A stretch of DNA of 64,000 nt from an uncultured Cytophagales bacterium (GTDB lineage: Bacteria > Bacteroidota > Bacteroidia > Cytophagales > Spirosomataceae), in the NCBI GenBank assembly GCA_963803495.1, contig CAWDMP010000001.1, positions 18,417-82,416 of the forward strand. Reading direction: 5' to 3'. A model generated the notes under the pieces. The model did not search any database and was not told where the DNA came from. It saw only the letters and a list, made by a program, of their open reading frames with translations. Positions 1-64,000 of the stretch are shown here, piece after piece. The position numbers and the translations under genes were made by a program. Every line of letters starts with the position of its first letter. The first letter of the stretch is position 1.

Positions 1-878
1 GACATGTACCGGTAGATGAACGGGTAGTCTTCGGGTTTTAGGTCGAAGCGCTGAGCGGGTTCCAGAGTTTCAGGGAAAAATATCGCTTTGAGTAGCTTGT
101 GCTGATCTTCCAGCGCAAAAGAGTTCTTGTTCGTAAAATCAAAAGGCTCGCTCACCAACTTCCCATCCTGCATGTACCCCTTTCCCAGCAGAATTGGGGC
201 GGGTGGTGCCACCACCGAGTCGGCGTGGGCCATCGGCTGTCGATGCAGTACTTTACCATCCCTCTCAAACCGAATGGGATTGGTATAGCGGTTATTTTCG
301 GTGCTCATCGGCAACTGCAACCGGTGCCGGATGCGCGTGTGGAGGTACCCCTTATCCCGCATTTTCTTATTGAACTCTTCTTGCCCAATAAATTCGTACA
401 ACCGGTTGAAAGCGTCGTTATCGCTCACCAGCAGAATTTTGCGGGCGTAATGCGCCACCGAAGGCAAACCGCTTTCGGAAGTCGTGTCGGCCGTGACGGA
501 CATCTGCTCCGGACGGCCTTTTTCAGTAAACATGGGGGTGTTCCGGTCTAGTCCGGGTACATTGAGTTGATTGATTTTTTCCAAAGCCAGCAGCACGGCA
601 GGCAGCTTGACGGTACTGGCCGGATAAAAATATTGGTTGCGGTCGACCCGGTAACGGTAGGTCTTGAAGCTGGGCTCGTTGCGTCGGTTGCGGTCGATCT
701 GCGTGTACATAATCTGTATGCCCTTCGCACTGGGATTGGCCAAAATGCCCTTGAACCAGTCGGGGTGGCTGTTCAATATTTTTTCCAGGTGTGAATCGGT
801 AACGGGCTGAGCATCAACCGCAAAAGGCAACATCATGGTAACAATCGTAAGGAATAAGCCAGGAAAGTAGCGGAGCAT
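1..878 (-). CDS. Secreted serine hydrolase, class A beta-lactamase-like fold (runs off window start)
   Basis: Manual translation of an open frame from ATG 878: signal peptide (..FAVDA-QP), SxxK motif PASTVKLP, SDN motif (LVSDNDAFN). Not in the ORF track because it has no stop inside the window. Confidence 0.8.
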   Translation of the reverse strand, partial: MLRYFPGLFLTIVTMMLPFAVDAQPVTDSHLEKILNSHPDWFKGILANPSAKGIQIMYTQIDRNRRNEPSFKTYRYRVDRNQYFYPASTVKLPAVLLALEKINQLNVPGLDRNTPMFTEKGRPEQMSVTADTTSESGLPSVAHYARKILLVSDNDAFNRLYEFIGQEEFNKKMRDKGYLHTRIRHRLQLPMSTENNRYTNPIRFERDGKVLHRQPMAHADSVVAPPAPILLGKGYMQDGKLVSEPFDFTNKNSFALEDQHKLLKAIFFPETLEPAQRFDLKPEDYPFIYRYM

Positions 879-1121
879 GAGATTGGGACCGGGCATCATA
901 GACAAGAAGTATTCGGTTGGTTCAGGCATTGGAAATCGCTGCGGGATTCCGGTAGGCAAGGTACCTTTATTTTGGCAATTCCGGTGCCTTCAGAGCCACC
1001 GATCTACGGCATTCGGCTACGGAAAGCCCGATTTCTTATAAAAGTATCGTGCGCAAGATGCATTATAAATGACCCTTGCCTTACTTTGCTAACGGATGAC
1101 ATTACAACCTACACATACATA

Positions 1122-2840
1122 ATGGAAAAGAAAGAACTACGCAGTCGGGGATGGTTTGGCAAGGAAGGAAAGGACGGATTTATCTACCGCGCCTGGATGA
1201 AAAACCAGGGATTTCCGGCCGACGAATTTGAAGGAAGGCCCGTGATCGGGATTTGCAATACGTTCTCGGAGCTCACGCCCTGCAACGGGCACTTTCGCGA
1301 ACTGGCCGAGTCGGTCAAGCGCGGTGTGTGGGAAGCGGGCGGTTTTCCGCTCGAATTTCCGGTGATGTCGCTGGGCGAAACCTCCATCAAGCCCACCGCC
1401 ATGCTTTTCCGCAACCTGGCGAGCATGGATGTAGAAGAATCGATCCGGGCCAACCCGATCGACGGTGTCGTGCTGCTCTGCGGTTGTGACAAAACCACAC
1501 CCTCGCTCGTCATGGGCGCCTGCAGCGTGGATATACCCACGATCGTGGTATCGGGCGGACCGATGCTGACGGGCCGCTACCGGGGCAAGACCATCGGTAC
1601 CAGCGATGTGTGGCGGTTCAGCGAAGCCTTCCGGCAGGGGCAACTCACCCAGGAAGAGTTCACGACTTCCGAGGCTTGCATGTGCCGGAGCGCGGGCCAC
1701 TGCGCCGTGATGGGCACCGCTTCCACGATGGCCTGCATGGTGGAGTCGTTGGGCTTGACGCTACCCGAAAATGCCGCCATTCCGGCCGTCGACTCGCGCC
1801 GCAAAGTGGCCGCCCACCTGTCGGGTCGGCGGATCGTAAATATGGTGAAAGAGGACCTGCGCCTTTCGCACATCCTGACCCGCGAAGCCTTCGAGAATGC
1901 CATCAAGATCAACGCCGCCATTGGCGGCTCGACCAATTTCGTGATCCACCTGCTGGCCATCGCGGGCCGCATCGGGGTAGACTTGAAGCTCGACGATTTC
2001 GACCGCCTCTCAGCCGAAGTGCCTTTGCTGGCCAATCTGCAGCCTTCCGGCGGGTACTTCATGGAAGATTTTTATTATGCCGGTGGCTTGCCCGTGGTAA
2101 TAAAAGAAATGTTGTCTAAAATACATCCCGAAGTGATTACAGCCAACGGCCGCACGGTGGCCGAAAATTGCGCAGATGCCGAGTGCTTCGATCCCGAGGT
2201 GATCGGTTCGCTCGAAAAGCCGGTGAAAGACCTGACCGGACTGGTCGTGGTGCGGGGCAATCTGGCCGAAAACGGCGCGGTACTCAAACCTTCCGCTTCG
2301 CTCAAACCCGAGCTGATGCAACATCGCGGCCCGGCGCTGGTGTTCGAAGACATCGACCACTACAAAGCCCGACTCGACGACCCAACGCTGACTTTGGACG
2401 AAAACACCGTGATGGTACTTAAAAATGTCGGACCCAAGGGCTACCCCGGAATGCCGGAAGTGGGCAATATGTCCATCCCCAAGCGATTGTTGGAACAAGG
2501 CGTGATGGACATGCTCCGTATTTCCGACGGCCGGATGAGTGGTACCGGCTTCGGCACCGTGGTGCTGCACGTCTCGCCCGAGGCCGCCGTGGGTGGCAAC
2601 TTGGCGTTGGTACAAGACGGCGACATCATCGAGCTCGATGTAGCCAACCGCCGCCTGCACCTGCACGTGTCGGACGAAGAACTCACGCGCCGCCGCGCCG
2701 ACTGGCAACCGCCCCAGCTTGGCTACAACCGAGGCTATGTCAACCTCCACATCAACCATGTGCTCCAAGCCCACGAAGGCGCCGACCTCGATTTCCTGCG
2801 CGGCGGCTCGGGCGATAAAGTGACGCGGGATTCGCATTAG
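1122..2840 (+). CDS. IlvD/Edd-family dehydratase, probably a sugar-acid (arabinonate/xylonate-type) dehydratase
   Basis: Motifs NTFSELTPCN, CDKTTP, CAVMGTASTM, GGSTN, SDGRMSGT, HVSPEA. Neighbour is an SDR. Confidence 0.9.
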   Translation: MEKKELRSRGWFGKEGKDGFIYRAWMKNQGFPADEFEGRPVIGICNTFSELTPCNGHFRELAESVKRGVWEAGGFPLEFPVMSLGETSIKPTAMLFRNLASMDVEESIRANPIDGVVLLCGCDKTTPSLVMGACSVDIPTIVVSGGPMLTGRYRGKTIGTSDVWRFSEAFRQGQLTQEEFTTSEACMCRSAGHCAVMGTASTMACMVESLGLTLPENAAIPAVDSRRKVAAHLSGRRIVNMVKEDLRLSHILTREAFENAIKINAAIGGSTNFVIHLLAIAGRIGVDLKLDDFDRLSAEVPLLANLQPSGGYFMEDFYYAGGLPVVIKEMLSKIHPEVITANGRTVAENCADAECFDPEVIGSLEKPVKDLTGLVVVRGNLAENGAVLKPSASLKPELMQHRGPALVFEDIDHYKARLDDPTLTLDENTVMVLKNVGPKGYPGMPEVGNMSIPKRLLEQGVMDMLRISDGRMSGTGFGTVVLHVSPEAAVGGNLALVQDGDIIELDVANRRLHLHVSDEELTRRRADWQPPQLGYNRGYVNLHINHVLQAHEGADLDFLRGGSGDKVTRDSH

Positions 2841-2944
2841 GAGAGTTTATGAGTTGAAAAGTGTATGAGTTTATGATTTTTCAGGTCCAAGATTCTGCTT
2901 ATTCGGTTACTGCTATATCTTTACTCATCAACTCATACATTTTT

Positions 2945-3741
2945 ATGTTTCAAAATCTATTCGCCGATCAAGTGGCGATCGTGACCGGTGCAGGGCAGGG
3001 GATCGGATTGGAAATAGCCCGACAATTGGCTTCGGCAAGGTGCTTCGGTCGTGCTCAACGACGCCGATTCTGTGTTGGCTGCCGAGGCGATGGCGTCGAT
3101 CGTGCGGGAAGGCGGACAGTGCGTGGCTGTGGCTGGCGATGCCGCCGACGAAACTGTGATCGGGCAAATGGTGGCGGTGGCGGCGGAGCATTTCGGAAAG
3201 CTGACGATCGTGGTAGCCAATGCCGGCATTACACTTTTTGGTGATTTTTTTGAGTATCCTGCCACAGACCTTCGGCGCGTTTTGGAGGTGAACTTGGCCG
3301 GTTCGTTTTTGCTTACTCAAGCCGCCGCCCGACAGATGCGCGAGCAACGGTCCGGTGGGCGCATTTTGTTAATGTCGTCGGTGGTAGGCCACCAGGCACA
3401 CCAGAATCTGGCGGCCTACGCCATGACCAAGGCCGGACTGGAAATGCTGGCCAAGAATTTGGTAATTGGAACTCTCGCCCCATGGTATCACAATCAACGC
3501 CGTTGCGCCAGGCGCTACTATTACGGAACGCACCACCGAAGACCCTACTTATGAACAGGTTTGGTCGGGGATAACGCCCATCGGCAATCCAGCGCGGGTA
3601 GCCGACATAGCCCATGCCGCTTTATTTTTGCTATCGCCGGCATCGGGCCACATCACCGGCCAAAGCCTGGTCGTGGATGGCGGCTGGACTGCGGTGAGCC
3701 CGCTGCCCGATTTGAGTAATATGAAAAAAGATGAGAGGTAG
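2945..3741 (+). CDS. SDR-family oxidoreductase, split by two frameshifts (~3040, ~3465)
   Basis: TGAGQGIG, NAG, YAMTK and NAVAPG..VDGG motifs fall in three successive frames. Confidence 0.85.
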
Positions 3742-3764
3742 GCAAAAGATTCTGGCACTAATTG

Positions 3765-3801
3765 CCTAACACCTAACAACCTAATACCTAACAACCTGAA
3801 A
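3765..3801 (+). repeat. Intergenic CCTAACA-type heptamer array
   Basis: CCTAACA CCTAACA A CCTAATA CCTAACA A CCTGAAA directly before the polX ATG. Confidence 0.75.
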
Positions 3802-5532
3802 ATGACTAATTCTGAAATAATAGACACCCTCGAACTGACCGCCAAATTGCTGGAACTACACAACGCGGACGGCTTCAAAATCAGGGCGTACAGCGGTGCG
3901 GCATTTAATCTTGATAAGCTGAACGACAAAGAAATAGCCGGTTTGTCTTTCAGTGAGCTGACCGCGCTTCAGGGCGTTGGCAAGGGCGTGGCCGGCAAAA
4001 TCATCGAGCTGGTCGAGAAGGGCAAGGTGAAAGAAACCGAAGAACTGCTCGCCGCCACCCCGCCGGGAGTACTTGAGATGTTCAAAATCAAGGGCATCGG
4101 CCCAAAGAAAATAGCCGCACTTTGGCACGAAGCTGGTATCGAAACCATCGCCGAACTCGAAGCCGCTTGTCAGGATGGCAGCGTTGCCAAGTTGAAAGGG
4201 TTTGGGAAAGGTACCCAGCAGAAAATCCTCGATTCGCTGGACTTTTTGCGAAGCCAGGAAGGGAAACTCCGCATGAATCAGGCGGAAAAGCTCTCACAAC
4301 TGGTACTCGATGTGCTGGAACAAAACTTCGAGCGTGTAGAAGTGGCGGGGGAAATGCGGCGCAAATTAGAAACTGTCGAAACACTTCGCTTCTTGATCGC
4401 CGCCGAATCGCCGATCGCAACCCAGAAAAAGCTGAACGAAATCGAGGTACTTGCTCAGGAAATTCCCAACTCGTCGCCCTTCGTATGGCGGGGGAAAGCG
4501 TTCGATCAGGATATTTTGGTGGAAATCATCGCGGTAGCTCCGGCCAGTATTGAGAGCGAATTGTTCATTCGTAGCGCGGCCGAGGGACATTTAGCGCAGG
4601 AAGCCGCCGAGGGAAACTCGCTTTGGCAAATCGCCCGAGCTGAAAATACGGGCACCGAGGAAGAAATTTACACCAAAGCCGGCCTGCCCTACATCGTGCC
4701 CGAAATGCGGGAGGGTTTCGGGGAATTCGCTTGGGCCGAGCAGCACAAAAACGAGGAGCTAATCACCTGGGACGACCTCAAAGGTATCCTGCACAACCAC
4801 AGTACCTATTCCGACGGACAGAACACGCTGACCGAGATGGCCGACTACTGCCGGGAACTGGGCTTCGAGTATCTGGGCATCGCCGATCATTCCCAAACCG
4901 CTACCTACGCCAACGGCCTGCGCGCCGATCGGGTACGGGCGCAACAGGCCGAAATCGACCAACTCAATACCCGCTACGTCGCCGAAGCCATCGGCAAGCC
5001 TTTTAAAATCCTGAGAGGGATCGAATCGGATATTCTGGGCGATGGGATGCTGGACTACTCCGACGAGGTACTGGCTACCTTCGACTACGTAGTGGCCTCG
5101 GTGCACAGCAACCTCAACATGCCGATGAACAAGGCCACGGACCGCCTGATCACCGCGATTGCTAATCCGTACACCACCATTTTGGGCCACCCCACCGGCC
5201 GCCTACTACTTTCGCGCGACGGCTACCCGATCGACTACCGGGCGGTCATCGATGCCTGCGCCGCGCACAACGTCATCATGGAGATTAACGCCAGCCCTTG
5301 GCGCCTCGACCTTGACTGGCGCTGGATCGGCTATTGCCTCGACAAAGGCGTAAAACTCAGCATCAACCCCGACGCCCACACCACCCAGGGCTACCACGAC
5401 ATGCACTACGGCGTGTCCATTGCCCGCAAAGGAGGCTTGACCAGAGGCATGACGTTCAATGCCTTAACATTACAAGAAATAGAGGATTGGTTGGGAGAAA
5501 AGAAGTCAAAAATTACAACTTCAAAATCGTAA
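3802..5532 (+). CDS. polX: DNA polymerase X / PHP-domain protein
   Basis: N-terminal HhH motifs (GVGKG, GIGPKK, GFGKG). PHP motifs HNHSTYSDG, DH and NPDAH. Polymerase aspartates are degenerate (ETVETLRF). Confidence 0.9.
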   Translation: MTNSEIIDTLELTAKLLELHNADGFKIRAYSGAAFNLDKLNDKEIAGLSFSELTALQGVGKGVAGKIIELVEKGKVKETEELLAATPPGVLEMFKIKGIGPKKIAALWHEAGIETIAELEAACQDGSVAKLKGFGKGTQQKILDSLDFLRSQEGKLRMNQAEKLSQLVLDVLEQNFERVEVAGEMRRKLETVETLRFLIAAESPIATQKKLNEIEVLAQEIPNSSPFVWRGKAFDQDILVEIIAVAPASIESELFIRSAAEGHLAQEAAEGNSLWQIARAENTGTEEEIYTKAGLPYIVPEMREGFGEFAWAEQHKNEELITWDDLKGILHNHSTYSDGQNTLTEMADYCRELGFEYLGIADHSQTATYANGLRADRVRAQQAEIDQLNTRYVAEAIGKPFKILRGIESDILGDGMLDYSDEVLATFDYVVASVHSNLNMPMNKATDRLITAIANPYTTILGHPTGRLLLSRDGYPIDYRAVIDACAAHNVIMEINASPWRLDLDWRWIGYCLDKGVKLSINPDAHTTQGYHDMHYGVSIARKGGLTRGMTFNALTLQEIEDWLGEKKSKITTSKS

Positions 5533-7564
5533 ACTCCACTCGCCGATTCCATTGGCGGGTTTCTTCCGTGATATTGCTACTGATGGGGTTGGCGGGCCCC
5601 CAAGCTTTGGTTTGAATACGCGGGAGTTCGATTCCCTTGGTATTCAGGTACTTCTTGACCGCCAGATACCCGATCTTCCGACAGCTTGACGTTCTTTTGG
5701 TAGTCGCCCACGTTGTCGGTGTGGCCTTCCAGCAACACTTCCATGGTCGGGTGCTCCTTCATCATCGCCACGATGCGCTGCATTTCGGGGTAGGACGAGC
5801 TCACCACATCGGCGCTGCTTTGGGCAAACATGATCTGACTCAGCCGGATTTTCTGCCCCACCTTGATTGGCAGCATCGTGATGTTCTTGCGGATGGTCCT
5901 GAAATTCGTTTCGCGCTGCAGGTCGATTTCTTCGGTCACCGGGAAGTACCCTTCGTGGCTGGCCGTGAGCCGGTACAGATCTTTCAGCGGCAGAATCATC
6001 TTGTACTCCCCCGTTTCGGGCTCGTAGGTGACCTTGGCAAACTCTTCGTTTGATTTTTTAAGATCCGCCACAATCTCCGCGCTCATCGGTTGGTTACTCT
6101 CGGCGTCGATCACGTTGCCCGAAACAATGGCGACGGGCTCGGGTTTGATGGATGGGAATAGCCGCACGCGGAAAATGTCTTCTCTACCTAATGAGTTGTC
6201 TGTTGAACTCATGTATGCGTATTCAGCCGAGGCAGGAATATTGAAGAAGCCGTCCCAATTTGACGTATTGATAGCTGGACCCAAATTCTCAGGCTCCGAC
6301 CAATTGGTCCAGGTGTCGTCGAGTCGGCGACTGAAGTAGATGTCGCCATTCCCGTAGCCGCTGAATCCGGCAGAAGTGAAGTAAAGTGTTTTGTCATCTG
6401 AGGCAATAAAGGGGAGTCCACTCGTTGTCGGGACTATTAATGACCGATCCCATATGTTTAGGCTCTGTCCAAGATTCATCACCATCTAAAAATGTGACAT
6501 ATAGGTCTTTGTTTCCTTCGGTGTCACGGCGTTGTACAGAGATGACCATAACCTTACCTTTGGACGAAATCGCAAACTCAGTCAGTTTGTCCTCGAAGTC
6601 GTTATAATGGTTTTTGATTCGAACTTCTTTTGGAAATGACCAACCATTGGCAGTAAGAACAGACTTAGATAGTCCCTCAACGACGGAGCCATCAGGACGA
6701 TAAACGTTGAGGAGGTAAAGCGTCTTCCCGTCGGGCGAAATCCCCGTAGCGGCATTATCTCCCTCATTGTTGATAGGCGATTTTAAATTAATCGCTTCAC
6801 CCCAAACGTTATTTTTATCAAGGTTGGAAGCCCAAACGTCCTGTTTTTCTGCAGATCCCGTGTTTCCTGGATGTCTTGCCCGCGTAAAATACAGAGAACG
6901 ACCGTCAGGCGAGATAACGGGAGCCAGTTCTTGCGCGATTGAGTTGACCATTTTTCCCAAGTTTTCCTTCTGCAAATCTTTTGGCGCGTCCGCCATCACG
7001 CGAATGGTGCCTTTCATAGGATCAGTCGAAGATGAAATTCCAATGGCATCGATCTGATTAAAGCCTAGTACCCGCGAAGGTTGTAGCACTACTTTAACGG
7101 CGTTGACTACCAGCGCCGAATCCGAAGGGAAACACGTAGGTCATTTTGCCCAGCTCCCTGGTGGGCGTGATGGAACTTTCGATAAGCAAATGCTCACCCG
7201 AATTTTCATCGTAAGCATACACCCGTACGATAGCCCCGGCGTTGAAGTTCTCGGCAATCGCAACTTGCCGGAGCGGAATGGCTTTCTCAAAACCCACTTT
7301 GATCCATTCCTCGTTGATCGAATTGACCTGCGCGGGGGCCCAGGCACAGGGGCTGTCGCCCACACCGGGTAGTTTGTTGGGGCGGCCCAGTACCTGCACG
7401 GCGCGGTATTCCTTGCCGTAAGGACCCGGGCGGTACTCCGACGAGTACCCCAAAATCTTAGAGGCCCACTGCTCGCTTTGGGCCAGCAGGGGACGAGTGG
7501 AAAATAAAAATACAGGAATCAACAACGCTGCTATCTTCCTCAATCCGGTCGCGTTATTTATCAT
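5513..7564 (-). CDS. OmpA-family protein with PD40 beta-propeller repeats; frameshifts at ~7090, ~6480 and ~5660
   Basis: Signal peptide ..LLA-QS, PD40 repeats (APVISPDGRSLYF), OmpA C-terminus (EGHTDNVG..LSEDR, then NRRVEF in a shifted frame, TAA at 5513). Confidence 0.85.
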
Positions 7565-7684
7565 GAATGGCGAGTACTTTATTAATATTTTTAAATCGAC
7601 TTCCTGATTTGGCCTTCGTTGTTCTAAACCCTTATATGCAGCAATTATCAAGCCGAGATGAGCACATGAGAGTACTTACTTGTC

Positions 7685-10268
7685 TTACTCCCCGGATGCG
7701 TTCGCGTCGGGTGTGTCGAGCGTAGAACCCAGGAACAAGGCATTAAAAAATAGTTTCGAAGTACCCAGCCAGGTACCTCTGAAATTGGGGTTGTCGGCAA
7801 ACAGGATCACATTGCCCTGGCCCACTTTGTGGGTGAGTAGTCCAGCCGAATTGGCTATTTTCTTTAAGGTCCTTGGGTGCACGTAGCCGTTGAGCAGCGG
7901 TTTAGCGTCGTACTTGATAACGGTACTGTACGGATTCTCCGATACTTCCAGCAACGTGTTGCTATTGCGATAGAGCGCGATTTTGCGATCGGTGTACCCG
8001 AAGCCCAGCGGATTGCTCAGGTCGAGGTCGGCGGAGAAATATGGCCCCTCCCGTCAGCGTCGAGCCTTCGACGTTGCTGGCGTCCTGGTAGTCGGTGCGG
8101 GCGGTTTTGGCATCGGTGGTATCTTTCAGTTTGCGCATCTTTTCGGAAGCAATTTTATTCTTGATCGCCCATTCCGAGGCTGATTTGAAAGTAACGAGCG
8201 TTCCGCCTGCTTTGACCCAATCTTTCATTTTTTCAACAAAGTCACCGTCGGAAGGGTACTGCCCGTTGACCATCACAACGACGTCGTACTTGTAGAAATT
8301 AACGCGACCAAGTTGCGCCATATCCACCTTCGTGATCGGCATACCCACGTAATTATCCAACATGTACCATACTTCGCCCGCTTCGTACTGGCTGGTGCCA
8401 CTGCCGATCGGCATGAGTACCTTGGGTAGCTTGACGGTCGTGAAATTGTTGCTACCTAAATCGACGCCCGCGCTGCTATACCCGGTTTTGACCGACCGGA
8501 ATTTGACACCCGTATTGGCCGCAACCAGTTGCAGTTTGGCGTACAAAGAGTCGCTATTTTGCGGTTGCCGTTGCACCGGAATGATCATCGTGCCGTGTCC
8601 GAACGATTGAACGCCTTCGTCGGTGGCGATCGAAAAAGGCTTAGCCCCGACCTTCACCAGGTAGCCATCTTGCAGTAGTTGATAAAGTGCTTTATGGGTA
8701 TTGAAATCTGTGGCGGGCAGCAGATAAGCATAGTCCGTTTTGGTGAAAGTAATGGGCGAAAACGCCAATGACTCGAACGTCAATCGTTCGCCGGTCGGGA
8801 CCGCGCCGCCTTTATATTCGGCGTGCGGCAGACCGTAAGCCAGCGGCAGATTCCAGGCCGAGGCGTCGTAGAAGATGCTGTCGGCGAAGGCAACAGGCTT
8901 TTCAAACACCGACTGCACCATCCGGTACTGCGGCTGGGCGACGGGTACGTAGTATGCTTGGCCGGGCCGGAAGGTTTGGCCATCCTGCTTCACTTCCGAA
9001 GTCAGCGGGTAGGTTTCGATGCGGTGCAACAGCAACATATTCAGGAACGTACGGTTGCGGGTATCGTCATCGTCCGCGCCCACGAGGTACCCTTTCACGG
9101 CGCTTTTTTTGGCAGTGCTTACGGCCGAATCGAAAAACTCTTTCTGGAAGCGAAGCAAATCTTCCCGCTGCGCCACCGCGCCCCGGATGGTAGCGATGGC
9201 GTTGACGAGGTGATTGCGAACGGCATACGAGAAAGTCAGCAGGCCGTTGTCGCTGTCCTGCACGTGGCCGCGCGAGCTACCCTGCTCGAAAAGAAAGCCG
9301 ATGCCGCCCTTGATGTCGGGGTAGCTGGAACCATAGCCGGGGTACAGATTATCGAACGACTCCTTACTGTAATAAAACGAACCGATCTCGTTCATGGCCG
9401 ACTCGAAGTACTTGGCAAAGGTATCATTCAGGTTGCGGTACACGTAGGCCGGTACCAGCGGATTCTCGGCGCTTTGCTTGGAAGGCTCGAAAAAGTGCGT
9501 CGAGTTGGTACCCATTTCGTGGTGGTCGGTCACGACATTGGGGTACCATTGATGATAAAAATTAAGCCGGTTGCGGCTCTCGCGGTGCACTGCCAAAAAC
9601 CAGTCGCGGTTGAGGTCGAACCAATAGTGGTTTACGCGGCCGCTGGGCCACACCTCGTTGTGCTCGCGGTCGTTGGGGTCAGAGACGGGCGGCATGCCTT
9701 TGTGCATATTCACCCAGTTGGCGAAGCGGTCGCGGCCGTCGGGATTGATCACTGGCTCGATGAACGTCACGGCGGTTCGGAGCGTGTTGAGTACCTCCGG
9801 GTCTTCGCCCGCCGCCAGGTAGTAGGCCGTCAGGATCGCCGCCTCGCCGCCCGAGGCCTCGTTGCCGTGGACGTTGTAGCCCAGTTGGAGTACCACCGGC
9901 ATCGTCTTGGTATCCGGCATTTTCTTCGTCGGATCGACCAGCGCCTGGCGGTTTTGCCGGATGCTTTCGAGGTTGGCCAGGTTTTCCGGGCTGCTGAATG
10001 CGACCATCAGCTGGTCGCGGTACTCGTAGGTGCGGCCCGTGCTTCGGTACTTCACCCGGTCGGAAGCTTCGCTGAGGTACTTGAAGTACGACACCATTCG
10101 ATCGTAGCGCGTATGCTGCGTCCCTACGGAGTACCCCAGAAACGCATCTGGTGTGAGTATATTCGGGTTGAATTTCTTGCCTGGAAAGTAGTAGTTGTTC
10201 TGCGCTTGCAGGCTGGAAGCCAGCAAGGTGAGGAGTCAGAATAGGGGAAAAGTGTAATTTTTTTTCAT
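7685..10268 (-). CDS. M14 zinc carboxypeptidase-family secreted protein; frameshifts near the start and at ~8035
   Basis: HGNE, NPDGRDR, NHYWFDLNRDW and DHHEMG motifs. The C-terminal ORF 7685-7954 continues it. Confidence 0.85.
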
Positions 10269-10378
10269 TAAAGTGCAAATGAAGCCTCGGAGAGGCTCAA
10301 CGTTTGTAAATATTTAAAATACAACTATCAAATAAGCTTCGGAGAAGCGCAACGTCTGGATGCATGTATCTGGCTCAC

Positions 10379-11029
10379 TTATTGCGAACCTTTCAATTCA
10401 CGAATAGTCGCCATCGGATTGTCCGATTTAAACACAAAACTCCCCGCCACAAGCACATCGGCCCCGGCCTCCACGAGCAGTGGTGCATTTTCATCATTGA
10501 CGCCACCGTCGATCTCGATCTTGAAATCCAGCCCGGCCTCGGTTCGCAGCTGCACCAATTGCCGCACTTTTTGATAGGTGTTTTCGATAAAACTTTGCCC
10601 GCCAAATCCCGGATTGACCGACATGATGAGTACTTGCGCCACCTCACCCAGAATATCGGCGAGCAAGGCCACGGACGTATGCGGATTGACCGCCACCGAC
10701 GGCAACGCGCCCAACTCCCTGATGTGCTGTAACGTCCGGTGCAGGTTAGGGCAAGTTTCGTGATGTACCGTGATGATATCGGCTCCGGCTTTACGGAAAT
10801 CTTCCAGGTAGCGTTCCGGCTCCACGATCATCAGATGGACATCGAGCGGTTTGGTAGCGTGGCGCGCGATGGCGGCGCAGACCGGGATGCCGAACGAAAT
10901 GTTGGGCACAAACCGGCCATCCATAATATCGACGTGGATGTAGTCGGCGGCGCTGCGGTTGAGCATTTCGACATCACGCTGCAAATTAGCGAAGTCGGCG
11001 GCCAAGACGGAGGGGGCGATTAGGGGCAT
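10379..11029 (-). CDS. rpe: Ribulose-phosphate 3-epimerase
   Basis: IAPSVLAADF, HVDIMDGRFVPN, DVHLM, MSVNPGFGGQ, IEIDGG, VAGS. Confidence 0.96.
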   Translation of the reverse strand: MPLIAPSVLAADFANLQRDVEMLNRSAADYIHVDIMDGRFVPNISFGIPVCAAIARHATKPLDVHLMIVEPERYLEDFRKAGADIITVHHETCPNLHRTLQHIRELGALPSVAVNPHTSVALLADILGEVAQVLIMSVNPGFGGQSFIENTYQKVRQLVQLRTEAGLDFKIEIDGGVNDENAPLLVEAGADVLVAGSFVFKSDNPMATIRELKGSQ

Positions 11030-11128
11030 TTTCAGTAGTTTTGAACGAAAATAGGCATTTTTGCTTCGAAAAACGCATTCCTGCTTTATTTCAGTTTGCA
11101 ACCATTTGATTATCAATTCCACACAAAG

Positions 11129-13243
11129 ATGAATCCTGCCGTCCGGGTCGCCGAACTTACCGAAAAGCTCAACTATTACAATAGCCGCTACTATCAGGAT
11201 AGCGTGTCGGAAATTTCCGATGAAGATTTTGATGCGCTGCTGAAAGAATTGGCGGCGCAGGAGTTGGAATTCCCTGAATTGAAACGCCCCGACTCGCCCA
11301 CGCAGCGCGTCGGTGGAACGATCACCAAGGATTTTCCGACGGTGTACCACCGCTACCCGATGCAATCGCTCGACAATACCTACAATGAAGAAGAATTGCG
11401 GGAATTTGACGAGCGGGTGAAGAAATTGCTGCCCGAAGATGAAGCGTATGAGTACATCTGCGAGTTGAAATTCGACGGAATTTCGCTGAGCTTCACTTAC
11501 GAAGATGGCGCGCTCAAACAGGGCGTCACGCGCGGCGACGGTACCCGCGGCGACGAAATCACCGAGAATGTCAGGACGATCCGCACGTTGCCGTTGAGCA
11601 TTAAGTCGAGTACCGTCCCGGCTAATTTTGAGCTACGGGGCGAGGGGTTTATGCCCACCCGATCCTTTGAAAAACTGAATGCCGAATTGAAAATCAATGG
11701 GGAAGCACCCTACGCCAACCCACGTAATGCCGCTTCCGGGGCGTTCAAATTGCAGGATTCGGCCGAAACCGCCCGCCGGGGGCTGGACTGCTACGTATAC
11801 GCCTTTTTGAGCGACCCTGTCCAGGGCGGCGAGGAGATTTTTAAATCACACGAAGAAAGCCTGCTGGCGCTCAAAGAATGGGGCTTCAACGTATCGCCCG
11901 GCTGGCAAAAATGCCAGACCATCGACGAAGCGCTGGACTATATTCAGCAATGGGAAGAAGCACGTTTCAAACTACCGCTCGCGACCGATGGCATCGTGGT
12001 CAAAGTAAATTCCTACGCCCAACAGCGCGAGCTGGGCAGTACCGCCAAGAGCCCGCGTTGGGCGATTGCTTTCAAGTACAAGGCCGAAAACAAACCCGCT
12101 TTGCTGCGGTTTATCACGTTTGGGGTGGGCCGTACCGGGGCCGTAACGCCTGTGGGCAACCTTTCGGCACTCAGCGAGCGCGATAAACCCTACGAAAAAG
12201 TGAAGGGCGTGCATCTGTCGGGTACTCAGGTGAAGCGGGCTTCCCTGCACAACGCCGACGAACTCGAGCGGCTGGACCTGCGCCTCGGCGATACGGTTTT
12301 TGTGGAGAAGAGCGGGGAGATCATTCCCAAAATCACAGGCGTGGATACTACCCAACGCGGCTTGTTCGAGACCGAAGCCATTCATTTCCCGACCCATTGC
12401 CCAGAATGCGATACCGCGCTGGTGCGAAACGAGGGCGAGGTGGCCTACTACTGTCCCAACGAGCGGGGCTGCCCGCCGCAATTGCGCGGGAGGATAGAAC
12501 ACTTCATCCAGCGCCGAGCCATGAACATCGACAGCCTGGGCGAGGGTAAAATCGAAACTTTATTCGATAAAGGCCTGATTCACAACGCAGCCGATTTATA
12601 CGATCTGACTTACGATTCGCTGCTGGGTATTGAAAAAGATATATTCAATGAGGAAACCGGCAAGACTAAAAAGATAAGTTTTCGGGAGAAAACGGTGGAA
12701 AACATCCTGCGCGGCGTCGAAAGCTCGAAGCAAGCCCCGTTCAAAAATTTGCTGTTTGGACTGGGTATTCGATACGTTGGGGCGACGGTAGGGGAGAAGC
12801 TGGCTACCTACTTCCGTACCATGGATGCACTGATGGGTGCCAGTCTGGAAGCGCTCGTCAATGTACCCGAAATCGGCGACCGCATCGCCCAAAGCGTGGT
12901 GGAGTACTTCGCCGAGCCGGAAAATCAGCGCTTGATCGCGCGCCTGCGGGCGGCGGGCCTCACCTTCGAGACCGACGATACACCCGTGGTGCTGGAAGGC
13001 GAAAGCCTGGCGGGCAAGTCTTTTGTGGTATCCGGCGTATTCCAAAACTTCGACCGCGACGAACTGAAAACTAAGATCCAGGCCAACGGCGGCCGGATCC
13101 TGAGCGGCGTGTCGGGCAAGCTCGACTACCTGCTGGCGGGAGAGAATATGGGCCCCGCCAAACTGGAAAAAGCGAAGCGTTTAAAGGTCGTAGTGATCTC
13201 AGAAGAAGAATTCTTGGCGATGCTCGAAGGTAATTTAGAATGA
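11129..13243 (+). CDS. ligA: NAD-dependent DNA ligase
   Basis: KFDG adenylation motif, TRGDG, PRWAIAFKY, Zn finger (CPEC..CPNERGC), C-terminal BRCT. Confidence 0.97.
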   Translation: MNPAVRVAELTEKLNYYNSRYYQDSVSEISDEDFDALLKELAAQELEFPELKRPDSPTQRVGGTITKDFPTVYHRYPMQSLDNTYNEEELREFDERVKKLLPEDEAYEYICELKFDGISLSFTYEDGALKQGVTRGDGTRGDEITENVRTIRTLPLSIKSSTVPANFELRGEGFMPTRSFEKLNAELKINGEAPYANPRNAASGAFKLQDSAETARRGLDCYVYAFLSDPVQGGEEIFKSHEESLLALKEWGFNVSPGWQKCQTIDEALDYIQQWEEARFKLPLATDGIVVKVNSYAQQRELGSTAKSPRWAIAFKYKAENKPALLRFITFGVGRTGAVTPVGNLSALSERDKPYEKVKGVHLSGTQVKRASLHNADELERLDLRLGDTVFVEKSGEIIPKITGVDTTQRGLFETEAIHFPTHCPECDTALVRNEGEVAYYCPNERGCPPQLRGRIEHFIQRRAMNIDSLGEGKIETLFDKGLIHNAADLYDLTYDSLLGIEKDIFNEETGKTKKISFREKTVENILRGVESSKQAPFKNLLFGLGIRYVGATVGEKLATYFRTMDALMGASLEALVNVPEIGDRIAQSVVEYFAEPENQRLIARLRAAGLTFETDDTPVVLEGESLAGKSFVVSGVFQNFDRDELKTKIQANGGRILSGVSGKLDYLLAGENMGPAKLEKAKRLKVVVISEEEFLAMLEGNLE

Positions 13244-13317
13244 GTGAATGATAGAATGAGAGAATAAATGCCTTTCATTTGTACAACCCTATTCACTCAT
13301 TCGAAATTCTATCATTC
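13238..13317. repeat. REP-like inverted arrangement of GAATGANN octamers between ligA and dapA
   Basis: GAATGAGT GAATGATA GAATGAGA (13238-13261) mirrored by ATTCACTCATTC and ATTCTATCATTC (13291-13317). Confidence 0.7.
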
Positions 13318-13328
13318 AAAATTGACTC

Positions 13329-14213
13329 ATGGACGAGCGTTTTAAAGGCGTGGGCGTGGCCCTCGTCACTCCCTTCAACGAACATTACGAAATCGACTTT
13401 CCCGGACTCAAAAAGCTGATCGACTTCGTGTCTGACGGGGGCGTGGACTATCTGGTGGTGCAGGGTACCACCGGGGAAACCTCCACGACAACGACGGAGG
13501 AGAAGAAAGCGCTGCTGAAATTCGTGAAGGAAAACAACGGCAAAGCGCTGCCGCTCGTGTACGGATTGGGTGGCAACGATACTCGGGTGGTACTGGCTGC
13601 TATAGCCGCTACTGACTTTGCGGGTGTCGATGCTTTACTGTCGGTATGTCCTTATTACAACAAACCTTCCCAGGCAGGCATCATCGCGCACTTCACGGCC
13701 ATTGCCGATGCCTCGCCGGTGCCGGTGCTGGTGTACAACGTACCTGGCCGTACGGTAGTCAATATCAAGCCGGCCACCGTTTTTGAGTTGGCCAAACACC
13801 CTAATATCATAGGTTTGAAAGATGCCTGCTCTACCATGGAGCAGTACATGGAAATCGCCTGGAAGGCACCCAAGGACTTCCTGCTGCTCTCGGGTGACGA
13901 CAACCTGGTGGTACCCATGATCAGCGTTGGCTGGCATGGCGTGATTTCGGTGATCGCCAACGCCTTTCCCACCGAATTTCGCGACCTTACCTGGCACGCG
14001 CTCAAAGGCCGCTTCGCCGAAGCTGCGGCGCTGCAGTTTTCTTTCATCGACTTCGATACCCTGCTCTACGCCGAGGCCAATCCGACGGGCATCAAGGAAT
14101 GCCTGGCGATCAAGGGCGTTTGCGGGTCAGAGGTTCGGCTGCCCCTGGTGAAGGCATCTTCTGAACTTTCGGGTGAGCTGCGTTTGGCGATGGAGCGGGA
14201 AGGGTTCATATAA
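13329..14213 (+). CDS. dapA: 4-hydroxy-tetrahydrodipicolinate synthase
   Basis: ALVTPF, GTTGE, YYNKP, YNVPGRT, GLKDA, LSGDD. Confidence 0.95.
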   Translation: MDERFKGVGVALVTPFNEHYEIDFPGLKKLIDFVSDGGVDYLVVQGTTGETSTTTTEEKKALLKFVKENNGKALPLVYGLGGNDTRVVLAAIAATDFAGVDALLSVCPYYNKPSQAGIIAHFTAIADASPVPVLVYNVPGRTVVNIKPATVFELAKHPNIIGLKDACSTMEQYMEIAWKAPKDFLLLSGDDNLVVPMISVGWHGVISVIANAFPTEFRDLTWHALKGRFAEAAALQFSFIDFDTLLYAEANPTGIKECLAIKGVCGSEVRLPLVKASSELSGELRLAMEREGFI

Positions 14214-14218
14214 AAAAT

Positions 14219-16718
14219 CTACCGGAACACCGCATTACCAAACAACAACTTACCGTTGTACCAGAATCCCCGGAACAGCGGGTTATCGGCCATATATACG
14301 ATTTGGCCGCGACCCATTTCCTGCACCCCAAACACCAGCGTATTTTTCAGTTTTTTGCGCGCATTGACCCCCGCAAAACCCGCCAGGTAACTTTCCGCCT
14401 CCAGGTACCCCACGTTCCAGCCATCGGGCAGGTAGTCCAGGTCGTAAGCGCCACGGATTAGGCCGTAGTAATCGTTGCGGTAGCCAAAGGCCAGCGGGTG
14501 CGTATTGTCCAGCTTCACTTTATAAATACTGCCCGGCGTGTCGTCGCTGGCCGATTCGCGTTCGCGGTTGCCGTATATTTTCAGCGGTGAATCCTTGTCT
14601 TTCTTATCATCCGACTTTTTGGACTTAAGGTCGAATCCGGGCTTGTCCAGGAAAGCCGTCACCGCCCGTTCCATCGCGATCAGTTTTCCCCCATTTCTGA
14701 CCCATTCCTTCAATTGGGTGAGCGCAGTTTCAGTTAAGAGCTTGCCATAGCTACCGTTGGGCATGATTAATACATCAATCTTCTCCCAGGGTAGGCGGCC
14801 AAAATCCTGCGCCTCCACTACCGAAACCGGGTACTTTATTTGCTGTTCGAAGTAGTGCCATACCTCGCCGAAAGCCAGCGATGAAATGCCTTCCCCCGCA
14901 AGGACGGCCACTTTCGGAGCAGTCAGAGGCCTCACGCTGCCCGAGCCGAAATCGGCACCGGTCGATACAAAACCGGTCTGTACCGGCATCAGCGTGGTAC
15001 CCGATTCGTTGGCCAATTGCACGATCATGTTGTCAAAATTGGCACCCATCGCTTCATTCCCCTTGCGGGTGACGACCAATGTACCTGCCCCAAAGCTCAT
15101 TCCGTCGATTTCGAAGGGTACGTTGGACGTGCGCAAGCGGATTTTCTTTTCAAGCAACGCGCTCAAAAATTTCAGATCGTTGAACGAATCCCAGCGCACC
15201 AGGTAGGCATAAGGCGATTCACCGGGTACCGTATTGTTGATCTTTAGGCGTGGTGTAGGCAGCGGGCGTCATTTTTTCCTTCACCCCATAAGAATCCAGA
15301 CCATAAGCGTAGGCCAGACCCCAACTTGTGATGTCGTAGGTGATGGAATCTTCCAGCTCCGGCCGGGCTTCAAATAGAATTTTCAGCAGCGAAGATTTCG
15401 GCTGATAGGCGCTGATGACCAAATCGCTGCCCGCGAACTTCGTGCTTTCCTCACCCAGCGAGGCCAGGTTGGTCGCTTTAGCCGAAAAGTCTTTTCCAGC
15501 GGTACCATAGGTGATTCCCTGCTTGTCGAGCATTTCGGTTAGCGCCCTGATGCGGCCTTCGTTGCCCTTGGATTTGACCACGTAGGACTTGAAATCGCCA
15601 ATAGGGTTGTTGCGGGCCGTGTCGTAGTACTTCACAAATTCCTGCACCGTTTGCTCGGCGCGAGAAGAAATCGCCTCTAGCGTCGACATACTGGTGGCGA
15701 CGTGGTGGGCAATGCGGGAGGAAAGCGTGAGCGTGTCGCCTTCGTCCTCGCGGGCGATGGCGATGCCCGCCCGTCCGCCGCCGCCCTGCTCGTAGGTCAT
15801 GCCGATGGCGCCGTTGTAGGTCGGCCAGGTGTCGCCGTAGCTGGGGTAGAACAGGTCGTAGTTGTTGCGGGTGAAGTACAGCCAGCTGTTTTTGTCGAAG
15901 TACTTGCGGCTGTAGGTACCCAGTACGTTGTTGAACTCCCGCTGCCAGGCGGTGATGTCTTTGTGAAAGGGTTTGGAAGCCGGCGGAAAGTAGTAGGAGC
16001 TCGACGACCCCATTTCGTGAAAATCGGCGTGCAGGTGCGGCATCCACTGATTGTAAAGCTTGATGCGCTCCTGCGATTCTTTCTGTACCTGCCAGGCCCA
16101 GTCGCGGTTGAGATCGAACAGGTAGTGGTTGGGTCGGCCGCCGGGCCAGGGCTCGTTGTGCTCCCACGACCAGGGCGAAGCGTTGTTGGGCGTACCCGCC
16201 ACGCGGTTGTACCACTGCGCGTAACGATCGCGGCCATCAGGATTGATGCAGGGATCGAGCAGGACCACGGTATTTTTCAGGATGCCCTGCATCGTGGCGT
16301 TATCGGGATTTAAAAGCTCGTACATCACTTTCATGACGGCCTCGGACGATACCGCCTCATTGCCATGTACGTTGTAGCTCAGCCAAGCAATGGCGGGTAC
16401 TTTCGCCGATGGCGTACCGGCCATCATGCCAATACTTTTGAGATTGTCGGTGCGGATAGATTCAAGCCGGGCCAGGTTCTCCGGCGAAGCCACGGCGGCG
16501 ACCACGAGCGGGCGTCCTTCGTAGGTAGCGCCGTAGGGAATCATCTTGACCTGGGTAGGATTTTTCTGCGCCAGGTGCTCTACATAGTCGACGATGCGGT
16601 GGTGGAAAGTAAAACGGCTGCCCAGGGGGTAGCCAAGAAATGCGTCAGGGGTGGGGTTTTGGGCTAACACGGGCCAAGCGACGGCAAGAAACAGAAAAGG
16701 TAACAGGGCTTTCTTCAT
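14219..16718 (-). CDS. Second M14 metallopeptidase-family secreted protein; frameshift at ~15215
   Basis: Signal peptide ..VLA-QN, HGNE, NPDGRDR, NHYLFDLNRDW, DFHEMG. The C-terminal half is ORF 14219-15199. Confidence 0.85.
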
Positions 16719-16987
16719 TAGTGAGGTTTTCATTTTCGGGAAAAGCAGATTCCAAAAATACCAAAAAATGACTAAGCCGGGTACGCTGGGCCCAATTGAA
16801 AGCAGACTGATCAGAATTCTCAACAGCAACCGTCTGAAAACTAGTTGATTTGAAAATAGATGAAAGTTTTTTGTGAGTAGGTTTTGGATATTCAAAATCA
16901 AGCCTGCATCTTTGCACCACGTTTTCAGGAAATGAAGGCGGAAATCGAAAGGAAAGTACTTCCTGCACGAAATAAAAGGGACCAGTC

Positions 16988-17059
16988 GGCCCATTCGTCT
17001 AGCGGTTAGGACACGACCCTTTCACGGTTGAAACAGGGGTTCGATTCCCCTATGGGTCA
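16988..17059 (+). tRNA. tRNA-Glu (anticodon TTC)
   Basis: GGCCCAT/ATGGGTC acceptor stem, anticodon arm CGACC-CTTTCAC-GGTTG, T-arm AGGGG-TTCGATT-CCCCT. CCA is not encoded. Confidence 0.97.
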
Positions 17060-17060
17060 C
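17045..17060 (+). repeat. attL core TTCCCCTATGGGTCAC
   Basis: 3' end of tRNA-Glu; identical to 58202-58217. Confidence 0.93.
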
Positions 17061-17111
17061 TAACCGCCGACTGGCGGACGTTTTAGGACGCATTAATTTC
17101 TTCGATTTAGG

Positions 17112-17140
17112 AAGCCCACCATTGCTGGTGGGCTTTTTTT
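17112..17140 (+). terminator. Intrinsic terminator downstream of the tRNA
   Basis: AAGCCCACCA-TTGC-TGGTGGGCTT plus T-run. Confidence 0.85.
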
Positions 17141-17296
17141 GTTTTAGTGGTGGCATTGAGCCCCATGGATCAAATCAGGATAGTTCGCACAGTTTTTCGT
17201 ACAAGGTGGATTTTCTTCTAACACATTCTCTGGCCAACGAGGGATTATCTCTCACTCAAACTAAGTGCCAAGAATGTATTTTGATCACAAAAAAAA

Positions 17297-18574
17297 ATGA
17301 GCATCTATTTTTTCCTGAGAAATGGCCAGAGCGCCAGGGAGGATGAGCATTGCGTTATCTATTGCCAACTCGATGTGAAGGACGTGGGAAAGGGGGTGCC
17401 CTTCTCGACGAAGTTGAAAGTGCCGGCGGGCTTCTGGATGGTAGACTATCCGGCGGCCAAGGCGCGCCGGATCAGGCCCTCGTCGGCCGGCGCGCCGGTG
17501 TCGGCGAGCTACTACCTGGCCGACTCGCTGAACAAGAGTTTGCAGGCGCTGCGCCTGGGCCTGGTCAATGCCAAGGACGGCATCGAGGCGTTGGGCGAAA
17601 ACCCGACGCCGGCGCTGGTGAAGAGTACCTATTATAATGGGGGCCTGCGTCGGAAGCCCAAGACGCTGCTGGCGGTGTGGGACGAGCTGGTGGATGCGCT
17701 GGAAGACCAGGGCCGGGAAGGGTCGACGCTGGTGACGTACAGAACACGGCGCAACAATGTGGTGAAGTGGCTGGCCGATCGGAAGCAACTCCGGCTGTTG
17801 GTGTCGGAGGTGCGGTACCGCCATTGGGAAGACTTCGGCGTGTGGGCGCGGAGCCAGCGGAAACCGGATGGCTCCCGGTTGCTGGGCAAGAATACTATTA
17901 ATAAGCACCTCACTGCCATCAACAAGGCACTCGACTATGCCGTGAACAAGGAGTATCTTTCGTCGAATCCGATCGGATCGCTGAACCTCGAGTACGATCC
18001 TGCCGACGCGCCACATTATTTGCTGGCCGATGACCGGCGGCGGATTGCGGCCTGCGCCCTCAGCTCGCTGCGCGTCGAGCGGGACGTGGCCGTATTTCTG
18101 ATGCATACGGGCTTGAGCTATACCGATTACGTGAGCCTGGGCACGGAGCACTTGGTGACGCTGCCCAATGGGGAGCAGTTTCTTAAGAAAGCCCGGAATA
18201 AGACGAAGATATACTCCATCATCCCACTTCTGCCGGAGGCGTTGGCGGTGATCGGGCGGTGGGGGAGCATCGAGGCGCTGCCCCGGCCGGACCTGAGCGA
18301 CCTGAATAAGGCGCTTAAGATATTGGGTGAAAGCTGCGGGGTTGGTATCTCGCTGTCGACGTCGGTGTTCCGGGATACCTTTAGTAGTATGATGGAAAAC
18401 GAGTTCATGCTGGAGCTCCGGGTGATTATGGTGATGATGGGGCACACGAACCCGCGTCAGCTGCGGAACTATTCGTCGGTGCAGCCGGGGAGGATCCTGC
18501 ACGAGCTGCGGAAACACCAGGCAGAGCAGTTGCCGTTTCGGTTGGAGAATTTGCAGTTGCTAGCGGCGTCGTAA
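17297..18574 (+). CDS. int: Tyrosine integrase (Bacteroidota type: arm-binding, SAM-like and catalytic domains)
   Basis: TGLSYTD, RNKT, FRDTF, MGH and RNY motifs; adjacent to attL. Confidence 0.92.
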   Translation: MSIYFFLRNGQSAREDEHCVIYCQLDVKDVGKGVPFSTKLKVPAGFWMVDYPAAKARRIRPSSAGAPVSASYYLADSLNKSLQALRLGLVNAKDGIEALGENPTPALVKSTYYNGGLRRKPKTLLAVWDELVDALEDQGREGSTLVTYRTRRNNVVKWLADRKQLRLLVSEVRYRHWEDFGVWARSQRKPDGSRLLGKNTINKHLTAINKALDYAVNKEYLSSNPIGSLNLEYDPADAPHYLLADDRRRIAACALSSLRVERDVAVFLMHTGLSYTDYVSLGTEHLVTLPNGEQFLKKARNKTKIYSIIPLLPEALAVIGRWGSIEALPRPDLSDLNKALKILGESCGVGISLSTSVFRDTFSSMMENEFMLELRVIMVMMGHTNPRQLRNYSSVQPGRILHELRKHQAEQLPFRLENLQLLAAS

Positions 18575-18595
18575 GCTAAGTTGATCAATTGAGGG

Positions 18596-18623
18596 GCCGC
18601 TCTGGATAGGAGCGGCTTTTTTT
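18596..18623 (+). terminator. Terminator after the integrase
   Basis: GCCGCTC-N7-GAGCGGC plus T7. Confidence 0.8.
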
Positions 18624-18708
18624 GTACTTTTCCAAAAAAAATGCCCGTCACGGTTGGAGAGCCGACGGGCATTTTAAATCATTCGTTCAAATCAACACCG
18701 TAAAGTTA

Positions 18709-19425
18709 ATGAAAAAGAAAATTCCATTGATCGTGCTCGAAAAAATCAATCCCATCCTCAAAAGCAATAAGGATCTGTATATTATGTTGGCCGACCCTGA
18801 CTGCTCTTTCAGCTTAGTCGATGCTGATGCTGAATCGGATTTTTTCTTCAAATCGTCTTTACAAAACACAAATGGTCATTTTCTAATACAATGGAAGCCA
18901 GCTAACGGTGAATCTATGACGTCAGTCTCGTACGAATCTGATTTACCTAATCTGTCGCTATTTCTCACTCGTTGGTTAAATGTATTAAAGGCCTACTCGG
19001 AAATGGATACCATCTTCGACGATCCGCTCATCGACCGCTATAAAGACGAATTTTTCCACGAAATGGCAGACCCTAGCGATGATCGGAATGACTCCAAATT
19101 GACGCTGGAGCAGCAGAAAATGATTGTAAGCTATTTGGCAAAGGTACAATTGCTGCTGCCTGCGTATGAGGAAGTGGCTAGTGAGCAACAGCTGGTAGAG
19201 ATCAAGTCGATCGAGCGAGAAATCGCTTCACTCGACGATTTAGTAGAGCACGTTTCGAAGGCCCAGGCTATGAAAAAGCTTGCCACAATTTGGGCTAAGG
19301 CTCAGAAGTACTCGCTTAGCCTAATATTGGAAATGTTGAAGGAGTTTCAGAAGGAGGGGGGCAAGCTAATCGCCAAGAGTCTCTTTGACGGCTCATTTTT
19401 TAAGTTGCTCGATCAATTTCTCTAA
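18709..19425 (+). CDS. Hypothetical moron protein, 238 aa, AT-rich
   Basis: ATG at 18709 within ORF 18622-19425; bracketed by hairpins and terminators. Confidence 0.8.
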   Translation: MKKKIPLIVLEKINPILKSNKDLYIMLADPDCSFSLVDADAESDFFFKSSLQNTNGHFLIQWKPANGESMTSVSYESDLPNLSLFLTRWLNVLKAYSEMDTIFDDPLIDRYKDEFFHEMADPSDDRNDSKLTLEQQKMIVSYLAKVQLLLPAYEEVASEQQLVEIKSIEREIASLDDLVEHVSKAQAMKKLATIWAKAQKYSLSLILEMLKEFQKEGGKLIAKSLFDGSFFKLLDQFL

Positions 19426-19448
19426 TAAAATTAGACTCTTTCGAGAAC

Positions 19449-19477
19449 AGCCTGGACTAATCCTCCGGGCTTTTTTT
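19449..19477 (+). terminator. Terminator after the moron
   Basis: GCCTGGA-N7-TCCGGGC plus T7. Confidence 0.75.
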
Positions 19478-19592
19478 GTGCCGTAACTATCTGAAAATAA
19501 AGAAGAAAAGAGTGGCCGATTGACTTGCGTGTTCCAAACGATTGTGCGTCCTTTGACTCATTGAAACAGCAACCAAACCACTTGATAGACAG

Positions 19593-20504
19593 ATGAATAC
19601 GCAAACGATTTTAACCGACAGCAGCCTTACCAAAACCGAGAAAATACGCCAGCTACTTGCCCTGGGAATAACCCGGCGCGGGGTGGCCGACCTGACCGGC
19701 TGCGGCTACGGGTTTGTACAGAATGTATTTGCCAAGTACTGGCCGGAGCAGGTTAAATCGAAGGGTTTTAACTTCATCCCCTTCAACCGGAAATTTGGCA
19801 TTGAGATTGAAGCCTACGGGGTGCCGATGCGCCGGGTAGCCGAAGCGCTTACCGCGGCCGGGATCAACTGCTACTCCGAGAGCTATAACCACACCAGCTG
19901 CGGCCACTGGAAGGTGGTAACGGACGGCAGCCTGAGCGGCGATAACACTTTCGAGATCGTAAGCCCGATATTGGAAGGAATGAACGGCCTGGCCCAGGTA
20001 GAAACGGTGAGCCGTGTGCTGACCACCCTCCGGGTCAAAATCAACAAAACCTGCGGCTTGCACATCCACTTCGACGCGGCCGGGCTCGGCCTGGAGCAAA
20101 TGAAGAACACCCTGGTAAATTACGCCAGCTACGAAGGCCTTATCGATAGCTTCATGCCCAACAGCCGCCGGGCCGATAACAATACTTACTGCCGGAGCGT
20201 GGTGCGCCTGGCCCTGCAGGCCGACCGGGCCACGAGCATCGGCGAACTGGTAGGCTTGCAGACGACCCGCTACCAGAAAATCAACCTACAGGCTTACAAC
20301 CGCCACCGGACGGTAGAGTTTCGCCAGCACTCAGGTACCATCGAATTTGAAAAAATTAAGAATTGGGTTGTATTTTTGCACAACCTGGTCGAGTACTCGA
20401 AGACCAAGCGCGTAGAAACGCCGAACCTGGCCAGCCTGGCGAAATTCCAGCAGCCAGAAGTACTTACCTATATCCACAACCGGATCAACGACCTAGCCGC
20501 CTAA
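19593..20504 (+). CDS. Putative amidoligase (Amidoligase_2 / COOH-NH2 ligase family) with N-terminal HTH
   Basis: FGIEIE, VTDGSL, FEIVSP, TCGLHIHF, RYQKIN and TVEFRQHSGT motifs. N-terminal KTEKIRQLLALGITRRGVADLTGCGYGFV is HTH-like. Confidence 0.88.
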   Translation: MNTQTILTDSSLTKTEKIRQLLALGITRRGVADLTGCGYGFVQNVFAKYWPEQVKSKGFNFIPFNRKFGIEIEAYGVPMRRVAEALTAAGINCYSESYNHTSCGHWKVVTDGSLSGDNTFEIVSPILEGMNGLAQVETVSRVLTTLRVKINKTCGLHIHFDAAGLGLEQMKNTLVNYASYEGLIDSFMPNSRRADNNTYCRSVVRLALQADRATSIGELVGLQTTRYQKINLQAYNRHRTVEFRQHSGTIEFEKIKNWVVFLHNLVEYSKTKRVETPNLASLAKFQQPEVLTYIHNRINDLAA

Positions 20505-20505
20505 T

Positions 20506-20736
20506 ATGAAATACATAACCGACAACGGGGAATCGCTGGAAGGCGATTCTCCCACTGAGGTCCTGACCGCGCTGCGGGATGGTTCGAAATTTGAATTCGG
20601 GCTGGACCTGGAAGCTTACCTGGATGCGCTGGTGCTGCGCCTTGCGGATTACTACGGGGGGCTGATCACCAGCCGCGACCACGGCGAGGTCATCGATGAA
20701 ATGATTACGATCGGTTTTTTGCGACCGGTAGCGTAG
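20506..20736 (+). CDS. Small acidic hypothetical protein, partner of the amidoligase
   Basis: 76-aa ORF starting 1 nt after the amidoligase stop and followed by a terminator. Confidence 0.75.
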   Translation: MKYITDNGESLEGDSPTEVLTALRDGSKFEFGLDLEAYLDALVLRLADYYGGLITSRDHGEVIDEMITIGFLRPVA

Positions 20737-20768
20737 AAGGATAATATCAAGTGGTGATACTGTGGAAA

Positions 20769-20802
20769 CCCCGAGGCCGATTGGCTTCGGGGCTTTTTTT
20801 TT
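20769..20802 (+). terminator. Terminator ending the amidoligase cassette
   Basis: CCCCGAGGCC-GATT-GGCTTCGGGG plus T9. Confidence 0.85.
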
Positions 20803-20811
20803 GTGAAATCC

Positions 20812-20847
20812 GGTCCTTTCGGGCCGGTGCATTCTTCCCCAACTTCG
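20812..20847 (+). promoter_or_regulatory. Candidate late promoter, copy 1 (GGTCCTT..~23 nt..CTTNG)
   Basis: GGTCCTTT at 20812 and AACTTCG at 20841; the motif recurs before four late operons. Confidence 0.6.
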
Positions 20848-20869
20848 CCACAGAATCAATCGAAAACTG

Positions 20870-21184
20870 GTGGCGAAGCAAGTCGTAAAGCGAAAAGTGG
20901 CGATGGCCAGCCTTCGGGCCGACGATGCCCAGGGGCAAGCCTCGGTGCATTCGATACGGTACCGGAAGGTCGACGGCAGCCTGGGCTACAAGCCGCGGGT
21001 GTGCAAGAGCTTCAAGACGCTGCCCGGCACCGGCAAGTACCGCGGCAATGTGAGCCTGAACCACGAGTTCCTGTTCCTGAACCTGGACGCGCCCGACCGC
21101 CCGCCTTTTCGGATTCTAATCGACCTGCTCGTCGAAGTCGACGGCGCGGTGATCGACCACACCAACGGCGACTATTCATGGTAA
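20870..21184 (+). CDS. Phage hypothetical protein (first gene of the portal operon)
   Basis: 104-aa ORF overlapping the portal start. Confidence 0.7.
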   Translation: MAKQVVKRKVAMASLRADDAQGQASVHSIRYRKVDGSLGYKPRVCKSFKTLPGTGKYRGNVSLNHEFLFLNLDAPDRPPFRILIDLLVEVDGAVIDHTNGDYSW

Positions 21185-22455
21185 CCCAGCTTTCCTCCAA
21201 TCTCCTGCTCGTCAACGAGGGGCGGCCCAACACGACCGCCGTGCAGCTCGTGGCCCGCGATACCAGCTTCAGCCCGGCCGGGATGACCGCCTACGACCAT
21301 TTCCAGCACGTGCGCTGGGGCGCGGGCGACAACCAGCCGCAGGTGATGCGACGCCTGATTCAGAACAATACCTCCGTCAGGAGCCTGCTGGAATCGCTCC
21401 GCGACATGATTTATGGCTCAGGCGTCGGGTTCTTTAAGCGCGAGATCGTGGAGGGTAAGATCCAGCTGACGCCGTACACGGACGCCCGGCTGGAGGAGTG
21501 GTCGTTCGCGACCGACCTGCAAGGCTATGTGATCAGCGCCATTAATCAGCGCGTCGACAACGCCAACGTATTCACGCGCTGGCAGTACGATCCGATCGAC
21601 GATTGGTTTTACCTCTCGGTTTCCGATTCCTTCAAGACCCGGATCGGCAAGCCCGACAAGGAGCTGATGTACCACGTGAATCCTTTTTTCGGAGAAATGG
21701 CCTACCAATCGCTGGCCAAAACCGACGAGATCGCGCCCTTCAATCCTTTCAACCGCGACGAAAACGTGGCCCGCACGGTGGTGATGCAGCACCAAAAGGA
21801 GCAGATTCCCGGCCAACCCTTCTACGCTTTCCCCAGCTGGTGGTGCGCCCAGGAAGCCATCGAGTTGGCTAACCTCATTACGGCTTTTCACAAGAATGGC
21901 ATCCTGAACGGCTACAATATCAAGTACCTGATCAAGATGCCGCAGGATCACTTCGACCGCGACGGCAACCGCGCGGTCGACGGCAAGGAAGCCAAGGCGC
22001 GTTGGTCGAAGTTCGGCGATAATCTGAGCGGCTGGCTGGCCGGGCAAAAGAACGTCAACAAGACGATGCTCATCAAGTACCTGCGCGGCTCGGACGGAAA
22101 AATGATGGATAACGTCGACGTCGTGCCACTAAAAAACGAGATGTCTGACGACGCCTACGATAAGGTGTGGAACAACGCCAACCAGGCGATCGCCAACTCG
22201 GTGGGTATTCTGCCCACGCTGGCCGGGGTGAAAGCCGGGGCCGGGAACGATTCGGGCTCCCAAATCCGGGTGATGGCCGACTACCAGCAACATTTCCGTA
22301 CGCCCATCCACCGCCACATCGTGCTCATGTCGGTCAACTACGCCCTCAGGATGATGGGCTACCGCGACGTGATCGCGGGCTTCAAGGAAGTGCAGATCAC
22401 GACGCTCGACGTCGCGCCCACCGGCGCGCAGGCCGTCATCAACCATGGCCAATAA
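21178..22455 (+). CDS. Putative portal protein
   Basis: ATG 21178 in ORF 20803-22455 (425 aa). Size, YAFPSW motif and C-terminal P-loop-like SGSQIR region fit a portal; starts the structural block. Confidence 0.7.
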   Translation: MVTQLSSNLLLVNEGRPNTTAVQLVARDTSFSPAGMTAYDHFQHVRWGAGDNQPQVMRRLIQNNTSVRSLLESLRDMIYGSGVGFFKREIVEGKIQLTPYTDARLEEWSFATDLQGYVISAINQRVDNANVFTRWQYDPIDDWFYLSVSDSFKTRIGKPDKELMYHVNPFFGEMAYQSLAKTDEIAPFNPFNRDENVARTVVMQHQKEQIPGQPFYAFPSWWCAQEAIELANLITAFHKNGILNGYNIKYLIKMPQDHFDRDGNRAVDGKEAKARWSKFGDNLSGWLAGQKNVNKTMLIKYLRGSDGKMMDNVDVVPLKNEMSDDAYDKVWNNANQAIANSVGILPTLAGVKAGAGNDSGSQIRVMADYQQHFRTPIHRHIVLMSVNYALRMMGYRDVIAGFKEVQITTLDVAPTGAQAVINHGQ

Positions 22456-22468
22456 CGACCTATAGATA

Positions 22469-23431
22469 ATGATAGTAGACGGAGACAAATTAAAAGCCCA
22501 CCTCGGGGGCGTCCAGGCCAAGCTCAACTTCGACACCGTCGAGGGCTTCGTCAAGGTCACCGAGCGCGACTTTCGCCGGATCGTCGGGAAGGAAATGTAC
22601 CAATTTCTGGACGACTATTCCGGGGCCCACCCCGATGAGATCGAGCTGGTGAAAGCGGCCGAGGGCTGCGTGGCCTGGGCGGCTTACGACCTGGCCGTGC
22701 CGCACCTGAAACTGCGCGTGGGCGACATGGGCATCATGAAAAACAGCCCGGCCAATACCGTCGCCGTCACGAAGTGGGAGTACGTCGACCTGCGGGAAGC
22801 CAACCTGGCGATGGTGGATATCTACTGGGAGTTTTTCTGGGAGCTGCTGACCGATATCGGTCCGCAGGCCTGGCGCGAGTCGTCGGCCTACCGTAAGCAC
22901 AACCAGCAGTTTATTCGGTCCGCCGACGAGCTGTACAAGTACTTGCCACTGGCGGGCCGCAATCGGCGGTTCTTCGACCAGGTGTCGGAGTACATCCGCC
23001 GGGCGGAGCAGCTCTACATTGGCGACCTGCTGACGGAGCAAGTCTACGACGAGCTGAAAGATAGGTGGCAGGACGATGACGTCATCCTGACGCCAATGGA
23101 AGTGAAACTTATCGAGAAAATCCGGCAGGCGCTGGCCCCATTGGCCATCTACGAAGCCTACCCCTACCTGCCGATCAAGGTCGACGAGAACGGCCTGCGC
23201 GAAGTGCGGCGCTGGGACGGGACGACCAACGAAACCCTGGCGGCCATGCCGCTCCGGCAGGCCCAGCGCGAGCAACTCTGGAAAGATGGCCAACTCTACC
23301 TGGCCAGGCTCAGGCGCTTTCTCGACCTGAACAGCAGCGAAACGCTCTTCGCCAGCTACTACGCGCTCAACATCGACAACAATCCTTACGAGGACGAAGA
23401 CTTTACCGATTCTCCACACATAATTATCTAG
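22469..23431 (+). CDS. DUF6712-like Bacteroidota phage protein (probable head-tail connector)
   Basis: 320 aa with an internal two-fold repeat (AEGCVAWAAYDLAVP / IRQALAPLAIYEAYP); follows the portal. Confidence 0.6.
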   Translation: MIVDGDKLKAHLGGVQAKLNFDTVEGFVKVTERDFRRIVGKEMYQFLDDYSGAHPDEIELVKAAEGCVAWAAYDLAVPHLKLRVGDMGIMKNSPANTVAVTKWEYVDLREANLAMVDIYWEFFWELLTDIGPQAWRESSAYRKHNQQFIRSADELYKYLPLAGRNRRFFDQVSEYIRRAEQLYIGDLLTEQVYDELKDRWQDDDVILTPMEVKLIEKIRQALAPLAIYEAYPYLPIKVDENGLREVRRWDGTTNETLAAMPLRQAQREQLWKDGQLYLARLRRFLDLNSSETLFASYYALNIDNNPYEDEDFTDSPHIII

Positions 23432-23438
23432 ATCCATT

Positions 23439-25952
23439 ATGAAAAAAATGTTCCTGGGGCTTCTGCTCCTGCTCGGCCAATTGGCCAGCGCCCAGAACGT
23501 CGTCATTTTTCCGAAGGGCGACATTGCCACGGAGCAGTTCGTGCGCTCCTACGTGGATTCGATTCTGCGCTCCAAGCCGGTATCGCTGCCGCCCACCAAT
23601 GTAAAGGATGCCTGTGAGCGCGGACCTTACATCGAGACCATCGCCAATATCACTTCCGATAGCCTTTTTGCGCTGTTCGACGGGAAAGACGTTTTTGGGG
23701 TCGACTACCAAATTTTTCACGAGGGTAAGACGATCTACTCTTCTTCAATTCTGCCGCGCTCCAATGTTCTGAAAATCACTTACCCTACTTTGGCGGGTGG
23801 CGAATACACACTTCGCCTGGCGGGTAATACCTGCGTTGGCTCATCCACGCGGCCTTTCACGGTACCGTCGCGCGTAACTGTGCCCACCACGCCGGTCGCA
23901 ACGGCACTGCCGCCTTGCGAAGAAGGCCCCGAGGTGCGGCTGGTCTACGATGTTACCAAGAGCAACCTCACCTTCCGCTTTCATGCCGCCTCCGTGGAGG
24001 GTATGGACTGGAAGATTAACAGCGACCAGGGAACGGTCAGGTCGGGCAGTGTCCGCCCCAGTGAGAATATTATCTCGATTGCTTACGACCCGCTCAGCGC
24101 GGGCGACTACATACTTACGTTGTCGGGCAACACCTGCCGAGGCAAATCAAAGCCGTTTCGATTCACTGTACCCAAGTCGCTCGTCGAACGTCTTCCCGGA
24201 AAGATCGACCCAGACGACATCATCAAAGTACCGGGCGTGATCGATGCGCCTACGCCCAACGCCCGTCCTGGATTCGAATCGCCAGATTGGCATTTCGTCG
24301 CGCGGACTGACACCCAGTACCTCGACATAGAAATCAAGGGCTCGCCTGGGAAATGGCTGATCTACGACATCGCCCCCACAAAAGCGCCCGCAGGGCACGA
24401 AGAGCGCTATTTCGTTAATGGCGTGATGGTGAAAGGTCGGCTGAACGGCTACAAGTACGAGAGCAATGGTGTGCTGGACGTAGTGAAACATTTCGTCAAA
24501 ATTTCGCTTCCCAGCCTAGGCTACTGGCAGAACGACAATATCCGAGACGGTGGCTGGACATTCAGCCCCCGATCTGATGTCGGCTGCCAGGCAATTATCT
24601 TCTTTTCTTCGGACGACAACAAGCCAGGGTTACAATGGCTCGACCCAACCCCGAGCTGGTACCGAGGTACGCACGTGGTTAGCTGGCCAACCGCCGCCCC
24701 GGCAATGAGCCTGCCCGACCAAAAGTACATGATGTTCGATTTTCGTGCTTCTGGCGTAAGCGATGCTCAACGCATGGCGCGTGGCGAGACGTTCACCCCT
24801 TCCAATCCCGATAACGAACTGCGAAATTTCTACTGCCTGAATACAGACGATGCCAATATCGAGGACATCAATGGCAGCCGGGAAGATTTCCGACGCTACG
24901 CAGATCGCATTCCGCTTATGGCTACCCTGTCTTTTCAATTCGGCGAGTCGGCGCGTGGCGTACCTGATGTGTCGGACCGGCAACGCTGGTTCGTCGAGCG
25001 GCTCTACGAGCGCTACAAAGAGGCTGGACGAAAAAAATTCTTACTGTCGGCTGGCTATGGTGGCTATGACTACGAGGCGAGTGGCCAGTGGCCCAGCCCC
25101 TACAACAACGTAAGCCTGGCGGATGCACGACTACGCTATTCTGGCAATGTGGAAGATATTTTTTCAAGGGATAAATACCTGAGTTTTTTTCGCGGGAAAA
25201 TGAACACGATACTCCTAAAAAACTACGAAACGGATGGCTTGAACCCCTTTTCCAATCTACTCCGAGTTGCGAAATACGAATCGGTTCGCGCGGCTGGTTT
25301 CCTCGGGATCGAGTTCGGCTGGCACCTTAGCGAGCATGTTGGCGTGATCGGGTTCGTGCGCGGCTTCGGATGGCAGCATGAGTTGCCGGCTGGCGGCACG
25401 GCGATCGTCCAAGGCATGAGCGCTACCAATTTCGACGACGCCCTGGCCAATGGCTTCGCGTCGTTATGGTGGGGCGACGGATTTCGCGTGTGGGATGGGC
25501 AAGCCGAGCGTGGCTATGACCCCGCGACGGTATGGCGGGAGGGAGATTATTACGGTGCACGCACAGTAACGCTGTCGGGCAACGCCCAACTCACCGGTTC
25601 TGGCAGCGATCGCTACCCTGTGGAACCTGATATCGCTCTGGACGGAAAATACATCTCGGCCACACTCTACGCCAAGTGCGCCGCTACTGAGGGCGCGCCG
25701 ATTCGCTACAACGCGTTCACCGTTGCCGGGACTTCGTACATCGCCGAGCCTGATGGAGCGGATGCGCTGGTGGCCAACTCCCAAAAGCGGGGCATTTGCT
25801 CTATCCGCATAAAGGGGAAGGCTGCCACGCTGGTTTACTGGAATCCTTACGCCGGAAACGTCTGGACAAAATTCGAGACAATGATCGAAGGGAAGGTCTT
25901 TGGCGGGTGGGTTTTCGGCCGGAGAATCTATGTGGCGAACGTAACGATATAG
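23439..25952 (+). CDS. Large Sec-exported protein, 837 aa: two Cys-containing Ig-like repeats plus a putative TIM-barrel-like domain
   Basis: Signal peptide MKKMFLGLLLLLGQLASA-Q; repeats C..GP....GNTC twice; visible similarity to host protein 59301-61463. Confidence 0.8.
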   Translation: MKKMFLGLLLLLGQLASAQNVVIFPKGDIATEQFVRSYVDSILRSKPVSLPPTNVKDACERGPYIETIANITSDSLFALFDGKDVFGVDYQIFHEGKTIYSSSILPRSNVLKITYPTLAGGEYTLRLAGNTCVGSSTRPFTVPSRVTVPTTPVATALPPCEEGPEVRLVYDVTKSNLTFRFHAASVEGMDWKINSDQGTVRSGSVRPSENIISIAYDPLSAGDYILTLSGNTCRGKSKPFRFTVPKSLVERLPGKIDPDDIIKVPGVIDAPTPNARPGFESPDWHFVARTDTQYLDIEIKGSPGKWLIYDIAPTKAPAGHEERYFVNGVMVKGRLNGYKYESNGVLDVVKHFVKISLPSLGYWQNDNIRDGGWTFSPRSDVGCQAIIFFSSDDNKPGLQWLDPTPSWYRGTHVVSWPTAAPAMSLPDQKYMMFDFRASGVSDAQRMARGETFTPSNPDNELRNFYCLNTDDANIEDINGSREDFRRYADRIPLMATLSFQFGESARGVPDVSDRQRWFVERLYERYKEAGRKKFLLSAGYGGYDYEASGQWPSPYNNVSLADARLRYSGNVEDIFSRDKYLSFFRGKMNTILLKNYETDGLNPFSNLLRVAKYESVRAAGFLGIEFGWHLSEHVGVIGFVRGFGWQHELPAGGTAIVQGMSATNFDDALANGFASLWWGDGFRVWDGQAERGYDPATVWREGDYYGARTVTLSGNAQLTGSGSDRYPVEPDIALDGKYISATLYAKCAATEGAPIRYNAFTVAGTSYIAEPDGADALVANSQKRGICSIRIKGKAATLVYWNPYAGNVWTKFETMIEGKVFGGWVFGRRIYVANVTI

Positions 25953-25956
25953 CCCA

Positions 25957-26349
25957 ATGTGGATAGCTCAAAAATTCCAAACCATCGCTCTGGTCGTGCT
26001 GACGGTCCTGACGCTGGGCTTCCTGGTGATGGTGTATCGGTGCAGCACGTACAAAAGCCCTCCACTGGAACCCAAGCAAGTCTCCGATTCAGCCAAATTA
26101 TTAATCGAAGTGTATGAAACATCGCAGGTTAAATTCGACACCAACGCCCGGCGCGTGTATCGCGGTGATCCTGGGATTGATGCTATCCGCGACAGCCTTA
26201 GCGCAACAGTTGCCCGCGCCGTCGCGGACAGCCTACGAGTCCGCGCTGCTCGACAGTACCTACCTGTACCTCCAGCTCAAACCGCTGTACCGCCAGCTCC
26301 AAAAAGTCCACGAAGTAGAGCACAAGGAAAATCTACAACTCAGGACTGA
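25957..26349 (+). CDS. Membrane-anchored protein, i-spanin-like
   Basis: Single N-terminal TM helix with a periplasmic tail; first gene of the lysis cassette. Confidence 0.5.
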   Translation: MWIAQKFQTIALVVLTVLTLGFLVMVYRCSTYKSPPLEPKQVSDSAKLLIEVYETSQVKFDTNARRVYRGDPGIDAIRDSLSATVARAVADSLRVRAARQYLPVPPAQTAVPPAPKSPRSRAQGKSTTQD

Positions 26350-26509
26350 AAACGCAATGCTCGTACAGCAGAAAGCCATCGACAAGCAAACGATGGACGA
26401 GACTGTAGCCCGGTGCGAGCGGAAATTGAAGTGGGCGAAAGTCTGGGGGAATGTGAAAACAGTCGGGGCCGTCGTCGGGACGGTCTTCGTCGCAACAAAA
26501 GTGAAATGA
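26114..26509 (+). CDS. Overlapping (+1 frame) exported coiled-coil protein, spanin-partner-like
   Basis: Hydrophobic leader ..SATALA-QQ, coiled coil and C-terminal hydrophobic segment; ATGA overlap with the next gene. Confidence 0.5.
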   Translation: MKHRRLNSTPTPGACIAVILGLMLSATALAQQLPAPSRTAYESALLDSTYLYLQLKPLYRQLQKVHEVEHKENLQLRTENAMLVQQKAIDKQTMDETVARCERKLKWAKVWGNVKTVGAVVGTVFVATKVK

Positions 26510-26979
26510 CTATCTCTTTCAAATTGACACTGGTGCTTTTGAACGCACTGCTGGGCGGGACGCTTCTCACCCAGGCTTATGTGCTGGGCATATTTCCAGA
26601 TAAGTACTTCACTCTGGCTGCGGTCGGGTACGGCATTACGTCCAACATTGTCATCCTGGCCTACCAGATTTCCGTGACGTACCGCCGCATCGGGGAAGGG
26701 GATCTTACGGTAAAGCCACTCAATAAGTACTCCTGGATCGCGATGGCAAGCCAAACCCTCGCCGGAGCCGGGCTAAGTTTCCTGCTTAGCGGCGTGTACC
26801 GCGCCATGACTTTGGGCGATGGTTTTATGGGCTACAAGTATAGCGAGGGTTGGGAAATTTTTCTTGGCGTCGCCATTGGGCTGGGTACGATGTATTGGCT
26901 CAGCCCGGACGTCCGAAAACTCATCCAAGAGAGCATGCTGGCTAAACTGATCAAAAAATTCTTTGGTAAAAATGAATAA
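26506..26979 (+). CDS. Multi-pass membrane protein, holin candidate
   Basis: About four hydrophobic helices and a basic C-terminus; upstream of the endolysin candidate. Confidence 0.55.
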   Translation: MTISFKLTLVLLNALLGGTLLTQAYVLGIFPDKYFTLAAVGYGITSNIVILAYQISVTYRRIGEGDLTVKPLNKYSWIAMASQTLAGAGLSFLLSGVYRAMTLGDGFMGYKYSEGWEIFLGVAIGLGTMYWLSPDVRKLIQESMLAKLIKKFFGKNE

Positions 26980-27694
26980 GCTCACCCACATCCTGGAACT
27001 GCTTTTTGGCATTTGGAAGGTAATCGAGCCCTACGCTCTGGGCACCATGCCCTACGTTGGCCTTATTATCGCCATCGTGTACGGTAAGACAGTGCACGAT
27101 TATATTCAGACTATTCCCGGCGCGGCCCGCAAACGACATTGGCTCCGAAGGGTGGGTTTCAATTTGGGCTTTATGGTGATTGTGATATTCCGCGTTCACG
27201 ATCCCTTCAACCTCCAACTGTCGATGGGAGGAGCATTTTTTATGCTGATCGTGCTGAAATCCATCGAGATGAGGGCCGACACCAGGTACTACAAAAAGAA
27301 CTACATCGCCACGTTCTTTTTCGAATCAACGGGCAAGACGATGGATGAAGCCAAGCCTTTCGACATCGTGGCGTTTTTGATTTTGATGCGCCAACTAAAA
27401 ACGATGGTTGTGGGCAACCTGAAAGTCGAGCTGCTCGACGATCGGCCGGGCGTGGTGGCCAGGCTTAAATTCACTTTTCTGGAAGACGACGATTTTCCCT
27501 ACCAATGGCACCAGTTCGTGGAAATGACGCAGGCGATATCGGGTATCGTCCGGGTGAATGGGAAGCTGGTCGAATGGGGAGCCTGGGTGCGGATCGAGGA
27601 GAATCAGGTTCACAACGTGAGTGGCACCAAGGGCTCCGAGGCGCTCAGCGAGTTTTACGAAATCGAGCTTTTACCTTCAACTTCAATCTGTTAA
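26963..27694 (+). CDS. Membrane protein (holin/antiholin-like N-terminus, soluble C-terminal domain)
   Basis: Three TM segments in the first ~100 aa; lies in the lysis cassette. Confidence 0.5.
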   Translation: MVKMNKLTHILELLFGIWKVIEPYALGTMPYVGLIIAIVYGKTVHDYIQTIPGAARKRHWLRRVGFNLGFMVIVIFRVHDPFNLQLSMGGAFFMLIVLKSIEMRADTRYYKKNYIATFFFESTGKTMDEAKPFDIVAFLILMRQLKTMVVGNLKVELLDDRPGVVARLKFTFLEDDDFPYQWHQFVEMTQAISGIVRVNGKLVEWGAWVRIEENQVHNVSGTKGSEALSEFYEIELLPSTSIC

Positions 27695-28174
27695 ATGGAG
27701 ATCCTGCAAAAAAGAGTAAAACGCGGTAAGAACAGTACGCTGAGCATCTTGTACGTGGATGGCGTCAAGCGGGGTTACGTGGTGGAAGACAAAGATCGGG
27801 ACTTGCACTCGACGATGACCTTGGCCCAAATCAAGGCGATCAAAGTGCATTCCCAAACGGCAATCCCAACGGGGCGGTACCAAATCGTGCTGCACTTCTC
27901 GGATGGCATGAAACGATGGGTGGCGATGTTCCTGGGCGTTCTGGGCTTTTCCTACATCTATATGCACATCGGAAACTGGATCAAAGATACCAAGGGTTGC
28001 GTGTTGCCCGGCCTATCGTGGGGCTTCGAGAATGGTGAGTACTGCGTCCGTAATAGCTCAAAGCTTTTTGAACCGCTGCTCGGTGAGATTCGGGTAGCAA
28101 TCAAGAGCGGCGAAGAAGTGTGGTATACGATTGAGCAGGCGTACGAGGATGGGGCGGGGCGATTGTTGGTTTAA
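27695..28174 (+). CDS. DUF5675-family protein, putative endolysin
   Basis: TAIPTGRYQI and IYMHIGN..KDTKGCVLPG motifs (His/Cys), typical of this Bacteroidota phage family. Confidence 0.8.
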   Translation: MEILQKRVKRGKNSTLSILYVDGVKRGYVVEDKDRDLHSTMTLAQIKAIKVHSQTAIPTGRYQIVLHFSDGMKRWVAMFLGVLGFSYIYMHIGNWIKDTKGCVLPGLSWGFENGEYCVRNSSKLFEPLLGEIRVAIKSGEEVWYTIEQAYEDGAGRLLV

Positions 28175-28189
28175 ATTTAGCTTATCAAT

Positions 28190-29071
28190 ATGAAACTAAT
28201 CACCATCAACGGCCAGGAATTCAGCCTGCCGGAGGCCTGGACGGAGGTCGATGCGAAGTTGCTGCCGCAGCTGCTGCGGTTGATCTACGTGCTTCCCGCC
28301 AACGGCAGCACCTACCACGAGCTGCTGCGGCTTTTGCTGGGCTATTCGCCCAAGGGCTGGACCAAGCTCATGAATCACTTCTTCAGTCCGAAGCGGACCG
28401 AAGCCCAGCGCGACGCCAGCGCCCATGCTCTGGCCGAGCTGCTGCGGCTGGTGGATTGGATGTGGACCGGGGAGCTGACGCGTCGGCCGATGTTGTATTT
28501 GCGGGTCGGGCTCGATGATCAGTCGTGGCAATTGTTCGACGAGGGCTTCAAGTCGATGAGTTTCGGCGAGCTGACGGATGCCTACATTCACGCCCAGGCG
28601 TTCATCAAGCAACTGGTACCCGGCGACGAGCGGCTCGACCTGTTGGTGGCCACGATCTGTCGGCCGGTGCGCCCGATCCGGGAAGCGCAAGATTCCCAAT
28701 GGGATGGCGACTACCGGGAGCCTTACAACGAGCACCGCGCGGCGATTCGGGCCAAGGAGCTGCGCGACCGCTACGCCGAAGAGAAAGTCATTATTCTGAT
28801 GTATTACCTCGGGACGCTGAAGGAATTCTTGGGTAGTTTCGATATCTACGACGATGGGGCCGTTGGCCCTACGCCTGAGGAGGACTATCCCGGCCAGAAT
28901 ATGTTGAAAAACCAGCACCTGCTGTCGGAAAAGCACATTTTCGGCGGCATGAAAGAAACCAAGGCGGCCAACGCCCACGAAGTGTTCCAGTTTCTGGAAG
29001 AGCACAGCAAGGACATGCGGGCCGAAGCTGAACGCAACCGTGCGGCCAACGCCGCCCAAAACCAAAACTGA
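28190..29071 (+). CDS. Phage hypothetical protein (tail assembly chaperone-like)
   Basis: MKLITING..LPEAWTEV N-terminus resembles tail chaperones; tail-operon context. Confidence 0.45.
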   Translation: MKLITINGQEFSLPEAWTEVDAKLLPQLLRLIYVLPANGSTYHELLRLLLGYSPKGWTKLMNHFFSPKRTEAQRDASAHALAELLRLVDWMWTGELTRRPMLYLRVGLDDQSWQLFDEGFKSMSFGELTDAYIHAQAFIKQLVPGDERLDLLVATICRPVRPIREAQDSQWDGDYREPYNEHRAAIRAKELRDRYAEEKVIILMYYLGTLKEFLGSFDIYDDGAVGPTPEEDYPGQNMLKNQHLLSEKHIFGGMKETKAANAHEVFQFLEEHSKDMRAEAERNRAANAAQNQN

Positions 29072-29556
29072 TGTCGAAGAAGTCAAGCCCCACCAAAACC
29101 CTGTTCTGGCCCTATTTTTTGGCCATTTTGAACGAGCACAAGGCCAGCCACGGCGTGGTGTACACGCAGCTGAGCGATGCCAACGGTATGGACCGGATGA
29201 TCGAGGACAGTGCCTCAGAGGACGTCTATCCGGGCATATTTGTGATGCGGCCCAAGTGGAGCGGCCGCAACCAGGCCGACGCCCTGCTCACGACACTGTT
29301 CGACGTGACGTACTTCGTTTTCTGCGCGGCCGATTCCATCGACCGCGCCGATCAGGACGCGGCCTACGACCGGGCGGAAGAAATCGTGGCCAGCATCACG
29401 GCCCGGCTGCAAGCCGACCGGCGCACGTACCGCAACTACCTGGAATTTGACAGCATTCGGGCCGAGCCGGTCCTTTACCACAGTGGCGTCGACTCGGCGA
29501 TGGCTTACGAAGTCAGATTCAAGATAGCCCTGGCGGCCGGAGAAATATTCGGATAA
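29071..29556 (+). CDS. Putative tail terminator / completion protein
   Basis: 161-aa acidic protein, DRADQDAAYDRAEEIVASITARL pattern, tail context. Confidence 0.5.
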   Translation: MSKKSSPTKTLFWPYFLAILNEHKASHGVVYTQLSDANGMDRMIEDSASEDVYPGIFVMRPKWSGRNQADALLTTLFDVTYFVFCAADSIDRADQDAAYDRAEEIVASITARLQADRRTYRNYLEFDSIRAEPVLYHSGVDSAMAYEVRFKIALAAGEIFG

Positions 29557-29566
29557 CATCGCCATC

Positions 29567-29590
29567 TCATCATTCATCATTCATCATTCA
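29567..29590 (+). repeat. TCATCAT x3 heptamer array inside the prophage
   Basis: Direct reading of the sequence. Confidence 0.8.
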
Positions 29591-29594
29591 AAAA

Positions 29595-31625
29595 GTGATC
29601 GACGCACTCGCCGAAAACCTTTCTTTTCTGAATCTGAAATTCAGTCGGAACAAACTGACCCACATCGTGGCGGCGGCCGATCCGGCGCTGACGAGCCGCG
29701 TGGGGTTGAAGTACTTGCTGACATTGCTGGTACCGGAGTTTCCGTTTTCGGCCAATTTTGAGGAACTGCACACCTCCGAAGGCCGCGAGGCACCGGTGGA
29801 GGGCGCGGGGGTGCAGGTGTTTGCGGGGGCGGAGTTTCGGTACAACGCCGGGCGGAACGGCAAGCTCGACGGTTTGCTGAGCTACGAAAAGCCGCGTTTC
29901 CGGCAGGAATCGATCGGCGTTTCGCTCCGGCAAACGACGGCCTACTGCCTGCGCGAAGAAGTGCAGGGCGGCGCGCCCGCCGTCGACACGAGCGTGACCG
30001 GCGGGAAGCTTTACGCCATCAAGGCGGGCCTTGCCAACGAGGACTTCTACGCTTTCGGCGAAAACTTCTGGAAAAGCTGGCAGGCTGAGAAGCGCCAGTT
30101 CCTTACCTGGCAGCCCGACTACAAGCGCGTTCGGGCGGCGCAGGAAGAGTACCTTTATTTTTTGGTCAACTTTACGCCGACCCCGACCGAGCTGCGGCTG
30201 CGGGTGCGAACGATCGGGGCCGATGGCCAGGGCGGCGCGGCCGTCACGGCCCGGAGCATCGCCAACCCGCTGCTGTATTCGGTGCTCAGCCTGCCGGTGG
30301 GGCTGAGCAGCCTGGGCCTGGCCACGCCGCTCGACGACGTGACCGCCTACGAAGTGTGGCTGGCCAACGAGGCCAACGCCCGCGTGAGCGAGGTGCGCCG
30401 CTACGTATTGGACCGCCACTACGAGCCCAACGACCGGGCGCTGCTGTTCGTGAATTCGCTGGGCGGCTGGGATACGCTACGACTGACCGGCCAGGCGCAG
30501 CAAACGCTGAAAGTGGCCCAGCAGACGGCCGAAGTAGAGCGCCCGGCAAGGGCGGGGGTCGACTTTTCGGAGTTGAAGATCGTGAGCATCGAGGGCGAGC
30601 GGGATATTACCGTTGGCACCGGCTACTTTCGCCGTCAGTCGGCCGAGTACCTGCGCTATCTGGATGAGTTGCTGCTCAGCGAGCAGGTGTACCTGGTCAC
30701 CGATAAGGGTCACCGGCCGCTCCAACTCACGACGGCGTCGCTGGTGGATGCTTACGACGACGCCGAGCTGGTGGCGCGGACGTTTTCGTTTCGGATACTC
30801 GATACCGTCGAGAACTACAGCAACTTACCAGCCGCTGAGCCGACGCCGGAGCGGCCGACGACCTGGCGCGGCAAAAACCTGCGCCAGATCCTGAACAGTT
30901 TCGGGAAACGGACCGGCAAGCTGGTGTTTCAGCGGCTCGAGAAAGTGTACGCCGACGATAATAGCGTGGTAAGTCCGTACACGCTCAAGCTCAATTCGCC
31001 GGGTGATCCCGATTACCTGGAACCGATTACCGATACCGACATCGCGCCAGGTTCGACGCCCTACCCGAGTGTGGCGCTGAGCCGGGCGGGCACCTTTAAT
31101 CGCGGTAATTGCGCATCGACGCACTTGGGCGGTCCGGCCACGATTAGTATCGCCGCCGGGCGCTGGGGCGGCGAGCAGCCCGGTGAGGCCAACGCCCTGG
31201 CCGAGGGCGAATACGCCAGCCTGAATACCCAGGCCTACGCCGATGCGCATGGTACCTGCACGATTAACAACACGCCGCTGCACCTGGCGATTTTTCACAA
31301 AATCCCGATGACGTTCGACAACCACGTGGCCGGTAGCGCCGACTATGGACCGGTGGTAGCGCTACGCATCAACAGTTCAGAATTAGTACCTAATACCGTG
31401 GGGCAGAATCCTGCGGTCGTTCGGCAGTCGGACAGCGTCATCGCGCCGGGCACTTACAACCTGGTGGTGCGGGTCCAGTACGTGACGCTGCCGATGCGGG
31501 CCTGTAAAGTCAGAATTCCGGGCAAAAACCGGGAGATCGCCGTCACGACGTCGGGCTATTATGCTTTCGATAATTTGGTCATCAACAGCTCGGATGAGCC
31601 GCTAACCGTCGAAGTAGTGCCATGA
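29595..31625 (+). CDS. Minor tail protein with a DUF5977-like domain
   Basis: 676 aa. F..NSLGGWDT motif, then TFNRGNC...IAAGRW...EANALA......NTQAYADAHGTC segment. Confidence 0.7.
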   Translation: MIDALAENLSFLNLKFSRNKLTHIVAAADPALTSRVGLKYLLTLLVPEFPFSANFEELHTSEGREAPVEGAGVQVFAGAEFRYNAGRNGKLDGLLSYEKPRFRQESIGVSLRQTTAYCLREEVQGGAPAVDTSVTGGKLYAIKAGLANEDFYAFGENFWKSWQAEKRQFLTWQPDYKRVRAAQEEYLYFLVNFTPTPTELRLRVRTIGADGQGGAAVTARSIANPLLYSVLSLPVGLSSLGLATPLDDVTAYEVWLANEANARVSEVRRYVLDRHYEPNDRALLFVNSLGGWDTLRLTGQAQQTLKVAQQTAEVERPARAGVDFSELKIVSIEGERDITVGTGYFRRQSAEYLRYLDELLLSEQVYLVTDKGHRPLQLTTASLVDAYDDAELVARTFSFRILDTVENYSNLPAAEPTPERPTTWRGKNLRQILNSFGKRTGKLVFQRLEKVYADDNSVVSPYTLKLNSPGDPDYLEPITDTDIAPGSTPYPSVALSRAGTFNRGNCASTHLGGPATISIAAGRWGGEQPGEANALAEGEYASLNTQAYADAHGTCTINNTPLHLAIFHKIPMTFDNHVAGSADYGPVVALRINSSELVPNTVGQNPAVVRQSDSVIAPGTYNLVVRVQYVTLPMRACKVRIPGKNREIAVTTSGYYAFDNLVINSSDEPLTVEVVP

Positions 31626-33014
31626 TAAAAATTAATAGCTACGAGGTACTAACCGGCGCGAACCAGCAGGTGGCTTACAACCTGGTGAATCCGCATTTGA
31701 TTTACGATAGCATCCCAGGAAGCACGGCCACGCTGCCGGGCTTTCCGGCCGTGCGCGAAAACCGGGCGATTTTCGGGTATTTCGAAGAACCGCAGGCCGG
31801 GAGCGATTTACCAGAGTACCTCTTCCAGCAGTTTTGGAACGGCGAGCTGATCCGGGAAGGGTACCTGCTGCTGACCGAGGCAAGCCTGGAAAGTGGCTAC
31901 AAGGGCGCTTATTCCGATAAGTACGGTTTATTTTTCGGGGAATTTCAAAATACCAGCCTGCGGGAACTCGACCTGGGCAGCTTGGCCGTGCCCGCGCCGC
32001 TTACGCCGACGATCGGCGACGTCGACGGTGTGGCCTGCGCCTTTCCGACGATCGTGAACGAGGCGTTCTTTGGTACCAACGGCGGCAGCGTGGGCTACAC
32101 CGGCCGCGTGAACGATTACGCGGGCGCGACCTACCGCTCGGGGCCGAGGGTGCCGCTTTTTTTTGTGGGCTGGATCCTGAAAAAAATTGGGACCCTTACG
32201 GGCGTGGCCGTCGACGGCGATTTCTTCCAGCACCCGGAGTGGAGCCAGCTTTTGCTGGTGAATATGCGGGAGGCCGAAGGGACCGACATCGAGGTACGCA
32301 ACCATCTGCCCGACCTGGGGCTTGTCGATTTCCTGCTGGAACTTAGAAAAGTACCCAACCTGAAACTGACGCTCGACCCGGTGGGGCGGCGGCTGCGGGT
32401 GGATTTCTGGGAGGACGCCCTGGCCGCACCGGTGACCCGCGACTGGACGGCCAAGGCGGTGGTGGGGCAGTCGAAGAAAAGCGAGCCCAATACGCGGCTC
32501 TCGCTGTCGATGGCGCTCGACGGCAACGATGCCCTGGCCAAGGATCGCCCGGCGGCGCTGGCCGACTGGACGTCGCCCGAAACCGGGAGCCGGGGCGGGA
32601 TCGCGAAGCTGCCGCTGAAATTCTCGACGCTGCTCGTCGACAACGCTTCGGGGCTGGCCGCCTGCCGCCAGGAAGGGCAAACGAGCCAGTTTGGGCAGGA
32701 TGCCAAGGGCTGGGCGCCGCGGCTGCTCTTCTGGCGCGGAATGGTGGGGGGATTGCCCAGGGCGCTGCCGACGCTGGGCGATTACGGCCTGTTCCCGGCG
32801 ACGCTGGCCGCGACGAGCTGGCGCGAAGACGGCGGCGCTGCGGGCCCGGATGTTCTACCTGCAAAAAGACCTGGTAGTGAACGAGACGGATTTGGCGCAG
32901 CTCGACTTTGCGAAGAAGATCCACATCGAGGGAATGGATTATCTGATCGCGCAGCTTAACGTGACGGTGCCGATCCGGGGCGTGGCCACGGCGTTGCTGA
33001 TCGGGGGGGTGTAG
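31622..33014 (+). CDS. Minor tail / baseplate hub-like protein with a frameshift at ~32828
   Basis: ORF 31622-32959 degrades after ATSWRE. Frame 32691-33014 supplies a plausible C-terminus (LDFAKKIHIEGMDYLI) ending just before a terminator. Confidence 0.65.
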
Positions 33015-33036
33015 CTTTTGAGTTGGCTTTCGGGAG

Positions 33037-33078
33037 GAACGGCCAACGGTTTATCCGTTGGCCGTTCCCCTTTTTTTT
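33037..33078 (+). terminator. Terminator
   Basis: 13-bp stem GAACGGCCAACGG/CCGTTGGCCGTTC plus T8. Confidence 0.9.
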
Positions 33079-33114
33079 GGTCCTTTTTGCTGGACTTTGG
33101 ACTGCGGACCTTAG
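33079..33114 (+). promoter_or_regulatory. Candidate late promoter, copy 2
   Basis: GGTCCTTT at 33079 and ACCTTAG at 33108. Confidence 0.6.
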
Positions 33115-33141
33115 TGTTTGTAAAGAACTAAGCGCCGCGCG

Positions 33142-33774
33142 ATGAACGATGATTTTGAGGAGAGTCCTATCCTGCAAAAGCTGCTCAGTGACCTGACGAA
33201 TCGGGCCGAGCGACTGCTGCGGGAGGCCGTGGCCCGCGAGGGGAAAGTACTCACCGGCGAGCTGCGGGATTCGATTCGGGCCGGGGCGGTGACCTGGGGC
33301 AAAGGCTGGATCAGTGGGCATGTCTCGTACTCCGAGCTGCTGCGGATCAAGGATATGAAAGTCCTGCGCTACACGACGATCCCGCCACTCGGCCCGATCG
33401 AGCGCTGGGTGGAAAGCGTGGGCGTGAGTCGATTTGCTTACGTCCCTGGCTATCCCGAGGGCGTGGAGCCCGCGACCGAGTCGGAGGCCATCACGCGGAT
33501 TGCCAAGGGCGTCCAATACAACCTGAAAGCCCATCCCAACGTGCGGCGCGGCTACCGGGGTATCTATAACGACGCGCTCAATTATTCTTTTGTGCCGGCC
33601 TACCAAGCAGACATGCGGATGGCCGCTACGGTGCTGGCCGGTGCGCAGTTTACCGAGGCTTTCGGCTTCGAGACCTTCATCCCCTTGCCCAACGAACCGC
33701 TTAACGCCAGCCGCATCCAGGCCGCCTGGAACGCCCGCGATACAAGACTTTCACGCAAATACGCTAACCAATGA
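33142..33774 (+). CDS. Tail completion / neck protein (HK97 gp10-like)
   Basis: TGELRDSI motif; immediately upstream of the tape measure gene. Confidence 0.55.
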   Translation: MNDDFEESPILQKLLSDLTNRAERLLREAVAREGKVLTGELRDSIRAGAVTWGKGWISGHVSYSELLRIKDMKVLRYTTIPPLGPIERWVESVGVSRFAYVPGYPEGVEPATESEAITRIAKGVQYNLKAHPNVRRGYRGIYNDALNYSFVPAYQADMRMAATVLAGAQFTEAFGFETFIPLPNEPLNASRIQAAWNARDTRLSRKYANQ

Positions 33775-36700
33775 CCGGAGACGTACTGGAATTGGACCTT
33801 CGGCTGAAAACGGCTGAGATCCAGAAAAATCTTGACACGGTGAACAGCCAGGCCAAAGACCTGCGGAAAATCATCAAGGACATCGAGCTCAATGGCGGCA
33901 AAGGCGGCGAAGAGTGGAAAAAGTACAAAGCCGAGCTGAGGGATACGCAGGAGCAGGCAGCGAAGCTTTCGCGGGAATTGAAGGACATGAAGGTGGCCGA
34001 CATGACCATCCGCCAGCTCGAACAACACGCCAAAGCGCTGGCCAAGGAAATCAAAAACGCCGACCGCAGCTCGCAGGATTTCGTAAAAAACTCGAAGCGC
34101 CTGGGCGAAGTCGAAAAGGAACTCGACAAGGCTCGGCAGCAGGCCAAAGACCTGAAAGGCGAGGCCGAAACGATGGGCAAGCCAGGTTTGTGGGGCAAGA
34201 TTACCAGTGGCGTGAAAACGGTTGGCAATGCCTTCCAGGCCATTATGGCGCTTGCGGTGTTACAGTGGATTTACAACCTGGGTAAGGCGATTTTCGATAC
34301 GACGGCGAATTTTGAGAAGTACGAGAAGGTGCTCTCGACCGCGCTGGGTGATCCGAAGCAGGCAAAGGCGAGTATGAAGGCCATTAAGAAGATGGCGGCC
34401 GAAACGGCGTTCAGCGTCGACGAGCTGACGGACGGCTATGTGAAAATGGTAAACCGAGGGCTGCGGCCTTCGCAAAAAGAAATGGTGGCGCTGACCGACC
34501 TGGCGGCTTCCCAGGGGAAAACGTTCGACCAATTGGTGGAAGCCGTGCTCGACGCCCAGACCGGGGAGTTTGAACGCCTGAAGGAGTTTGGCATTAAGGC
34601 GCGGAAGGAGGGCGATAACGTGTCGCTTTCATTCAAAGGGCAAACCCAAACCGTAAAAAACAACGAGGAGGCCATTTACCAAGCAATGATCGCGATGGGG
34701 GCCATGACCGGCGTCGCGGGTCAGAATGCCGAAATGATGACGACGCTCAACGGCAACTCGTCGAACCTCGGTGATAGCTTCGATGCTTTGACTGTCGGCC
34801 TGGGCAACGGACTGAAACCGGTATTCATCGCCATTCTGGATTTGATTGCGGCATCATTGCCGTTGCTGAGTCTTTTGGGCAAAGGGCTGGGGACGGTGCT
34901 TCTGCTGGCCAAGGCGGCCATCGCCGGAGTTCTCGATACCGTGATGAACGTCGGAAAGGCCTTCGTTACACTTGGTGAAGCGGCCAGGGCATTCATGTCG
35001 GGCAATACGGAAGGGGCCAAGAAACTGCTCGACGAAGCGCAGGATCACGGCAAGAAAGCGCTGACTTCCATCGAGGATAATGTGAAGCAGGGAGTCATAG
35101 AAATCGGCAATCTGTGGGTGAATCCTGATGCGGCCGTCAAGGCCGAGTTTGCGGGTAAAATCCAGGGCGAACGTCACCAGGCTGCACTTTCCAAGGAACA
35201 GGAAAAGGGGATCGCGAAACGGGAGAAGGCCACGGCCAAGACCCTGGAAATGGTAGCGCAGCTTACGGCCGAGCAAGAGCAACTGATGGCGGCTAACAGC
35301 GTGGCCACGGAGGAGTCGAAAATTGAGGAGAAGCGCCGGAAGCGCCTGAAAGAGATCGATGACTCGCTGGCGAGTGAGGAAGCCAAGGAGCAGGCGCGGC
35401 TACTGATTAACAAGAATGCGGATCTGCAATTGCACCAGGTTCGGCAGAAGGATAATGCCAAAGCGCTGGAACTGCTGGCGCAACTGGAAGCGGAGCACGA
35501 CCAAAAGGTGGCGAGCAATTCGCTGACCGTAGAAGAATCGAAAATTGAGGAAAAGCGCCGGAAGCGCTTGAAAGAAATCGAAGACTCGAAGGCCGACGAA
35601 GCGGTGAAGGCGCAGGCGATCGAGGCGATCAACCGCAACGCGGAAGCGGAACTGGACAAGGTGCGGACCGACTACCGGCAGAAACGCCAGCGGGAAGAAG
35701 CAGAGGCCGCTCAGAAGCGCCAGGAAGCCGAGAATTTCATCCGTACGCAGGAGCAGGCGGCGGAGAAGTCGATCTTCGATTGGCGGGAGATGCAGGCCAA
35801 GGGTAACGCTCAGAAGCTCGCCGCCATCAAAAAAGAGCGGCTCGACGCGGAGCTTCGGTACACTCAGGAAAAACTACAGGCCGAAATGGTGGCCGAGCAA
35901 ATTAAGGCTACCAAGGATATCGAGGATGCCCAATTGCTCAGCCGGACGCTGACAGCCATCGAGGATAAGTACCACTCGGCGTCGGTGCTGGCCGAAGCCA
36001 AGGCGGCGGCCGAAAAGGCTAAAATCGACCAGGATCTGCACGATGCTAAGGTTGCCAAGGTTAAGTCGTACTCGGAAGCCTTCTCGGCGTTGTTGCGGGG
36101 TGATGTGAACGCCTTCATCGACGCGTCGTCTAAGATCGTGCAGGGCCACAAGACTGCCTGGCAGGAACAGATGGCCAAGAACCAGGAGATGTACCAAATG
36201 GGCGCTGACCTGGCCAAGCAGGCGGTTTCGTTCTTGAACGACCTGGCTCAGCAGAAAGCTCAGAAGGCGATTGCTCAGGCACAGCGGGAGTTCGACGAGA
36301 AGATGGGGATCCTGAATACGGAGCTGGCCACGACAGAGTCACTCATTACGAGTAGCTCAAATTATATCCAGAGCCTCAAAGCGGCCGAAACGGCCCGGCT
36401 GACGGAGTTGCAGCGAATACTATCGAGTGAAACGGCGACGGAGGAGGATAAGCGCCAGGCGCTGAAAAAGTACTATTCGGAGCAGTTGCAGGATATGAAA
36501 GCGGCCGAAGAGGCCAAAATCGAGGATCTGCAACGGTTGGCAAACCTGGCCAAGACTGAGGATGAAAAGCAAGCCATCGAGGCCAAGATCAAAATGGCCA
36601 AGGAGGAGTCGGAAACCAAGATAAAATTGGCGGAAGACGAACTCGATAAGAAGAAAAAGGCGATAGATGAGTTGACGGAATTCACGACCGAGACGACCGA

Positions 36701-37766
36701 AGCGGTGCTCGATGAAGCTACCGAGGCATCGGAGACGCAGATCAAACTCGCCGAAGACGAAGCACAGACCAAGTACGATACCAAGGCCGACCTGGAAGAA
36801 GCCATCGCGGAGCAGAATCGGATTTATCGGGAGAAGGAATCGGCCGAGAAGAAAAAAGCCTGGGAGGCCCAGAAGAAAGCAGATATCGCGACGGCTTTGA
36901 TCACCGGCGCGTTGGCGATATTGAAGGCGCTGGCCAACTTTTTCCCACTTAACATCATCCTGGCGGCGACGGCGGGCGTGGTGACGGCCGTGCAGATCAA
37001 TAAGATCAAGAATCAGGTACCTCCGGCATTTGAGCAGGGGGGCTTCGTGGCCCAGGGCGGACGGCACGGCAGCAGCTACGGCAGCGGGGGCATTGCGCTC
37101 GTGGACCGCCAGAGTGGCCGGGAGGTGGGCGAAATGGAGGGCGACGAGGCCATTGTGTCGCGGGAGCAGACGGCGGCCAACTGGCCGATCATCGAGCAGA
37201 TGTTCAGGAATGCCCGGACGCCGGGGAAGCGCGCGACGCCGGTGGTGCAGCATCCGGCGGTGCCGTTGGCCTTTCGGGATGGCGGGCGGTTCGAGTCGCC
37301 TTACTTCGAGCGGGGGATGTACCTTTTTGGGATCAAGAAAAAGAAGCGGGAGGCGGAGAATATGGCCCGGCAGGCCGAAGCGGATGCGGCCAAGGCCCAG
37401 GCCGAAGCCGATGCGATGGGTGGGGGCTATGGTTTCGATGATTCGGGGGCTTACGGCGGTATCGACACCGGAGGCGTGGGAATCAACGGTGACACCGGGG
37501 CGGCTCAGGCGGCCCACGAAGCGGCTCAGAAACAGGGGATGCAGCAGTTGGAACTACTGGAAGGCATCATCGAGGCGCTGGAAGAAAACGGCGAGAAGCT
37601 GACGCGGCTGGGGATGTCGGTGGTAAGCTCGGGCGACGGAATACGGGGTGGGCTCGGCGGCGTGGAAGCGGCCGTGAATCGAGTGGAAGGCGCGGTGTAC
37701 AATACCAACACCCAAGGTAAGTTCGACGCGCTGATTTCGGCGATCAGTAGCATGAAGGCGGCGTAG
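33771..37766 (+). CDS. Tape measure protein, 1331 aa
   Basis: Tape-measure domain (AAETAFSVDELTDGYVKMVNRG), long Ala/Glu/Lys helical repeats, hydrophobic segments and internal 74-aa duplication. Confidence 0.92.
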   Translation: MTGDVLELDLRLKTAEIQKNLDTVNSQAKDLRKIIKDIELNGGKGGEEWKKYKAELRDTQEQAAKLSRELKDMKVADMTIRQLEQHAKALAKEIKNADRSSQDFVKNSKRLGEVEKELDKARQQAKDLKGEAETMGKPGLWGKITSGVKTVGNAFQAIMALAVLQWIYNLGKAIFDTTANFEKYEKVLSTALGDPKQAKASMKAIKKMAAETAFSVDELTDGYVKMVNRGLRPSQKEMVALTDLAASQGKTFDQLVEAVLDAQTGEFERLKEFGIKARKEGDNVSLSFKGQTQTVKNNEEAIYQAMIAMGAMTGVAGQNAEMMTTLNGNSSNLGDSFDALTVGLGNGLKPVFIAILDLIAASLPLLSLLGKGLGTVLLLAKAAIAGVLDTVMNVGKAFVTLGEAARAFMSGNTEGAKKLLDEAQDHGKKALTSIEDNVKQGVIEIGNLWVNPDAAVKAEFAGKIQGERHQAALSKEQEKGIAKREKATAKTLEMVAQLTAEQEQLMAANSVATEESKIEEKRRKRLKEIDDSLASEEAKEQARLLINKNADLQLHQVRQKDNAKALELLAQLEAEHDQKVASNSLTVEESKIEEKRRKRLKEIEDSKADEAVKAQAIEAINRNAEAELDKVRTDYRQKRQREEAEAAQKRQEAENFIRTQEQAAEKSIFDWREMQAKGNAQKLAAIKKERLDAELRYTQEKLQAEMVAEQIKATKDIEDAQLLSRTLTAIEDKYHSASVLAEAKAAAEKAKIDQDLHDAKVAKVKSYSEAFSALLRGDVNAFIDASSKIVQGHKTAWQEQMAKNQEMYQMGADLAKQAVSFLNDLAQQKAQKAIAQAQREFDEKMGILNTELATTESLITSSSNYIQSLKAAETARLTELQRILSSETATEEDKRQALKKYYSEQLQDMKAAEEAKIEDLQRLANLAKTEDEKQAIEAKIKMAKEESETKIKLAEDELDKKKKAIDELTEFTTETTEAVLDEATEASETQIKLAEDEAQTKYDTKADLEEAIAEQNRIYREKESAEKKKAWEAQKKADIATALITGALAILKALANFFPLNIILAATAGVVTAVQINKIKNQVPPAFEQGGFVAQGGRHGSSYGSGGIALVDRQSGREVGEMEGDEAIVSREQTAANWPIIEQMFRNARTPGKRATPVVQHPAVPLAFRDGGRFESPYFERGMYLFGIKKKKREAENMARQAEADAAKAQAEADAMGGGYGFDDSGAYGGIDTGGVGINGDTGAAQAAHEAAQKQGMQQLELLEGIIEALEENGEKLTRLGMSVVSSGDGIRGGLGGVEAAVNRVEGAVYNTNTQGKFDALISAISSMKAA

Positions 37767-37865
37767 AGGGGGGGGGGGAGGGTTAACGGTCAACGGTTTT
37801 AGTTCGGCGTTTTTTGTTCGTTGGGAGAAAAGGGAGTATTTTTATTAACCTAATACAACTCATTA

Positions 37866-38354
37866 ATGGTTAAGCGGATTACGATTCAGTTGCCTGGTTA
37901 TTTGAAGAAGTTTTATATGTACGAGTATTCGGGCTCTCGGTCGGGGAAGGGGGAGCGGGAACGCGACGAGATCCACGTCGACAAAACGAGTGAGCTGGGG
38001 AAACTGATTCACCTGATCAGTCGGCCGATCCCGTTTACGCAGCATTACCAGCGACCGACGGGCGAGGGCTTGCTTTCGGTGCGGTACTACGTGCGAGAGA
38101 AGATTTACGATATTCCGGTCGAAAAATTGCCGCAGCTGGTGACGCAGATGGAGGAGATTTTTCGGCGGACGATCATCTGCGAGGTGCGGGGCGGGCACGA
38201 TCTGTGCTCGGGCGACTACGGGCCGCTGGTGGCGATCGCGCTGGAGCGCCGGGGCATCGTGCGCGACGTCGACATCGATTACCAGACGGTTCGGAAGATT
38301 TATCGGGATTATATCGGGCGAATCGCGAAAATAAACGGAAAAACATTTGCGTAG
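37866..38354 (+). CDS. Hypothetical protein, possible DNA-binding regulator
   Basis: 162 aa. RHH-like N-terminus (RITIQLPGYLKKF) and HTH-like C-terminus (ALERRGI..IDYQTVRKIYRDY). Confidence 0.55.
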   Translation: MVKRITIQLPGYLKKFYMYEYSGSRSGKGERERDEIHVDKTSELGKLIHLISRPIPFTQHYQRPTGEGLLSVRYYVREKIYDIPVEKLPQLVTQMEEIFRRTIICEVRGGHDLCSGDYGPLVAIALERRGIVRDVDIDYQTVRKIYRDYIGRIAKINGKTFA

Positions 38355-38410
38355 AAAGTAACGGAAATGCGCAGTAAGTAACGGTTTTGCGTAGAAAGTA
38401 ACGGAAATGC
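38351..38410 (+). repeat. Three tandem 20-bp units (core AAGTAACGG..TGC)
   Basis: GTAGAAAGTAACGGAAATGC / GCAGTAAGTAACGGTTTTGC / GTAGAAAGTAACGGAAATGC. Confidence 0.9.
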
Positions 38411-38438
38411 CTAAAAAGTCCAGGCTCCTGGACTAACT

Positions 38439-38471
38439 AAAACGGCCCCTGCATCGCGTAGGGGCCGTTTT
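38439..38471. terminator. Bidirectional terminator-like hairpin
   Basis: AAAACGGCCCCT-N9-AGGGGCCGTTTT. Confidence 0.8.
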
Positions 38472-38506
38472 GCTATTAAAATCCGCGTGGAAAATGGCGC
38501 GTTTTT

Positions 38507-38542
38507 GGTCCTTTCTTTCGGGGGAATTCGCTTCTACTTTTC
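38507..38542 (+). promoter_or_regulatory. Candidate late promoter, copy 3
   Basis: GGTCCTTT at 38507 and TACTTTTC at 38535. Confidence 0.55.
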
Positions 38543-38546
38543 GGAC

Positions 38547-39086
38547 ATGATTGGTACGTTGGAACAAATGGGCTTTCGGCCACAGCGGCGCTACAACGCC
38601 GGGTACCTGGTGCGGGTGCTGCTGGTGCCGACTACCGACGTGGACTACGTACTTACGCCCGACGAGAATCTGCTGATTCCCGAGTGGGGCATCGGCCTGA
38701 AACCGGGCGCGCGGATCTTCGAGATTCTGTGCAGACCGCAGACGGCCACGCTCGTCGACTCGTACCAGGGCGACGGCGCTTACCAGGGCGAAGTGAGCAT
38801 TCCGGTGCTGACCGAAGACGACGCGCTGACGCGCTGGGTGGCGCGCTACGAAAAGCACCGCTGGCTGACACTGGCGCAGGATACGCTGGGGCGCTGCTAC
38901 TGCCTGGGACGGCCCGACAACGGCGGCCGCCTGGCCTGGGGGCGGCAGGTGACGGGCCGCAACGTGCAGAGCCTGACGATCAGGACGACGATGCTGCACC
39001 CGGCCGCGCAGCTGACGACGCTGGACCCGGCGGTGCTTTTTGCGGAGCATCGCTTCGACGCCCGGTTCGACCTGAGTTTTATTTAA
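38547..39086 (+). CDS. Phage tail-region hypothetical protein
   Basis: ATG 38547 in ORF 38487-39086; C-terminal FDARFDLSF motif. Confidence 0.6.
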   Translation: MIGTLEQMGFRPQRRYNAGYLVRVLLVPTTDVDYVLTPDENLLIPEWGIGLKPGARIFEILCRPQTATLVDSYQGDGAYQGEVSIPVLTEDDALTRWVARYEKHRWLTLAQDTLGRCYCLGRPDNGGRLAWGRQVTGRNVQSLTIRTTMLHPAAQLTTLDPAVLFAEHRFDARFDLSFI

Positions 39087-39095
39087 CCCTCACTT

Positions 39096-39428
39096 ATGTT
39101 TATCACACGGCAAGGCAATCTTCGAAAGATTCAGTGGGGCGACTCGTTTGAGGCGAGTTTCCGGGTGCGGAAGGATCGCCTGGACGTGGACCTGGCCACG
39201 TGCGCGATCGACGCCCTGGTGCGCCGCTACCCCACGGACGTGGCGGTGGCGCTGACGCTGGACGTGGAGCTCGATGGCTACGACGATCATTACTACATCC
39301 ACCTGAGCAAACCCGCGGCCGAGATGCGCATCGATGTGCGCCGGTACTGGTACAGCCTGGTGGTGCGGGATGAGAACGGCGAGGTGGGTACGGCCATCAA
39401 GGGGATTTTCGAGATCGTTCACAAATAA
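39096..39428 (+). CDS. Baseplate-upper / BppU-like small protein
   Basis: 110 aa; IQWGDSF...YWYSLVV..TAIKGIFEI beta-sandwich pattern. Confidence 0.5.
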   Translation: MFITRQGNLRKIQWGDSFEASFRVRKDRLDVDLATCAIDALVRRYPTDVAVALTLDVELDGYDDHYYIHLSKPAAEMRIDVRRYWYSLVVRDENGEVGTAIKGIFEIVHK

Positions 39429-39441
39429 GGATTTATAGAGG

Positions 39442-40074
39442 ATGGAATACGAAGGAGTAGGCCCGGAAGTGGAATTTGTCGGCGGACGCGGGCCGCGCGG
39501 CTGGACGCCGTTGTTTCAATTTGTGAAAATTTCGGAGGGGCAATTTGCCCTAGCGCTATTCGATTGGACAGGCGGAAAACTGCCAAAGCCCCCGACGGGG
39601 TTCGTAAATGAGACGGAGGTATTGGGTTCTTGGGAGACGGCGACGGTATTCGGTGGGCTGCCTGGCGCGAGTGCCTACGATGTGTGGATCGAGGAAGGGA
39701 ACGTAGGCACGAAGGCTGAGTATCTGGAATCGCTGCGCGGGACTGACGGTGAGCTGACGGCTGCCTACCTGGCGCTGGCGGCGCAGATGAAACAGGCGCA
39801 CTTGGCAGCGGTGCAGTATAACGCGCTGCTGGTGGCACTGTACGGGTCGTTCCCGACCGCTACGGTAGCGGACATTAGGGGCTTGGAGTTTGTGCCAATT
39901 GATGCCGCCAGCGTAGTGAAGCCCGCTTATTTTGTGGCTCAGCTCAATGGTGTTTTCAAGTACTCGGCCACAGAGATGGGCTTCGATGACGCCCAAAATA
40001 TACTGGTCGACGCTTCGGAAAATCGCTGGGTACGAACTAGCCTTTATGAAGACATTTATGATTCAAATCGATGA
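39442..40074 (+). CDS. Tail fibre / collar protein
   Basis: GPRGWTP..DWTGG..KPPTG and GASAYDVW..GNVGTKAEYLESLRG motifs typical of fibre-associated proteins. Confidence 0.65.
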   Translation: MEYEGVGPEVEFVGGRGPRGWTPLFQFVKISEGQFALALFDWTGGKLPKPPTGFVNETEVLGSWETATVFGGLPGASAYDVWIEEGNVGTKAEYLESLRGTDGELTAAYLALAAQMKQAHLAAVQYNALLVALYGSFPTATVADIRGLEFVPIDAASVVKPAYFVAQLNGVFKYSATEMGFDDAQNILVDASENRWVRTSLYEDIYDSNR

Positions 40075-41267
40075 AAATGAAGAAGCTAAAACTGATTGTC
40101 TTATTTCTGATGGTATCGGGCCTGGCGCTTGGGCAGAACGCCCAGGTAGCCAAGGATACGATCAATACCCGCTTGCAGGTTGGATTGAAATACCCGGCAC
40201 CTCGGGTGCAGGATCAGGCGGCGGCTATGCGCTACTTGGTAGACTGGACGGCGGCGGGGCTGGCTGGAAAGCTTAGCCTGGCGGACTCGGCGAAGTTCTT
40301 GCGGGCGGGGTACATCTATAGTAACCCCAACTGGCTGATACTCACGAAGGGCTTCGTCGGTCTTGGTAGTGTCGACAACACGAGCGACGCGAACAAGCCA
40401 CTTTCCAGCGCGGCCATCACGGCATTGGCTGGCAAGCAGGCTCTGATCGGGACAGGCGGGCTGAACTTGGACCGGCTAAACCAAAGCGGAGCGGCATCTG
40501 GACAAACGATCCAATGGAATGGCTCGGCCTGGGTAGCGGCGACGCCCGCGACGGGAGCGGATGCGTTGCTAGCTGGAAACAACACCTGGACTGATGCGAA
40601 TACTTTTGCGGGAGGGATATTACCGGCCTCCAATAATGTAGGCACTATCGGGACTTCGACGCGGGGATTTAATACAATTTTTAGCTACAAATTCCAAAGT
40701 CCCGGACAGATTACGGTTGCTTCCAACACCTCTCACATATCTTTTCAATCCAGCGCAGAATATGGTAAGATGTTTAATACAGGGCGCTGGTTCATAGGGC
40801 CTAACCCTGTGGACGATGGGATTACGACGCTCAACGTCGGCGGCAGGATAAAAAGTAATGCCGGCATTGACATTACCGGGCCGGATTTCACCAATGGGCT
40901 CACCCTGAATGGTGGGAAGATTCTTTTCGCCTACGGAAATCGCCTTGTTATTCAATCGCCAAATTTTACTGGTGGCGGTATTCACTTTGGGGGAACATCT
41001 CAGCAAACCAGCATCATGCAGGTGCTCTCGACCCCATCTAACCCTGGTGTGTATATTGGGAAGGGTGCCAATACGCCTAACAAATCCCAGCCTTCGGCGG
41101 GATTAGAGTTAGAATCTGACACACAGGGGATGCTGCCTTTTCGCATGACGGAGGCCAATCGGTTGGCGGTTCAGAACCCGGCTCCCTGGCTGCACATTCT
41201 GCAAACTGATGGCGATGCTGGGATGTACGTTAATAAGCCCGTAGTGGGCTGGACAAAAGTTTATTAA
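40071..41267 (+). CDS. Tail-fibre-like protein bearing a Sec signal peptide
   Basis: MKMKKLKLIVLFLMVSGLALG-QN; fibre motifs VGLGSVDNTSDANKPLS, QTIQWNGSAWV and SAGLELESDTQGMLPFRMT. Confidence 0.7.
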   Translation: MKMKKLKLIVLFLMVSGLALGQNAQVAKDTINTRLQVGLKYPAPRVQDQAAAMRYLVDWTAAGLAGKLSLADSAKFLRAGYIYSNPNWLILTKGFVGLGSVDNTSDANKPLSSAAITALAGKQALIGTGGLNLDRLNQSGAASGQTIQWNGSAWVAATPATGADALLAGNNTWTDANTFAGGILPASNNVGTIGTSTRGFNTIFSYKFQSPGQITVASNTSHISFQSSAEYGKMFNTGRWFIGPNPVDDGITTLNVGGRIKSNAGIDITGPDFTNGLTLNGGKILFAYGNRLVIQSPNFTGGGIHFGGTSQQTSIMQVLSTPSNPGVYIGKGANTPNKSQPSAGLELESDTQGMLPFRMTEANRLAVQNPAPWLHILQTDGDAGMYVNKPVVGWTKVY

Positions 41268-41287
41268 CCAATTATTAAATCCTGAAT

Positions 41288-41662
41288 ATGAAACGTCTGA
41301 TTGCGATTTCCTTTTTCCTGTTTGCCTTCTCGTCAGCCAACGCCCAGAGCGTGGACATCGCGCTGAAGCCCTTTCCGCTCGAAATTCCCGACGTCAACAA
41401 CCTGAAAGTCGTTCCGATCGGGGCGTTGATAAAATCGGCTGACCCCTCGGATAGCACGAAGTTTATCTACACTCAGCAGATTTACTACGAGCTCAGCCGG
41501 ACCGACGGCCGGGCGGTGGAATCCAAAAACATCGTGGTACCCGAGCGGATGATGGTGCTGCTGGTGAATTATCAGAAAGGCGAGTTGACGGTGAACGAGA
41601 CGTACGAGGTCAACGCTTACCTGGCGTATTTCAATCCGAAAATCGAGATTAGGGAAGAATGA
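41288..41662 (+). CDS. Small Sec-exported hypothetical protein
   Basis: MKRLIAISFFLFAFSSANA-QS. Confidence 0.7.
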   Translation: MKRLIAISFFLFAFSSANAQSVDIALKPFPLEIPDVNNLKVVPIGALIKSADPSDSTKFIYTQQIYYELSRTDGRAVESKNIVVPERMMVLLVNYQKGELTVNETYEVNAYLAYFNPKIEIREE

Positions 41663-42048
41663 CAAACTACCCGGAGATTCGCGTCGAGAAGTATTTCCAG
41701 ACGGATAAGAATGATCTTTTCACGGTCTGTGAAGACTGCTGGGTCGAGATTCTGGGACCGGGGGAAGGTGTGTTGATCCCGGCCGGGTTCGTGACTGATT
41801 TTGCGAGTGTGCCCCAATGGATGTGGGGCATCATTCCGCCACACGGCAAGATGGCCAACGCCGCGATCGTACACGATTATATGTACGATAATCGGCAGTA
41901 TGAGCGGGTATTGGGCATCGACGGGGCGCGGGCTTTTGCCAATGCGCTGTTCCTGAGCAATATGCTTAGGGCGGGGGTGCCTTCCAAGCAGGCACATTTG
42001 TACTACCTGGCTGTGAGGTGGTTTGGAAAAAAATGGTGGGTGAGTTGA
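41659..42048 (+). CDS. DUF1353-family protein
   Basis: IPAGFVTDFASVP, AAIVHDYMY and AVRWFG motifs. Confidence 0.9.
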   Translation: MTNYPEIRVEKYFQTDKNDLFTVCEDCWVEILGPGEGVLIPAGFVTDFASVPQWMWGIIPPHGKMANAAIVHDYMYDNRQYERVLGIDGARAFANALFLSNMLRAGVPSKQAHLYYLAVRWFGKKWWVS

Positions 42049-42078
42049 AAGACTAGGTAGTTAAGGTTTAGGTGTGTT

Positions 42079-42112
42079 ACAGCCCGGATGCGATGCATCC
42101 GGGCTGTTTTTT
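42079..42112 (+). terminator. Terminator
   Basis: 13-bp stem ACAGCCCGGATGC/GCATCCGGGCTGT plus T-run. Confidence 0.9.
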
Positions 42113-42148
42113 GGTCCTTGAATTGGCGGGAAAATGGCTTTTCCTTCG
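42113..42148 (+). promoter_or_regulatory. Candidate late promoter, copy 4
   Basis: GGTCCTTG at 42113 and TCCTTCG at 42142. Confidence 0.6.
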
Positions 42149-42267
42149 TAGCTGCTAAGTTGAAAGACTGTATCCACACTAAGTGGAATTGAAATCTGCT
42201 TATGTCGAGGACATTGATGTCGCCGACATCCGCTTCAATTTGACCTATTATTAATGATCGCGATGTA

Positions 42268-43116
42268 ATGCTTGCAGAGACTTTTTCGGGGCTATGGTAC
42301 CTCCATGAGCCCTTTGCGGCGCGGATGCGGGAAATGATGGTGCCTCGGTTACTGGCGGGGAAAGACCCGCTGCCGGGGCACCTGAAGATTGACGCAAATC
42401 TTGATCCTTACGGGAAAGACGGGAGCTTCGACCCGGACGTCGCGATGATGAATCGGTTTTTGAAAGCGGGCGGCGGCGAAGTGGCGGTAATACCGATCGA
42501 GGGCGCGATGAGTCGCTTCGGCATTTGTGGCATGGGCAACGAGTTCACGGCCCGGATGCTGGCAATCGCGGCCATTGAGCCGACGATCAAAGCGGTAGTG
42601 CTGAAAGGGCACACGCCGGGCGGCTCGGTGGACTCGATCGAGATGCTGGCCGACACGATCAGGGGTTTTCCCAAGGCTATAGTCGGCTACGTGAATGGCA
42701 TGGTGGCCAGCGCGGGGGTATTTGCCTTTTCGCAGACGGACGCGACGGTGATGGAGAATTCGGCGATGGCCGAGTACGGTAGCATCGGGGTGTTAAACGT
42801 ACACGTGGATCAGAGCGGTGCGCTGGAAAAGGCGGGAATCAAGGTGCGGATCTACCGGGCCAGTGAATCGGTGGATAAGGCGAGGTTCAACGCAGTGGAG
42901 CCGCTGACGGCTGAGCTCGCGCAGAAGATGCAGGATGAGCTGGACATGGCCATGACGCTTTTCAAAGGCTACGTGCGGCGGGGCCGGGCCGGAAAACTGA
43001 CCTCGGAGGAGGTATTTACGGGTAAAATGTACAAAGGCAAAGACGCGCAGCGGCTGGGCCTGGTGGATAAGCTGGGCGGGTTGGGCGATGCGATCCAACT
43101 CGCTCGGAAACTCTAA
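42268..43116 (+). CDS. S49-family head maturation protease
   Basis: TPGGSV, MVASAG, YGSIGV and FTGKMYKGKDAQRLGLVDKLG motifs. Confidence 0.92.
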   Translation: MLAETFSGLWYLHEPFAARMREMMVPRLLAGKDPLPGHLKIDANLDPYGKDGSFDPDVAMMNRFLKAGGGEVAVIPIEGAMSRFGICGMGNEFTARMLAIAAIEPTIKAVVLKGHTPGGSVDSIEMLADTIRGFPKAIVGYVNGMVASAGVFAFSQTDATVMENSAMAEYGSIGVLNVHVDQSGALEKAGIKVRIYRASESVDKARFNAVEPLTAELAQKMQDELDMAMTLFKGYVRRGRAGKLTSEEVFTGKMYKGKDAQRLGLVDKLGGLGDAIQLARKL

Positions 43117-43140
43117 TTTTTCAATTTTCAATTATATAAA

Positions 43141-43572
43141 ATGGGCAAGATGAAGCAATTGGCAGCGGTGATTACGGATTTGTTTCCGAAGAGCGACAAG
43201 GCGGTTTCGGAGAAACTGTCGACGGAGGAATTTAACGAATTTTCGGCCGAAGTAACGGAGCTGAACAAGCGACTGGAAGCGCAGGTGGAAGGCAATAAGA
43301 AAGTGGTGGCCGACCTGAACGCAAAGATAGCGGAGCTTTCGGAAGTGAAGGGTAAGCTGGAAGCGGCCGAGCAATTGGTGGCGGGCAGCAAGGCGAAGCT
43401 GGCTACGGTGATCGGGGAGCGCGATAAGTACAAGGCACATTACGAAAAGGCAGCTGAGGCGGGGATGACGGAAGGCGAAGCCGACTCGAACAGCCAGGGC
43501 GCGACGAAGAAGCTGTCGGGCTACAATGCTCAGGCGGTGGAGCTTTTTAATAAGGTTCACGGCGGGAAGTGA
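43141..43572 (+). CDS. Coiled-coil scaffolding protein
   Basis: 143-aa heptad-rich protein between the protease and the capsid. Confidence 0.6.
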   Translation: MGKMKQLAAVITDLFPKSDKAVSEKLSTEEFNEFSAEVTELNKRLEAQVEGNKKVVADLNAKIAELSEVKGKLEAAEQLVAGSKAKLATVIGERDKYKAHYEKAAEAGMTEGEADSNSQGATKKLSGYNAQAVELFNKVHGGK

Positions 43573-43581
43573 AAAGGGTGA

Positions 43582-43636
43582 ACGGTTAACGGCGGTCCGT
43601 CGCTACGGTTAACGGTTAACGGTTAACGGTTAACGG
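43582..43636 (+). repeat. ACGGTTA heptamer array
   Basis: 4.5 tandem copies at 43605-43636 plus one at 43582; the same unit occurs at ~37781. Confidence 0.9.
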
Positions 43637-43699
43637 GCTTCCTGGCACAATTCATAAGCAACAGTATCCACATTATCCACACTTTTTTAATTTTTTCTG

Positions 43700-44668
43700 A
43701 TGACGAAGATTATTGATTTTTCAAACTTTGCCGACGAGCTGATGACGACCGTCGATGGCAACGGGGCGGTGATCCGCGACTCGGTGGTGTACGGGGCGGA
43801 GAGCCTGGGCGAGGACTTCACGGTGCTACAGACCCGCGACCGCGCGGCCCTGGTACGCATGGACGTGAAGGATGGCTTTGCGCCCGCTTCGGACAATTTC
43901 GTGCCCAAGCAGGTGCTGGAAGTGAAATCGCGTTTTGCGAGCTTCAAGGAGGCCGACATCGATCTGGAGATCAAGCTGAGCGACATCAAGGAGGCTTACC
44001 AGAGCTACCTGGGCTGGATCAAAACCAAAGGCCAGACGCTCAACGACGTGTACGAGAAACCGTTCGAGCTGTACTTCCTGGATTACATCCTGGCGCGTCA
44101 CTTCGAGTTTATACGGCTCAAAACGGCCTGGAAGGGCGTGTACAACGCGGCCGGTACCGGCGCGGGTTCGATCGCGGATGGTTTCATCGCGGCTTTTGCG
44201 GCCGGACGGGCCGTGACGGGCGATATTCCCGCCAGCCACGTGTTCACGGGCGCGGCCATCACGGCTACCAACGCCTACGACCAGTTCAACGGCGTGGCCA
44301 ACCTGCTGGCAACTGAAAACGAGAAGCTGCTGGCCGAAATGCTGAACGTGTACTGCTCGCTGACGGCTTACGACAACTATCGGAAGAACCGCCGGACGCT
44401 CTACAAGGAGCACGTGGGACCGGGCGACCGTCCCTTGGAGCTCGACGACTACTCGAACATGAAGTTCAAGGTCGATCCCGGTTTGGCGGGTAAGAACACG
44501 ATCGTGATCACGCCGAAGAAAAACATGCTCTTCGTGGTGAATGAGGATCTGGACAAATTCCACATCAACATCGTGAAGGACATCAAATCGTTCAAGATTT
44601 CGATCCGGGTGAGCGTGGGCTTCGATTACGCTTCGCCGACCTGGACGTATTTGAACAACCAGGTATAG
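43700..44668 (+). CDS. Major capsid protein
   Basis: 322 aa after protease and scaffold; HK97-like C-terminal pattern (IVITPKKNMLF..FKISIRVSVGFDY). Confidence 0.8.
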   Translation: MTKIIDFSNFADELMTTVDGNGAVIRDSVVYGAESLGEDFTVLQTRDRAALVRMDVKDGFAPASDNFVPKQVLEVKSRFASFKEADIDLEIKLSDIKEAYQSYLGWIKTKGQTLNDVYEKPFELYFLDYILARHFEFIRLKTAWKGVYNAAGTGAGSIADGFIAAFAAGRAVTGDIPASHVFTGAAITATNAYDQFNGVANLLATENEKLLAEMLNVYCSLTAYDNYRKNRRTLYKEHVGPGDRPLELDDYSNMKFKVDPGLAGKNTIVITPKKNMLFVVNEDLDKFHINIVKDIKSFKISIRVSVGFDYASPTWTYLNNQV

Positions 44669-44707
44669 TTCTCTTTTTCATCTATCCACACCTTTTATTT
44701 TTTTGAC

Positions 44708-45403
44708 ATGAAGATTCTTAATTTTTTGATGGCCCTCGGCCTGGTGATGGTGGCGGCCGCGGTGACGGTGACGACGCAAAACCCGCTGATGGGCCTGGCG
44801 GCCGCGAGCTTGACGGCGGTGGCAGTCGAGCAACTCTTCGGCTTTTCGCTGGTGGACTTGGGCGGCTCGTTGAATTTGCTGGCGATTACGGGCTTGAAGC
44901 GTAAGGCACAAACCCTGACGATCGGCGGCGCGAAGCGGCTCTTCCTGGCGCTGACGGAGGATATTGCCAATGAGTTCCTGACTTATGAGCTGGCGAAGAG
45001 CACTGGCGAGTATAGCGGCGCGATTCCGCTGGTAGTAGGTAAGATGTTTGTCGAAATCGAAGCCTGGTACGATACGTCGAAGTTCGATACTGAAATGAAG
45101 ATCGGGGCGGGCTTTTCGCAAGGCATGGAGTTCAAGGTGCTGGGCTATGATAAGGACATCGTGAAGCTGACGGCGCTGCTGCTGGACACGCCGGTGATCG
45201 CCATTATCCAGGGTAACGACGATTCGCGCTACTGCCTGGGTCAGAAGTACATTCCGTTGATGTTCGAGATGAAGAGTGTGCTGCCTGAAAAGGGTACGGC
45301 CCGCAAGGAGGCCACTTTTATGGCCAAGCAGGACGGAATGCAGATTCCCGCCTTCCCGCTGAACGCCGATGTGACGTTCGACGTGACGCCGTTGACGGTA
45401 TAA
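44708..45403 (+). CDS. Putative major tail (tube) protein with an N-terminal hydrophobic hairpin
   Basis: Core IGGAKRLF..GAIPLVVGKMF..IIQGNDDSRYCLGQ resembles Bacteroidota phage tail tubes; first ~55 aa are strongly hydrophobic. Confidence 0.6.
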   Translation: MKILNFLMALGLVMVAAAVTVTTQNPLMGLAAASLTAVAVEQLFGFSLVDLGGSLNLLAITGLKRKAQTLTIGGAKRLFLALTEDIANEFLTYELAKSTGEYSGAIPLVVGKMFVEIEAWYDTSKFDTEMKIGAGFSQGMEFKVLGYDKDIVKLTALLLDTPVIAIIQGNDDSRYCLGQKYIPLMFEMKSVLPEKGTARKEATFMAKQDGMQIPAFPLNADVTFDVTPLTV

Positions 45404-45451
45404 CCCACCGGGGAGCTGGCCGAAGGCGGGCTCCCCACTTCTTTTATTACG

Positions 45452-45646
45452 ATGGCAAAATTTGAGTTTAGTGTGGCGAAGTCGGATGATTACGTCTTCG
45501 TGAACGGCAACACGCGGTATCTGAGCGATTGCAGCCAGGCTGACCTGGCGGTGTTGGCCAAGAACGGCGACAAGCGAGTGAAGCGGGTGAAGATTAAGGT
45601 CGAGACGCCAAAAACCGAAGAAACCGCCAAAACCGAGGAGTCGTAG
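45452..45646 (+). CDS. Small hypothetical protein
   Basis: 64-aa ORF in the head operon. Confidence 0.6.
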   Translation: MAKFEFSVAKSDDYVFVNGNTRYLSDCSQADLAVLAKNGDKRVKRVKIKVETPKTEETAKTEES

Positions 45647-45709
45647 AAAAATGCGGCTTTCCTGGAAAAATGAATTTTCATCGGGCGCAGGCCCATTAAC
45701 GATTATCTG

Positions 45710-45997
45710 ATGAATATTAAAAAGTATGAGGGCTCGTTGCAGCTGGCGGAGATGCGGGCGAAGGCGACGGGATCGAAGGCCGACCTCGAAGTGCTGAAAA
45801 AGGCGAAGGCGGACTATGAAGCCGCACTGGAGGAGGAAGATTCCGAGAATTCGGACATTTCGGAGGAAGATTCCGAAAAAACGGACAAAGCTCCGGCGGC
45901 TAAGACGGCCAAGAAGGCTAAGGCTCCGGCGACCGAGCCGAAGGAAGATCCTAAGAAAGAGGAAGATCCTGAAGATTCGGAAAAAAAAACCAAGTAG
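45710..45997 (+). CDS. Small highly charged hypothetical protein
   Basis: 95 aa, low-complexity E/K/D-rich C-terminus. Confidence 0.6.
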   Translation: MNIKKYEGSLQLAEMRAKATGSKADLEVLKKAKADYEAALEEEDSENSDISEEDSEKTDKAPAAKTAKKAKAPATEPKEDPKKEEDPEDSEKKTK

Positions 45998-46074
45998 CGG
46001 CGCGTAAAGCGACGGAGACTGTACTAGAGCAGCTTCTCGAACAGGCCGATGGCCTGCATCGGGAAGCTGCTCTT

Positions 46075-46443
46075 TTGAGTAATACCCTGCACCAATACCC
46101 GACCGACGACCTGGAAGGGGTGCGGCCGGTGATCGGTCAGATCCTGGCCAAGCGGGCGGCCTGGAAGGAAGTGGTGAAGCGGGCGAATTACGTTAAGGAA
46201 ACCGGGAAACTGCCGGAAGCCGCGCCGGAAAAACCTACGCCGGGACCAGCTCCGGCCGGGGTGGCGGAACTGAAGCTGGAATTGCAGCGGGTGGGCGTGA
46301 ATGTGTCGAAGCTGGCCAAGAAGATCGCCGATCGGCCCGACCACAACAAGGCCCAGCAGTGGGCGGCCGAACTTGATCGGCTGAATGCACTTAAAAGTGA
46401 ATTGAAGCAGCAAATAGTGGATTTGACGTATGCGACAACATAA
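46075..46443 (+). CDS. Hypothetical coiled-coil protein upstream of the terminase genes
   Basis: 122 aa with a TTG start directly after a long hairpin. Confidence 0.6.
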   Translation: MSNTLHQYPTDDLEGVRPVIGQILAKRAAWKEVVKRANYVKETGKLPEAAPEKPTPGPAPAGVAELKLELQRVGVNVSKLAKKIADRPDHNKAQQWAAELDRLNALKSELKQQIVDLTYATT

Positions 46444-47080
46444 TAAGTACCTCGATAAGGTTTTTGAGGAAATGGATGTGTATCGCCAGCATCTGCTGGG
46501 CGATCGGGAGCTGTCGACGCAGCAGGCGGCGACTTTTGAAAAAATTGACATCGTGCGGGGCTGGCTCCGGCAGGGCTTTTCGGATATCGATGTAATTAAG
46601 CTGGCCAAGACCGACCCTCGGCTGAACGTGCAGGATCGACGGGCGCGGGAGATTCTGGCGATGAGTTATGAGGTTTTTGCGGAGCTGAGATCTCTTCGTA
46701 ATCGGGACGGAATCAAGCTGTTGTACGCCGAGCAGTTCAAGGCGGCGGCGCAGCTGGTGATGGAAAAAATAATCGGAATCGCGGATGGTTCGGATCAGGA
46801 GGAGAGCGAAGATTACGACGATGAAGACGAGGGCTTGCCGGATTTTGCGAAAAGAAAACCGAAAGTCGGGGCTAAGGAAATGGCATTACTGATGAAAGAG
46901 TACCGGGCACTGATGAAGGAAGCGGGTACCATCGATGGGGCTTATGATACGTCAAAAGTGGGCTCGGGGGCCAAAAACCGGCCGACGAAAATTGTGCTGA
47001 AGCGGCGGACGGTGATTACGAATGGGGAGACGAAATCGGACGATTTAACGGAGGAGGTAAGCTATGAGTCAGTCGACTGA
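46430..47080 (+). CDS. Putative terminase small subunit
   Basis: HTH-like N-terminus; overlaps the terL start. Confidence 0.55.
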   Translation: MRQHNKYLDKVFEEMDVYRQHLLGDRELSTQQAATFEKIDIVRGWLRQGFSDIDVIKLAKTDPRLNVQDRRAREILAMSYEVFAELRSLRNRDGIKLLYAEQFKAAAQLVMEKIIGIADGSDQEESEDYDDEDEGLPDFAKRKPKVGAKEMALLMKEYRALMKEAGTIDGAYDTSKVGSGAKNRPTKIVLKRRTVITNGETKSDDLTEEVSYESVD

Positions 47081-48557
47081 GGAAGAAAGCGTTTTAGAGC
47101 TGAATGACAAGCAGGCCGACTTTACGGAGGCGGTTTTGTACGATTTGACGGCGGAGGGAACCAAGACGGCGGCGATGATCGGGGGCATCGGCTCGGGAAA
47201 ATCGGTCGAGATGGCGCTTTTGATGCAAAAGAGTATCGAGGAATTGCCCAGGGCAAAAGGTCAGTTTGCCTGTCTTTTCGTAACGCAATTTAAAAGGGCG
47301 ATTTTTCCAGGAGTCAAGTCGGTGTGGCGGGAGCACTTCGGCCTGGTCGAGTATGACTTCAAAACCGGCGAGGGCGACTATTGCTTGTGGCGGAAGCCGC
47401 CGGACGATTGGGATAAGCCCTACCAGGAGCCGGACGATTGGGCAAACTGTATCTCGTACCCGAATGGCTGGGTGATGGAGGTCTGCGCGTACAAAATGAA
47501 CGCGGACATCCACCGGGGGCGGAACGACGATTTCGCGTTTATGGATGAGGGGTTGCTTTTTCTGCGGGATTGGCTAAAAATTCTGGAAGGGCGTATCCGG
47601 GCTAACAAAGGGAAATTTGACTCGAATCTGCACTGGCTGGTGGCGATATTTTCGTCGCCGCCTTATGGGGCCACCGGCGAGTGGATGTTCGAGATTGAGG
47701 ACTTCATGATGGAAGAGCCTGACCGGTACCTTTTCATGCAGGTGACTACGATGGACAATATGGCGTTCCTGCCTAGCAACTTCGTGGCCAACCTGAAAAA
47801 GAAACTCACTAAGCTCGAGTACAATGTGGAGGTGCTTGGGCATAAGCTGTCGAAAATTCCCAAGGGATTTTATCCTTCTTTCGACGAGCATCGGCACATG
47901 GCCATCGACGACGAGGGCTTCTATGATTTGGATAAGGAGGTTGCGGCGGTGGTGGATTTCAACGCGCACTTCACCAGCTGCACGGTATGGCAGGACTATG
48001 GAAAGCCCCAGCACTGCGTAATGGATTGCTTCGTGCACGACCCATTCGCGGATATGACAATGGCCCAGAGCCTAGGGGTGGAGTTACTTGAAAGGCTGGG
48101 CTCTCACAGGAAGCGCACTATCCACATCACTGGGGATCGTAATGGGTTGAACGCGTCGGCTAACTCCAAGAAGAAGGCTGATGGTGCCTGGCAGACTATG
48201 TTCGATGACTTCGCTAAGGCGTTCGAGGATGCCGGGTGGGAGGTGATGCTCAGCCCACTCATGTACAATCCATTGAAGGACGAGGTGTACACCTTGATGC
48301 AGGGGATACTGAGTGAGACGAGAGACGATGGGCTGCACATGCGGTTCCATCCCACTCACGCGAAGAGCACTACCATATCGATCCAACGTACGCCCATCCT
48401 GCCTGACTACAAGAAGAACAAAGGCAGCGAGAAGACGGGCGAGAACCAAGAGTATGCTACTCACCTGTCCGACACCGTCGACTACTATGCCACCTGGCGC
48501 TGCCTAGGTGGGATGGTAATGAGCGGCGACATGGGCTTCGAGATTGACTTCCTCTAG
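47064..48557 (+). CDS. terL: Terminase large subunit
   Basis: Walker A GGIGSGKS, Walker B FAFMDEG, RNase H acidic residues VVDFN and HLSDTVDY. Confidence 0.92.
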   Translation: MSQSTEEESVLELNDKQADFTEAVLYDLTAEGTKTAAMIGGIGSGKSVEMALLMQKSIEELPRAKGQFACLFVTQFKRAIFPGVKSVWREHFGLVEYDFKTGEGDYCLWRKPPDDWDKPYQEPDDWANCISYPNGWVMEVCAYKMNADIHRGRNDDFAFMDEGLLFLRDWLKILEGRIRANKGKFDSNLHWLVAIFSSPPYGATGEWMFEIEDFMMEEPDRYLFMQVTTMDNMAFLPSNFVANLKKKLTKLEYNVEVLGHKLSKIPKGFYPSFDEHRHMAIDDEGFYDLDKEVAAVVDFNAHFTSCTVWQDYGKPQHCVMDCFVHDPFADMTMAQSLGVELLERLGSHRKRTIHITGDRNGLNASANSKKKADGAWQTMFDDFAKAFEDAGWEVMLSPLMYNPLKDEVYTLMQGILSETRDDGLHMRFHPTHAKSTTISIQRTPILPDYKKNKGSEKTGENQEYATHLSDTVDYYATWRCLGGMVMSGDMGFEIDFL

Positions 48558-48790
48558 GTCGGAGGAGGGGGAGGCGGGCTCGAGACCCTCCCCTCCTCCC
48601 TTTCAGATATTCAAAACTTTCCAAAATGGAAATTTCCAAAATGTGAAAGGGCGGGCCTTAAGTCGAGACTTGGCGTCGATTTTTTTTGATTCGAAAAGAC
48701 AACAGACAGACCGACAGTGGCTTGTCTGTTCATTCAGCTGACAAACAGTGCAACTTTTTAAAATAGCCCTCAAATTGCTGGTTTTGAGGA

Positions 48791-49060
48791 CTATTTTCTC
48801 TCTAATTTCAACAATCCACCTTCGGAATTGGATAAGTACTCGACGCTGTCGATCTCGACGATGGCCAAGTTCCAGAGGGTTTCTTTCACGATGATGCGGT
48901 TGGGGGATTTTTCCTGCTCGGTGGACGGAGGCGGGGTGGCCTGCTGGGCAGGTTCGTCGGAGCGGCGAGTGCAGGCGGCGGCTATGATAATTAGAAAGGA
49001 GAAGACGTAGCCAAAAGCGAAAGTTGTGAACATGAGTTTATGGTGTCGCTGAAAGTTCAT
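48791..49060 (-). CDS. Small membrane / lipoprotein-like protein
   Basis: Hydrophobic stretch ending IIIAAAC; last gene of the leftward operon. Confidence 0.5.
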   Translation of the reverse strand: MNFQRHHKLMFTTFAFGYVFSFLIIIAAACTRRSDEPAQQATPPPSTEQEKSPNRIIVKETLWNLAIVEIDSVEYLSNSEGGLLKLERK

Positions 49061-49177
49061 TTTCCAAAGATTATTCGGTGGTCACGGTGTTACCATGGTA
49101 AAATTAGACAGGGATCAGGCCGGGGGCCCAGCTGCTACGGGCGGTTTTTGGGGAAATTGGCTCGGAGCCGCCAAATA

Positions 49178-49480
49178 TTATTCTGAATCCATCTTTTGCA
49201 GGAATCGGCGAAATATCCTTATGTGAATTTTTTCTTCCCGGTTTTCTCTCCACTGCTGCTCTACCTTTTTCATGCACTCTTCCAGCTGCTCAGGACTGGG
49301 TGAGGGGGAGAAGCTTTTGCGAGTGCCGCGATTGAAGCGGTATCGATAGCCAAAAAACCACTCCTTCGTACGGAACATCAATGCGATATCGACAACGTCG
49401 ATGGAGGAGTTCCACTGATTTATCTCAAACCGGGCGTGGCGGCTGATGCGGCCGTTGGGGTATTTGTAGGGGAGGATCAT
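49178..49480 (-). CDS. Phage hypothetical protein
   Basis: 100-aa ORF in the leftward operon. Confidence 0.6.
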   Translation of the reverse strand: MILPYKYPNGRISRHARFEINQWNSSIDVVDIALMFRTKEWFFGYRYRFNRGTRKSFSPSPSPEQLEECMKKVEQQWRENREEKIHIRIFRRFLQKMDSE

Positions 49481-49899
49481 CTTAGCAGTTTTGAATTATT
49501 TAGTACACCAGGTATCGATTCGATGCTCTTCTCGGCGAGGGTGCGGCCGGACTCGAGTACCAGCCAGTCGGCGAATACCACGCGCGGGCCAAAAATTTTG
49601 ATGCGGGCCACGCGGGCTTTGGTGTCATGGTAGATCATCGTGGCGCACTGGCGGAGGGCGGCGTTGCGGTCGACATCTTTTTTTACGGGCAACACTGGCC
49701 ACGAAAGCTTGTAGTTGTCGCCTTCGACACGGTAGCCGAGCATGATGCCTTCTTTGCCGCCGGACTTGCCCACAATCCGGGTATCGTTAATTCCGCCAAT
49801 TCCTTCGATTAGCTTTTCGGTTTTGTCGAGCCAGGATTCTACGCCCGATTTGCTGGTTTTCCAGTAGGGGAGGGTTTCGGCGAATGGGAGGTTGATCAT
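49477..49899 (-). CDS. Phage hypothetical protein
   Basis: ATG 49899 (MINLPFAETLPYWKTS). Confidence 0.65.
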   Translation of the reverse strand: MINLPFAETLPYWKTSKSGVESWLDKTEKLIEGIGGINDTRIVGKSGGKEGIMLGYRVEGDNYKLSWPVLPVKKDVDRNAALRQCATMIYHDTKARVARIKIFGPRVVFADWLVLESGRTLAEKSIESIPGVLNNSKLLR

Positions 49900-49901
49900 A
49901 A

Positions 49902-50195
49902 TCAATAAAGTTTTTGAGCTGGCCAGGCCTTGGCCATAACCTTGGGTTTCTTTTTGGGATCGTAGTATGTTCTTCGCAGCAGGCATTCACCATTTTCTAC
50001 TACGCAATCGGCGGAATTGCCGGGAGTCGGTACAGAGTCGCGCGGACCTTTGATGCGTTCATTTCTCCATTTCGTAAAAAAATCGGCTAAGTCTTCCGGG
50101 CGGTATTCCCGCCCAGCTTGAAGAATGAAGACGTTCATGACTTCCAACCAATGCTTGTTCAGTGTGTGTATTGGGGCAATGATCTTGGTATTCAT
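49902..50195 (-). CDS. Phage hypothetical protein
   Basis: Likely start MNTKIIAP at 50195. Confidence 0.55.
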   Translation of the reverse strand: MNTKIIAPIHTLNKHWLEVMNVFILQAGREYRPEDLADFFTKWRNERIKGPRDSVPTPGNSADCVVENGECLLRRTYYDPKKKPKVMAKAWPAQKLY

Positions 50196-50220
50196 GTGAT
50201 CAAGTGGTTTTTGGTTTTTT

Positions 50221-50592
50221 TTAAAATATAGTTGCTTGGGTGCCGCCTTCATGGCAGCGGAACTCGACTTTTTGCCCGGTCAGAACGATGATGCGCTTAC
50301 CGCAGTAGGCTTTCTGGCCTTGGTAACCTGGCGAGCTTTTTACCTGTGCATGACGGTCGTGGTACCATTGCGGTTGTAGGTCTCCCTCGTATTTTTCGAC
50401 GTCGACTACCTGGTTGCCCCAGATTTCGTAGATGCCCCGAATATGGTCGCTTATGAAGCCGTGGGTGACGTATTCCTGGCCAAGTACTCGTGTCGTGCCT
50501 CTGACCTTGTCGTTAGTGAGTTCCTGGCAGGAGTTCTTCTTTCTCAATTCGTCGAACTTAGGACGGTCGACGTAAATTATTTCTCTATCCAT
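50221..50592 (-). CDS. Phage hypothetical protein
   Basis: 123 aa, overlapping neighbours. Confidence 0.6.
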   Translation of the reverse strand: MDREIIYVDRPKFDELRKKNSCQELTNDKVRGTTRVLGQEYVTHGFISDHIRGIYEIWGNQVVDVEKYEGDLQPQWYHDRHAQVKSSPGYQGQKAYCGKRIIVLTGQKVEFRCHEGGTQATIF

Positions 50593-50965
50593 CGAGGGCT
50601 GATTTTTCGAGGGTGAAGAAATGAAAGTCGATGCGGGCCTTGGCCACGTCGGGCTTGAGGTTTCGCTTGTCGAGCTCGGCGTCGAGGCCCGACAGGATCC
50701 ACTGCTGCTCGGGCAGTATCTTCTCCTGCTGCCAGCGCCGGTGCAGCAACCGGGCTACCGAGACCGGGATGCTGTAGAGGTAGGCGTTGGTCCTGAGCCG
50801 GCGGCCAAGGGTGGTGCATTGCTGCACGATCCTGAGCTCGAAGTCGGCCAGGACGAGCAGCTCGTCCTGGGCCTGGGGATGCTTGGCCAGTCGGGCAGCC
50901 TGGCTGACGTAATTGCGAAGCTGCTGAGCTTCGTAGTAGGTGAGGCGGAGTTTAATTGGGTCCAT
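50585..50965 (-). CDS. Phage hypothetical protein
   Basis: Real start MDPIKLRL at 50965; the 259-aa track ORF is over-extended. Confidence 0.6.
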   Translation of the reverse strand: MDPIKLRLTYYEAQQLRNYVSQAARLAKHPQAQDELLVLADFELRIVQQCTTLGRRLRTNAYLYSIPVSVARLLHRRWQQEKILPEQQWILSGLDAELDKRNLKPDVAKARIDFHFFTLEKSALDG

Positions 50966-51237
50966 TAGTCGTCGTAGTCGTTTTTCTCGCAGTAGTAATC
51001 GTTGGGATCGGCCACGTGGCGGGCCGCGCGCGCTTCGGCGAACCACTCGTCGCATTCCTCGGGATCGTCGGCGGGGGTGGAGGTGTCGGGAATGTAATCG
51101 TGGTAGATCACCTCGGTACCCAGGAACTCGACGGCGTACTGTATTTTGAGATCTTCTCCCTGGGACTGTCTTTCGCCGCAGCGATCGCAGATGATGGCCA
51201 GCGCTTTCCCTGCCTTGCCTGTAATCAGATTGCCCAT
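50965..51237 (-). CDS. Small acidic Cys-containing hypothetical protein
   Basis: CDRC motif; 90 aa. Confidence 0.6.
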   Translation of the reverse strand: MGNLITGKAGKALAIICDRCGERQSQGEDLKIQYAVEFLGTEVIYHDYIPDTSTPADDPEECDEWFAEARAARHVADPNDYYCEKNDYDD

Positions 51238-51243
51238 GATTGG

Positions 51244-51504
51244 TTATTTGACGGTGAATACTACCTCGCCCTGTGAGTTCTTGACTTCCAGGACCGGCGA
51301 GCTGGTGTTTTGGAAGGCGACGGCAGTACCGGTGTTGCGGTACTTGTCGCGGGTGAGTTTCCACTCGTCGAGATGGGCCTCGAGGTAGTCGGCGATCATA
51401 GCGAGGCGGTAGTTCTTGCGGGCCATGTCCTGGGCGATGCGGCGGAGGTGGGCTTCCAACTGCGTGGGCCGGGCCTTGGGGTTGGTGGTGAGGAATAGGG
51501 TCAT
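51244..51504 (-). CDS. Phage hypothetical protein
   Basis: Start MTLFLTTN at 51504. Confidence 0.55.
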   Translation of the reverse strand: MTLFLTTNPKARPTQLEAHLRRIAQDMARKNYRLAMIADYLEAHLDEWKLTRDKYRNTGTAVAFQNTSSPVLEVKNSQGEVVFTVK

Positions 51505-51749
51505 ATACCGTGAAAAATATTGTTCTGAAAACGGCCGATTTCCAGGGGTTGGCCTTTGTGATCGGTGCGCTGGAGGTCGTAGAAAATGGCCAGGTGAACG
51601 GTGTAGACCGTCCAATCCTTTACCATGCTTTTCAGCTTTTCGAGCTCGGTGACCTCCGAGCGGTAGGGAAGGCTGCGCTTTACGCAGGTTTCGTCGTTGG
51701 TGCCTTTGATCCAGGCTTTGAACTTTGCGTTTTCGTTTATCCAGGCCAT
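51501..51749 (-). CDS. Phage hypothetical protein
   Basis: 82 aa, directly after the replication gene. Confidence 0.6.
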   Translation of the reverse strand: MAWINENAKFKAWIKGTNDETCVKRSLPYRSEVTELEKLKSMVKDWTVYTVHLAIFYDLQRTDHKGQPLEIGRFQNNIFHGI

Positions 51750-51752
51750 AGT

Positions 51753-53144
51753 TTAACGGATGATTAGGGTGGAAACTTTACTGTCGAATTCGTCGAGGAG
51801 GGTACTGTCGCCGTATTTGCCCAGGCGATTGTGCCAGTATTGGTAGAGTTGGATGCGGTCGTAGTCGCGTCCGCCTTTCAGGCCGCGCGGGGCGGTACCG
51901 GACACGACCGAGTGGACGGCTCGGGCGAGCTGATCGGCCAGCATTTTTGTCTTGCGCTTGGATTTCGCCTGCTTGATCCACTCGTAGGTCCACCAGAAGG
52001 AGCCGCGCTTGTTGGTTCGCTTCTCGTCGAGGTATTGCTGGCGCGAAAAATAGAGCGGGGGGGGCAAAAAGCCGGTCCAGTGGTGTTTCTGGGCGTAGCG
52101 GAGGGCGTTGTCGAGCTGTTGGGTGCGGGTGAGGTAAAGCGTCGTGACCTGGTTGGGCGTCAGCTGGCCCATCCAGGAGCCGAACACTTCCCGCCAGACG
52201 AGCTTGAGCAGGCGGTTTTCGTAATCGGGGCCGATGTAATCGTTGGGCCAGAGCTCGTCTTTGGCGCGTTGCCAAAACTGCGTGGTGAGGTCTTTTTTGA
52301 GGTTTTGAAGCGCCTGATCGGGGTCGACGGGGTCGAGAGGCAAGACTTGTCGAGGTTGAGCAGGGCCAGGGATTCTTAGTTCCTGGCTGTTTCCTGCTCT
52401 CCCGTCGGCCTTTTCTTCATGTGTCTGGTGGTGACTTGTGCCGCCCAAATTTCTTATGATTTCGCCAACGCTCCGAAAGGCGCCGTTTTCGGCCGGAATC
52501 TGGCTCTTTTGCTCTTCGATCCCGGAGGCCTTTCCTATGTCTCCTTTGCCCTGATCGACAACCCGTGAATTTTGTGTTAGCGAAGCGGCAAAGGTGGGTT
52601 TCTCCCACTTCTCCACAAAATTCACACCGCTATTAGAAGATATTATAGATCTTTCTTGTGCCTCATATGAACTTATAGGCGGCAAATTTTGCCGTTGGTG
52701 GGGGGGCGAATCGGGCTCCGGAGTCGATTTTTCGCGTTTTCCCGGTTTTTCCAGTGCCCTGGCGATCGGGGGCTGAAAGTTATCCCCAAAGATGATCCAG
52801 GGGTGTAGCACCAGCTCGAAATCGTTCTGGCGGCCGTGCAGGATTTTCTGCACCAGCCCGGCCCGCTCCAACACGCTGATGCAGTTGTAGACCGTCCGCT
52901 CGCCGCAGCCCACCAGGGTGGCCAGCTCGCGACGGGTGGTGTAGCAGCTGGGGAGCTGGTCGGAGTCGGCCCAGGCGGGGAGCCTCACGACGCGCCTGGC
53001 TTCGGCGATGGCGAGTTCGGTGATGGTTCGGAGCATGGCGTAGCGGTTTTTGTCGATGTTGTTGCAGGCGTGGGCCTGCAAGGTGTTGTGGGCGTTGGTG
53101 GCGGCGTAGACGCGCCGGTAAACGGGTTGATCGGTGATGAGCAT
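51753..53144 (-). CDS. Putative replication initiator (winged-HTH N-terminus, disordered middle)
   Basis: TTRRELATLVGCGERTVYNCISVLERAGLVQK wHTH; position in the early operon. Confidence 0.7.
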   Translation of the reverse strand: MLITDQPVYRRVYAATNAHNTLQAHACNNIDKNRYAMLRTITELAIAEARRVVRLPAWADSDQLPSCYTTRRELATLVGCGERTVYNCISVLERAGLVQKILHGRQNDFELVLHPWIIFGDNFQPPIARALEKPGKREKSTPEPDSPPHQRQNLPPISSYEAQERSIISSNSGVNFVEKWEKPTFAASLTQNSRVVDQGKGDIGKASGIEEQKSQIPAENGAFRSVGEIIRNLGGTSHHQTHEEKADGRAGNSQELRIPGPAQPRQVLPLDPVDPDQALQNLKKDLTTQFWQRAKDELWPNDYIGPDYENRLLKLVWREVFGSWMGQLTPNQVTTLYLTRTQQLDNALRYAQKHHWTGFLPPPLYFSRQQYLDEKRTNKRGSFWWTYEWIKQAKSKRKTKMLADQLARAVHSVVSGTAPRGLKGGRDYDRIQLYQYWHNRLGKYGDSTLLDEFDSKVSTLIIR

Positions 53145-53225
53145 AAGCCTTGGTTGTGATTGAACGAAGCGTACTTTCCCTTACCCGCTTCGGATCGCTC
53201 CGCGCGGTGGACTATAGTCGCTTAA

Positions 53226-53311
53226 TGGTGATGGCCCCAGGGGTCGAACCCGGCTTCTGCTGCCCTCAGTGCACCACACACTCCCAGCAGAAGGGACCGC
53301 ATCCGGCCATC
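53226..53311 (-). ncRNA. 86-nt tRNA-mimic RNA (C4/CI-like antisense regulator candidate)
   Basis: Minus strand: GATGGCC / GGATGCGGTCC / CTTCTGCTG-22 nt loop-CAGCAGAAG / CCGGG-TTCGACC-CCTGG / GGCCATC-A-CCA. This gives a 7-bp acceptor, 5-bp T-stem with TTCGA loop, encoded CCA and a perfect 9-bp helix. Confidence 0.85.
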
Positions 53312-53362
53312 GTGTTGCGCACTGAGTATGCAGCGCGCGCCATGTATTATGAACCATCTACA

Positions 53363-53629
53363 TTATGCGTCTTCGTCGGGGGGCGGGTCAATGCCCTCGA
53401 TGAGCCGGAACAGCGCCTTATCGCGGCGGTGGAGCAGGGTTTGGTAGCGGCAGCCGTAGCGCCGCCAAGTGAAAAAGGAAGATTCGTTCCGGCACTCACG
53501 GACGGCGTCGGACCAGATCGTGTAGGTAGCCAACTGCACGTCGGAGGGGTTCCAATGCCCTTCGAAACTGGCGCAGTAGGCGTCGGCCCAGGCGCGGCTT
53601 TGGCGCATTGTTTCGCTGTTGTGTTTCAT
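53363..53629 (-). CDS. Phage hypothetical protein
   Basis: 88 aa; ends 51 nt upstream of the tRNA-like RNA. Confidence 0.6.
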   Translation of the reverse strand: MKHNSETMRQSRAWADAYCASFEGHWNPSDVQLATYTIWSDAVRECRNESSFFTWRRYGCRYQTLLHRRDKALFRLIEGIDPPPDEDA

Positions 53630-53634
53630 AGTAG

Positions 53635-53904
53635 TTAGGCTTTGAGTCGGTCGATTTCATCGAAAAATTGTTCAACGGCCGCGAAGGCGGCGGCGGCGGT
53701 GGGGTAGCCGGTGAGCAGCAGGTCGTCGGGCTGGCCAGGCTGGCGAATGGCGGCGTCCCAGGCGTCGGCGAAAGGGTAAATAACGGCCGACAGGCTATAT
53801 TCCTGGCGGGTCATGCCGTCGGCGGTTTCGGTTTCCCGGTGCTCGAGCAAAATCTTGGAGCCCGAATGAAAGCGGGAGTTGTGCCATTCGCGGGTGCTAG
53901 TCAT
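53635..53904 (-). CDS. Phage hypothetical protein
   Basis: 89 aa in an ATGA-coupled operon. Confidence 0.6.
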   Translation of the reverse strand: MTSTREWHNSRFHSGSKILLEHRETETADGMTRQEYSLSAVIYPFADAWDAAIRQPGQPDDLLLTGYPTAAAAFAAVEQFFDEIDRLKA

Positions 53905-54194
53905 ATCAGGCCGGGTTTGGGGTCGAGGCGTTGGAGCTTCAACCCGATGAATTCGCGGAGGCTGCCGTCGCGGTTGTAAAAATGGACGACGGCCAGGATG
54001 CGCATGTAGGCTGGGGGCCGAGGTGCGCGCCGCCAGGTCGGATCGTGCTGCACGTGAATGAGGCTCAGGTATTCGCCTTCCTGGACGGGCCGATCGAATA
54101 CTTCCCGGTGGGCCAGGTCGAAGACGGGCTCCAGCGTGAGGAACCGCGTGTGCTGGCGCTCGGTGGGGCGGAAGCGGTGGGTGGCGCTATTCAT
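53901..54194 (-). CDS. Phage hypothetical protein
   Basis: 97 aa in an ATGA-coupled operon. Confidence 0.6.
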   Translation of the reverse strand: MNSATHRFRPTERQHTRFLTLEPVFDLAHREVFDRPVQEGEYLSLIHVQHDPTWRRAPRPPAYMRILAVVHFYNRDGSLREFIGLKLQRLDPKPGLI

Positions 54195-54480
54195 TGGGCG
54201 AGGCGGTTGTTTTGTACACTTCGGTCACTTCCAGGCTCAGGGCCAGGTAGTCGCGATCCAGGAAACCGGGGGTGGTGAGGCTGGTGGCCACGTCGGTGAT
54301 CAGGGCCTCGATGCACCAGCCGGTTTTTATCTTGCCGTCGGGCGTGGTCTGGGCGATGGTGAGTTTCTCGCCCGCCCTGACGTGGGAGGCGATGCTGCGC
54401 AGCATGGGGATGAAGCGGAGGCGACGCTCGTCGATGAGCTTCCATCGGTCGGGGCCTAGGGTGAGGGTGTGGTTAGTCAT
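54187..54480 (-). CDS. ASCH/PUA-like (DUF3850-like) protein
   Basis: HTLTL..W...V.AGEKL......KTGWCIEALITDV..GF...YLALSL pattern. Confidence 0.5.
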   Translation of the reverse strand: MTNHTLTLGPDRWKLIDERRLRFIPMLRSIASHVRAGEKLTIAQTTPDGKIKTGWCIEALITDVATSLTTPGFLDRDYLALSLEVTEVYKTTASPNE

Positions 54481-54484
54481 GGGC

Positions 54485-54859
54485 TCAGGCGTTCTTAGTG
54501 GCTAAGAAACTAGCCGTGACGGATACATCACCCGATCCGACACTCTTAATCTGTCTTATCTGGAAGACTATCTTTTCGAATTCCCAATACTTCTCGAATT
54601 CGTCTTCTTCTAGGTCGATTTCGTGAAGCCTAGATTTCCGGCTGGCGGATGGCACCTCCTGCGCTGGTTGCACCGTTGCCGTGCCCGGCCGATCGGCGAT
54701 GGCGATTACCTTAGCCACTTCTACGATCGTTGTTGCGAAACCTGAGGGATTCCCACAGATTTTTGGAATATCCTTTTCTGAACCTTCATAGCCAACTAAA
54801 CGGGCAGAAGCGACTAGGTACCTGGTACCTAGCTCGGTGAGGCGTTCGATTTCAGTCAT
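54485..54859 (-). CDS. Phage hypothetical protein
   Basis: 124 aa. Confidence 0.55.
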   Translation of the reverse strand: MTEIERLTELGTRYLVASARLVGYEGSEKDIPKICGNPSGFATTIVEVAKVIAIADRPGTATVQPAQEVPSASRKSRLHEIDLEEDEFEKYWEFEKIVFQIRQIKSVGSGDVSVTASFLATKNA

Positions 54860-55020
54860 GAGGCTTTAGTTTTTGAGGTTTCGAGATCGACGACGTAGTT
54901 GATGGTGTAGGTGCTCGAATCTTCGAGCAGGCGCAGGATTTCGCGCTGGGCCTGGGTGGCCGGGCCACGGCGGGGCCGGGCCGGGGCCGGGTGGCCCTGG
55001 GGAAAGGTGATTGTGTTCAT
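54856..55020 (-). CDS. 54-aa hypothetical protein below the ORF-track cutoff
   Basis: Manual translation MNTITFPQGHPAPARPRRGPATQAQREILRLLEDSS..; ATGA overlap with 54485-54859. Confidence 0.5.
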   Translation of the reverse strand: MNTITFPQGHPAPARPRRGPATQAQREILRLLEDSSTYTINYVVDLETSKTKAS

Positions 55021-55200
55021 TATTATCAAGTGGTTGGTTGGTGGCTTTCTGGGGGCCTCGCACCATGATGGCTAAGCGCACTCCGGTGTACAGGAGGCCG
55101 AGGCTTAGCAGTAGTTCGGCGGATTCTAGCATGGTGCGAGGGGTATTGGTTGAGAATTGGGAAAAGCTTCGTTTTTTTAGCAAAAATTCATTGACTTAGT

Positions 55201-55737
55201 ATGGCTGCCAATACGGATTCTATCAAGGCGAAACTTGACGAGGGCTTTCGCAACGAGCGGTGGACGGCCGTACCCGTCGAGCCCCACCTGGGCTATCTGA
55301 TGACCATCTGCCGCTTGCGGGGCAACAAGACGGGGATCACCCAGGCTCTGTTTGGCGATACGCCCTCCGGCTCGGCCTACGGGCAGGAGATATGGGCACG
55401 GCTCAACCTGCTCGTAAAACTCAACCTGCTGTTCGTAGAGCGCGACTTTCAGCGAGTCGTCGACTTCCACGTGCATCCCGATCTGCCCAGGGTGATGCAG
55501 GCTATGCACCCGACTTTGTATTCCGGACTGGAAGGCCAGCAGCCCAGGGCTCAAGTGATCCACCGCATCGAGGTAGGTGGGCCAATACGAAGCCTGGAAG
55601 ACGGGGGCCGCTTTCGGCTCGACGAAAGCATTACCCTCCAACACAGCCGCACCTACCAGTTCAAAATCGAGGCTCAGCCCGACGGCAGCCGAGTGATCAC
55701 GATCGTTATGTTGGACAGGCCGCCGGGTGGTCGGTAG
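55201..55737 (+). CDS. Hypothetical protein on the opposite strand within the early operon
   Basis: 178-aa ORF convergent with 55706-56278. Confidence 0.65.
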   Translation: MAANTDSIKAKLDEGFRNERWTAVPVEPHLGYLMTICRLRGNKTGITQALFGDTPSGSAYGQEIWARLNLLVKLNLLFVERDFQRVVDFHVHPDLPRVMQAMHPTLYSGLEGQQPRAQVIHRIEVGGPIRSLEDGGRFRLDESITLQHSRTYQFKIEAQPDGSRVITIVMLDRPPGGR

Positions 55738-56278
55738 GGCACCTGATCCTGATGATGTACAGGCCGGGCAGATCCACGCTTCCCGCCAGGGCGTCCAGGT
55801 CGGCCGTGCGCACCAGGCTGTGCAGCGGAATACTGAAAAAGCGTAACAGCTCGGGATACCAGAGCGCGCGCCTGGCCATGCTATCGTCCAGTAGCTCGCA
55901 CGCTACCATCAAGTTTTGCAACTCCATGAGCAGCGGCAGCCGCTCGATCAATTCGGCGGGCTCGATGTGGACGTGCTTAGGGGCAAGTACTTCGGGGACG
56001 GGGAATAGGTCGGTGGTGAGCTCCCGGGTGAAGCAGGCGTAAGAGAATCCTTCCCAGTCCACGAACTCGTAGCCCCGCGCTTGCAGGGCCTGCACCAGTT
56101 TAAGGAGGGCAGGCCTGGGCGAATACCCGGCGTTGTGAAAATAGGCAAGCCGGGCCATCTCACATTTTTCCAGGTTCATGGCCAGGTACGATAGCAGTTC
56201 TTCCAGAAGTGCTTTTGGCATTCGCATGGCGCTTTCTTCCAGGGCCGTCGTTTCGATTGGTTCCAGGGTGGCTTGCAT
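55706..56278 (-). CDS. Phage hypothetical protein (first gene after cro)
   Basis: 190-aa ORF. Confidence 0.65.
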   Translation of the reverse strand: MQATLEPIETTALEESAMRMPKALLEELLSYLAMNLEKCEMARLAYFHNAGYSPRPALLKLVQALQARGYEFVDWEGFSYACFTRELTTDLFPVPEVLAPKHVHIEPAELIERLPLLMELQNLMVACELLDDSMARRALWYPELLRFFSIPLHSLVRTADLDALAGSVDLPGLYIIRIRCPTDHPAACPT

Positions 56279-56340
56279 GGGCGGGGGTTGCGTTGGGTGG
56301 ATGAAAATGGGTGGTGTGTATAGTATGGGGGGGGAAGGGC

Positions 56341-56550
56341 TTAGAGAGGAATTTCGACTCGGCGAAACAGAGGCTTGGCGGCAGGAAGATTCGCAATCAC
56401 TACATCCTGCATATTGCCAGGCATTTTTTCGAAGCTCTTTTCTCCTTTGAGCCAGTAGTAGATGTTATTTTTTGAGGCCCCAATAATCTCGAGGTCTTCC
56501 AACACCTTCTTTTTCTCTGAATCCCTGAGCTTGTGATACATCATCTCCAA
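56341..56550 (-). CDS. Cro-like small HTH regulator
   Basis: 69 aa, GASKNNIYYWLKG helix; faces the divergent intergenic region. Confidence 0.6.
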   Translation of the reverse strand: MEMMYHKLRDSEKKKVLEDLEIIGASKNNIYYWLKGEKSFEKMPGNMQDVVIANLPAAKPLFRRVEIPL

Positions 56551-56665
56551 GTTGATTCTTGTTGTCCGAGGCCTTCTGCATAGCTGAAAATTAGCGCTGA
56601 GTAATTTTGTGATTAAACAGCCATTAGCAATATTTACACTTGCGCTTTACTGTTAATAGTTCAAA

Positions 56666-56687
56666 TGTAAGGTACAAATGCCTTACA
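56666..56687. promoter_or_regulatory. Candidate repressor operator
   Basis: TGTAAGG-N8-CCTTACA palindrome; 12/14 match ACAAATGATTTACA at 57661-57674. Confidence 0.5.
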
Positions 56688-56753
56688 AGTCAACTATAAC
56701 TGTTTAATATTTCACAAGTATTTTTTATAACGCTGATTATAAGCCAATTAAAT

Positions 56754-57588
56754 ATGAAGAAAATTTTAAAAATTGTTGGGATTCTAATTTTGATTCCATT
56801 CGCCGCCGCACTTATTGCGGGTCTAGCCAATAAAGGATTAGGGGGAGTAATTGCGATACTAGCACTAGCTGGCGGAGGTTACTATTTGTATCAAAGGAAA
56901 AGAGGCGGACAAAGCCCATCGAATCGTTCTAAACGATCATCACATCAATATCCTGAACTAGAAGCATTTGAAAAGCAAGCTGATAGGGCAATTAGAACCA
57001 GAGAAGGTACCAAGCTTCAAATACCAGTGGATCTCCTTGACAATGAGAAATGGCAGTATTTGAAGAAGAAGTACTCAACGATTGAGGCTCCAATAACCTC
57101 TGAGTACAATAGCATGCACCTTATCTATAAGAATAAGTTTGAAAAGCTGAGAGCCCCGATTTTAGCAGGAGAATTCTGTCGTTAGACCCTCATGAAGAGG
57201 ATAGGATAAGACCATTTGCAGCAGCAGAACTACCTGGCGTGGAGTTGAATATCGTGGACCCGAAAAATTTAAAACCTATATTGTCGGATTGAAATACCAT
57301 GATTATATGAAAAAGGAAGTGAAAGAGATGCTCGAAATGAGCACATTTGAAATCTTGGATTTAGAAGCTGAACCCGATAACAGGTATGACAGCGATGCCG
57401 TGAAAGTGATGTGGGAGGGATACTTTATAGGCTATATACCAAGAGATCATAGCTATAATGTCAGTGCAGCACTGGATGACGGTTTCAATGTAGGCTGTAT
57501 ATTGAGGCAATACTATACTACCGGGCCGCTGGATGAACGGGCTCAAATTGAAATCAGAATCGATCAGATTTTTGACAGTTTTTGTTAA
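56754..57588 (+). CDS. Membrane-anchored HIRAN-domain protein, split by frameshifts (~57180, ~57240)
   Basis: Two N-terminal TM helices (ORF 56754-57185). HIRAN motif FKTYIVGLKYH..EPDNRYDSDAVKV....IGYIPR (ORF to 57588). Confidence 0.6.
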
Positions 57589-57690
57589 AATATTATTAAA
57601 TGGTTTGAATTTTACGTTACAAACCTAATATTTGTCATTCAAATGTTAAAGCTTGAATACACAAATGATTTACAACGAACCATAAATCAA

Positions 57691-58120
57691 ATGGCAAGGT
57701 TAGCGTTGGGATGGTCTTGAGAGCCAATTGATGAGAGAAGCCAGCTTCTCCGCCATTCAGATGGCCGAGAAGTTAGGCAAGTCACGGCAGAACGTCTATA
57801 TGGACATGAAACGTACCTCGATGCGTGACGAGCAGATCAGCGAATATGCCGAAGCACTCAACGTCGATAAGCAGGTCATTTACGATCGGCTCAAGGGGAG
57901 AGCCAGAAAACTCTGTGGCAAACTACTTGCAAGAGCATTTGCCAATTTAGAGAAGCAGTTCAGGGAATTGAAGGAAGTTTGCACCGAAGATGCTCAGTGC
58001 GAAGGACTCGGCAGATCGATAAGTTGATGTGAACTGCTGGGAAAGCTTGATGTTAGAGAAAGTACGACCTGTAAAATTATCGCGCTGGGGATGGGTGAAA
58101 TGTCCCAGAATGTCGCGTAA
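57691..58120 (+). CDS. CI-like HTH repressor, frameshifted at both ends
   Basis: FSAIQMAEKLGKSRQNVY HTH plus coiled coil; adjacent to attR. Coordinates are approximate. Confidence 0.65.
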
Positions 58121-58201
58121 TTTCTAACAGTTTCTCTAACAGTGGGATGCTACGGGCTTCCTAAGTCGTTGAAATTTCGGGGTTTGGGTTGAATTCCCTT
58201 G

Positions 58202-58217
58202 TTCCCCTATGGGTCAC
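58202..58217 (+). repeat. attR core TTCCCCTATGGGTCAC
   Basis: Identical to the tRNA-Glu 3' end at 17045-17060. Confidence 0.93.
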
Positions 58218-58240
58218 GCAAGTGGCTTATTGCCGACAGT

Positions 58241-58271
58241 AAAAAGCCCGCTAGAAATGGCGGGCTTTTTT
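58241..58271. terminator. Bidirectional terminator (probably the original tRNA terminator of attB)
   Basis: AAAAAGCCCGC-N8-GCGGGCTTTTT. Confidence 0.85.
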
Positions 58272-58279
58272 GTTAGCCG

Positions 58280-58556
58280 CTAGGTCACCACCTGCCTATA
58301 AGGGACTGCCTTCACCAGCCGAATGTTATTCAAATCGGGAATAGTACGAACGTTCTCGGGCGGCACTATTCCCCGCCGAATCCAATTAGTCAATGTGTTG
58401 ATGCTGTTTAATTTGTAGCGTTTGACGTACTCTTTCAGAGTTACCCACTCATCGAAGGGAAACGAGTATGTCTCGTGCTTCCTGTTGTGCTGCCTTGGCT
58501 TCTTCCAAGGCCTTTTTTATCTCTATTTCTAAATTATCCATAGTGCCAACGAGCAT
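58280..58556 (-). pseudogene. Frameshifted paralogue of the 58605-58907 DNA-binding protein
   Basis: Manual translation ..DEWVTLKEYVKRYKLNSINTLTNWIRRGIVPPENVRTIPDLNNIRLVKA..; frame break at ~58452. Confidence 0.7.
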
Positions 58557-58604
58557 TAACGTTTTGTTCGCAGGGCGTAAGTATTACAGAGTCACCTAAG
58601 CACA

Positions 58605-58907
58605 TCAGGTCGGCTGAGCGCCTACTCCGACATGGTACTCTTTCGCCCTAATCATGCGAATATTGTTAAATTCTTCGATAACCATCGTGTCCTCCTGCGG
58701 CACAATGCCGCGCCGGATCCAGTTGCTGACGGTCTCGGTGTTCTTGATACCGTACAGGTCGCAATATTTGCGGATAGTGACCCATTTCGTAAGATCGACT
58801 ACCTTTCCCTGCTGGACAAGATAATCACGCCCTTGCTGAATGAGGGCGTCGGCCTGCTCCATGAGGGCCGACAGGTCAGTTTGATTTGCTTCGTTAGAAT
58901 TTTTCAT
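58605..58907 (-). CDS. Small excisionase/MerR-like HTH DNA-binding protein
   Basis: KWVTIRKYCDLYGIKNTETVSNWIRRG. Confidence 0.65.
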   Translation of the reverse strand: MKNSNEANQTDLSALMEQADALIQQGRDYLVQQGKVVDLTKWVTIRKYCDLYGIKNTETVSNWIRRGIVPQEDTMVIEEFNNIRMIRAKEYHVGVGAQPT

Positions 58908-58949
58908 CGTTATGTTGTTTTGAGTGGGAGGGGCGCGATGGTCGCGGCC

Positions 58950-59137
58950 CTAGTAAATTACTCGTACGCTTCGCCCTTGCGGCGGGCCACCGCCCAGTTC
59001 TTCGATCAGCTTACTGAGGGCGCTGATTTGGTCGAGTGCCCGGTCGATTTCCTCTTGGGTGAGGGTAGGATCGTCCTTTCGGTTGCGGAGGGCCAATTTG
59101 AGTGCCCCCTAAGCATCCTGAATTGAAGAACGTCCAT
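58950..59137 (-). pseudogene. Small frameshifted ORF upstream of the HTH gene
   Basis: MDVLQFRML.. / ..ALKLALRNRKDDPTLTQEEIDRALDQISALSKLIEELG in two frames. Confidence 0.4.
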
Positions 59138-59300
59138 GTCTTTACTGTCTGGATAAACTTAGTTGACTGGTACAAAAATAGGGTTTGTTATTCAACATAA
59201 CAAACCCTATTCAAAGGCACAAAGCCTAACGGTTCTACTTTGCTGTCCACCTGGCAAAACACGACAAAGAAGCAGTGTTGATAACCCTATATTCGAAACA

Positions 59301-61463
59301 TCACAACTCACCCCGATACAAGCTCGGCCAATTCCCATAAAGTTGAATAGCCTCCTCTTTTCCATTGGGCAGCCGAATAGTCAACTTCCTCAGCGAGTTT
59401 GGCTGCTGAAAGCAGTCGATCGCCAGTACCGCGATTTCGCCATCCTTTACTACCGATAGCACGAAGGGTTCTTTCTGGGCGGCCGACACCGCCGCTTGAT
59501 CCGTCCCGGCCTTGCGCCAGCTGGTACCTATGCGGTAGTCGAGGTCCATTTTTTTACCTCCCGTCAGGATGTCCTCCATTTGCTTGGCCATCCAGGTCCC
59601 TAAGGCGTAATAGTCGGATGCGTAGTAGGAGTAGCGAGGCGGCCCCGGAAGGGTCGGGGCCTGGTTGAATTTTTCGACGCCGGATTTTCCGTCGGCCGGG
59701 TACCATTGGTAGCTGCCGGGCCGGGCGGGATCGGGTGCAATGTCATTGACATTACGGCCTCTGGGACCATCGTCGTGCCACAATAGGTACCCGTCGGATT
59801 CGACGATCGAAAACAGCGACATCCCCAACGCCTGGCTGGCGGGCATGGTGGCTAACTCAGAAAAATCCAACTCGCCGCGCGGATCGGTGGTTTTGACGTT
59901 CCAGAGCGGGATCGGGTCGTCGTGCTGGGGCTGATAGCGGGTCCAAGCGAACCACACACTTTTATTGGTTTTCTGATACGAAAAAAGTCGGTTGATCCGC
60001 GCGGTATGCACCGCCGACAGCAGCAGGTAGTTGTTGTGGGTAAGCCCATCAGCTGATTGGACGATGAAACTTCTCGGGTACACATTGATAGGATCGATGC
60101 TAAAATAGTCGCTCAACCGTTTCCCTTCCGCGCTCAGCCTGAAATTGTTAAACGAAGTTTCGGGTTTTTGATAGTCTATTTTGAAGGCAGCAGGATCGAG
60201 TTTGCCGCCCCGCATGAAGTAGTCGTTGCTCACCGCCGAGCCACCCCAATAATCGAACAGCTGCATCTCAGGATGGCGCTTCTTGATGCGCTCGGCAAAC
60301 CAAATCAGCCGCTGCCGCACGGCGGGCGGGTAGTCGTTGTTCCAGATCTCAAAATCAAATCCGTAAACTTTGGTAGGGTAGACCGAATCGGCATATTTCT
60401 CTACCTCCGCGCGGGAGAGAGAGGCGAACCAATCCTGCCCACGGTCTTCGAAAAAATTCATTGTTTCAGTATGATGCATTTTGTCCACCGATCCCTGCGG
60501 TTCCACAAATCGCGACAAATGTGAGACACCGCGTTTGTAATAATTATCGGGAGAAACCCCTTCGTTGAACCGGGAAGTCATAGTCATTTTGCCCGCGATC
60601 GGGCCAAATTCGGGGAAGGTGGTATCAAACTGAGCGTTGAAGTCGCGTGAAATGCCAAACCACTCGGGAATCGGGATCGCGCGAAGGGTACTGGCGGCAG
60701 GAGCCACGGGGCCGTCGGCCTTGAGCCAAACGTTCTGCTGCCTGATGCTGCGGTTGCGCAGCTTGTTCCACCACTCGGAATAGGGGGCGTCAATCCAGCA
60801 GGTGATTATCGAGTACAGGTAGCCGGGCTGTACTTCCAGCCCTTGATCCAAGCCTTCCACGACGATGTTGTCGATGAGGTACACGCGGTTACGACCGTCC
60901 TGATAGTCGGCAAAATCTTTGAGGTATAGCTTTCCATTAACTCGGATAGGCCGGACATCCAGCATGATGTCATCGCTGCCGTGCCTAATCCAGCGCGCCG
61001 CAGGCAGTACCTCGTTGGCTATGTTGGTACTGAAATCGAAACCCCCGGAGGCTTCACAATCCGATTCGTTTTCGCTCACAATCCGAATTTTGGCCGGTCC
61101 CTGAGCCAACGGAAGGTCTTTAACAGAAAACCACGTACCCGGACGATGCGGTACGTGGCTGTATTTGTGAATCCGGCCCTTCTGGGTGATCTCGACGGTA
61201 TAGGGCGAAAGTCCCGAGGCCTTGGCGTACAGTAGAAACTGCATCTCGCGCCCCACCTGCTTGTACTCTTTGATGCTGAGCGCGCAGGCGCTGGTACTGG
61301 TCTGCCCGTTCTTGATCAGGGACAATCCCTGTTTTTCCATTTGGTATTCCGCGTCGGTACTGGGTCCAAATCGCTGCCAGGCCCAGGTGCCGGAGCCTAA
61401 CAGAATCGCAAGCGCGAAGGTGAGCAGAAGAATGGAGGTTTTAGACAATTTATAAGCAGGCAT
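59301..61463 (-). CDS. Host secreted protein (~720 aa), homologous to prophage protein 23439-25952
   Basis: N-terminal signal/anchor, Cys-bracketed Ig-like domain, then a TIM-barrel-like region (GFDFEIW, DPINVY, SDGYLLWHD). Confidence 0.75.
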   Translation of the reverse strand: MPAYKLSKTSILLLTFALAILLGSGTWAWQRFGPSTDAEYQMEKQGLSLIKNGQTSTSACALSIKEYKQVGREMQFLLYAKASGLSPYTVEITQKGRIHKYSHVPHRPGTWFSVKDLPLAQGPAKIRIVSENESDCEASGGFDFSTNIANEVLPAARWIRHGSDDIMLDVRPIRVNGKLYLKDFADYQDGRNRVYLIDNIVVEGLDQGLEVQPGYLYSIITCWIDAPYSEWWNKLRNRSIRQQNVWLKADGPVAPAASTLRAIPIPEWFGISRDFNAQFDTTFPEFGPIAGKMTMTSRFNEGVSPDNYYKRGVSHLSRFVEPQGSVDKMHHTETMNFFEDRGQDWFASLSRAEVEKYADSVYPTKVYGFDFEIWNNDYPPAVRQRLIWFAERIKKRHPEMQLFDYWGGSAVSNDYFMRGGKLDPAAFKIDYQKPETSFNNFRLSAEGKRLSDYFSIDPINVYPRSFIVQSADGLTHNNYLLLSAVHTARINRLFSYQKTNKSVWFAWTRYQPQHDDPIPLWNVKTTDPRGELDFSELATMPASQALGMSLFSIVESDGYLLWHDDGPRGRNVNDIAPDPARPGSYQWYPADGKSGVEKFNQAPTLPGPPRYSYYASDYYALGTWMAKQMEDILTGGKKMDLDYRIGTSWRKAGTDQAAVSAAQKEPFVLSVVKDGEIAVLAIDCFQQPNSLRKLTIRLPNGKEEAIQLYGNWPSLYRGEL

Positions 61464-61495
61464 TCCCTGAATTAGTGGTGAATACAACAAGGTAC

Positions 61496-62152
61496 TTACC
61501 ACCAACGGTAAAACAAACCAACGGTAGCATTGACTTGTCCAATTCCTTTGTCGACGTAATCGTAATCGAGGGCGGTCTGATTGTACTTTACCCGGATGTC
61601 GGCGCCAATCGAACCATCGCGTTTGAACAGGAATTTGGCACCTGCCGCCCCACCGTAAGAAAACTTCACGGCCTCCTTCTGATTGGCAAGACTACCGTAA
61701 TATAAGGTATAATCCAGCAGATCGGCACCGGCAGCGACCTGCACGTATGGGCGTATCATGGCGCTGGTTGGAGCGAAATAGTAGCTCAACACGCCCTGAA
61801 TGGGCATCAAAGAGGCAGTTCGGGTTTGCACCGCCGATACCTCCTGCTCACCGATGGTATAAATCGTGCGGGGCATTTTCTGCGAAAACATGGTTCTGCC
61901 TACCTCTACGCCCACCGAGATGGGGCCCTGCAGTACCCAATCGAGCGAAGCCGAATAGCTCTGAATCGTAGGCTTATCGATATAGCCACTGCTGAAAGGC
62001 CCGAGTGGAAACGCTCCACCACCACGGACCGTCAGAGCATAATGCGAGTAACGCTGCCAGGGCGATGGAGCATTATAGAGTTGCGGGTTTTGTTGCGCAT
62101 AGGCAGAAGCACTTACGGTAAGGAAAACAAAAAATATCTTTAACGATCTCAT
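61496..62152 (-). CDS. Outer-membrane beta-barrel protein (OmpW/porin-like)
   Basis: Signal peptide AYA-QQ, alternating beta-strands, C-terminal GLFYRWW. Confidence 0.8.
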   Translation of the reverse strand: MRSLKIFFVFLTVSASAYAQQNPQLYNAPSPWQRYSHYALTVRGGGAFPLGPFSSGYIDKPTIQSYSASLDWVLQGPISVGVEVGRTMFSQKMPRTIYTIGEQEVSAVQTRTASLMPIQGVLSYYFAPTSAMIRPYVQVAAGADLLDYTLYYGSLANQKEAVKFSYGGAAGAKFLFKRDGSIGADIRVKYNQTALDYDYVDKGIGQVNATVGLFYRWW

Positions 62153-62197
62153 TTTTAGTATTTTAGTAAAGCGGGTATTAAAACGGCTCTGTCAGGC

Positions 62198-62830
62198 TCA
62201 ATTGGCCTTTAAATAGGGTGATTGCTCAAATATGGAGCGCACGATATTGTCGGCGTCGATGCCATCGAAAAGACCGTTTCCGCGAATGGTAGCATTCCAG
62301 ATCACGTTTACCTTCTTATTGGCCGTGTCGGGGTTCTTAAAATCCAACATTTCCACGGTCCAGTAGTTCTCCTGGGTTTGGACATAAGAGTAGGTAGAGG
62401 GATAGCCGTAGCCAAAACCGGGACCGAAACCACCGCCAAATCCACCTCCGCCCCAGTAGGGTGATATGGGACGTGATACAACATTGAGATAGGCATTACG
62501 TACCTGGGCGACGTTCATTCCCAGGTCTGGATTTTCTTTCGGACTCACATATTGGTAGCCCATCTGCTGCATATTCTGCACCACTGCGTTCAAGAACTTG
62601 ATGTCATTTTGGGTAAGGGTGGCACCGTTTCCCCGGTTCCCGTAGATCAACACCGAATCGACAATGCTAAAAGTTTTGAACTGCTTGAAGTCCACTGATT
62701 TGTCGTAGTTAGTGAAGAAAACCTGAGAATCTTCCACTGTTAGATCTTTTAACGGGTCATTCTGACAAGAGGCAAAAACGCCGATTAGGCAGGCGAAAGC
62801 CACAATTTTTCTATATTTCAAAATATTCAT
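62198..62830 (-). CDS. DUF4136-family lipoprotein
   Basis: Lipobox FAS-C; YDKSVDFKQFKTF, Gly/Tyr-rich loop and WTVEMLD..VIWNATIRG. Confidence 0.85.
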   Translation of the reverse strand: MNILKYRKIVAFACLIGVFASCQNDPLKDLTVEDSQVFFTNYDKSVDFKQFKTFSIVDSVLIYGNRGNGATLTQNDIKFLNAVVQNMQQMGYQYVSPKENPDLGMNVAQVRNAYLNVVSRPISPYWGGGGFGGGFGPGFGYGYPSTYSYVQTQENYWTVEMLDFKNPDTANKKVNVIWNATIRGNGLFDGIDADNIVRSIFEQSPYLKAN

Positions 62831-62929
62831 ATGGGTTTTGTTTGAGGTGTACACTATACCAACGATGGAGACAGTTAAAAAATTTCTATCGTGCTTTTTG
62901 TCGGATTTACGTAAAATTGCAATCGATAG

Positions 62930-63551
62930 CCACCCGTAGGGCAGGTAGGGCTGCAGGTTCACCCCCGTCTCATCGGCGAAGTAGAGGTCTATCAGCCCGC
63001 AGACCCACAGAGTCAGCAGGATTTGCAGACGCCGCAGCCCGTCGGCGTAAGCTACGGGGTCCTGTTTGGGCTTGGTCGTCCGCCGGATGCGATGCCAGGA
63101 GTGATCGTTTTTTTTAAAAAGCGCTTGACCGTCTCGCGGCTCATGGACAGGCCCAGCGAGGCCTGCAGGTCCACCTTGATGCGCTCGGAGTCCTGGTAGT
63201 GGGCCTCTACGGCCTCGTCCAGGGCCTGCTGGTGGGCGCTGTTTGTCACGCTCAGAATGGGCTTGCGGCCCTGCCCCGGCTGGCGCATCAAGCCGACCAG
63301 CCCGGATTTTTGCCAGTTTGTTAGCCATTGGCCGATGGTTTGCGGACAGACTTCCAGTTCGGAAGCGACGGCCTTGGCGGCCCAGCCCTTGTGGCTCCAT
63401 AGTAAAGCTTGGCAGCAACGGCGGAACTCGTGCTTGGAGTGGTTTTTGATCCCCTCGCGCAAGGTCAATTCTTCCGGATCGGTAAGTTCTATACATCGTT
63501 TTCGTCCCATGAACCAAAAATAAGACACTTTAATTTAATTTTGCCCGATTA
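62930..63551 (-). mobile_element. Truncated IS630-family element (orfA 63052-63510, partial orfB via -1 frameshift)
   Basis: wHTH orfA (..GRKPIL), slippery TTTTTAAAAAAAA at 63108-63120, orfB stops after LYFADETG..PYGW; TA at 63550-63551. Confidence 0.85.
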
Positions 63552-63688
63552 CTTACTTGAATTCCCAGATTTAAAAGCCAGCTTTAACATAAAAAAAATC
63601 GATAACAATACGACAAAAGTTGTGTTTTAATTGTGTCACACCCGGGGTGAATCAACCTGGACGATTCAAAGTTATTGCCATCAATTGA

Positions 63689-64000
63689 ATGCTAAAAATC
63701 GCGCACGGGGAAATATACGCGCTTCCGCTTCCCGAGGGACACAGGTTCCCTATGATTAAATATGAGCTTATCCCTGAACAACTCGTATACGAAGGCACCT
63801 GCACCGCCAAAAACTTCTTCCTGCCCGGCCCGCTCGATGAGCAATATATTCTGGCAGTCCACGAAAAGGACTACTGGAAACAGGTAAAAAATCGGACCAT
63901 ATCACCGCGCATGGTACGTCGGATCGGTTTCCGTCTATCCTCTGAACTCGTACAACGCGAAACGATCATCGCGCGGGGAACGATCGACTGCTGTCATTTT
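63689..64000 (+). CDS. Histone deacetylase-family protein (runs off window end)
   Basis: Manual translation MLKIAHGEIYALPLPEGHRFPMIKYELIPEQL..AVH...Y. Confidence 0.9.
   Translation, partial: MLKIAHGEIYALPLPEGHRFPMIKYELIPEQLVYEGTCTAKNFFLPGPLDEQYILAVHEKDYWKQVKNRTISPRMVRRIGFRLSSELVQRETIIARGTIDCCHF

Follow-up and report, generated by a model that had tools for sequence, protein, structure and literature searches.

A siphovirus-type prophage, integrated beside a tRNA-Glu gene in a Bacteroidota (Cytophagales-like) chromosome, encodes two neighbouring tail-operon proteins that begin with a Sec/signal peptidase I leader followed directly by glutamine, and one of them is built from tail-fibre modules. 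Two further genes of the same element carry the same combination, and this set of leader-plus-Gln prophage genes is far beyond chance. Export of the 40071 and 41288 products via Sec is well supported by their N-terminal sequences. Judged by these leaders, it is almost certain that both proteins function outside the cytoplasm, an unusual trait among fibre proteins. In the following, the window is the whole stretch of 64,000 nucleotides that was analysed, and the genes are named by their first position in it (Table 1).

Table 1. Features of the prophage, with positions counted from the first nucleotide of the window
Feature	Position	Strand	Basis or context
tRNA-Glu and tyrosine integrase, left prophage end	16988..18574	+	ARAGORN; phrog_1 integrase, 3.5e-18
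837-aa leader protein, three Cys-pair repeats, large C-terminal domain	23439..25952	+	between DUF6712 gene and putative lysis genes
131-aa leader protein, predicted coiled coil, C-terminal membrane anchor; spanin-like	26114..26509	+	sequence; L009 homologue
Tape-measure protein, start of tail-tip genes	33771..37766	+	PHROG tape-measure families, down to 3e-38
210-aa proximal tail-fibre module, leaderless	39442..40074	+	stop overlaps 40071 start
398-aa fibre-module protein with N-terminal Sec/SPase I leader	40071..41267	+	ORF, leader rules, fibre-family matches
Signal peptide of 40071, residues 1-21, MKMKKLKLIVLFLMVSGLALG	40071..40133	+	predicted cut before Gln22
Conserved fibre module of 40071, residues ~84-200, with VGLGSVDNTSDANKPLS and IQWNGSAWV	40320..40670	+	PHROG, database searches, tblastn
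C-terminal fibre module of 40071, residues 270-382, ends …GMLPFRMTEANRLAV…	40878..41216	+	similarity to P0176
124-aa ORFan with leader, residues 1-19	41288..41662	+	ORF; 20 nt downstream of fibre gene 40071
DUF1353 protein (PHROG 'tail assembly chaperone'), last tail-operon gene	41659..42048	+	Pfam PF07087, 3e-23; phrog_1158, 8e-32
Strong intrinsic terminator-like hairpin, 13-bp stem, 9 G-C pairs, T-run	42079..42107	+	closes tail operon

The leader calls rest on classical rules and on conservation in homologues. All 312 six-frame open reading frames (ORFs) of at least 60 amino acids in the window were submitted to a strict home-made test that required a charged n-region, an uncharged hydrophobic core of 10 residues and small residues at −3 and −1. 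Nine of the 312 passed, including one spurious ORF without Gln, and in 5 of the 312 the cleavage site was followed by Gln, which is the Q-rule of Bacteroidota (PMC5837995). These five were the prophage genes 40071, 41288, 23439 and 26114, with the glutamine at Q22, Q20, Q19 and Q31, respectively, and the host gene 61496-62152 (AYA/QQ, the slash marking the cut). The original prediction had assigned the leaders SGLALG/Q and SSANA/Q to the first two genes and the same pattern to 23439 (LASA/Q) and 26114 (ALA/Q); the first two ORFs with their leaders were found as described, and the latter pair was recognised in the sequence as well as by the leader test. In 40071, an n-region of charge +4 and an h-region of 13 residues are followed by A-L-G with alanine at −3 and glycine at −1, and the predicted mature protein starts with QNAQ, its glutamine at +1. 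The N-terminus of 41288 reads MKRLIAISFFLFAFSSANA/QSVD, with an n-region of +2, a core of 11 residues and A-N-A in front of Gln20 at +1. Both cores lie in the range of about 7-15 residues that the classical rules give for an h-region.

The leader of 23439 comprises residues 1-18 (MKKMFLGLLLLLGQLASA/QNVV) and that of 26114 residues 1-30 (…LSATALA/QQLP). A leader and then Q are kept by P0123, which is homologous to 23439 (52% identity), and also by its tandem paralogue in the locus L009. The architecture of 26114 recurs in its L009 homologue (9916-10308). The leader followed by Gln is thus kept in homologues of about 50% identity, and this points to selection for export in this phage type. Scans of Dyadobacter prophages gave no relatives of the 23439 module, which was carried only by L009 and L010.

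It is very improbable that the proteins are not exported, their hydrophobic N-termini being uncleaved anchors, cytoplasmic helices or a false-positive leader call. Leader calls by SignalP have been reported for some capsid proteins of phages (PMC10367356), but here the charge, an h-region of 11-13 residues that is too short for a membrane span, the small residues at −3/−1 and the Gln at +1 match in four genes of one element, and the leader features of the sister genes are kept in their homologues. In addition, 40071 has no alternative start. Its ATG and the stop of the preceding gene overlap (ATGA), a stop three codons upstream closes the reading frame and the first methionine past the hydrophobic core is M53, so that no plausible start avoids the leader. 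A downstream start codon, which would have spoken against the original prediction, was rejected for these reasons and because a perfect in-frame leader is very unlikely to arise by chance. A frameshift fusion of 39442 with 40071 was rejected as well, since the overlap is only ATGA and the stop lies three codons upstream in the 40071 frame.

The fibre motifs of 40071 named in the original prediction proved to be genuine. Residues 73-184 match PHROG tail-fibre and minor-tail families with E-values down to 5e-10, two database searches returned 335 and 4236 relatives of the fibre module with the best stretches at residues 84-200, and in tblastn the module matched proteins of cultured phages that are annotated as minor tail proteins. 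The C-terminal module is 35% identical over 117 residues to P0176, a leaderless long fibre protein of 1384 amino acids, and its motif is also present in P0127. A full-length relative of the 398-aa protein was not found in the two database searches, and PDB sequence searches gave only noise. Cysteine is absent from the whole protein. Its AF2 monomer model was of low confidence (pLDDT 52), with the segment after the leader predicted to be helical.

For the 124-aa product of 41288, no homologue was found in 5.8 billion clusters and no match in Pfam, PHROG, NCBIfam or PADLOC. The AF2 model was of low confidence (pLDDT 57), there is no Cys near the leader, and no family is shared with the small leader-bearing ORFs that adjoin leader-bearing fibres in other loci. 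On the other side of 40071, residues 1-72 of the 39442 product share 38% identity with the N-terminus of a 735-aa fibre of the Rhabdobacter prophage L004, residues 72-104 contain a PHROG tail-fibre motif, and an Acinetobacter phage tail fibre was matched in tblastn. No similarity was found between 40071 and the C-terminal part of the L004 fibre.

As the original prediction had assumed, fibre proteins normally lack a leader. About 95% of the relatives of the 40071 fibre module had none, with leaders in just 5 of 119 and 9 of 144 fibre-motif relatives. The leader-bearing minority followed the Q-rule in nearly all cases, and those that could be placed lay in phage tail-fibre or lysis clusters. 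A survey of leaders across homologues had been proposed, and besides the conservation in the 23439 and 26114 homologues it showed that fibre-motif proteins with a leader turn up repeatedly in further phage-like loci of Bacteroidota, usually beside further leader-plus-Gln ORFs. Several of these loci (L007, L019, L020 and L006) also have leaderless tail-fibre or spike genes. In L007, which looks lytic with its thymidylate synthase and methylase, there is a separate 364-aa fibre-repeat gene and the leader-bearing fibre is placed beyond the lysis genes. In L006, the gene of the leader-bearing protein P0099 abuts a large upstream tail gene and is followed by a lysozyme gene. No leader-bearing fibre homologues were found in cultured Bacteroidota phages, and the one Flavobacterium phage fibre that was checked is leaderless.

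In the tail module, the tape-measure gene is followed by ORFs of 162, 199, 110, 210, 398 and 124 amino acids, the DUF1353 gene and the terminator. The ORFs are all intact and tightly packed, and their coding GC3 is kept. DUF1353 homologues hold the same position in L002, L004 and L005, and no strong terminator-like site other than the hairpin was found from the tape-measure gene to the head protease gene. Promoter scans, which are weak tests, showed no promoter of their own near 40071 and 41288, either sigma-70-like or of the Bacteroidota type (TTTG…TAnnTTTG). The two genes also have no terminator of their own, and 40071 is not placed intergenically, given the ATGA overlap.

A recognisable route to the cell surface was not found either. 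In 40071 and 41288 the lipobox Cys and a T9SS C-terminal domain are absent, and Pfam gave no sorting-domain or other match for 40071. NCBIfam, which includes models of the type A and type B T9SS sorting domains, gave no match of any kind with E-values up to 0.1 for 40071, 41288, 23439, L003_752, P0099, P0006 and P0005. Known defence or exclusion families were not matched by 40071 or 41288 in PADLOC. The original prediction had proposed that the adhesins are exported and either join virions during or after lysis or are displayed on the lysogen surface. Export is well supported by the canonical leaders, the conservation of those of 23439 and 26114 in homologues and the recurrence of leader-bearing fibre proteins. 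Display is disfavoured by the missing route and the missing promoter and terminator, and attachment to virions is considered below.

These observations also bear on whether 40071 and 41288 are lysogenic-conversion cargo, that is, a captured host-type cassette for a secreted fibre or adhesin that would be expressed in the lysogen, displayed or released (e.g. in vesicles) and would alter adhesion or the surface with no role in the phage cycle. Exported fibre-motif proteins are ordinary chromosomal genes in Cytophagales, as exemplified by a non-phage protein with leader and fibre motif (L034), and long leader-plus-Gln fibre-repeat proteins are numerous. Precedents for such cargo are lambda Lom (PMC12309495) and the signal-peptide-bearing, fibre-like MAT proteins of Bdellovibrio bacteriovorus (PMC10769870). 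The GC content of 40071 is 0.53 vs 0.56-0.63 in its neighbours, its GC3 of 0.60 is the lowest of the tail module and its codon log-ratio is slightly host-like (−0.03 per codon), but this codon-usage signal is weak. We regard the cargo explanation as improbable, since 40071 has no promoter, terminator or intergenic spacer of its own, a surface route through lipobox or T9SS domain is absent, and similar proteins are found in the lytic-looking L007.

The closest relatives of the prophage are located in Dyadobacter and Rhabdobacter genomes. Among eight distinct related elements, the window counted, six have a leaderless receptor-binding protein with a conserved N-terminal MPWNP adaptor, and two, the window and one Dyadobacter prophage, lack the adaptor and have leader-bearing proteins instead. 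A hidden homology of the mature N-termini to this virion adaptor had been suspected by eye; a profile HMM built from the six relatives found no match to the 398-aa protein or to L003_752. The core genes of the prophage are full-length, and an attR copy of the tRNA-Glu 3' end was not found within the window.

The receptor-binding locus might have decayed, with the adaptor-type protein lost by recombination and the leader ORFs left as remnants or passengers without a selected function. This would account for the missing MPWNP-type protein, for a fibre that seems split into ORFs of 210 and 398 amino acids, and for the lack of full-length relatives of 40071 and of any homologues of 41288. Decay is nevertheless quite improbable, considering the intact, tightly packed ORFs with their coding GC3, the full-length core genes and the independent recurrence of the leader-plus-fibre arrangement in several phages.

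Alternatively, and as the main rival of the explanation that we favour, virion assembly could span two compartments. The 40071 product would then be the real distal fibre or receptor-binding protein, which would be exported and cleaved, mature in the periplasm and join the tails bearing the 39442 protein only when the holin opens the inner membrane or after lysis, with the 41288 product as a periplasmic assembly partner. Translation of 40071 is coupled to that of the proximal fibre gene 39442, both genes lie inside the late tail operon with its single terminator, and 39442 is short, with just the N-terminal module of a fibre. Downstream of the tape-measure gene, the window has no further full-size candidate for receptor binding. 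In the related element L003, which is otherwise intact in this region, the sole gene in the receptor-binding slot encodes a leader-bearing, tailspike-like beta-helix protein, and the position of P0099 between a tail gene and a lysozyme gene also suits this explanation. Fibres can reportedly join fibreless particles in vitro, as in the classical complementation with T4. To our knowledge, however, no tailed phage assembles its virions in two compartments. Lysis dilutes the cell contents, the interval from holin triggering to lysis is short, 40071 lacks the adaptor domain of its lineage, L007 has a normal and a leader-bearing fibre set apart from each other, and the fibre of a cultured Flavobacterium phage that shares the motif is leaderless. 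For 40071, we consider such an assembly somewhat unlikely. Its general form, in which the distal fibre or tailspike of a set of Bacteroidota tailed phages would be a Sec substrate, cut before Gln, converted to pyroglutamate, folded in the periplasm and mounted on the tails once the holin breaches the inner membrane, is rather unlikely.

We tentatively favour the possibility that 40071 is an exported accessory fibre that acts in the cell envelope by receptor masking or exclusion. The 40071 and 41288 products would cross the inner membrane by Sec and be cut ahead of Gln22 and Gln20, respectively; the new N-terminal Gln would then be turned into pyroglutamate by the glutaminyl cyclase of the host. 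Since lipobox, T9SS C-terminal domain and signs of a beta-barrel are all absent, the proteins are expected to be periplasmic or to leave by some other route. Instead of a fibre that is assembled in the cytoplasm in the usual way, the 40071 protein would be an exported, accessory version of receptor-binding-type modules that is produced along with the late tail genes. It would act in the envelope of infected or induced cells, most plausibly by binding or masking the phage's own carbohydrate or envelope receptor, which would cause superinfection exclusion and spare the progeny from re-adsorption to debris. The 41288 product may be a co-exported partner or a separate exclusion factor resembling Llp and Cor.

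Several arguments led us to the accessory fibre. A leader is needed only if the protein acts or matures outside the cytoplasm before lysis. The leaderless fibre and spike genes alongside leader-bearing ones in L007, L019, L020 and L006 fit an accessory role, and so does the lack of the adaptor by which the relatives anchor their receptor-binding protein. The well-studied leader-bearing genes at receptor-binding loci (Lom, Llp and Cor) all encode accessory envelope proteins, and the non-phage protein of L034 and a leader-bearing beta-helix enzyme within an exopolysaccharide locus (L033) point in the same direction. Against the accessory fibre, the ATGA-coupled start, the lack of an own promoter and the terminator only after the DUF1353 gene resemble structural genes and not classical morons, and the beta-helix protein in the L003 slot suggests that such leader-bearing proteins might be true receptor-binding proteins. 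Moreover, it is hard to see how a periplasmic protein would reach a receptor on the surface. 40071 and 41288 show no similarity to known exclusion or defence families, and the window offers no full-size alternative for receptor binding.

The host range of phages is set by fibres and receptor-binding proteins, whose synthesis and assembly are assumed to take place in the cytoplasm. A recurring class of fibre-like phage proteins routed through Sec could mean a new type of envelope factor built from receptor-binding modules, with relevance to superinfection exclusion, receptor masking and surface remodelling in Bacteroidota. It could also mean that virion assembly spans two compartments, which would be new for Caudoviricetes if true. 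Either meaning bears on the genome-based prediction of receptor-binding proteins, where a leader alone should neither include nor exclude a candidate. With these genes, the Q-rule reaches beyond host proteins and covers phage genes of the tail module in environmental Cytophagales.

Phage Q-rule secreted proteins, exported fibre-like proteins and genes of the Lom/Llp/Cor type are kinds that are already known. Secreted proteins encoded by prophages of Porphyromonas gingivalis are among the Q-rule signal peptidase I substrates of Bacteroidota (PMC5837995, PMC10653852, PMC10367356). The general idea of Q-rule secreted proteins in Bacteroidota phages has already been published for phages of this species (PMC10367356). 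Like the proteins described here, these prophage proteins have a Sec leader and Gln at +1 and belong to a Bacteroidota prophage at a tRNA gene, and an adaptation to the secretion and glutaminyl-cyclase system of the host was inferred likewise. Their function is unknown, whereas 40071 is clearly homologous to tail fibres and occupies the receptor-binding slot of a tail operon, and the host here is environmental and of the Cytophagales type.

The MAT fibres of B. bacteriovorus are phage-tail-fibre-like proteins with signal peptides, which shows that an architecture of the phage-fibre type is compatible with a signal peptide (PMC10769870). Unlike 40071, they are encoded by chromosomal predator genes and have a beta-rich domain of about 130 amino acids after the leader, many of them with an S74 chaperone-protease domain (PMC10769870). 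We compared them by domain features only, and no Peptidase_S74 or other Pfam match was found in 40071, which sits inside a prophage tail operon.

Cor of phi80 and N15 is encoded by a leader-bearing accessory gene at a receptor-binding locus. Lambda Lom (PMC12309495) and T5 Llp (bioRxiv 10.1101/2022.06.28.497910) are likewise leader-bearing accessory envelope proteins at such loci. As small exported proteins encoded beside a fibre or receptor-binding gene, the three are a good analogue for the 124-aa product of 41288. They differ in that Lom is of the beta-barrel type and both Llp and Cor are lipoproteins carrying a lipobox Cys. Neither feature is seen here; none of the three is itself fibre-like, and they have no sequence similarity to 40071 or 41288.

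Conventional fibres and minor tail proteins that contain the GLGNVDNTSDxxKP repeat, found in actinophages, cyanophages and the Flavobacterium phage hemulen (gp066), resemble 40071 in the repeat module, the C-terminal module and the location in the tail module. Unlike 40071, they are leaderless, and in this lineage they have an N-terminal virion adaptor. PblA and PblB of the Streptococcus mitis phage SM1 are virion proteins of the tail-fibre type that also act on the bacterial surface. They are leaderless and reach the surface only after release by holin and lysin.

Each leader that had been read from the sequence at 40071, 41288, 23439 and 26114 was present in every detail. With a slash for the predicted cut, they are MKMKKLKLIVLFLMVSGLALG/QNAQ in the 398-aa fibre-like protein (40071), MKRLIAISFFLFAFSSANA/QSVD in its 124-aa neighbour (41288), MKKMFLGLLLLLGQLASA/QNVV in the 837-aa protein (23439) and …LSATALA/QQLP in the out-of-frame ORF 26114. 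The hydrophobic cores of 11-13 residues suit a cleavable leader and are below membrane-span length. An alternative or downstream start that removes the leader of 40071, a possibility raised with the original prediction, was ruled out: the ATG shares bases with the TGA of the preceding gene, and the frame is closed by a stop three codons upstream. When a strict home-made rule set was applied to every ORF of 60 aa or more in the six frames, 312 in all, nine passed. A small-x-small site followed by Gln was found in five of these, the four prophage genes and a host gene (AYA/QQ); one spurious ORF also passed and had no Gln. The leader-plus-Gln pattern in the prophage is not chance, and we consider it very improbable that the focal proteins are not exported.

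Features of the prophage and its surroundings
Feature	Position	Remark
tRNA-Glu	16988-17060	prophage adjoins
Tyrosine integrase	17297-18574	
Amidoligase-family gene	19593-20504	just 3' of integrase; phrog_2443, 3e-45; position kept in L009, L010
Portal-like gene	20803	
837-aa protein	23439-25952	
ORF	25957-26349	N-terminal membrane segment, Pro-rich tail; overlaps 26114-26509 out of frame
ORF	26114-26509	leader ALA/QQ, coiled coil, C-terminal membrane anchor
Multi-membrane-segment ORFs	26413 and 26963	after 26114-26509
DUF5675 protein	27695-28174	end of putative lysis cassette
Tape-measure protein	33771-37766	1331 aa
Direct duplication in tape-measure gene	35220-35618	177 nt, 71% identity
Tandem repeat	38346-38419	~20-nt unit (TTTGCGTAGAAAGTAACGG-like), three copies, between tail genes 37866-38354 and 38487-39086
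398-aa focal ORF	40071-41267	
124-aa focal ORF	41288-41662	
Terminator-like hairpin	42079-42107	directly after DUF1353 gene
S49 head-maturation protease	42268	
Major capsid gene	43700	
231-aa protein	44708-45403	directly after major capsid gene
Large terminase	47064	
Host gene with leader and Gln	61496-62152	

Capsid relatives with 57-69% identity were found in prophages of Dyadobacter soli, D. diqingensis, D. beijingensis, Dyadobacter sp. CY343 and Rhabdobacter roseus, and further ones in metagenomic and IMG/VR contigs. Since the prophage has these relatives, the host appears to be a Bacteroidota of the Cytophagales type. The tape-measure gene is followed by ORFs of 162, 199, 110 and 210 aa, the focal ORFs of 398 and 124 aa and a DUF1353 gene. 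The hairpin after the latter is the sole strong one of the region, and the head genes begin beyond it. The module order (20803-48557) is unusual, with portal-like and lysis genes, tail, terminator, protease/scaffold/capsid and the terminase last. The left module, from the portal to a 445-aa gene, is common to the phage contigs L009 and L010; scans of the Dyadobacter prophages with the same head and tail-tip modules did not detect it, and the prophage is therefore a mosaic. A direct repeat of the tRNA-Glu 3' end, which would mark the right boundary of the prophage, was looked for in the window and not found; in the 56000-59000 region the GC content falls to 0.435 at 56-58 kb. The tandem repeats could be a regulatory site within the tail operon. 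The 231-aa protein is extended at its N-terminus by about 60 aa that include two hydrophobic segments, and this extension is kept in L016 (2318-3040); its homologue in L005 (7109-7699)/L017 has no extension and lies elsewhere, before the protease gene.

The fibre character proposed for 40071 was borne out. Its residues ~84-200, which contain VGLGSVDNTSDANKPLS and IQWNGSAWV, match PHROG tail-fibre and minor-tail families, with 335 matching proteins in an indexed and 4236 in an exhaustive search. This stretch is also matched by proteins that are annotated as minor tail or tail-fibre in phages of Arthrobacter, Gordonia, Rhodococcus, Pseudomonas and Synechococcus. Over residues 270-382, the protein shares 35% identity with a module of P0176, a leaderless fibre protein of 1384 aa. 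Neither search returned a full-length relative of the 398-aa protein, a database search with the 124-aa protein returned no relative of any kind, and the predicted structure models of both were unusable. Judged from sequence, the focal proteins can be firmly assigned as Sec-exported Q-rule proteins of the late tail operon, one of them built of fibre modules.

Leader-bearing fibre proteins are rare. A leader-like N-terminus was present in 5 of 119 and 9 of 144 fibre-motif relatives returned, and in 11 of these 14 the residue predicted to follow the cut is Gln. The leader-bearing forms are thus a minority of about 5%, essentially confined to Q-rule organisms, and the premise that fibres normally have no signal peptide holds for about 95%. 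The same motif occurs in a cultured Flavobacterium phage fibre, there without a leader. The survey relied on a rule set of our own and on a few short contigs; six leader-bearing relatives were placed, two of them on contigs too short for judging the context (L008 and L020). In L006, P0099 directly adjoins a large tail gene, a phage lysozyme gene comes after P0099, and there is a further leader-plus-Gln ORF in the vicinity. P0006 is found past the holin-like genes of L007, a phage akin to Flavobacterium siphophages in which a leaderless fibre-repeat gene is present separately. In L019, P0005 comes after a Peptidase_S74 fibre gene and one more leader-plus-Gln ORF, and P0052 (L021, start corrected) is the middle of three consecutive such ORFs. 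The tail-fibre regions of Bacteroidota phages therefore repeatedly contain fibre proteins with a leader, frequently grouped in small sets. The runs of two to three adjacent ORFs span L021 575-2698, L019 2929-5751 and L006 4225-4644; their small partners showed no detectable family among themselves or with the 124-aa ORF. Host-side counterparts are a chromosomal non-phage gene of Emticicia agri (L034 5650-7407) with a leader, Gln, fibre motif (VGLDKVDNTPDLEKPVS) and beta-helix domain, and a beta-helix gene with a leader that lies within an exopolysaccharide export/polymerase locus of a Chitinophagales MAG (L033 5467-7647).

Within the lineage, eight distinct related elements were compared, the window included. 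In six (L001, L002, L004, L005, L011, L017/L018), the product of the gene after a conserved 183-199-aa protein begins with a conserved adaptor of about 60 aa (MPWNP…SPPxP…NTAxxVR…W), with a variable body behind, and all of these proteins are leaderless. In the two remaining elements, the window and Dyadobacter sp. CY343 (L003), no adaptor protein of this kind is present and leader-bearing proteins are encoded instead. The sole slot gene of L003 (6334-8592) encodes 752 aa with the leader …FVRA/Q and a pectate-lyase-type beta-helix, a fold typical of tailspikes and depolymerases. The adaptor profile HMM matched neither this nor the 398-aa protein. The 752-aa protein is a second, independent exported receptor-binding-like protein replacing the adaptor type. 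The window retains a different proximal fibre module on a separate ORF, 39442 (210 aa). Over its first 72 residues this ORF product resembles the N-terminus of the second, 735-aa fibre in the Rhabdobacter prophage as well as an Acinetobacter phage tail fibre. The coupling of 40071 to 39442, the absence from the window of another full-size receptor-binding candidate and the leader-bearing protein alone in the L003 slot would fit a real distal fibre that joins the tails after the holin has opened the membrane, the main rival reading, which we regard as rather unlikely.

Selection for export was examined in the sister genes, the focal ORFs having no relatives. P0123 in phage L009, a 52% identical homologue of the 837-aa protein, has the leader MKKMFQLVLLVLLSSANILA/Q. 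L009 (5238-9742) holds two tandem paralogues, both with a leader and then Gln (the second …GVLG/Q), and its 26114 homologue (9916-10308, …ATVCA/Q) likewise has a coiled coil and a C-terminal anchor. The 837-aa protein has three repeats and a large C-terminal domain. Each repeat in its family contains paired cysteines, and the mature N-terminus of P0005 is rich in Cys, as is typical where proteins fold outside the cytoplasm. Residues 669-700 of the 837-aa protein weakly match the cell-wall-binding CW_7 repeats of Cpl-7 lysozyme (PDB 5i8l), each repeat being individually non-significant; a role as an exported muralytic or cell-wall-binding protein is possible. The region 25957-28174 is a probable lysis cassette, and the 26114 protein is similar to what has been annotated as single-component, spanin-like genes in phages of P. 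gingivalis.

Surface display, the other destination first envisaged, lost ground since no recognisable route was found. The focal proteins have no lipobox cysteine, no Pfam domain and no PADLOC match, and the leader-bearing proteins examined have no T9SS C-terminal sorting domain or other NCBIfam match. An SPase I substrate without such signals stays in the periplasm on current knowledge. Neither do the focal genes look like an autonomous moron, since they have no intergenic spacer, no own terminator and no promoter, sigma-70-like or Bacteroidota-type, detected by scans that are weak tests. The composition of 40071 is slightly off, with the lowest GC3 of the tail module (0.60) and marginally host-like codon usage. 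Lysogenic-conversion cargo is an unlikely explanation, and a decayed locus still less probable.

Our leading, though tentative, reading is that 40071 encodes an exported accessory fibre whose site of action is the envelope of infected or induced cells. A leader is useful only if the protein acts or matures outside the cytoplasm before lysis, several other loci hold a normal fibre besides a leader-bearing one, and the virion adaptor of the lineage is missing from the leader-bearing protein. In addition, the well-studied leader-bearing genes at receptor-binding loci, Cor as well as Lom and Llp, are all accessory envelope factors. Lom and Llp are described in PMC12309495 and bioRxiv 10.1101/2022.06.28.497910. 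Most plausibly, the exported protein would bind or mask the phage's own receptor, e.g. nascent surface polysaccharide on the periplasmic side; superinfecting phage would be excluded and progeny spared re-adsorption to debris. The beta-helix enzyme of L003 and the beta-helix gene in the L033 exopolysaccharide locus fit such masking.

The Q-rule itself is established (PMC5837995, PMC10653852). Prophages of Porphyromonas gingivalis were reported to encode secreted proteins that follow it and whose function is unknown (PMC10367356), and phage-fibre-like proteins with signal peptides are known from the Bdellovibrio genome (PMC10769870). New here are a clear tail-fibre homologue that carries a Q-rule leader and is encoded within a tail operon, at the place that the receptor-binding protein takes in relatives, and the evidence that such proteins recur across Bacteroidota phages.

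Follow-up and report, generated by a model that had tools for sequence, protein, structure and literature searches.

A short leader in a prophage early operon encodes a genuine, evolutionarily conserved tRNA-shaped RNA. This element lies in the window, that is, the whole 64-kb stretch of DNA that was analysed, between a small conserved gene and a putative replication-initiator gene (rep). Together with its homologues, it forms an undescribed RNA family absent from Rfam, in which a reduced tRNA-like fold is flanked by a leader hairpin (H1) and trailer motifs. The best model of its function, derived from sequence comparison and held with somewhat less than even confidence, is that the tRNA mimic serves as a 'punctuation' module, a site of processing that separates the early small genes from rep. 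A first-pass annotation had described the same RNA as an antisense switch similar to C4 of phages P1 and P7 and CI of phage P4; its sequence and coordinates (53311-53226, minus strand) were recovered on re-check. The features are collected in Table 1.

Table 1. Features of the leader and its flanking genes in the window.
Feature	Position	Strand	Basis or remark
Conserved small ORF, 88 aa, directly upstream of the leader	53363..53629	-	Synteny
Hairpin H1, 8-bp stem GCGCGCUG/CAGUGCGC, loop CAUACU	53317..53338	-	Conserved, covarying
Proposed upstream target of the central loop, CTCAGTGCGCAACAC	53312..53326	-	Covers the final two H1 loop nucleotides, the entire 3' strand of H1 and the 5-nt spacer
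tRNA-like core	53229..53311	-	Folding, family alignment, covariation
Core: acceptor 5' strand	53311-53305	-	
Core: mini D arm, GGA-UGCGG-UCC	53304-53294	-	
Core: central stem, 9 bp	53293-53285 with 53262-53254	-	
Core: central loop, 22 nt	53284-53263	-	3' side bears anticodon-loop-like CUGAGGG
Core: T stem	53253-53249 with 53241-53237	-	
Core: T loop, UUCGACC	53248-53242	-	
Core: acceptor 3' strand	53236-53230	-	
Core: discriminator A	53229	-	
Encoded CCA	53226..53228	-	Window phage and X1 only
Proposed downstream target of the central loop, AGTCCACCGCGC	53202..53213	-	Overlaps the 5' side of H2
Trailer hairpin H2, CCGC-G-CGGA-GCGA-UCCG-AA-GCGG	53185..53207	-	Whole-leader fold predictions
G-rich box, GGGTAAGGGAAAGTACGC, directly 3' of H2	53169..53186	-	Trailer alignment
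Putative replication initiator, 463 aa, HTH; first gene after the leader	51753..53144	-	

Folding of the isolated 89-nt RNA reproduced the acceptor stem (GAUGGCC/GGCCAUC), the 9-bp helix with its 22-nt loop and the T arm (CCGGG-UUCGACC-CCUGG, then A and CCA) described in the annotation. What had been taken for an 11-nt linker in place of the D arm is really a miniature D arm. Its stem of 2-4 bp covaries across the family (GGA/UCC, GG/CC, GCA/UGC, GCA/UGU and GC/GC), and its loop contains GG in every unit; such a D loop can form a tRNA elbow. When a strict descriptor (7/7 acceptor pairs, 5/5 T pairs and a TTCRANN loop) was applied to the window, only two matches were obtained, namely the host tRNA-Glu and the element. 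The description as a tRNA mimic and not a canonical tRNA was also borne out, with ARAGORN and the Rfam tRNA model both silent on a molecule with a 9-bp stem and a 22-nt loop. Taken alone, the fold energy is only modestly unusual (z = -1.8; 9 of 200 shuffled sequences were equally stable), and it is the comparative evidence, not this energy, that is decisive for the reality of the fold.

Homologous units occur at L001/L002, L003, L091-97, L099, L101, L103 and L140, representing about seven independent phage or prophage loci in a small group of temperate Bacteroidota-type phages. The catalogue comprises 12 units (11 plus that of L140), with one to three tandem copies per gap and two or three in L099, L101 and L103. 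In the alignment of the nine distinct cores, 96.7% of cells are paired, compared with at most 51% in slid controls, and 12 of the 20 pairs are altered on both sides. The covariation score is 0.588 against 0.239 in shuffles, and none of 500 shuffles scored as high; the stem covariation in homologous leaders that the annotation had proposed as a check is therefore strong. Compensatory changes in the acceptor, the T stem and H1 persist even though the Rep proteins have diverged to 22-23% identity. G-U pairs occur on the sense strand only, which indicates that the conserved molecule is an RNA transcribed from the operon strand.

The 7-bp acceptor, the 5-bp T stem, the UUCRA T loop, the GG of the reduced D loop and the discriminator recur in nearly every catalogued unit, the exceptions being the 6-bp acceptors of L099 u1 and u3 and a T-stem mismatch in L099 u1. 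The minihelix, the elbow and the discriminator are the sole conserved parts of the core, and the central arm is free to vary, from complete absence in L099 u1 to 9 bp with a 22-nt loop. Least conserved of all is the central loop: L001 and L091 have one of 7-9 nt, the loops of L101 and L140 are unrelated, and L099 u1 has none. Sixteen of 20 loop nucleotides are common to the window and L003, whose Rep proteins are 53% identical. ARAGORN recognises only one homologue, that of L001, which it scores as tRNA-Leu(gag), and this call hints at an origin from a tRNA; judging from sequence, the element probably descended from a tRNA-Leu(GAG)-like gene.

Rfam models were run against the whole window at the gathering threshold, where C4 and c4-a1b1 gave no match, and against positions 53000-53500 at E <= 10. 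In these local 501 nt, no match was obtained for C4, c4-a1b1, tRNA, tmRNA or Y RNA, all of which the annotation had listed for checking. Its statement that no such system was known agrees with these results, as Rfam gave no family match and no account of a comparable element turned up in a literature search. Viral contigs, scanned by protein and by pattern, contained no close relatives, and an acceptor/T-arm pattern matched only a phage tRNA-Met in viral contigs. A first metagenome pattern scan returned no members, and with looser patterns the matches in genomes and metagenomes were all true tRNAs or chance occurrences, none of them combining 7/7 acceptor pairs, 5/5 T pairs and H1. Among 80 matches in a short-unit scan, the sole family member was L206, which is the same as L140. 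No match was found by blastn and tblastn among deposited phage genomes.

The genomic context of the family is fixed. In all member loci, the same gap is filled: a small conserved ORF is followed by the leader with its unit(s) and then by a Rep-like gene, with the element on the operon strand. Homologues of the 88-aa ORF stand directly before the leader in L001, L003, L091-99, L101, L103 and L140, so that the ORF is syntenic in every element-bearing locus. Its product has no match in Pfam or PHROG; the AF2 model is a four-helix structure (pLDDT 77), for which a PDB fold search gave no match and no recognisable RNA- or DNA-binding fold. PHROG links the 463-aa protein encoded after the leader weakly to a replication initiation protein and a DnaD-like loader (E = 1.6e-5 to 2e-4), and Pfam links it, also weakly, to an HTH. 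In L101 (E = 3e-14) and L091 (E = 2e-10), the gene after the leader encodes a distant homologue of this protein. The placement in the early operon about 80 nt before rep, given earlier, agrees with the 81 nt found between the element and this putative replication-initiator gene. Between the small ORF and rep of the window, neither a sigma-70-type terminator signal nor, by eye, a Bacteroidetes-type -33/-7 promoter motif was found. L136 and L137 have this small ORF too, but there a long hairpin with T8 comes after it, together with a different replication gene, which makes the junction a transcript boundary in related phages.

The motifs flanking the core are also conserved. H1 stands before every family unit except L099 u3. 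Its loop-proximal CUG/CAG and its loop pattern C-N-N-N-C-U are nearly invariant, and its outer stem shows 3-4 pair types per position, with five of the eight pairs altered on both sides. When the segment from H1 through CCA is folded alone, H1 forms with a pair probability of about 1, and its distance to the predicted RNase P site is consistently 2-5 nt. On the other side of the core, a G+C-rich hairpin occupies the H2 position in all trailers; among its counterparts are CCACGCCAGG/CCUGGCGUGG in L101 and CCGCGCCGGG/CCUGGCGCGG in L091. The G-rich box reads GGGTAAGGGRAAG in L091, L099, L101 and L103 and is of the GGGGAA type in L001, L003 and L005. Pairing of this box with the central stem or the H1 loop was considered by eye and rejected, as it amounted to 4-6 bp of low complexity that were inconsistent across loci. 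Exact-pattern matches to the box in the viral contigs L133-L135 have no H1/tRNA-like unit in the 260 nt upstream and look like chance occurrences.

At the 3' end, the discriminator is usually A, followed by C, across the family. The encoded CCA noted in the annotation is present in the window, but it is no family feature, being found otherwise only in X1, a close relative with about 92% identity. The remaining units have A-C-U/A at this position, as in the host tRNA-Glu gene (A followed by CTAACC). Trailers that start in this way and contain no CCA are of the substrate type for RNase Z.

According to the punctuation model, the element would be transcribed within the prophage early operon as part of a composite leader in the order H1, a 2-5 nt spacer, tRNA-like unit(s), H2, the G-rich box and the replication-initiator gene. 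Host RNase P would cut 5' of G53311, and RNase Z, or a 3' exonuclease in the CCA-bearing window phage, would cut or trim after A53229/CCA. The upstream small-gene mRNA would then be left ending in H1 and the rep mRNA starting near H2, with both hairpins presumably serving as protective ends, and a small tRNA-like RNA would be set free; any effect on rep expression is likewise putative.

Several lines of evidence argue for such processing. The conserved parts are those that tRNA-processing enzymes read, that is, the 7-bp acceptor/5-bp T stack, the UUCRA loop, the GG D loop and the discriminator, and it is only the minihelix, the elbow and the discriminator that are conserved within the core. 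The architecture is maintained by compensatory changes at about seven independent loci, with G-U pairs confined to the sense strand, tandem arrays in L099, L101 and L103, and a constant 2-5 nt spacing between H1 and the RNase P site. Trailers resembling that of the host tRNA-Glu gene, without CCA, and the L136/L137 terminator at the same junction point in the same direction. RNase P is known to cleave tRNA-like structures within mRNAs and phage RNAs (PMC11143913), and the element is a plausible substrate of this enzyme.

Other observations are counted against processing. It does not account for the near-invariant H1 loop and closing pairs (CUG-CUUACU-CAG), for the conserved G-rich box, or for the loop nucleotides shared between the window and L003. 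In the full 218-nt window leader, the tRNA fold reaches an ensemble probability of about 15% under a nearest-neighbour model that is blind to tertiary contacts and co-transcriptional folding. In addition, a hairpin 2-5 nt upstream could obstruct binding of the RNase P protein subunit.

Comparison with known RNAs offers further support. Like mascRNA/menRNA (RF01684), the element is a reduced cloverleaf that combines a 7-bp acceptor and a canonical T arm with a GG-bearing D arm of 3 bp and an anticodon arm that is short or variable. The mascRNA-menRNA model is the best Rfam architecture match for three independent units, with 27.7 bits in L002, 26.3 in L138 and 23.2 in L140, all below the 42.5-bit gathering threshold, and this similarity favours processing; the model gave no match to the window element. 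Within its longer transcript, mascRNA is freed by RNase P and RNase Z, which makes the 3' end of the upstream RNA, and a structure just upstream guards this new end (PMC8457004, PMC11693755). That structure is a triple helix, whereas the phage element is preceded by a simple hairpin, H1, and its cleavage is presumed. As mascRNA is a vertebrate nuclear RNA, the likeness is one of analogy, not homology.

Punctuation by tRNAs or tRNA-like structures is exemplified by the t-elements of plant mitochondria and, for bacterial tRNA genes co-transcribed with mRNAs, by the tufB operon of E. coli. Between cistrons, such folds act as RNase P and RNase Z sites that set mRNA ends (PMC8003010). Unlike organellar punctuation and t-elements, the phage element has a dedicated conserved leader hairpin and trailer motifs, and a literature search found no description of tRNA punctuation in a phage early operon.

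With canonical phage tRNA-Leu GAG, the element shares the acceptor, the T arm, the discriminator A and, in some units, YUGAGGR. It departs from a canonical tRNA in the 9-bp 'anticodon' stem, the 22-nt loop, G8 instead of U8 and the 3-bp D stem of the window copy, and some units have no anticodon arm or anticodon-like loop. The acceptor/T-arm mimicry and reduced D region recall the tRNA-like domain of tmRNA and YrlA. Unlike tmRNA, the element has no G3-U70 (its third acceptor pair is U-A), no tag ORF and no pseudoknots; the topology of YrlA is permuted, and that of the element is not. The tmRNA and Y-RNA models of Rfam gave nothing in the window and only a 17-nt T-arm fragment in L140.

Alternatively, the released tRNA-like RNA may itself be the functional product, acting via proteins and not via base pairing, with operon processing merely making it; this is judged unlikely. 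Such an RNA could be, for example, a decoy or substitute for a host nuclease or toxin directed at tRNA-Leu or at the acceptor/elbow; it could also undergo CCA addition or aminoacylation, or act as a sponge that takes up a tRNA-binding factor. The retained elbow and acceptor, the tRNA-Leu(gag) call on L001, the loop conserved between the window and L003 and the early-operon location would all suit this role, and tandem copies would increase the dose. Several units also carry the anticodon-loop-like YUGAGGR (C32 U33 G-A-G G37 A38), but half of the units do not, and central stems of 9-10 bp exclude ribosomal decoding. No partner protein or defence system was identifiable, and neither the strict placement of the element after the small ORF and before rep nor its H1/H2/G-box context would be explained.

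The invariant synteny with the 88-aa ORF raises the possibility, regarded as quite unlikely, of a cis-acting leader that works by nut/put-like antitermination, attenuation or autoregulation, with H1 binding a protein, for example the always-adjacent 88-aa product or Rep, and the tRNA-like fold as a scaffold. H1, with its sequence-conserved loop and closing pairs and its covarying outer stem, is typical of a protein-recognised hairpin. In phage lambda, nutR/tR1 precedes O and P, a matching position, and in L136 and L137 this junction is occupied by a terminator. Against this, no terminator-like signal follows the window leader, the 88-aa protein has no recognisable RNA- or DNA-binding fold, and a leader of this type has no need for a tRNA-type T loop, a GG D loop or a 7+5-bp stack.

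The C4/CI-like mechanism favoured by the first-pass annotation, in which an RNA released by RNase P would pair with its own transcript, also in cis, to block or attenuate rep and confer immunity, now appears distinctly improbable. Like C4 and CI, the element is a small structured RNA on the sense strand of a temperate-phage operon, and its window copy shares with them an encoded CCA and a loop complementary to the leader. P4 CI sits upstream of replication genes, a parallel placement. Through their acceptor-like terminal stem, C4 and CI are substrates of RNase P (Hartmann et al. 1995, cited in PMC11143913). A complete T arm of the tRNA type and a D loop with GG set the element apart from C4 and CI, which have neither. 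The element also conserves neither its loop-target complementarities nor its CCA, comes from a different host phylum and has no Rfam C4 or c4-a1b1 match at E <= 10.

The proposed targets fare no better. The upstream 15-nt complement exists (13 Watson-Crick pairs, one G-U and one mismatch; -23.1 kcal/mol), but it is only weakly significant, with p = 0.016 against shuffled targets and p = 0.15 against shuffled loops, and it overlaps H1, which uses the same nucleotides and whose pairing is backed by covariation. It is unexceptional genome-wide, as it ranks about seventh on its own strand in the prophage, where about 14 other sites pair with the central loop as well or better. In X1, changes at 53320, 53314 and 53313 break two of the 15 pairs, with no compensating loop change, and in L003 the complement is not significant (p > 0.4). 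For the downstream target, pairing is as good as expected by chance (p = 0.21 and 0.32) and the trailers show no conserved counterpart; the ATGCGGT/GCTGCAT linker pairing falls inside H1 and has no counterpart among homologues. The conservation of loop and target in homologues, another suggested check, was not observed: the complementarities are neither conserved nor covarying. A search of the prophage and L003 found no trans target of the loop common to both. Furthermore, an L-shaped fold keeps the loop from reaching H1 in cis, and in L001 a classical HTH_3 repressor adjoins the operon, so immunity there is probably protein-based. With a variable loop, weak or chance targets, an unconserved CCA and a silent Rfam C4 model, the antisense proposal is not sustained.

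Two observations still speak for pairing between loop and leader. In the window, the fold with H1 and the cloverleaf (-79.1 kcal/mol) and the mutually exclusive one with the leader-loop duplex (-79.5 kcal/mol) are nearly isoenergetic, at most 0.4 kcal/mol apart; these calculated energies make a conformational switch conceivable for the window phage alone, and one may exist there. In addition, CUCAG in H1 and CUGAG in the anticodon-like loop, a 5-nt complementarity, co-occur in five of 12 units (window, L003, L001, L091 and L099 u2), with a sixth pair that is U-A in the window, G-C in L003 and G-U in L001. Both sides are invariant, which places the 5-nt pairing beyond the reach of covariation. 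On the other hand, L101, L103, L140 and L099 u1/u3 have no such loop motif and yet retain H1 and the tRNA core. It is very improbable that the element is a tRNA-Leu-derived riboregulator whose loop CUGAG (lengthened to 15 nt in the window phage) reads the 'codon' CUC-A-G on H1 of its own precursor. If true, this would be a phage interaction resembling a T-box or C4, with feedback on RNase P processing or rep read-through, and would provide RNA-based lysogeny or superinfection control in Bacteroidota phages.

The least probable reading, that of a DNA-level element (replication origin, Rep iterons or palindromic operator) or a functionless, decaying phage tRNA gene, could draw on the adjoining rep gene, the recurrence in L099 and L101 of H1 cores readable as iterons, the near-palindromic H1 and the homologue that still scores as a tRNA, but it conflicts with sense-strand-only G-U pairs (C-A mismatches on the other strand or in duplex DNA), with the conserved tRNA-specific T loop and GG, with the single H1 core in the window's prophage and with compensatory changes that persist at 22% Rep identity, against neutral decay.

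RNA-level gene control in Bacteroidota is poorly known. If the punctuation model is true, both the tRNA punctuation of organelles and the mascRNA type of 3'-end formation would have a counterpart in a bacterial virus, and temperate phages of Bacteroidota would use host tRNA-maturation enzymes to uncouple early from replication genes. Whatever the mechanism, these phages carry an undescribed RNA family with clear covariation and a fixed genomic context, which illustrates one route from a tRNA gene to a non-decoding element.

The prophage, of ~41 kb, is integrated in the tRNA-Glu gene (16988-17060) and bounded by a 16-nt direct repeat, TTCCCCTATGGGTCAC, at 17045-17060 and 58202-58217, which is identical to the 3' end of that tRNA-Glu(UUC) gene. 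The Pfam families Phage_int_SAM_5, DUF4136, DUF4494 and DUF4468, typical of Bacteroidota, are found in the window and in its relatives. An Amidoligase_2 family protein (E = 1.3e-40) is encoded near the integrase end (19593-20504, + strand), while the right end of the prophage (56-58 kb) is low in G+C (0.435) and encodes a membrane protein, one with a HIRAN domain and one of 99 aa with a weak HTH match. The tRNA-like element lies within a minus-strand series of small genes, from 56278 down to 48791, in a 218-nt gap between ORFs of 88 and 463 aa. PHROG links the 463-aa product weakly to replication initiators and DnaD-like loaders, and its HTH match is likewise weak, so that its name, Rep, is a reasonable but soft annotation.

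Features of the prophage and of the tRNA-like units (bp + nt, stem and loop of the central arm)
Feature	Position	Strand	Place or form
Tyrosine integrase	17297-18574	+	prophage
88-aa small ORF	53363-53629	minus	upstream side of gap
Leader hairpin H1	53338-53317	minus	window; GCGCGCUG-CAUACU-CAGUGCGC
tRNA-like element incl. CCA	53311-53226	minus	inside 218-nt gap
463-aa ORF (Rep)	51753-53144	minus	downstream side of gap
Central arm, window			9 bp + 22 nt
Central arm, L003			8 bp + 20 nt
Central arm, L001 and L091			9-10 bp + 7-9-nt loop
Central arm, L101 and L140			5 bp + 8 nt or 27 nt, unrelated loops
Central arm, L099 u1			none

The sequence read by the first-pass annotation is exact: GAUGGCC-GGAUGCGGUCC-CUUCUGCUG-(22 nt)-CAGCAGAAG-CCGGG-UUCGACC-CCUGG-GGCCAUC-A-CCA. 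Folded in isolation, it gives a cloverleaf-like minimum-energy structure (-40.8 kcal/mol), no more than a modest gain in stability over shuffles (z = -1.8). ARAGORN reports the host tRNA-Glu(UUC) as the sole tRNA of the window, and a strict descriptor scan matches the element and this true tRNA, nothing else. The Rfam search proposed in that annotation gave no match at the element at the gathering threshold, and none in the 501 nt around it with the cutoff relaxed to E <= 10. A 58-aa ATG ORF (53181-53357, minus strand) spans H1 and the element; it is probably spurious, because the equivalent site in the related loci L001 and L003 has no called gene. A sigma-70-like TTGACC-18-CATAAT (10/12 matches; 53391-53362, minus strand) overlaps the stop codon of the 88-aa ORF, although Bacteroidota promoters are normally unlike the sigma-70 type. 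Just past that stop, GGTTCATAAT (53353-53344, minus strand) recurs in L099 and partially in L001, L091 and L098, and could be a T-arm remnant.

Rep homologues are rare, forming 7 clusters in a set of 5.8 billion proteins, and all of their loci with upstream sequence (L001/L002, L003) have the same ~220-nt gap with a homologous tRNA-like element. Additional loci were found with the small upstream ORF (L091-L097, L098, L099), with a pattern of leader hairpin plus T loop (L101, L103) and by a protein scan (L140), and one public run, X1, contains a ~92% identical relative. In X1, the 88-aa ORF has 68 unrelated nt at its 3' end in place of 70 (window 53350-53421), with leader and rep still collinear. 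The post-leader gene of L091 and L101 encodes a distant Rep homologue (22-23% identity; E = 2e-10 and 3e-14), so that the module of small ORF, leader and Rep has persisted through deep divergence. Tandem units occupy single gaps, with three in L099 and two each in L101 and L103. L091 carries a degenerate additional copy 5' of its intact unit (5270-5315), with an H1-like hairpin, a T-run and the remnant GGGTTCGATG, pointing to a duplicated unit that later decayed. IMG genome 2881096153 has this leader in three prophages (L101, L103, L140); in L101 (5020-6746, minus strand), genes for a UmuC/ImpB-like polymerase and an S24 peptidase (UmuD/LexA-like), read by eye from translations, lie downstream of the replication module. 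Overall, the element is rare: the collections searched yield about 7 independent loci.

Eleven units were dissected by hand, each checked against its source, and covariation was computed on 9 distinct core sequences. Standard pairs fill 96.7% of cells, both sides have changed in 12 of 20 pairs, and the covariation score is 0.588 against 0.239 for shuffles (0/500 reach the observed value); with partners slid by 1-3 columns, pairing is 51% or less. The acceptor stem varies among GAUGGCC, GGUGGCC (with two different 3' strands), GAAAGCU, GGCAUG and others, and the T stem among CCGGG/CCUGG, CCUGG/CCAGG, UGGGG/CCCCA, CCGGG/CCCGG and others. The structure is under selection, and the wobble pairs, all on the operon strand, point to its acting as RNA. 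The 11-nt segment described as a linker replacing the D-arm is present but is itself a small D arm, with a covarying stem of 2-4 bp and a loop GG, equivalent to G18-G19, in every unit. With this, with the covarying stems and with a T loop that is UUCRANN throughout, the family retains what builds the tRNA elbow and the 12-bp acceptor/T stack. The encoded CCA of the window recurs in X1 only and is not family-wide; the host tRNA-Glu gene has none.

In ARAGORN the L001 unit comes out as tRNA-Leu(gag), as does the second L099 unit at a relaxed threshold. In L001, L091 and the second L099 unit the motif YUGAGGR, which reads C32-U33-GAG-G37-A38, is carried by an over-long stem; in the window and L003 it is retained within the enlarged loop, on the 3' side. 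On these grounds, the family appears to be a tRNA-Leu(GAG)-type gene whose decoding geometry was lost while processing and elbow features were kept.

An H1-type hairpin lies 2-5 nt upstream of every unit except the third of L099. Its loop (mostly CUUACU) and loop-proximal CUG/CAG are nearly invariant, and its outer pairs covary (GCACCCUG/CAGGGUGC, GUACCCUG/CAGGGUAC, GCGUCCUG/CAGGGCGC, UGUCUG/CAGGCA). Every trailer has a G+C-rich hairpin, H2, and after it a G-rich box, with the sequence GGGUAAGGGRAAG in the window, L091, L099, L101 and L103. The related viral contigs L136 and L137 (about 3240-3345) keep the small-ORF homologue, with H1 and the unit replaced by a long hairpin, CCCCCCTGCT...AGCAGGGGGG, then T8, in the shape of an intrinsic terminator. 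In its 5' arm (CCTGCTTTCATACT) this hairpin is similar to the 5' half of H1; the replication gene behind it is a different one, its N-terminus primase/VirE-like by eye.

What the family conserves is what RNase P, RNase Z and the CCA-adding enzyme are known to recognise. The favoured model is therefore a punctuation module, as argued by the strictly intercistronic position in sense orientation, the tolerance of tandem units, the mascRNA-type match and the L136/L137 arrangement, which makes the junction downstream of the small ORF a transcript boundary in related phages too. Cleavage of the unit by RNase P and RNase Z would leave the upstream mRNA ending in hairpin H1 and the rep mRNA with H2 close to its start, with possible protection of these ends and a possible consequence for rep. 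A search for RNA data turned up no run covering the region. RNase P substrates include tRNA-like, phage and mRNA ones (PMC11143913). For three independent units, the nearest Rfam architecture is mascRNA/menRNA, at 27.7, 26.3 and 23.2 bits, all below the threshold of 42.5; mascRNA is a tRNA mimic whose processing by RNase P and RNase Z gives the RNA upstream of it its 3' end (PMC8457004, PMC11693755).

Left unexplained by the punctuation model are the sequence conservation of the H1 loop, the G-box and the conservation of the loop between the window and L003, and two protein-mediated rivals are therefore kept: a released RNA acting via proteins, and a protein-bound H1. A C4/CI-like antisense mechanism, in which the central loop pairs with upstream and downstream sites, is possible as a lineage-specific addition only. 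The upstream duplex does exist (-23.1 kcal/mol by RNAduplex, 22-nt loop against upstream flank), with weak significance (p = 0.016 for shuffled targets, 0.15 for shuffled loops); its target, 53326-53312, comprises the last two H1 loop nucleotides, the entire H1 3' strand and the spacer, and about 14 prophage sites pair with the loop equally well. Two points still speak for the mechanism. CUCAG in H1 and CUGAG in the loop occur together in five units, both invariant, so covariation is uninformative on this pairing. In the full window leader, H1 plus cloverleaf (-79.1 kcal/mol) and the leader-loop duplex (-79.5 kcal/mol) are nearly isoenergetic, whereas H1 plus cloverleaf is the minimum-energy fold of the full L001 and L003 leaders and has probability ~1 in the window H1-to-CCA segment by itself. 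As a family property the mechanism is unsupported: the proposed downstream pairing (-20.1 kcal/mol) does not stand out from shuffles (p = 0.21 and 0.32), neither flank pairs significantly in L003, X1 has an identical loop but a leader differing at 53320, 53314 and 53313 (2/15 pairs broken, no compensation), and across the family no part varies more than the central arm.

No Rfam family, deposited phage genome or paper describing the element was found. It belongs among the tRNA-like processing elements and tRNA mimics, as a new variant.
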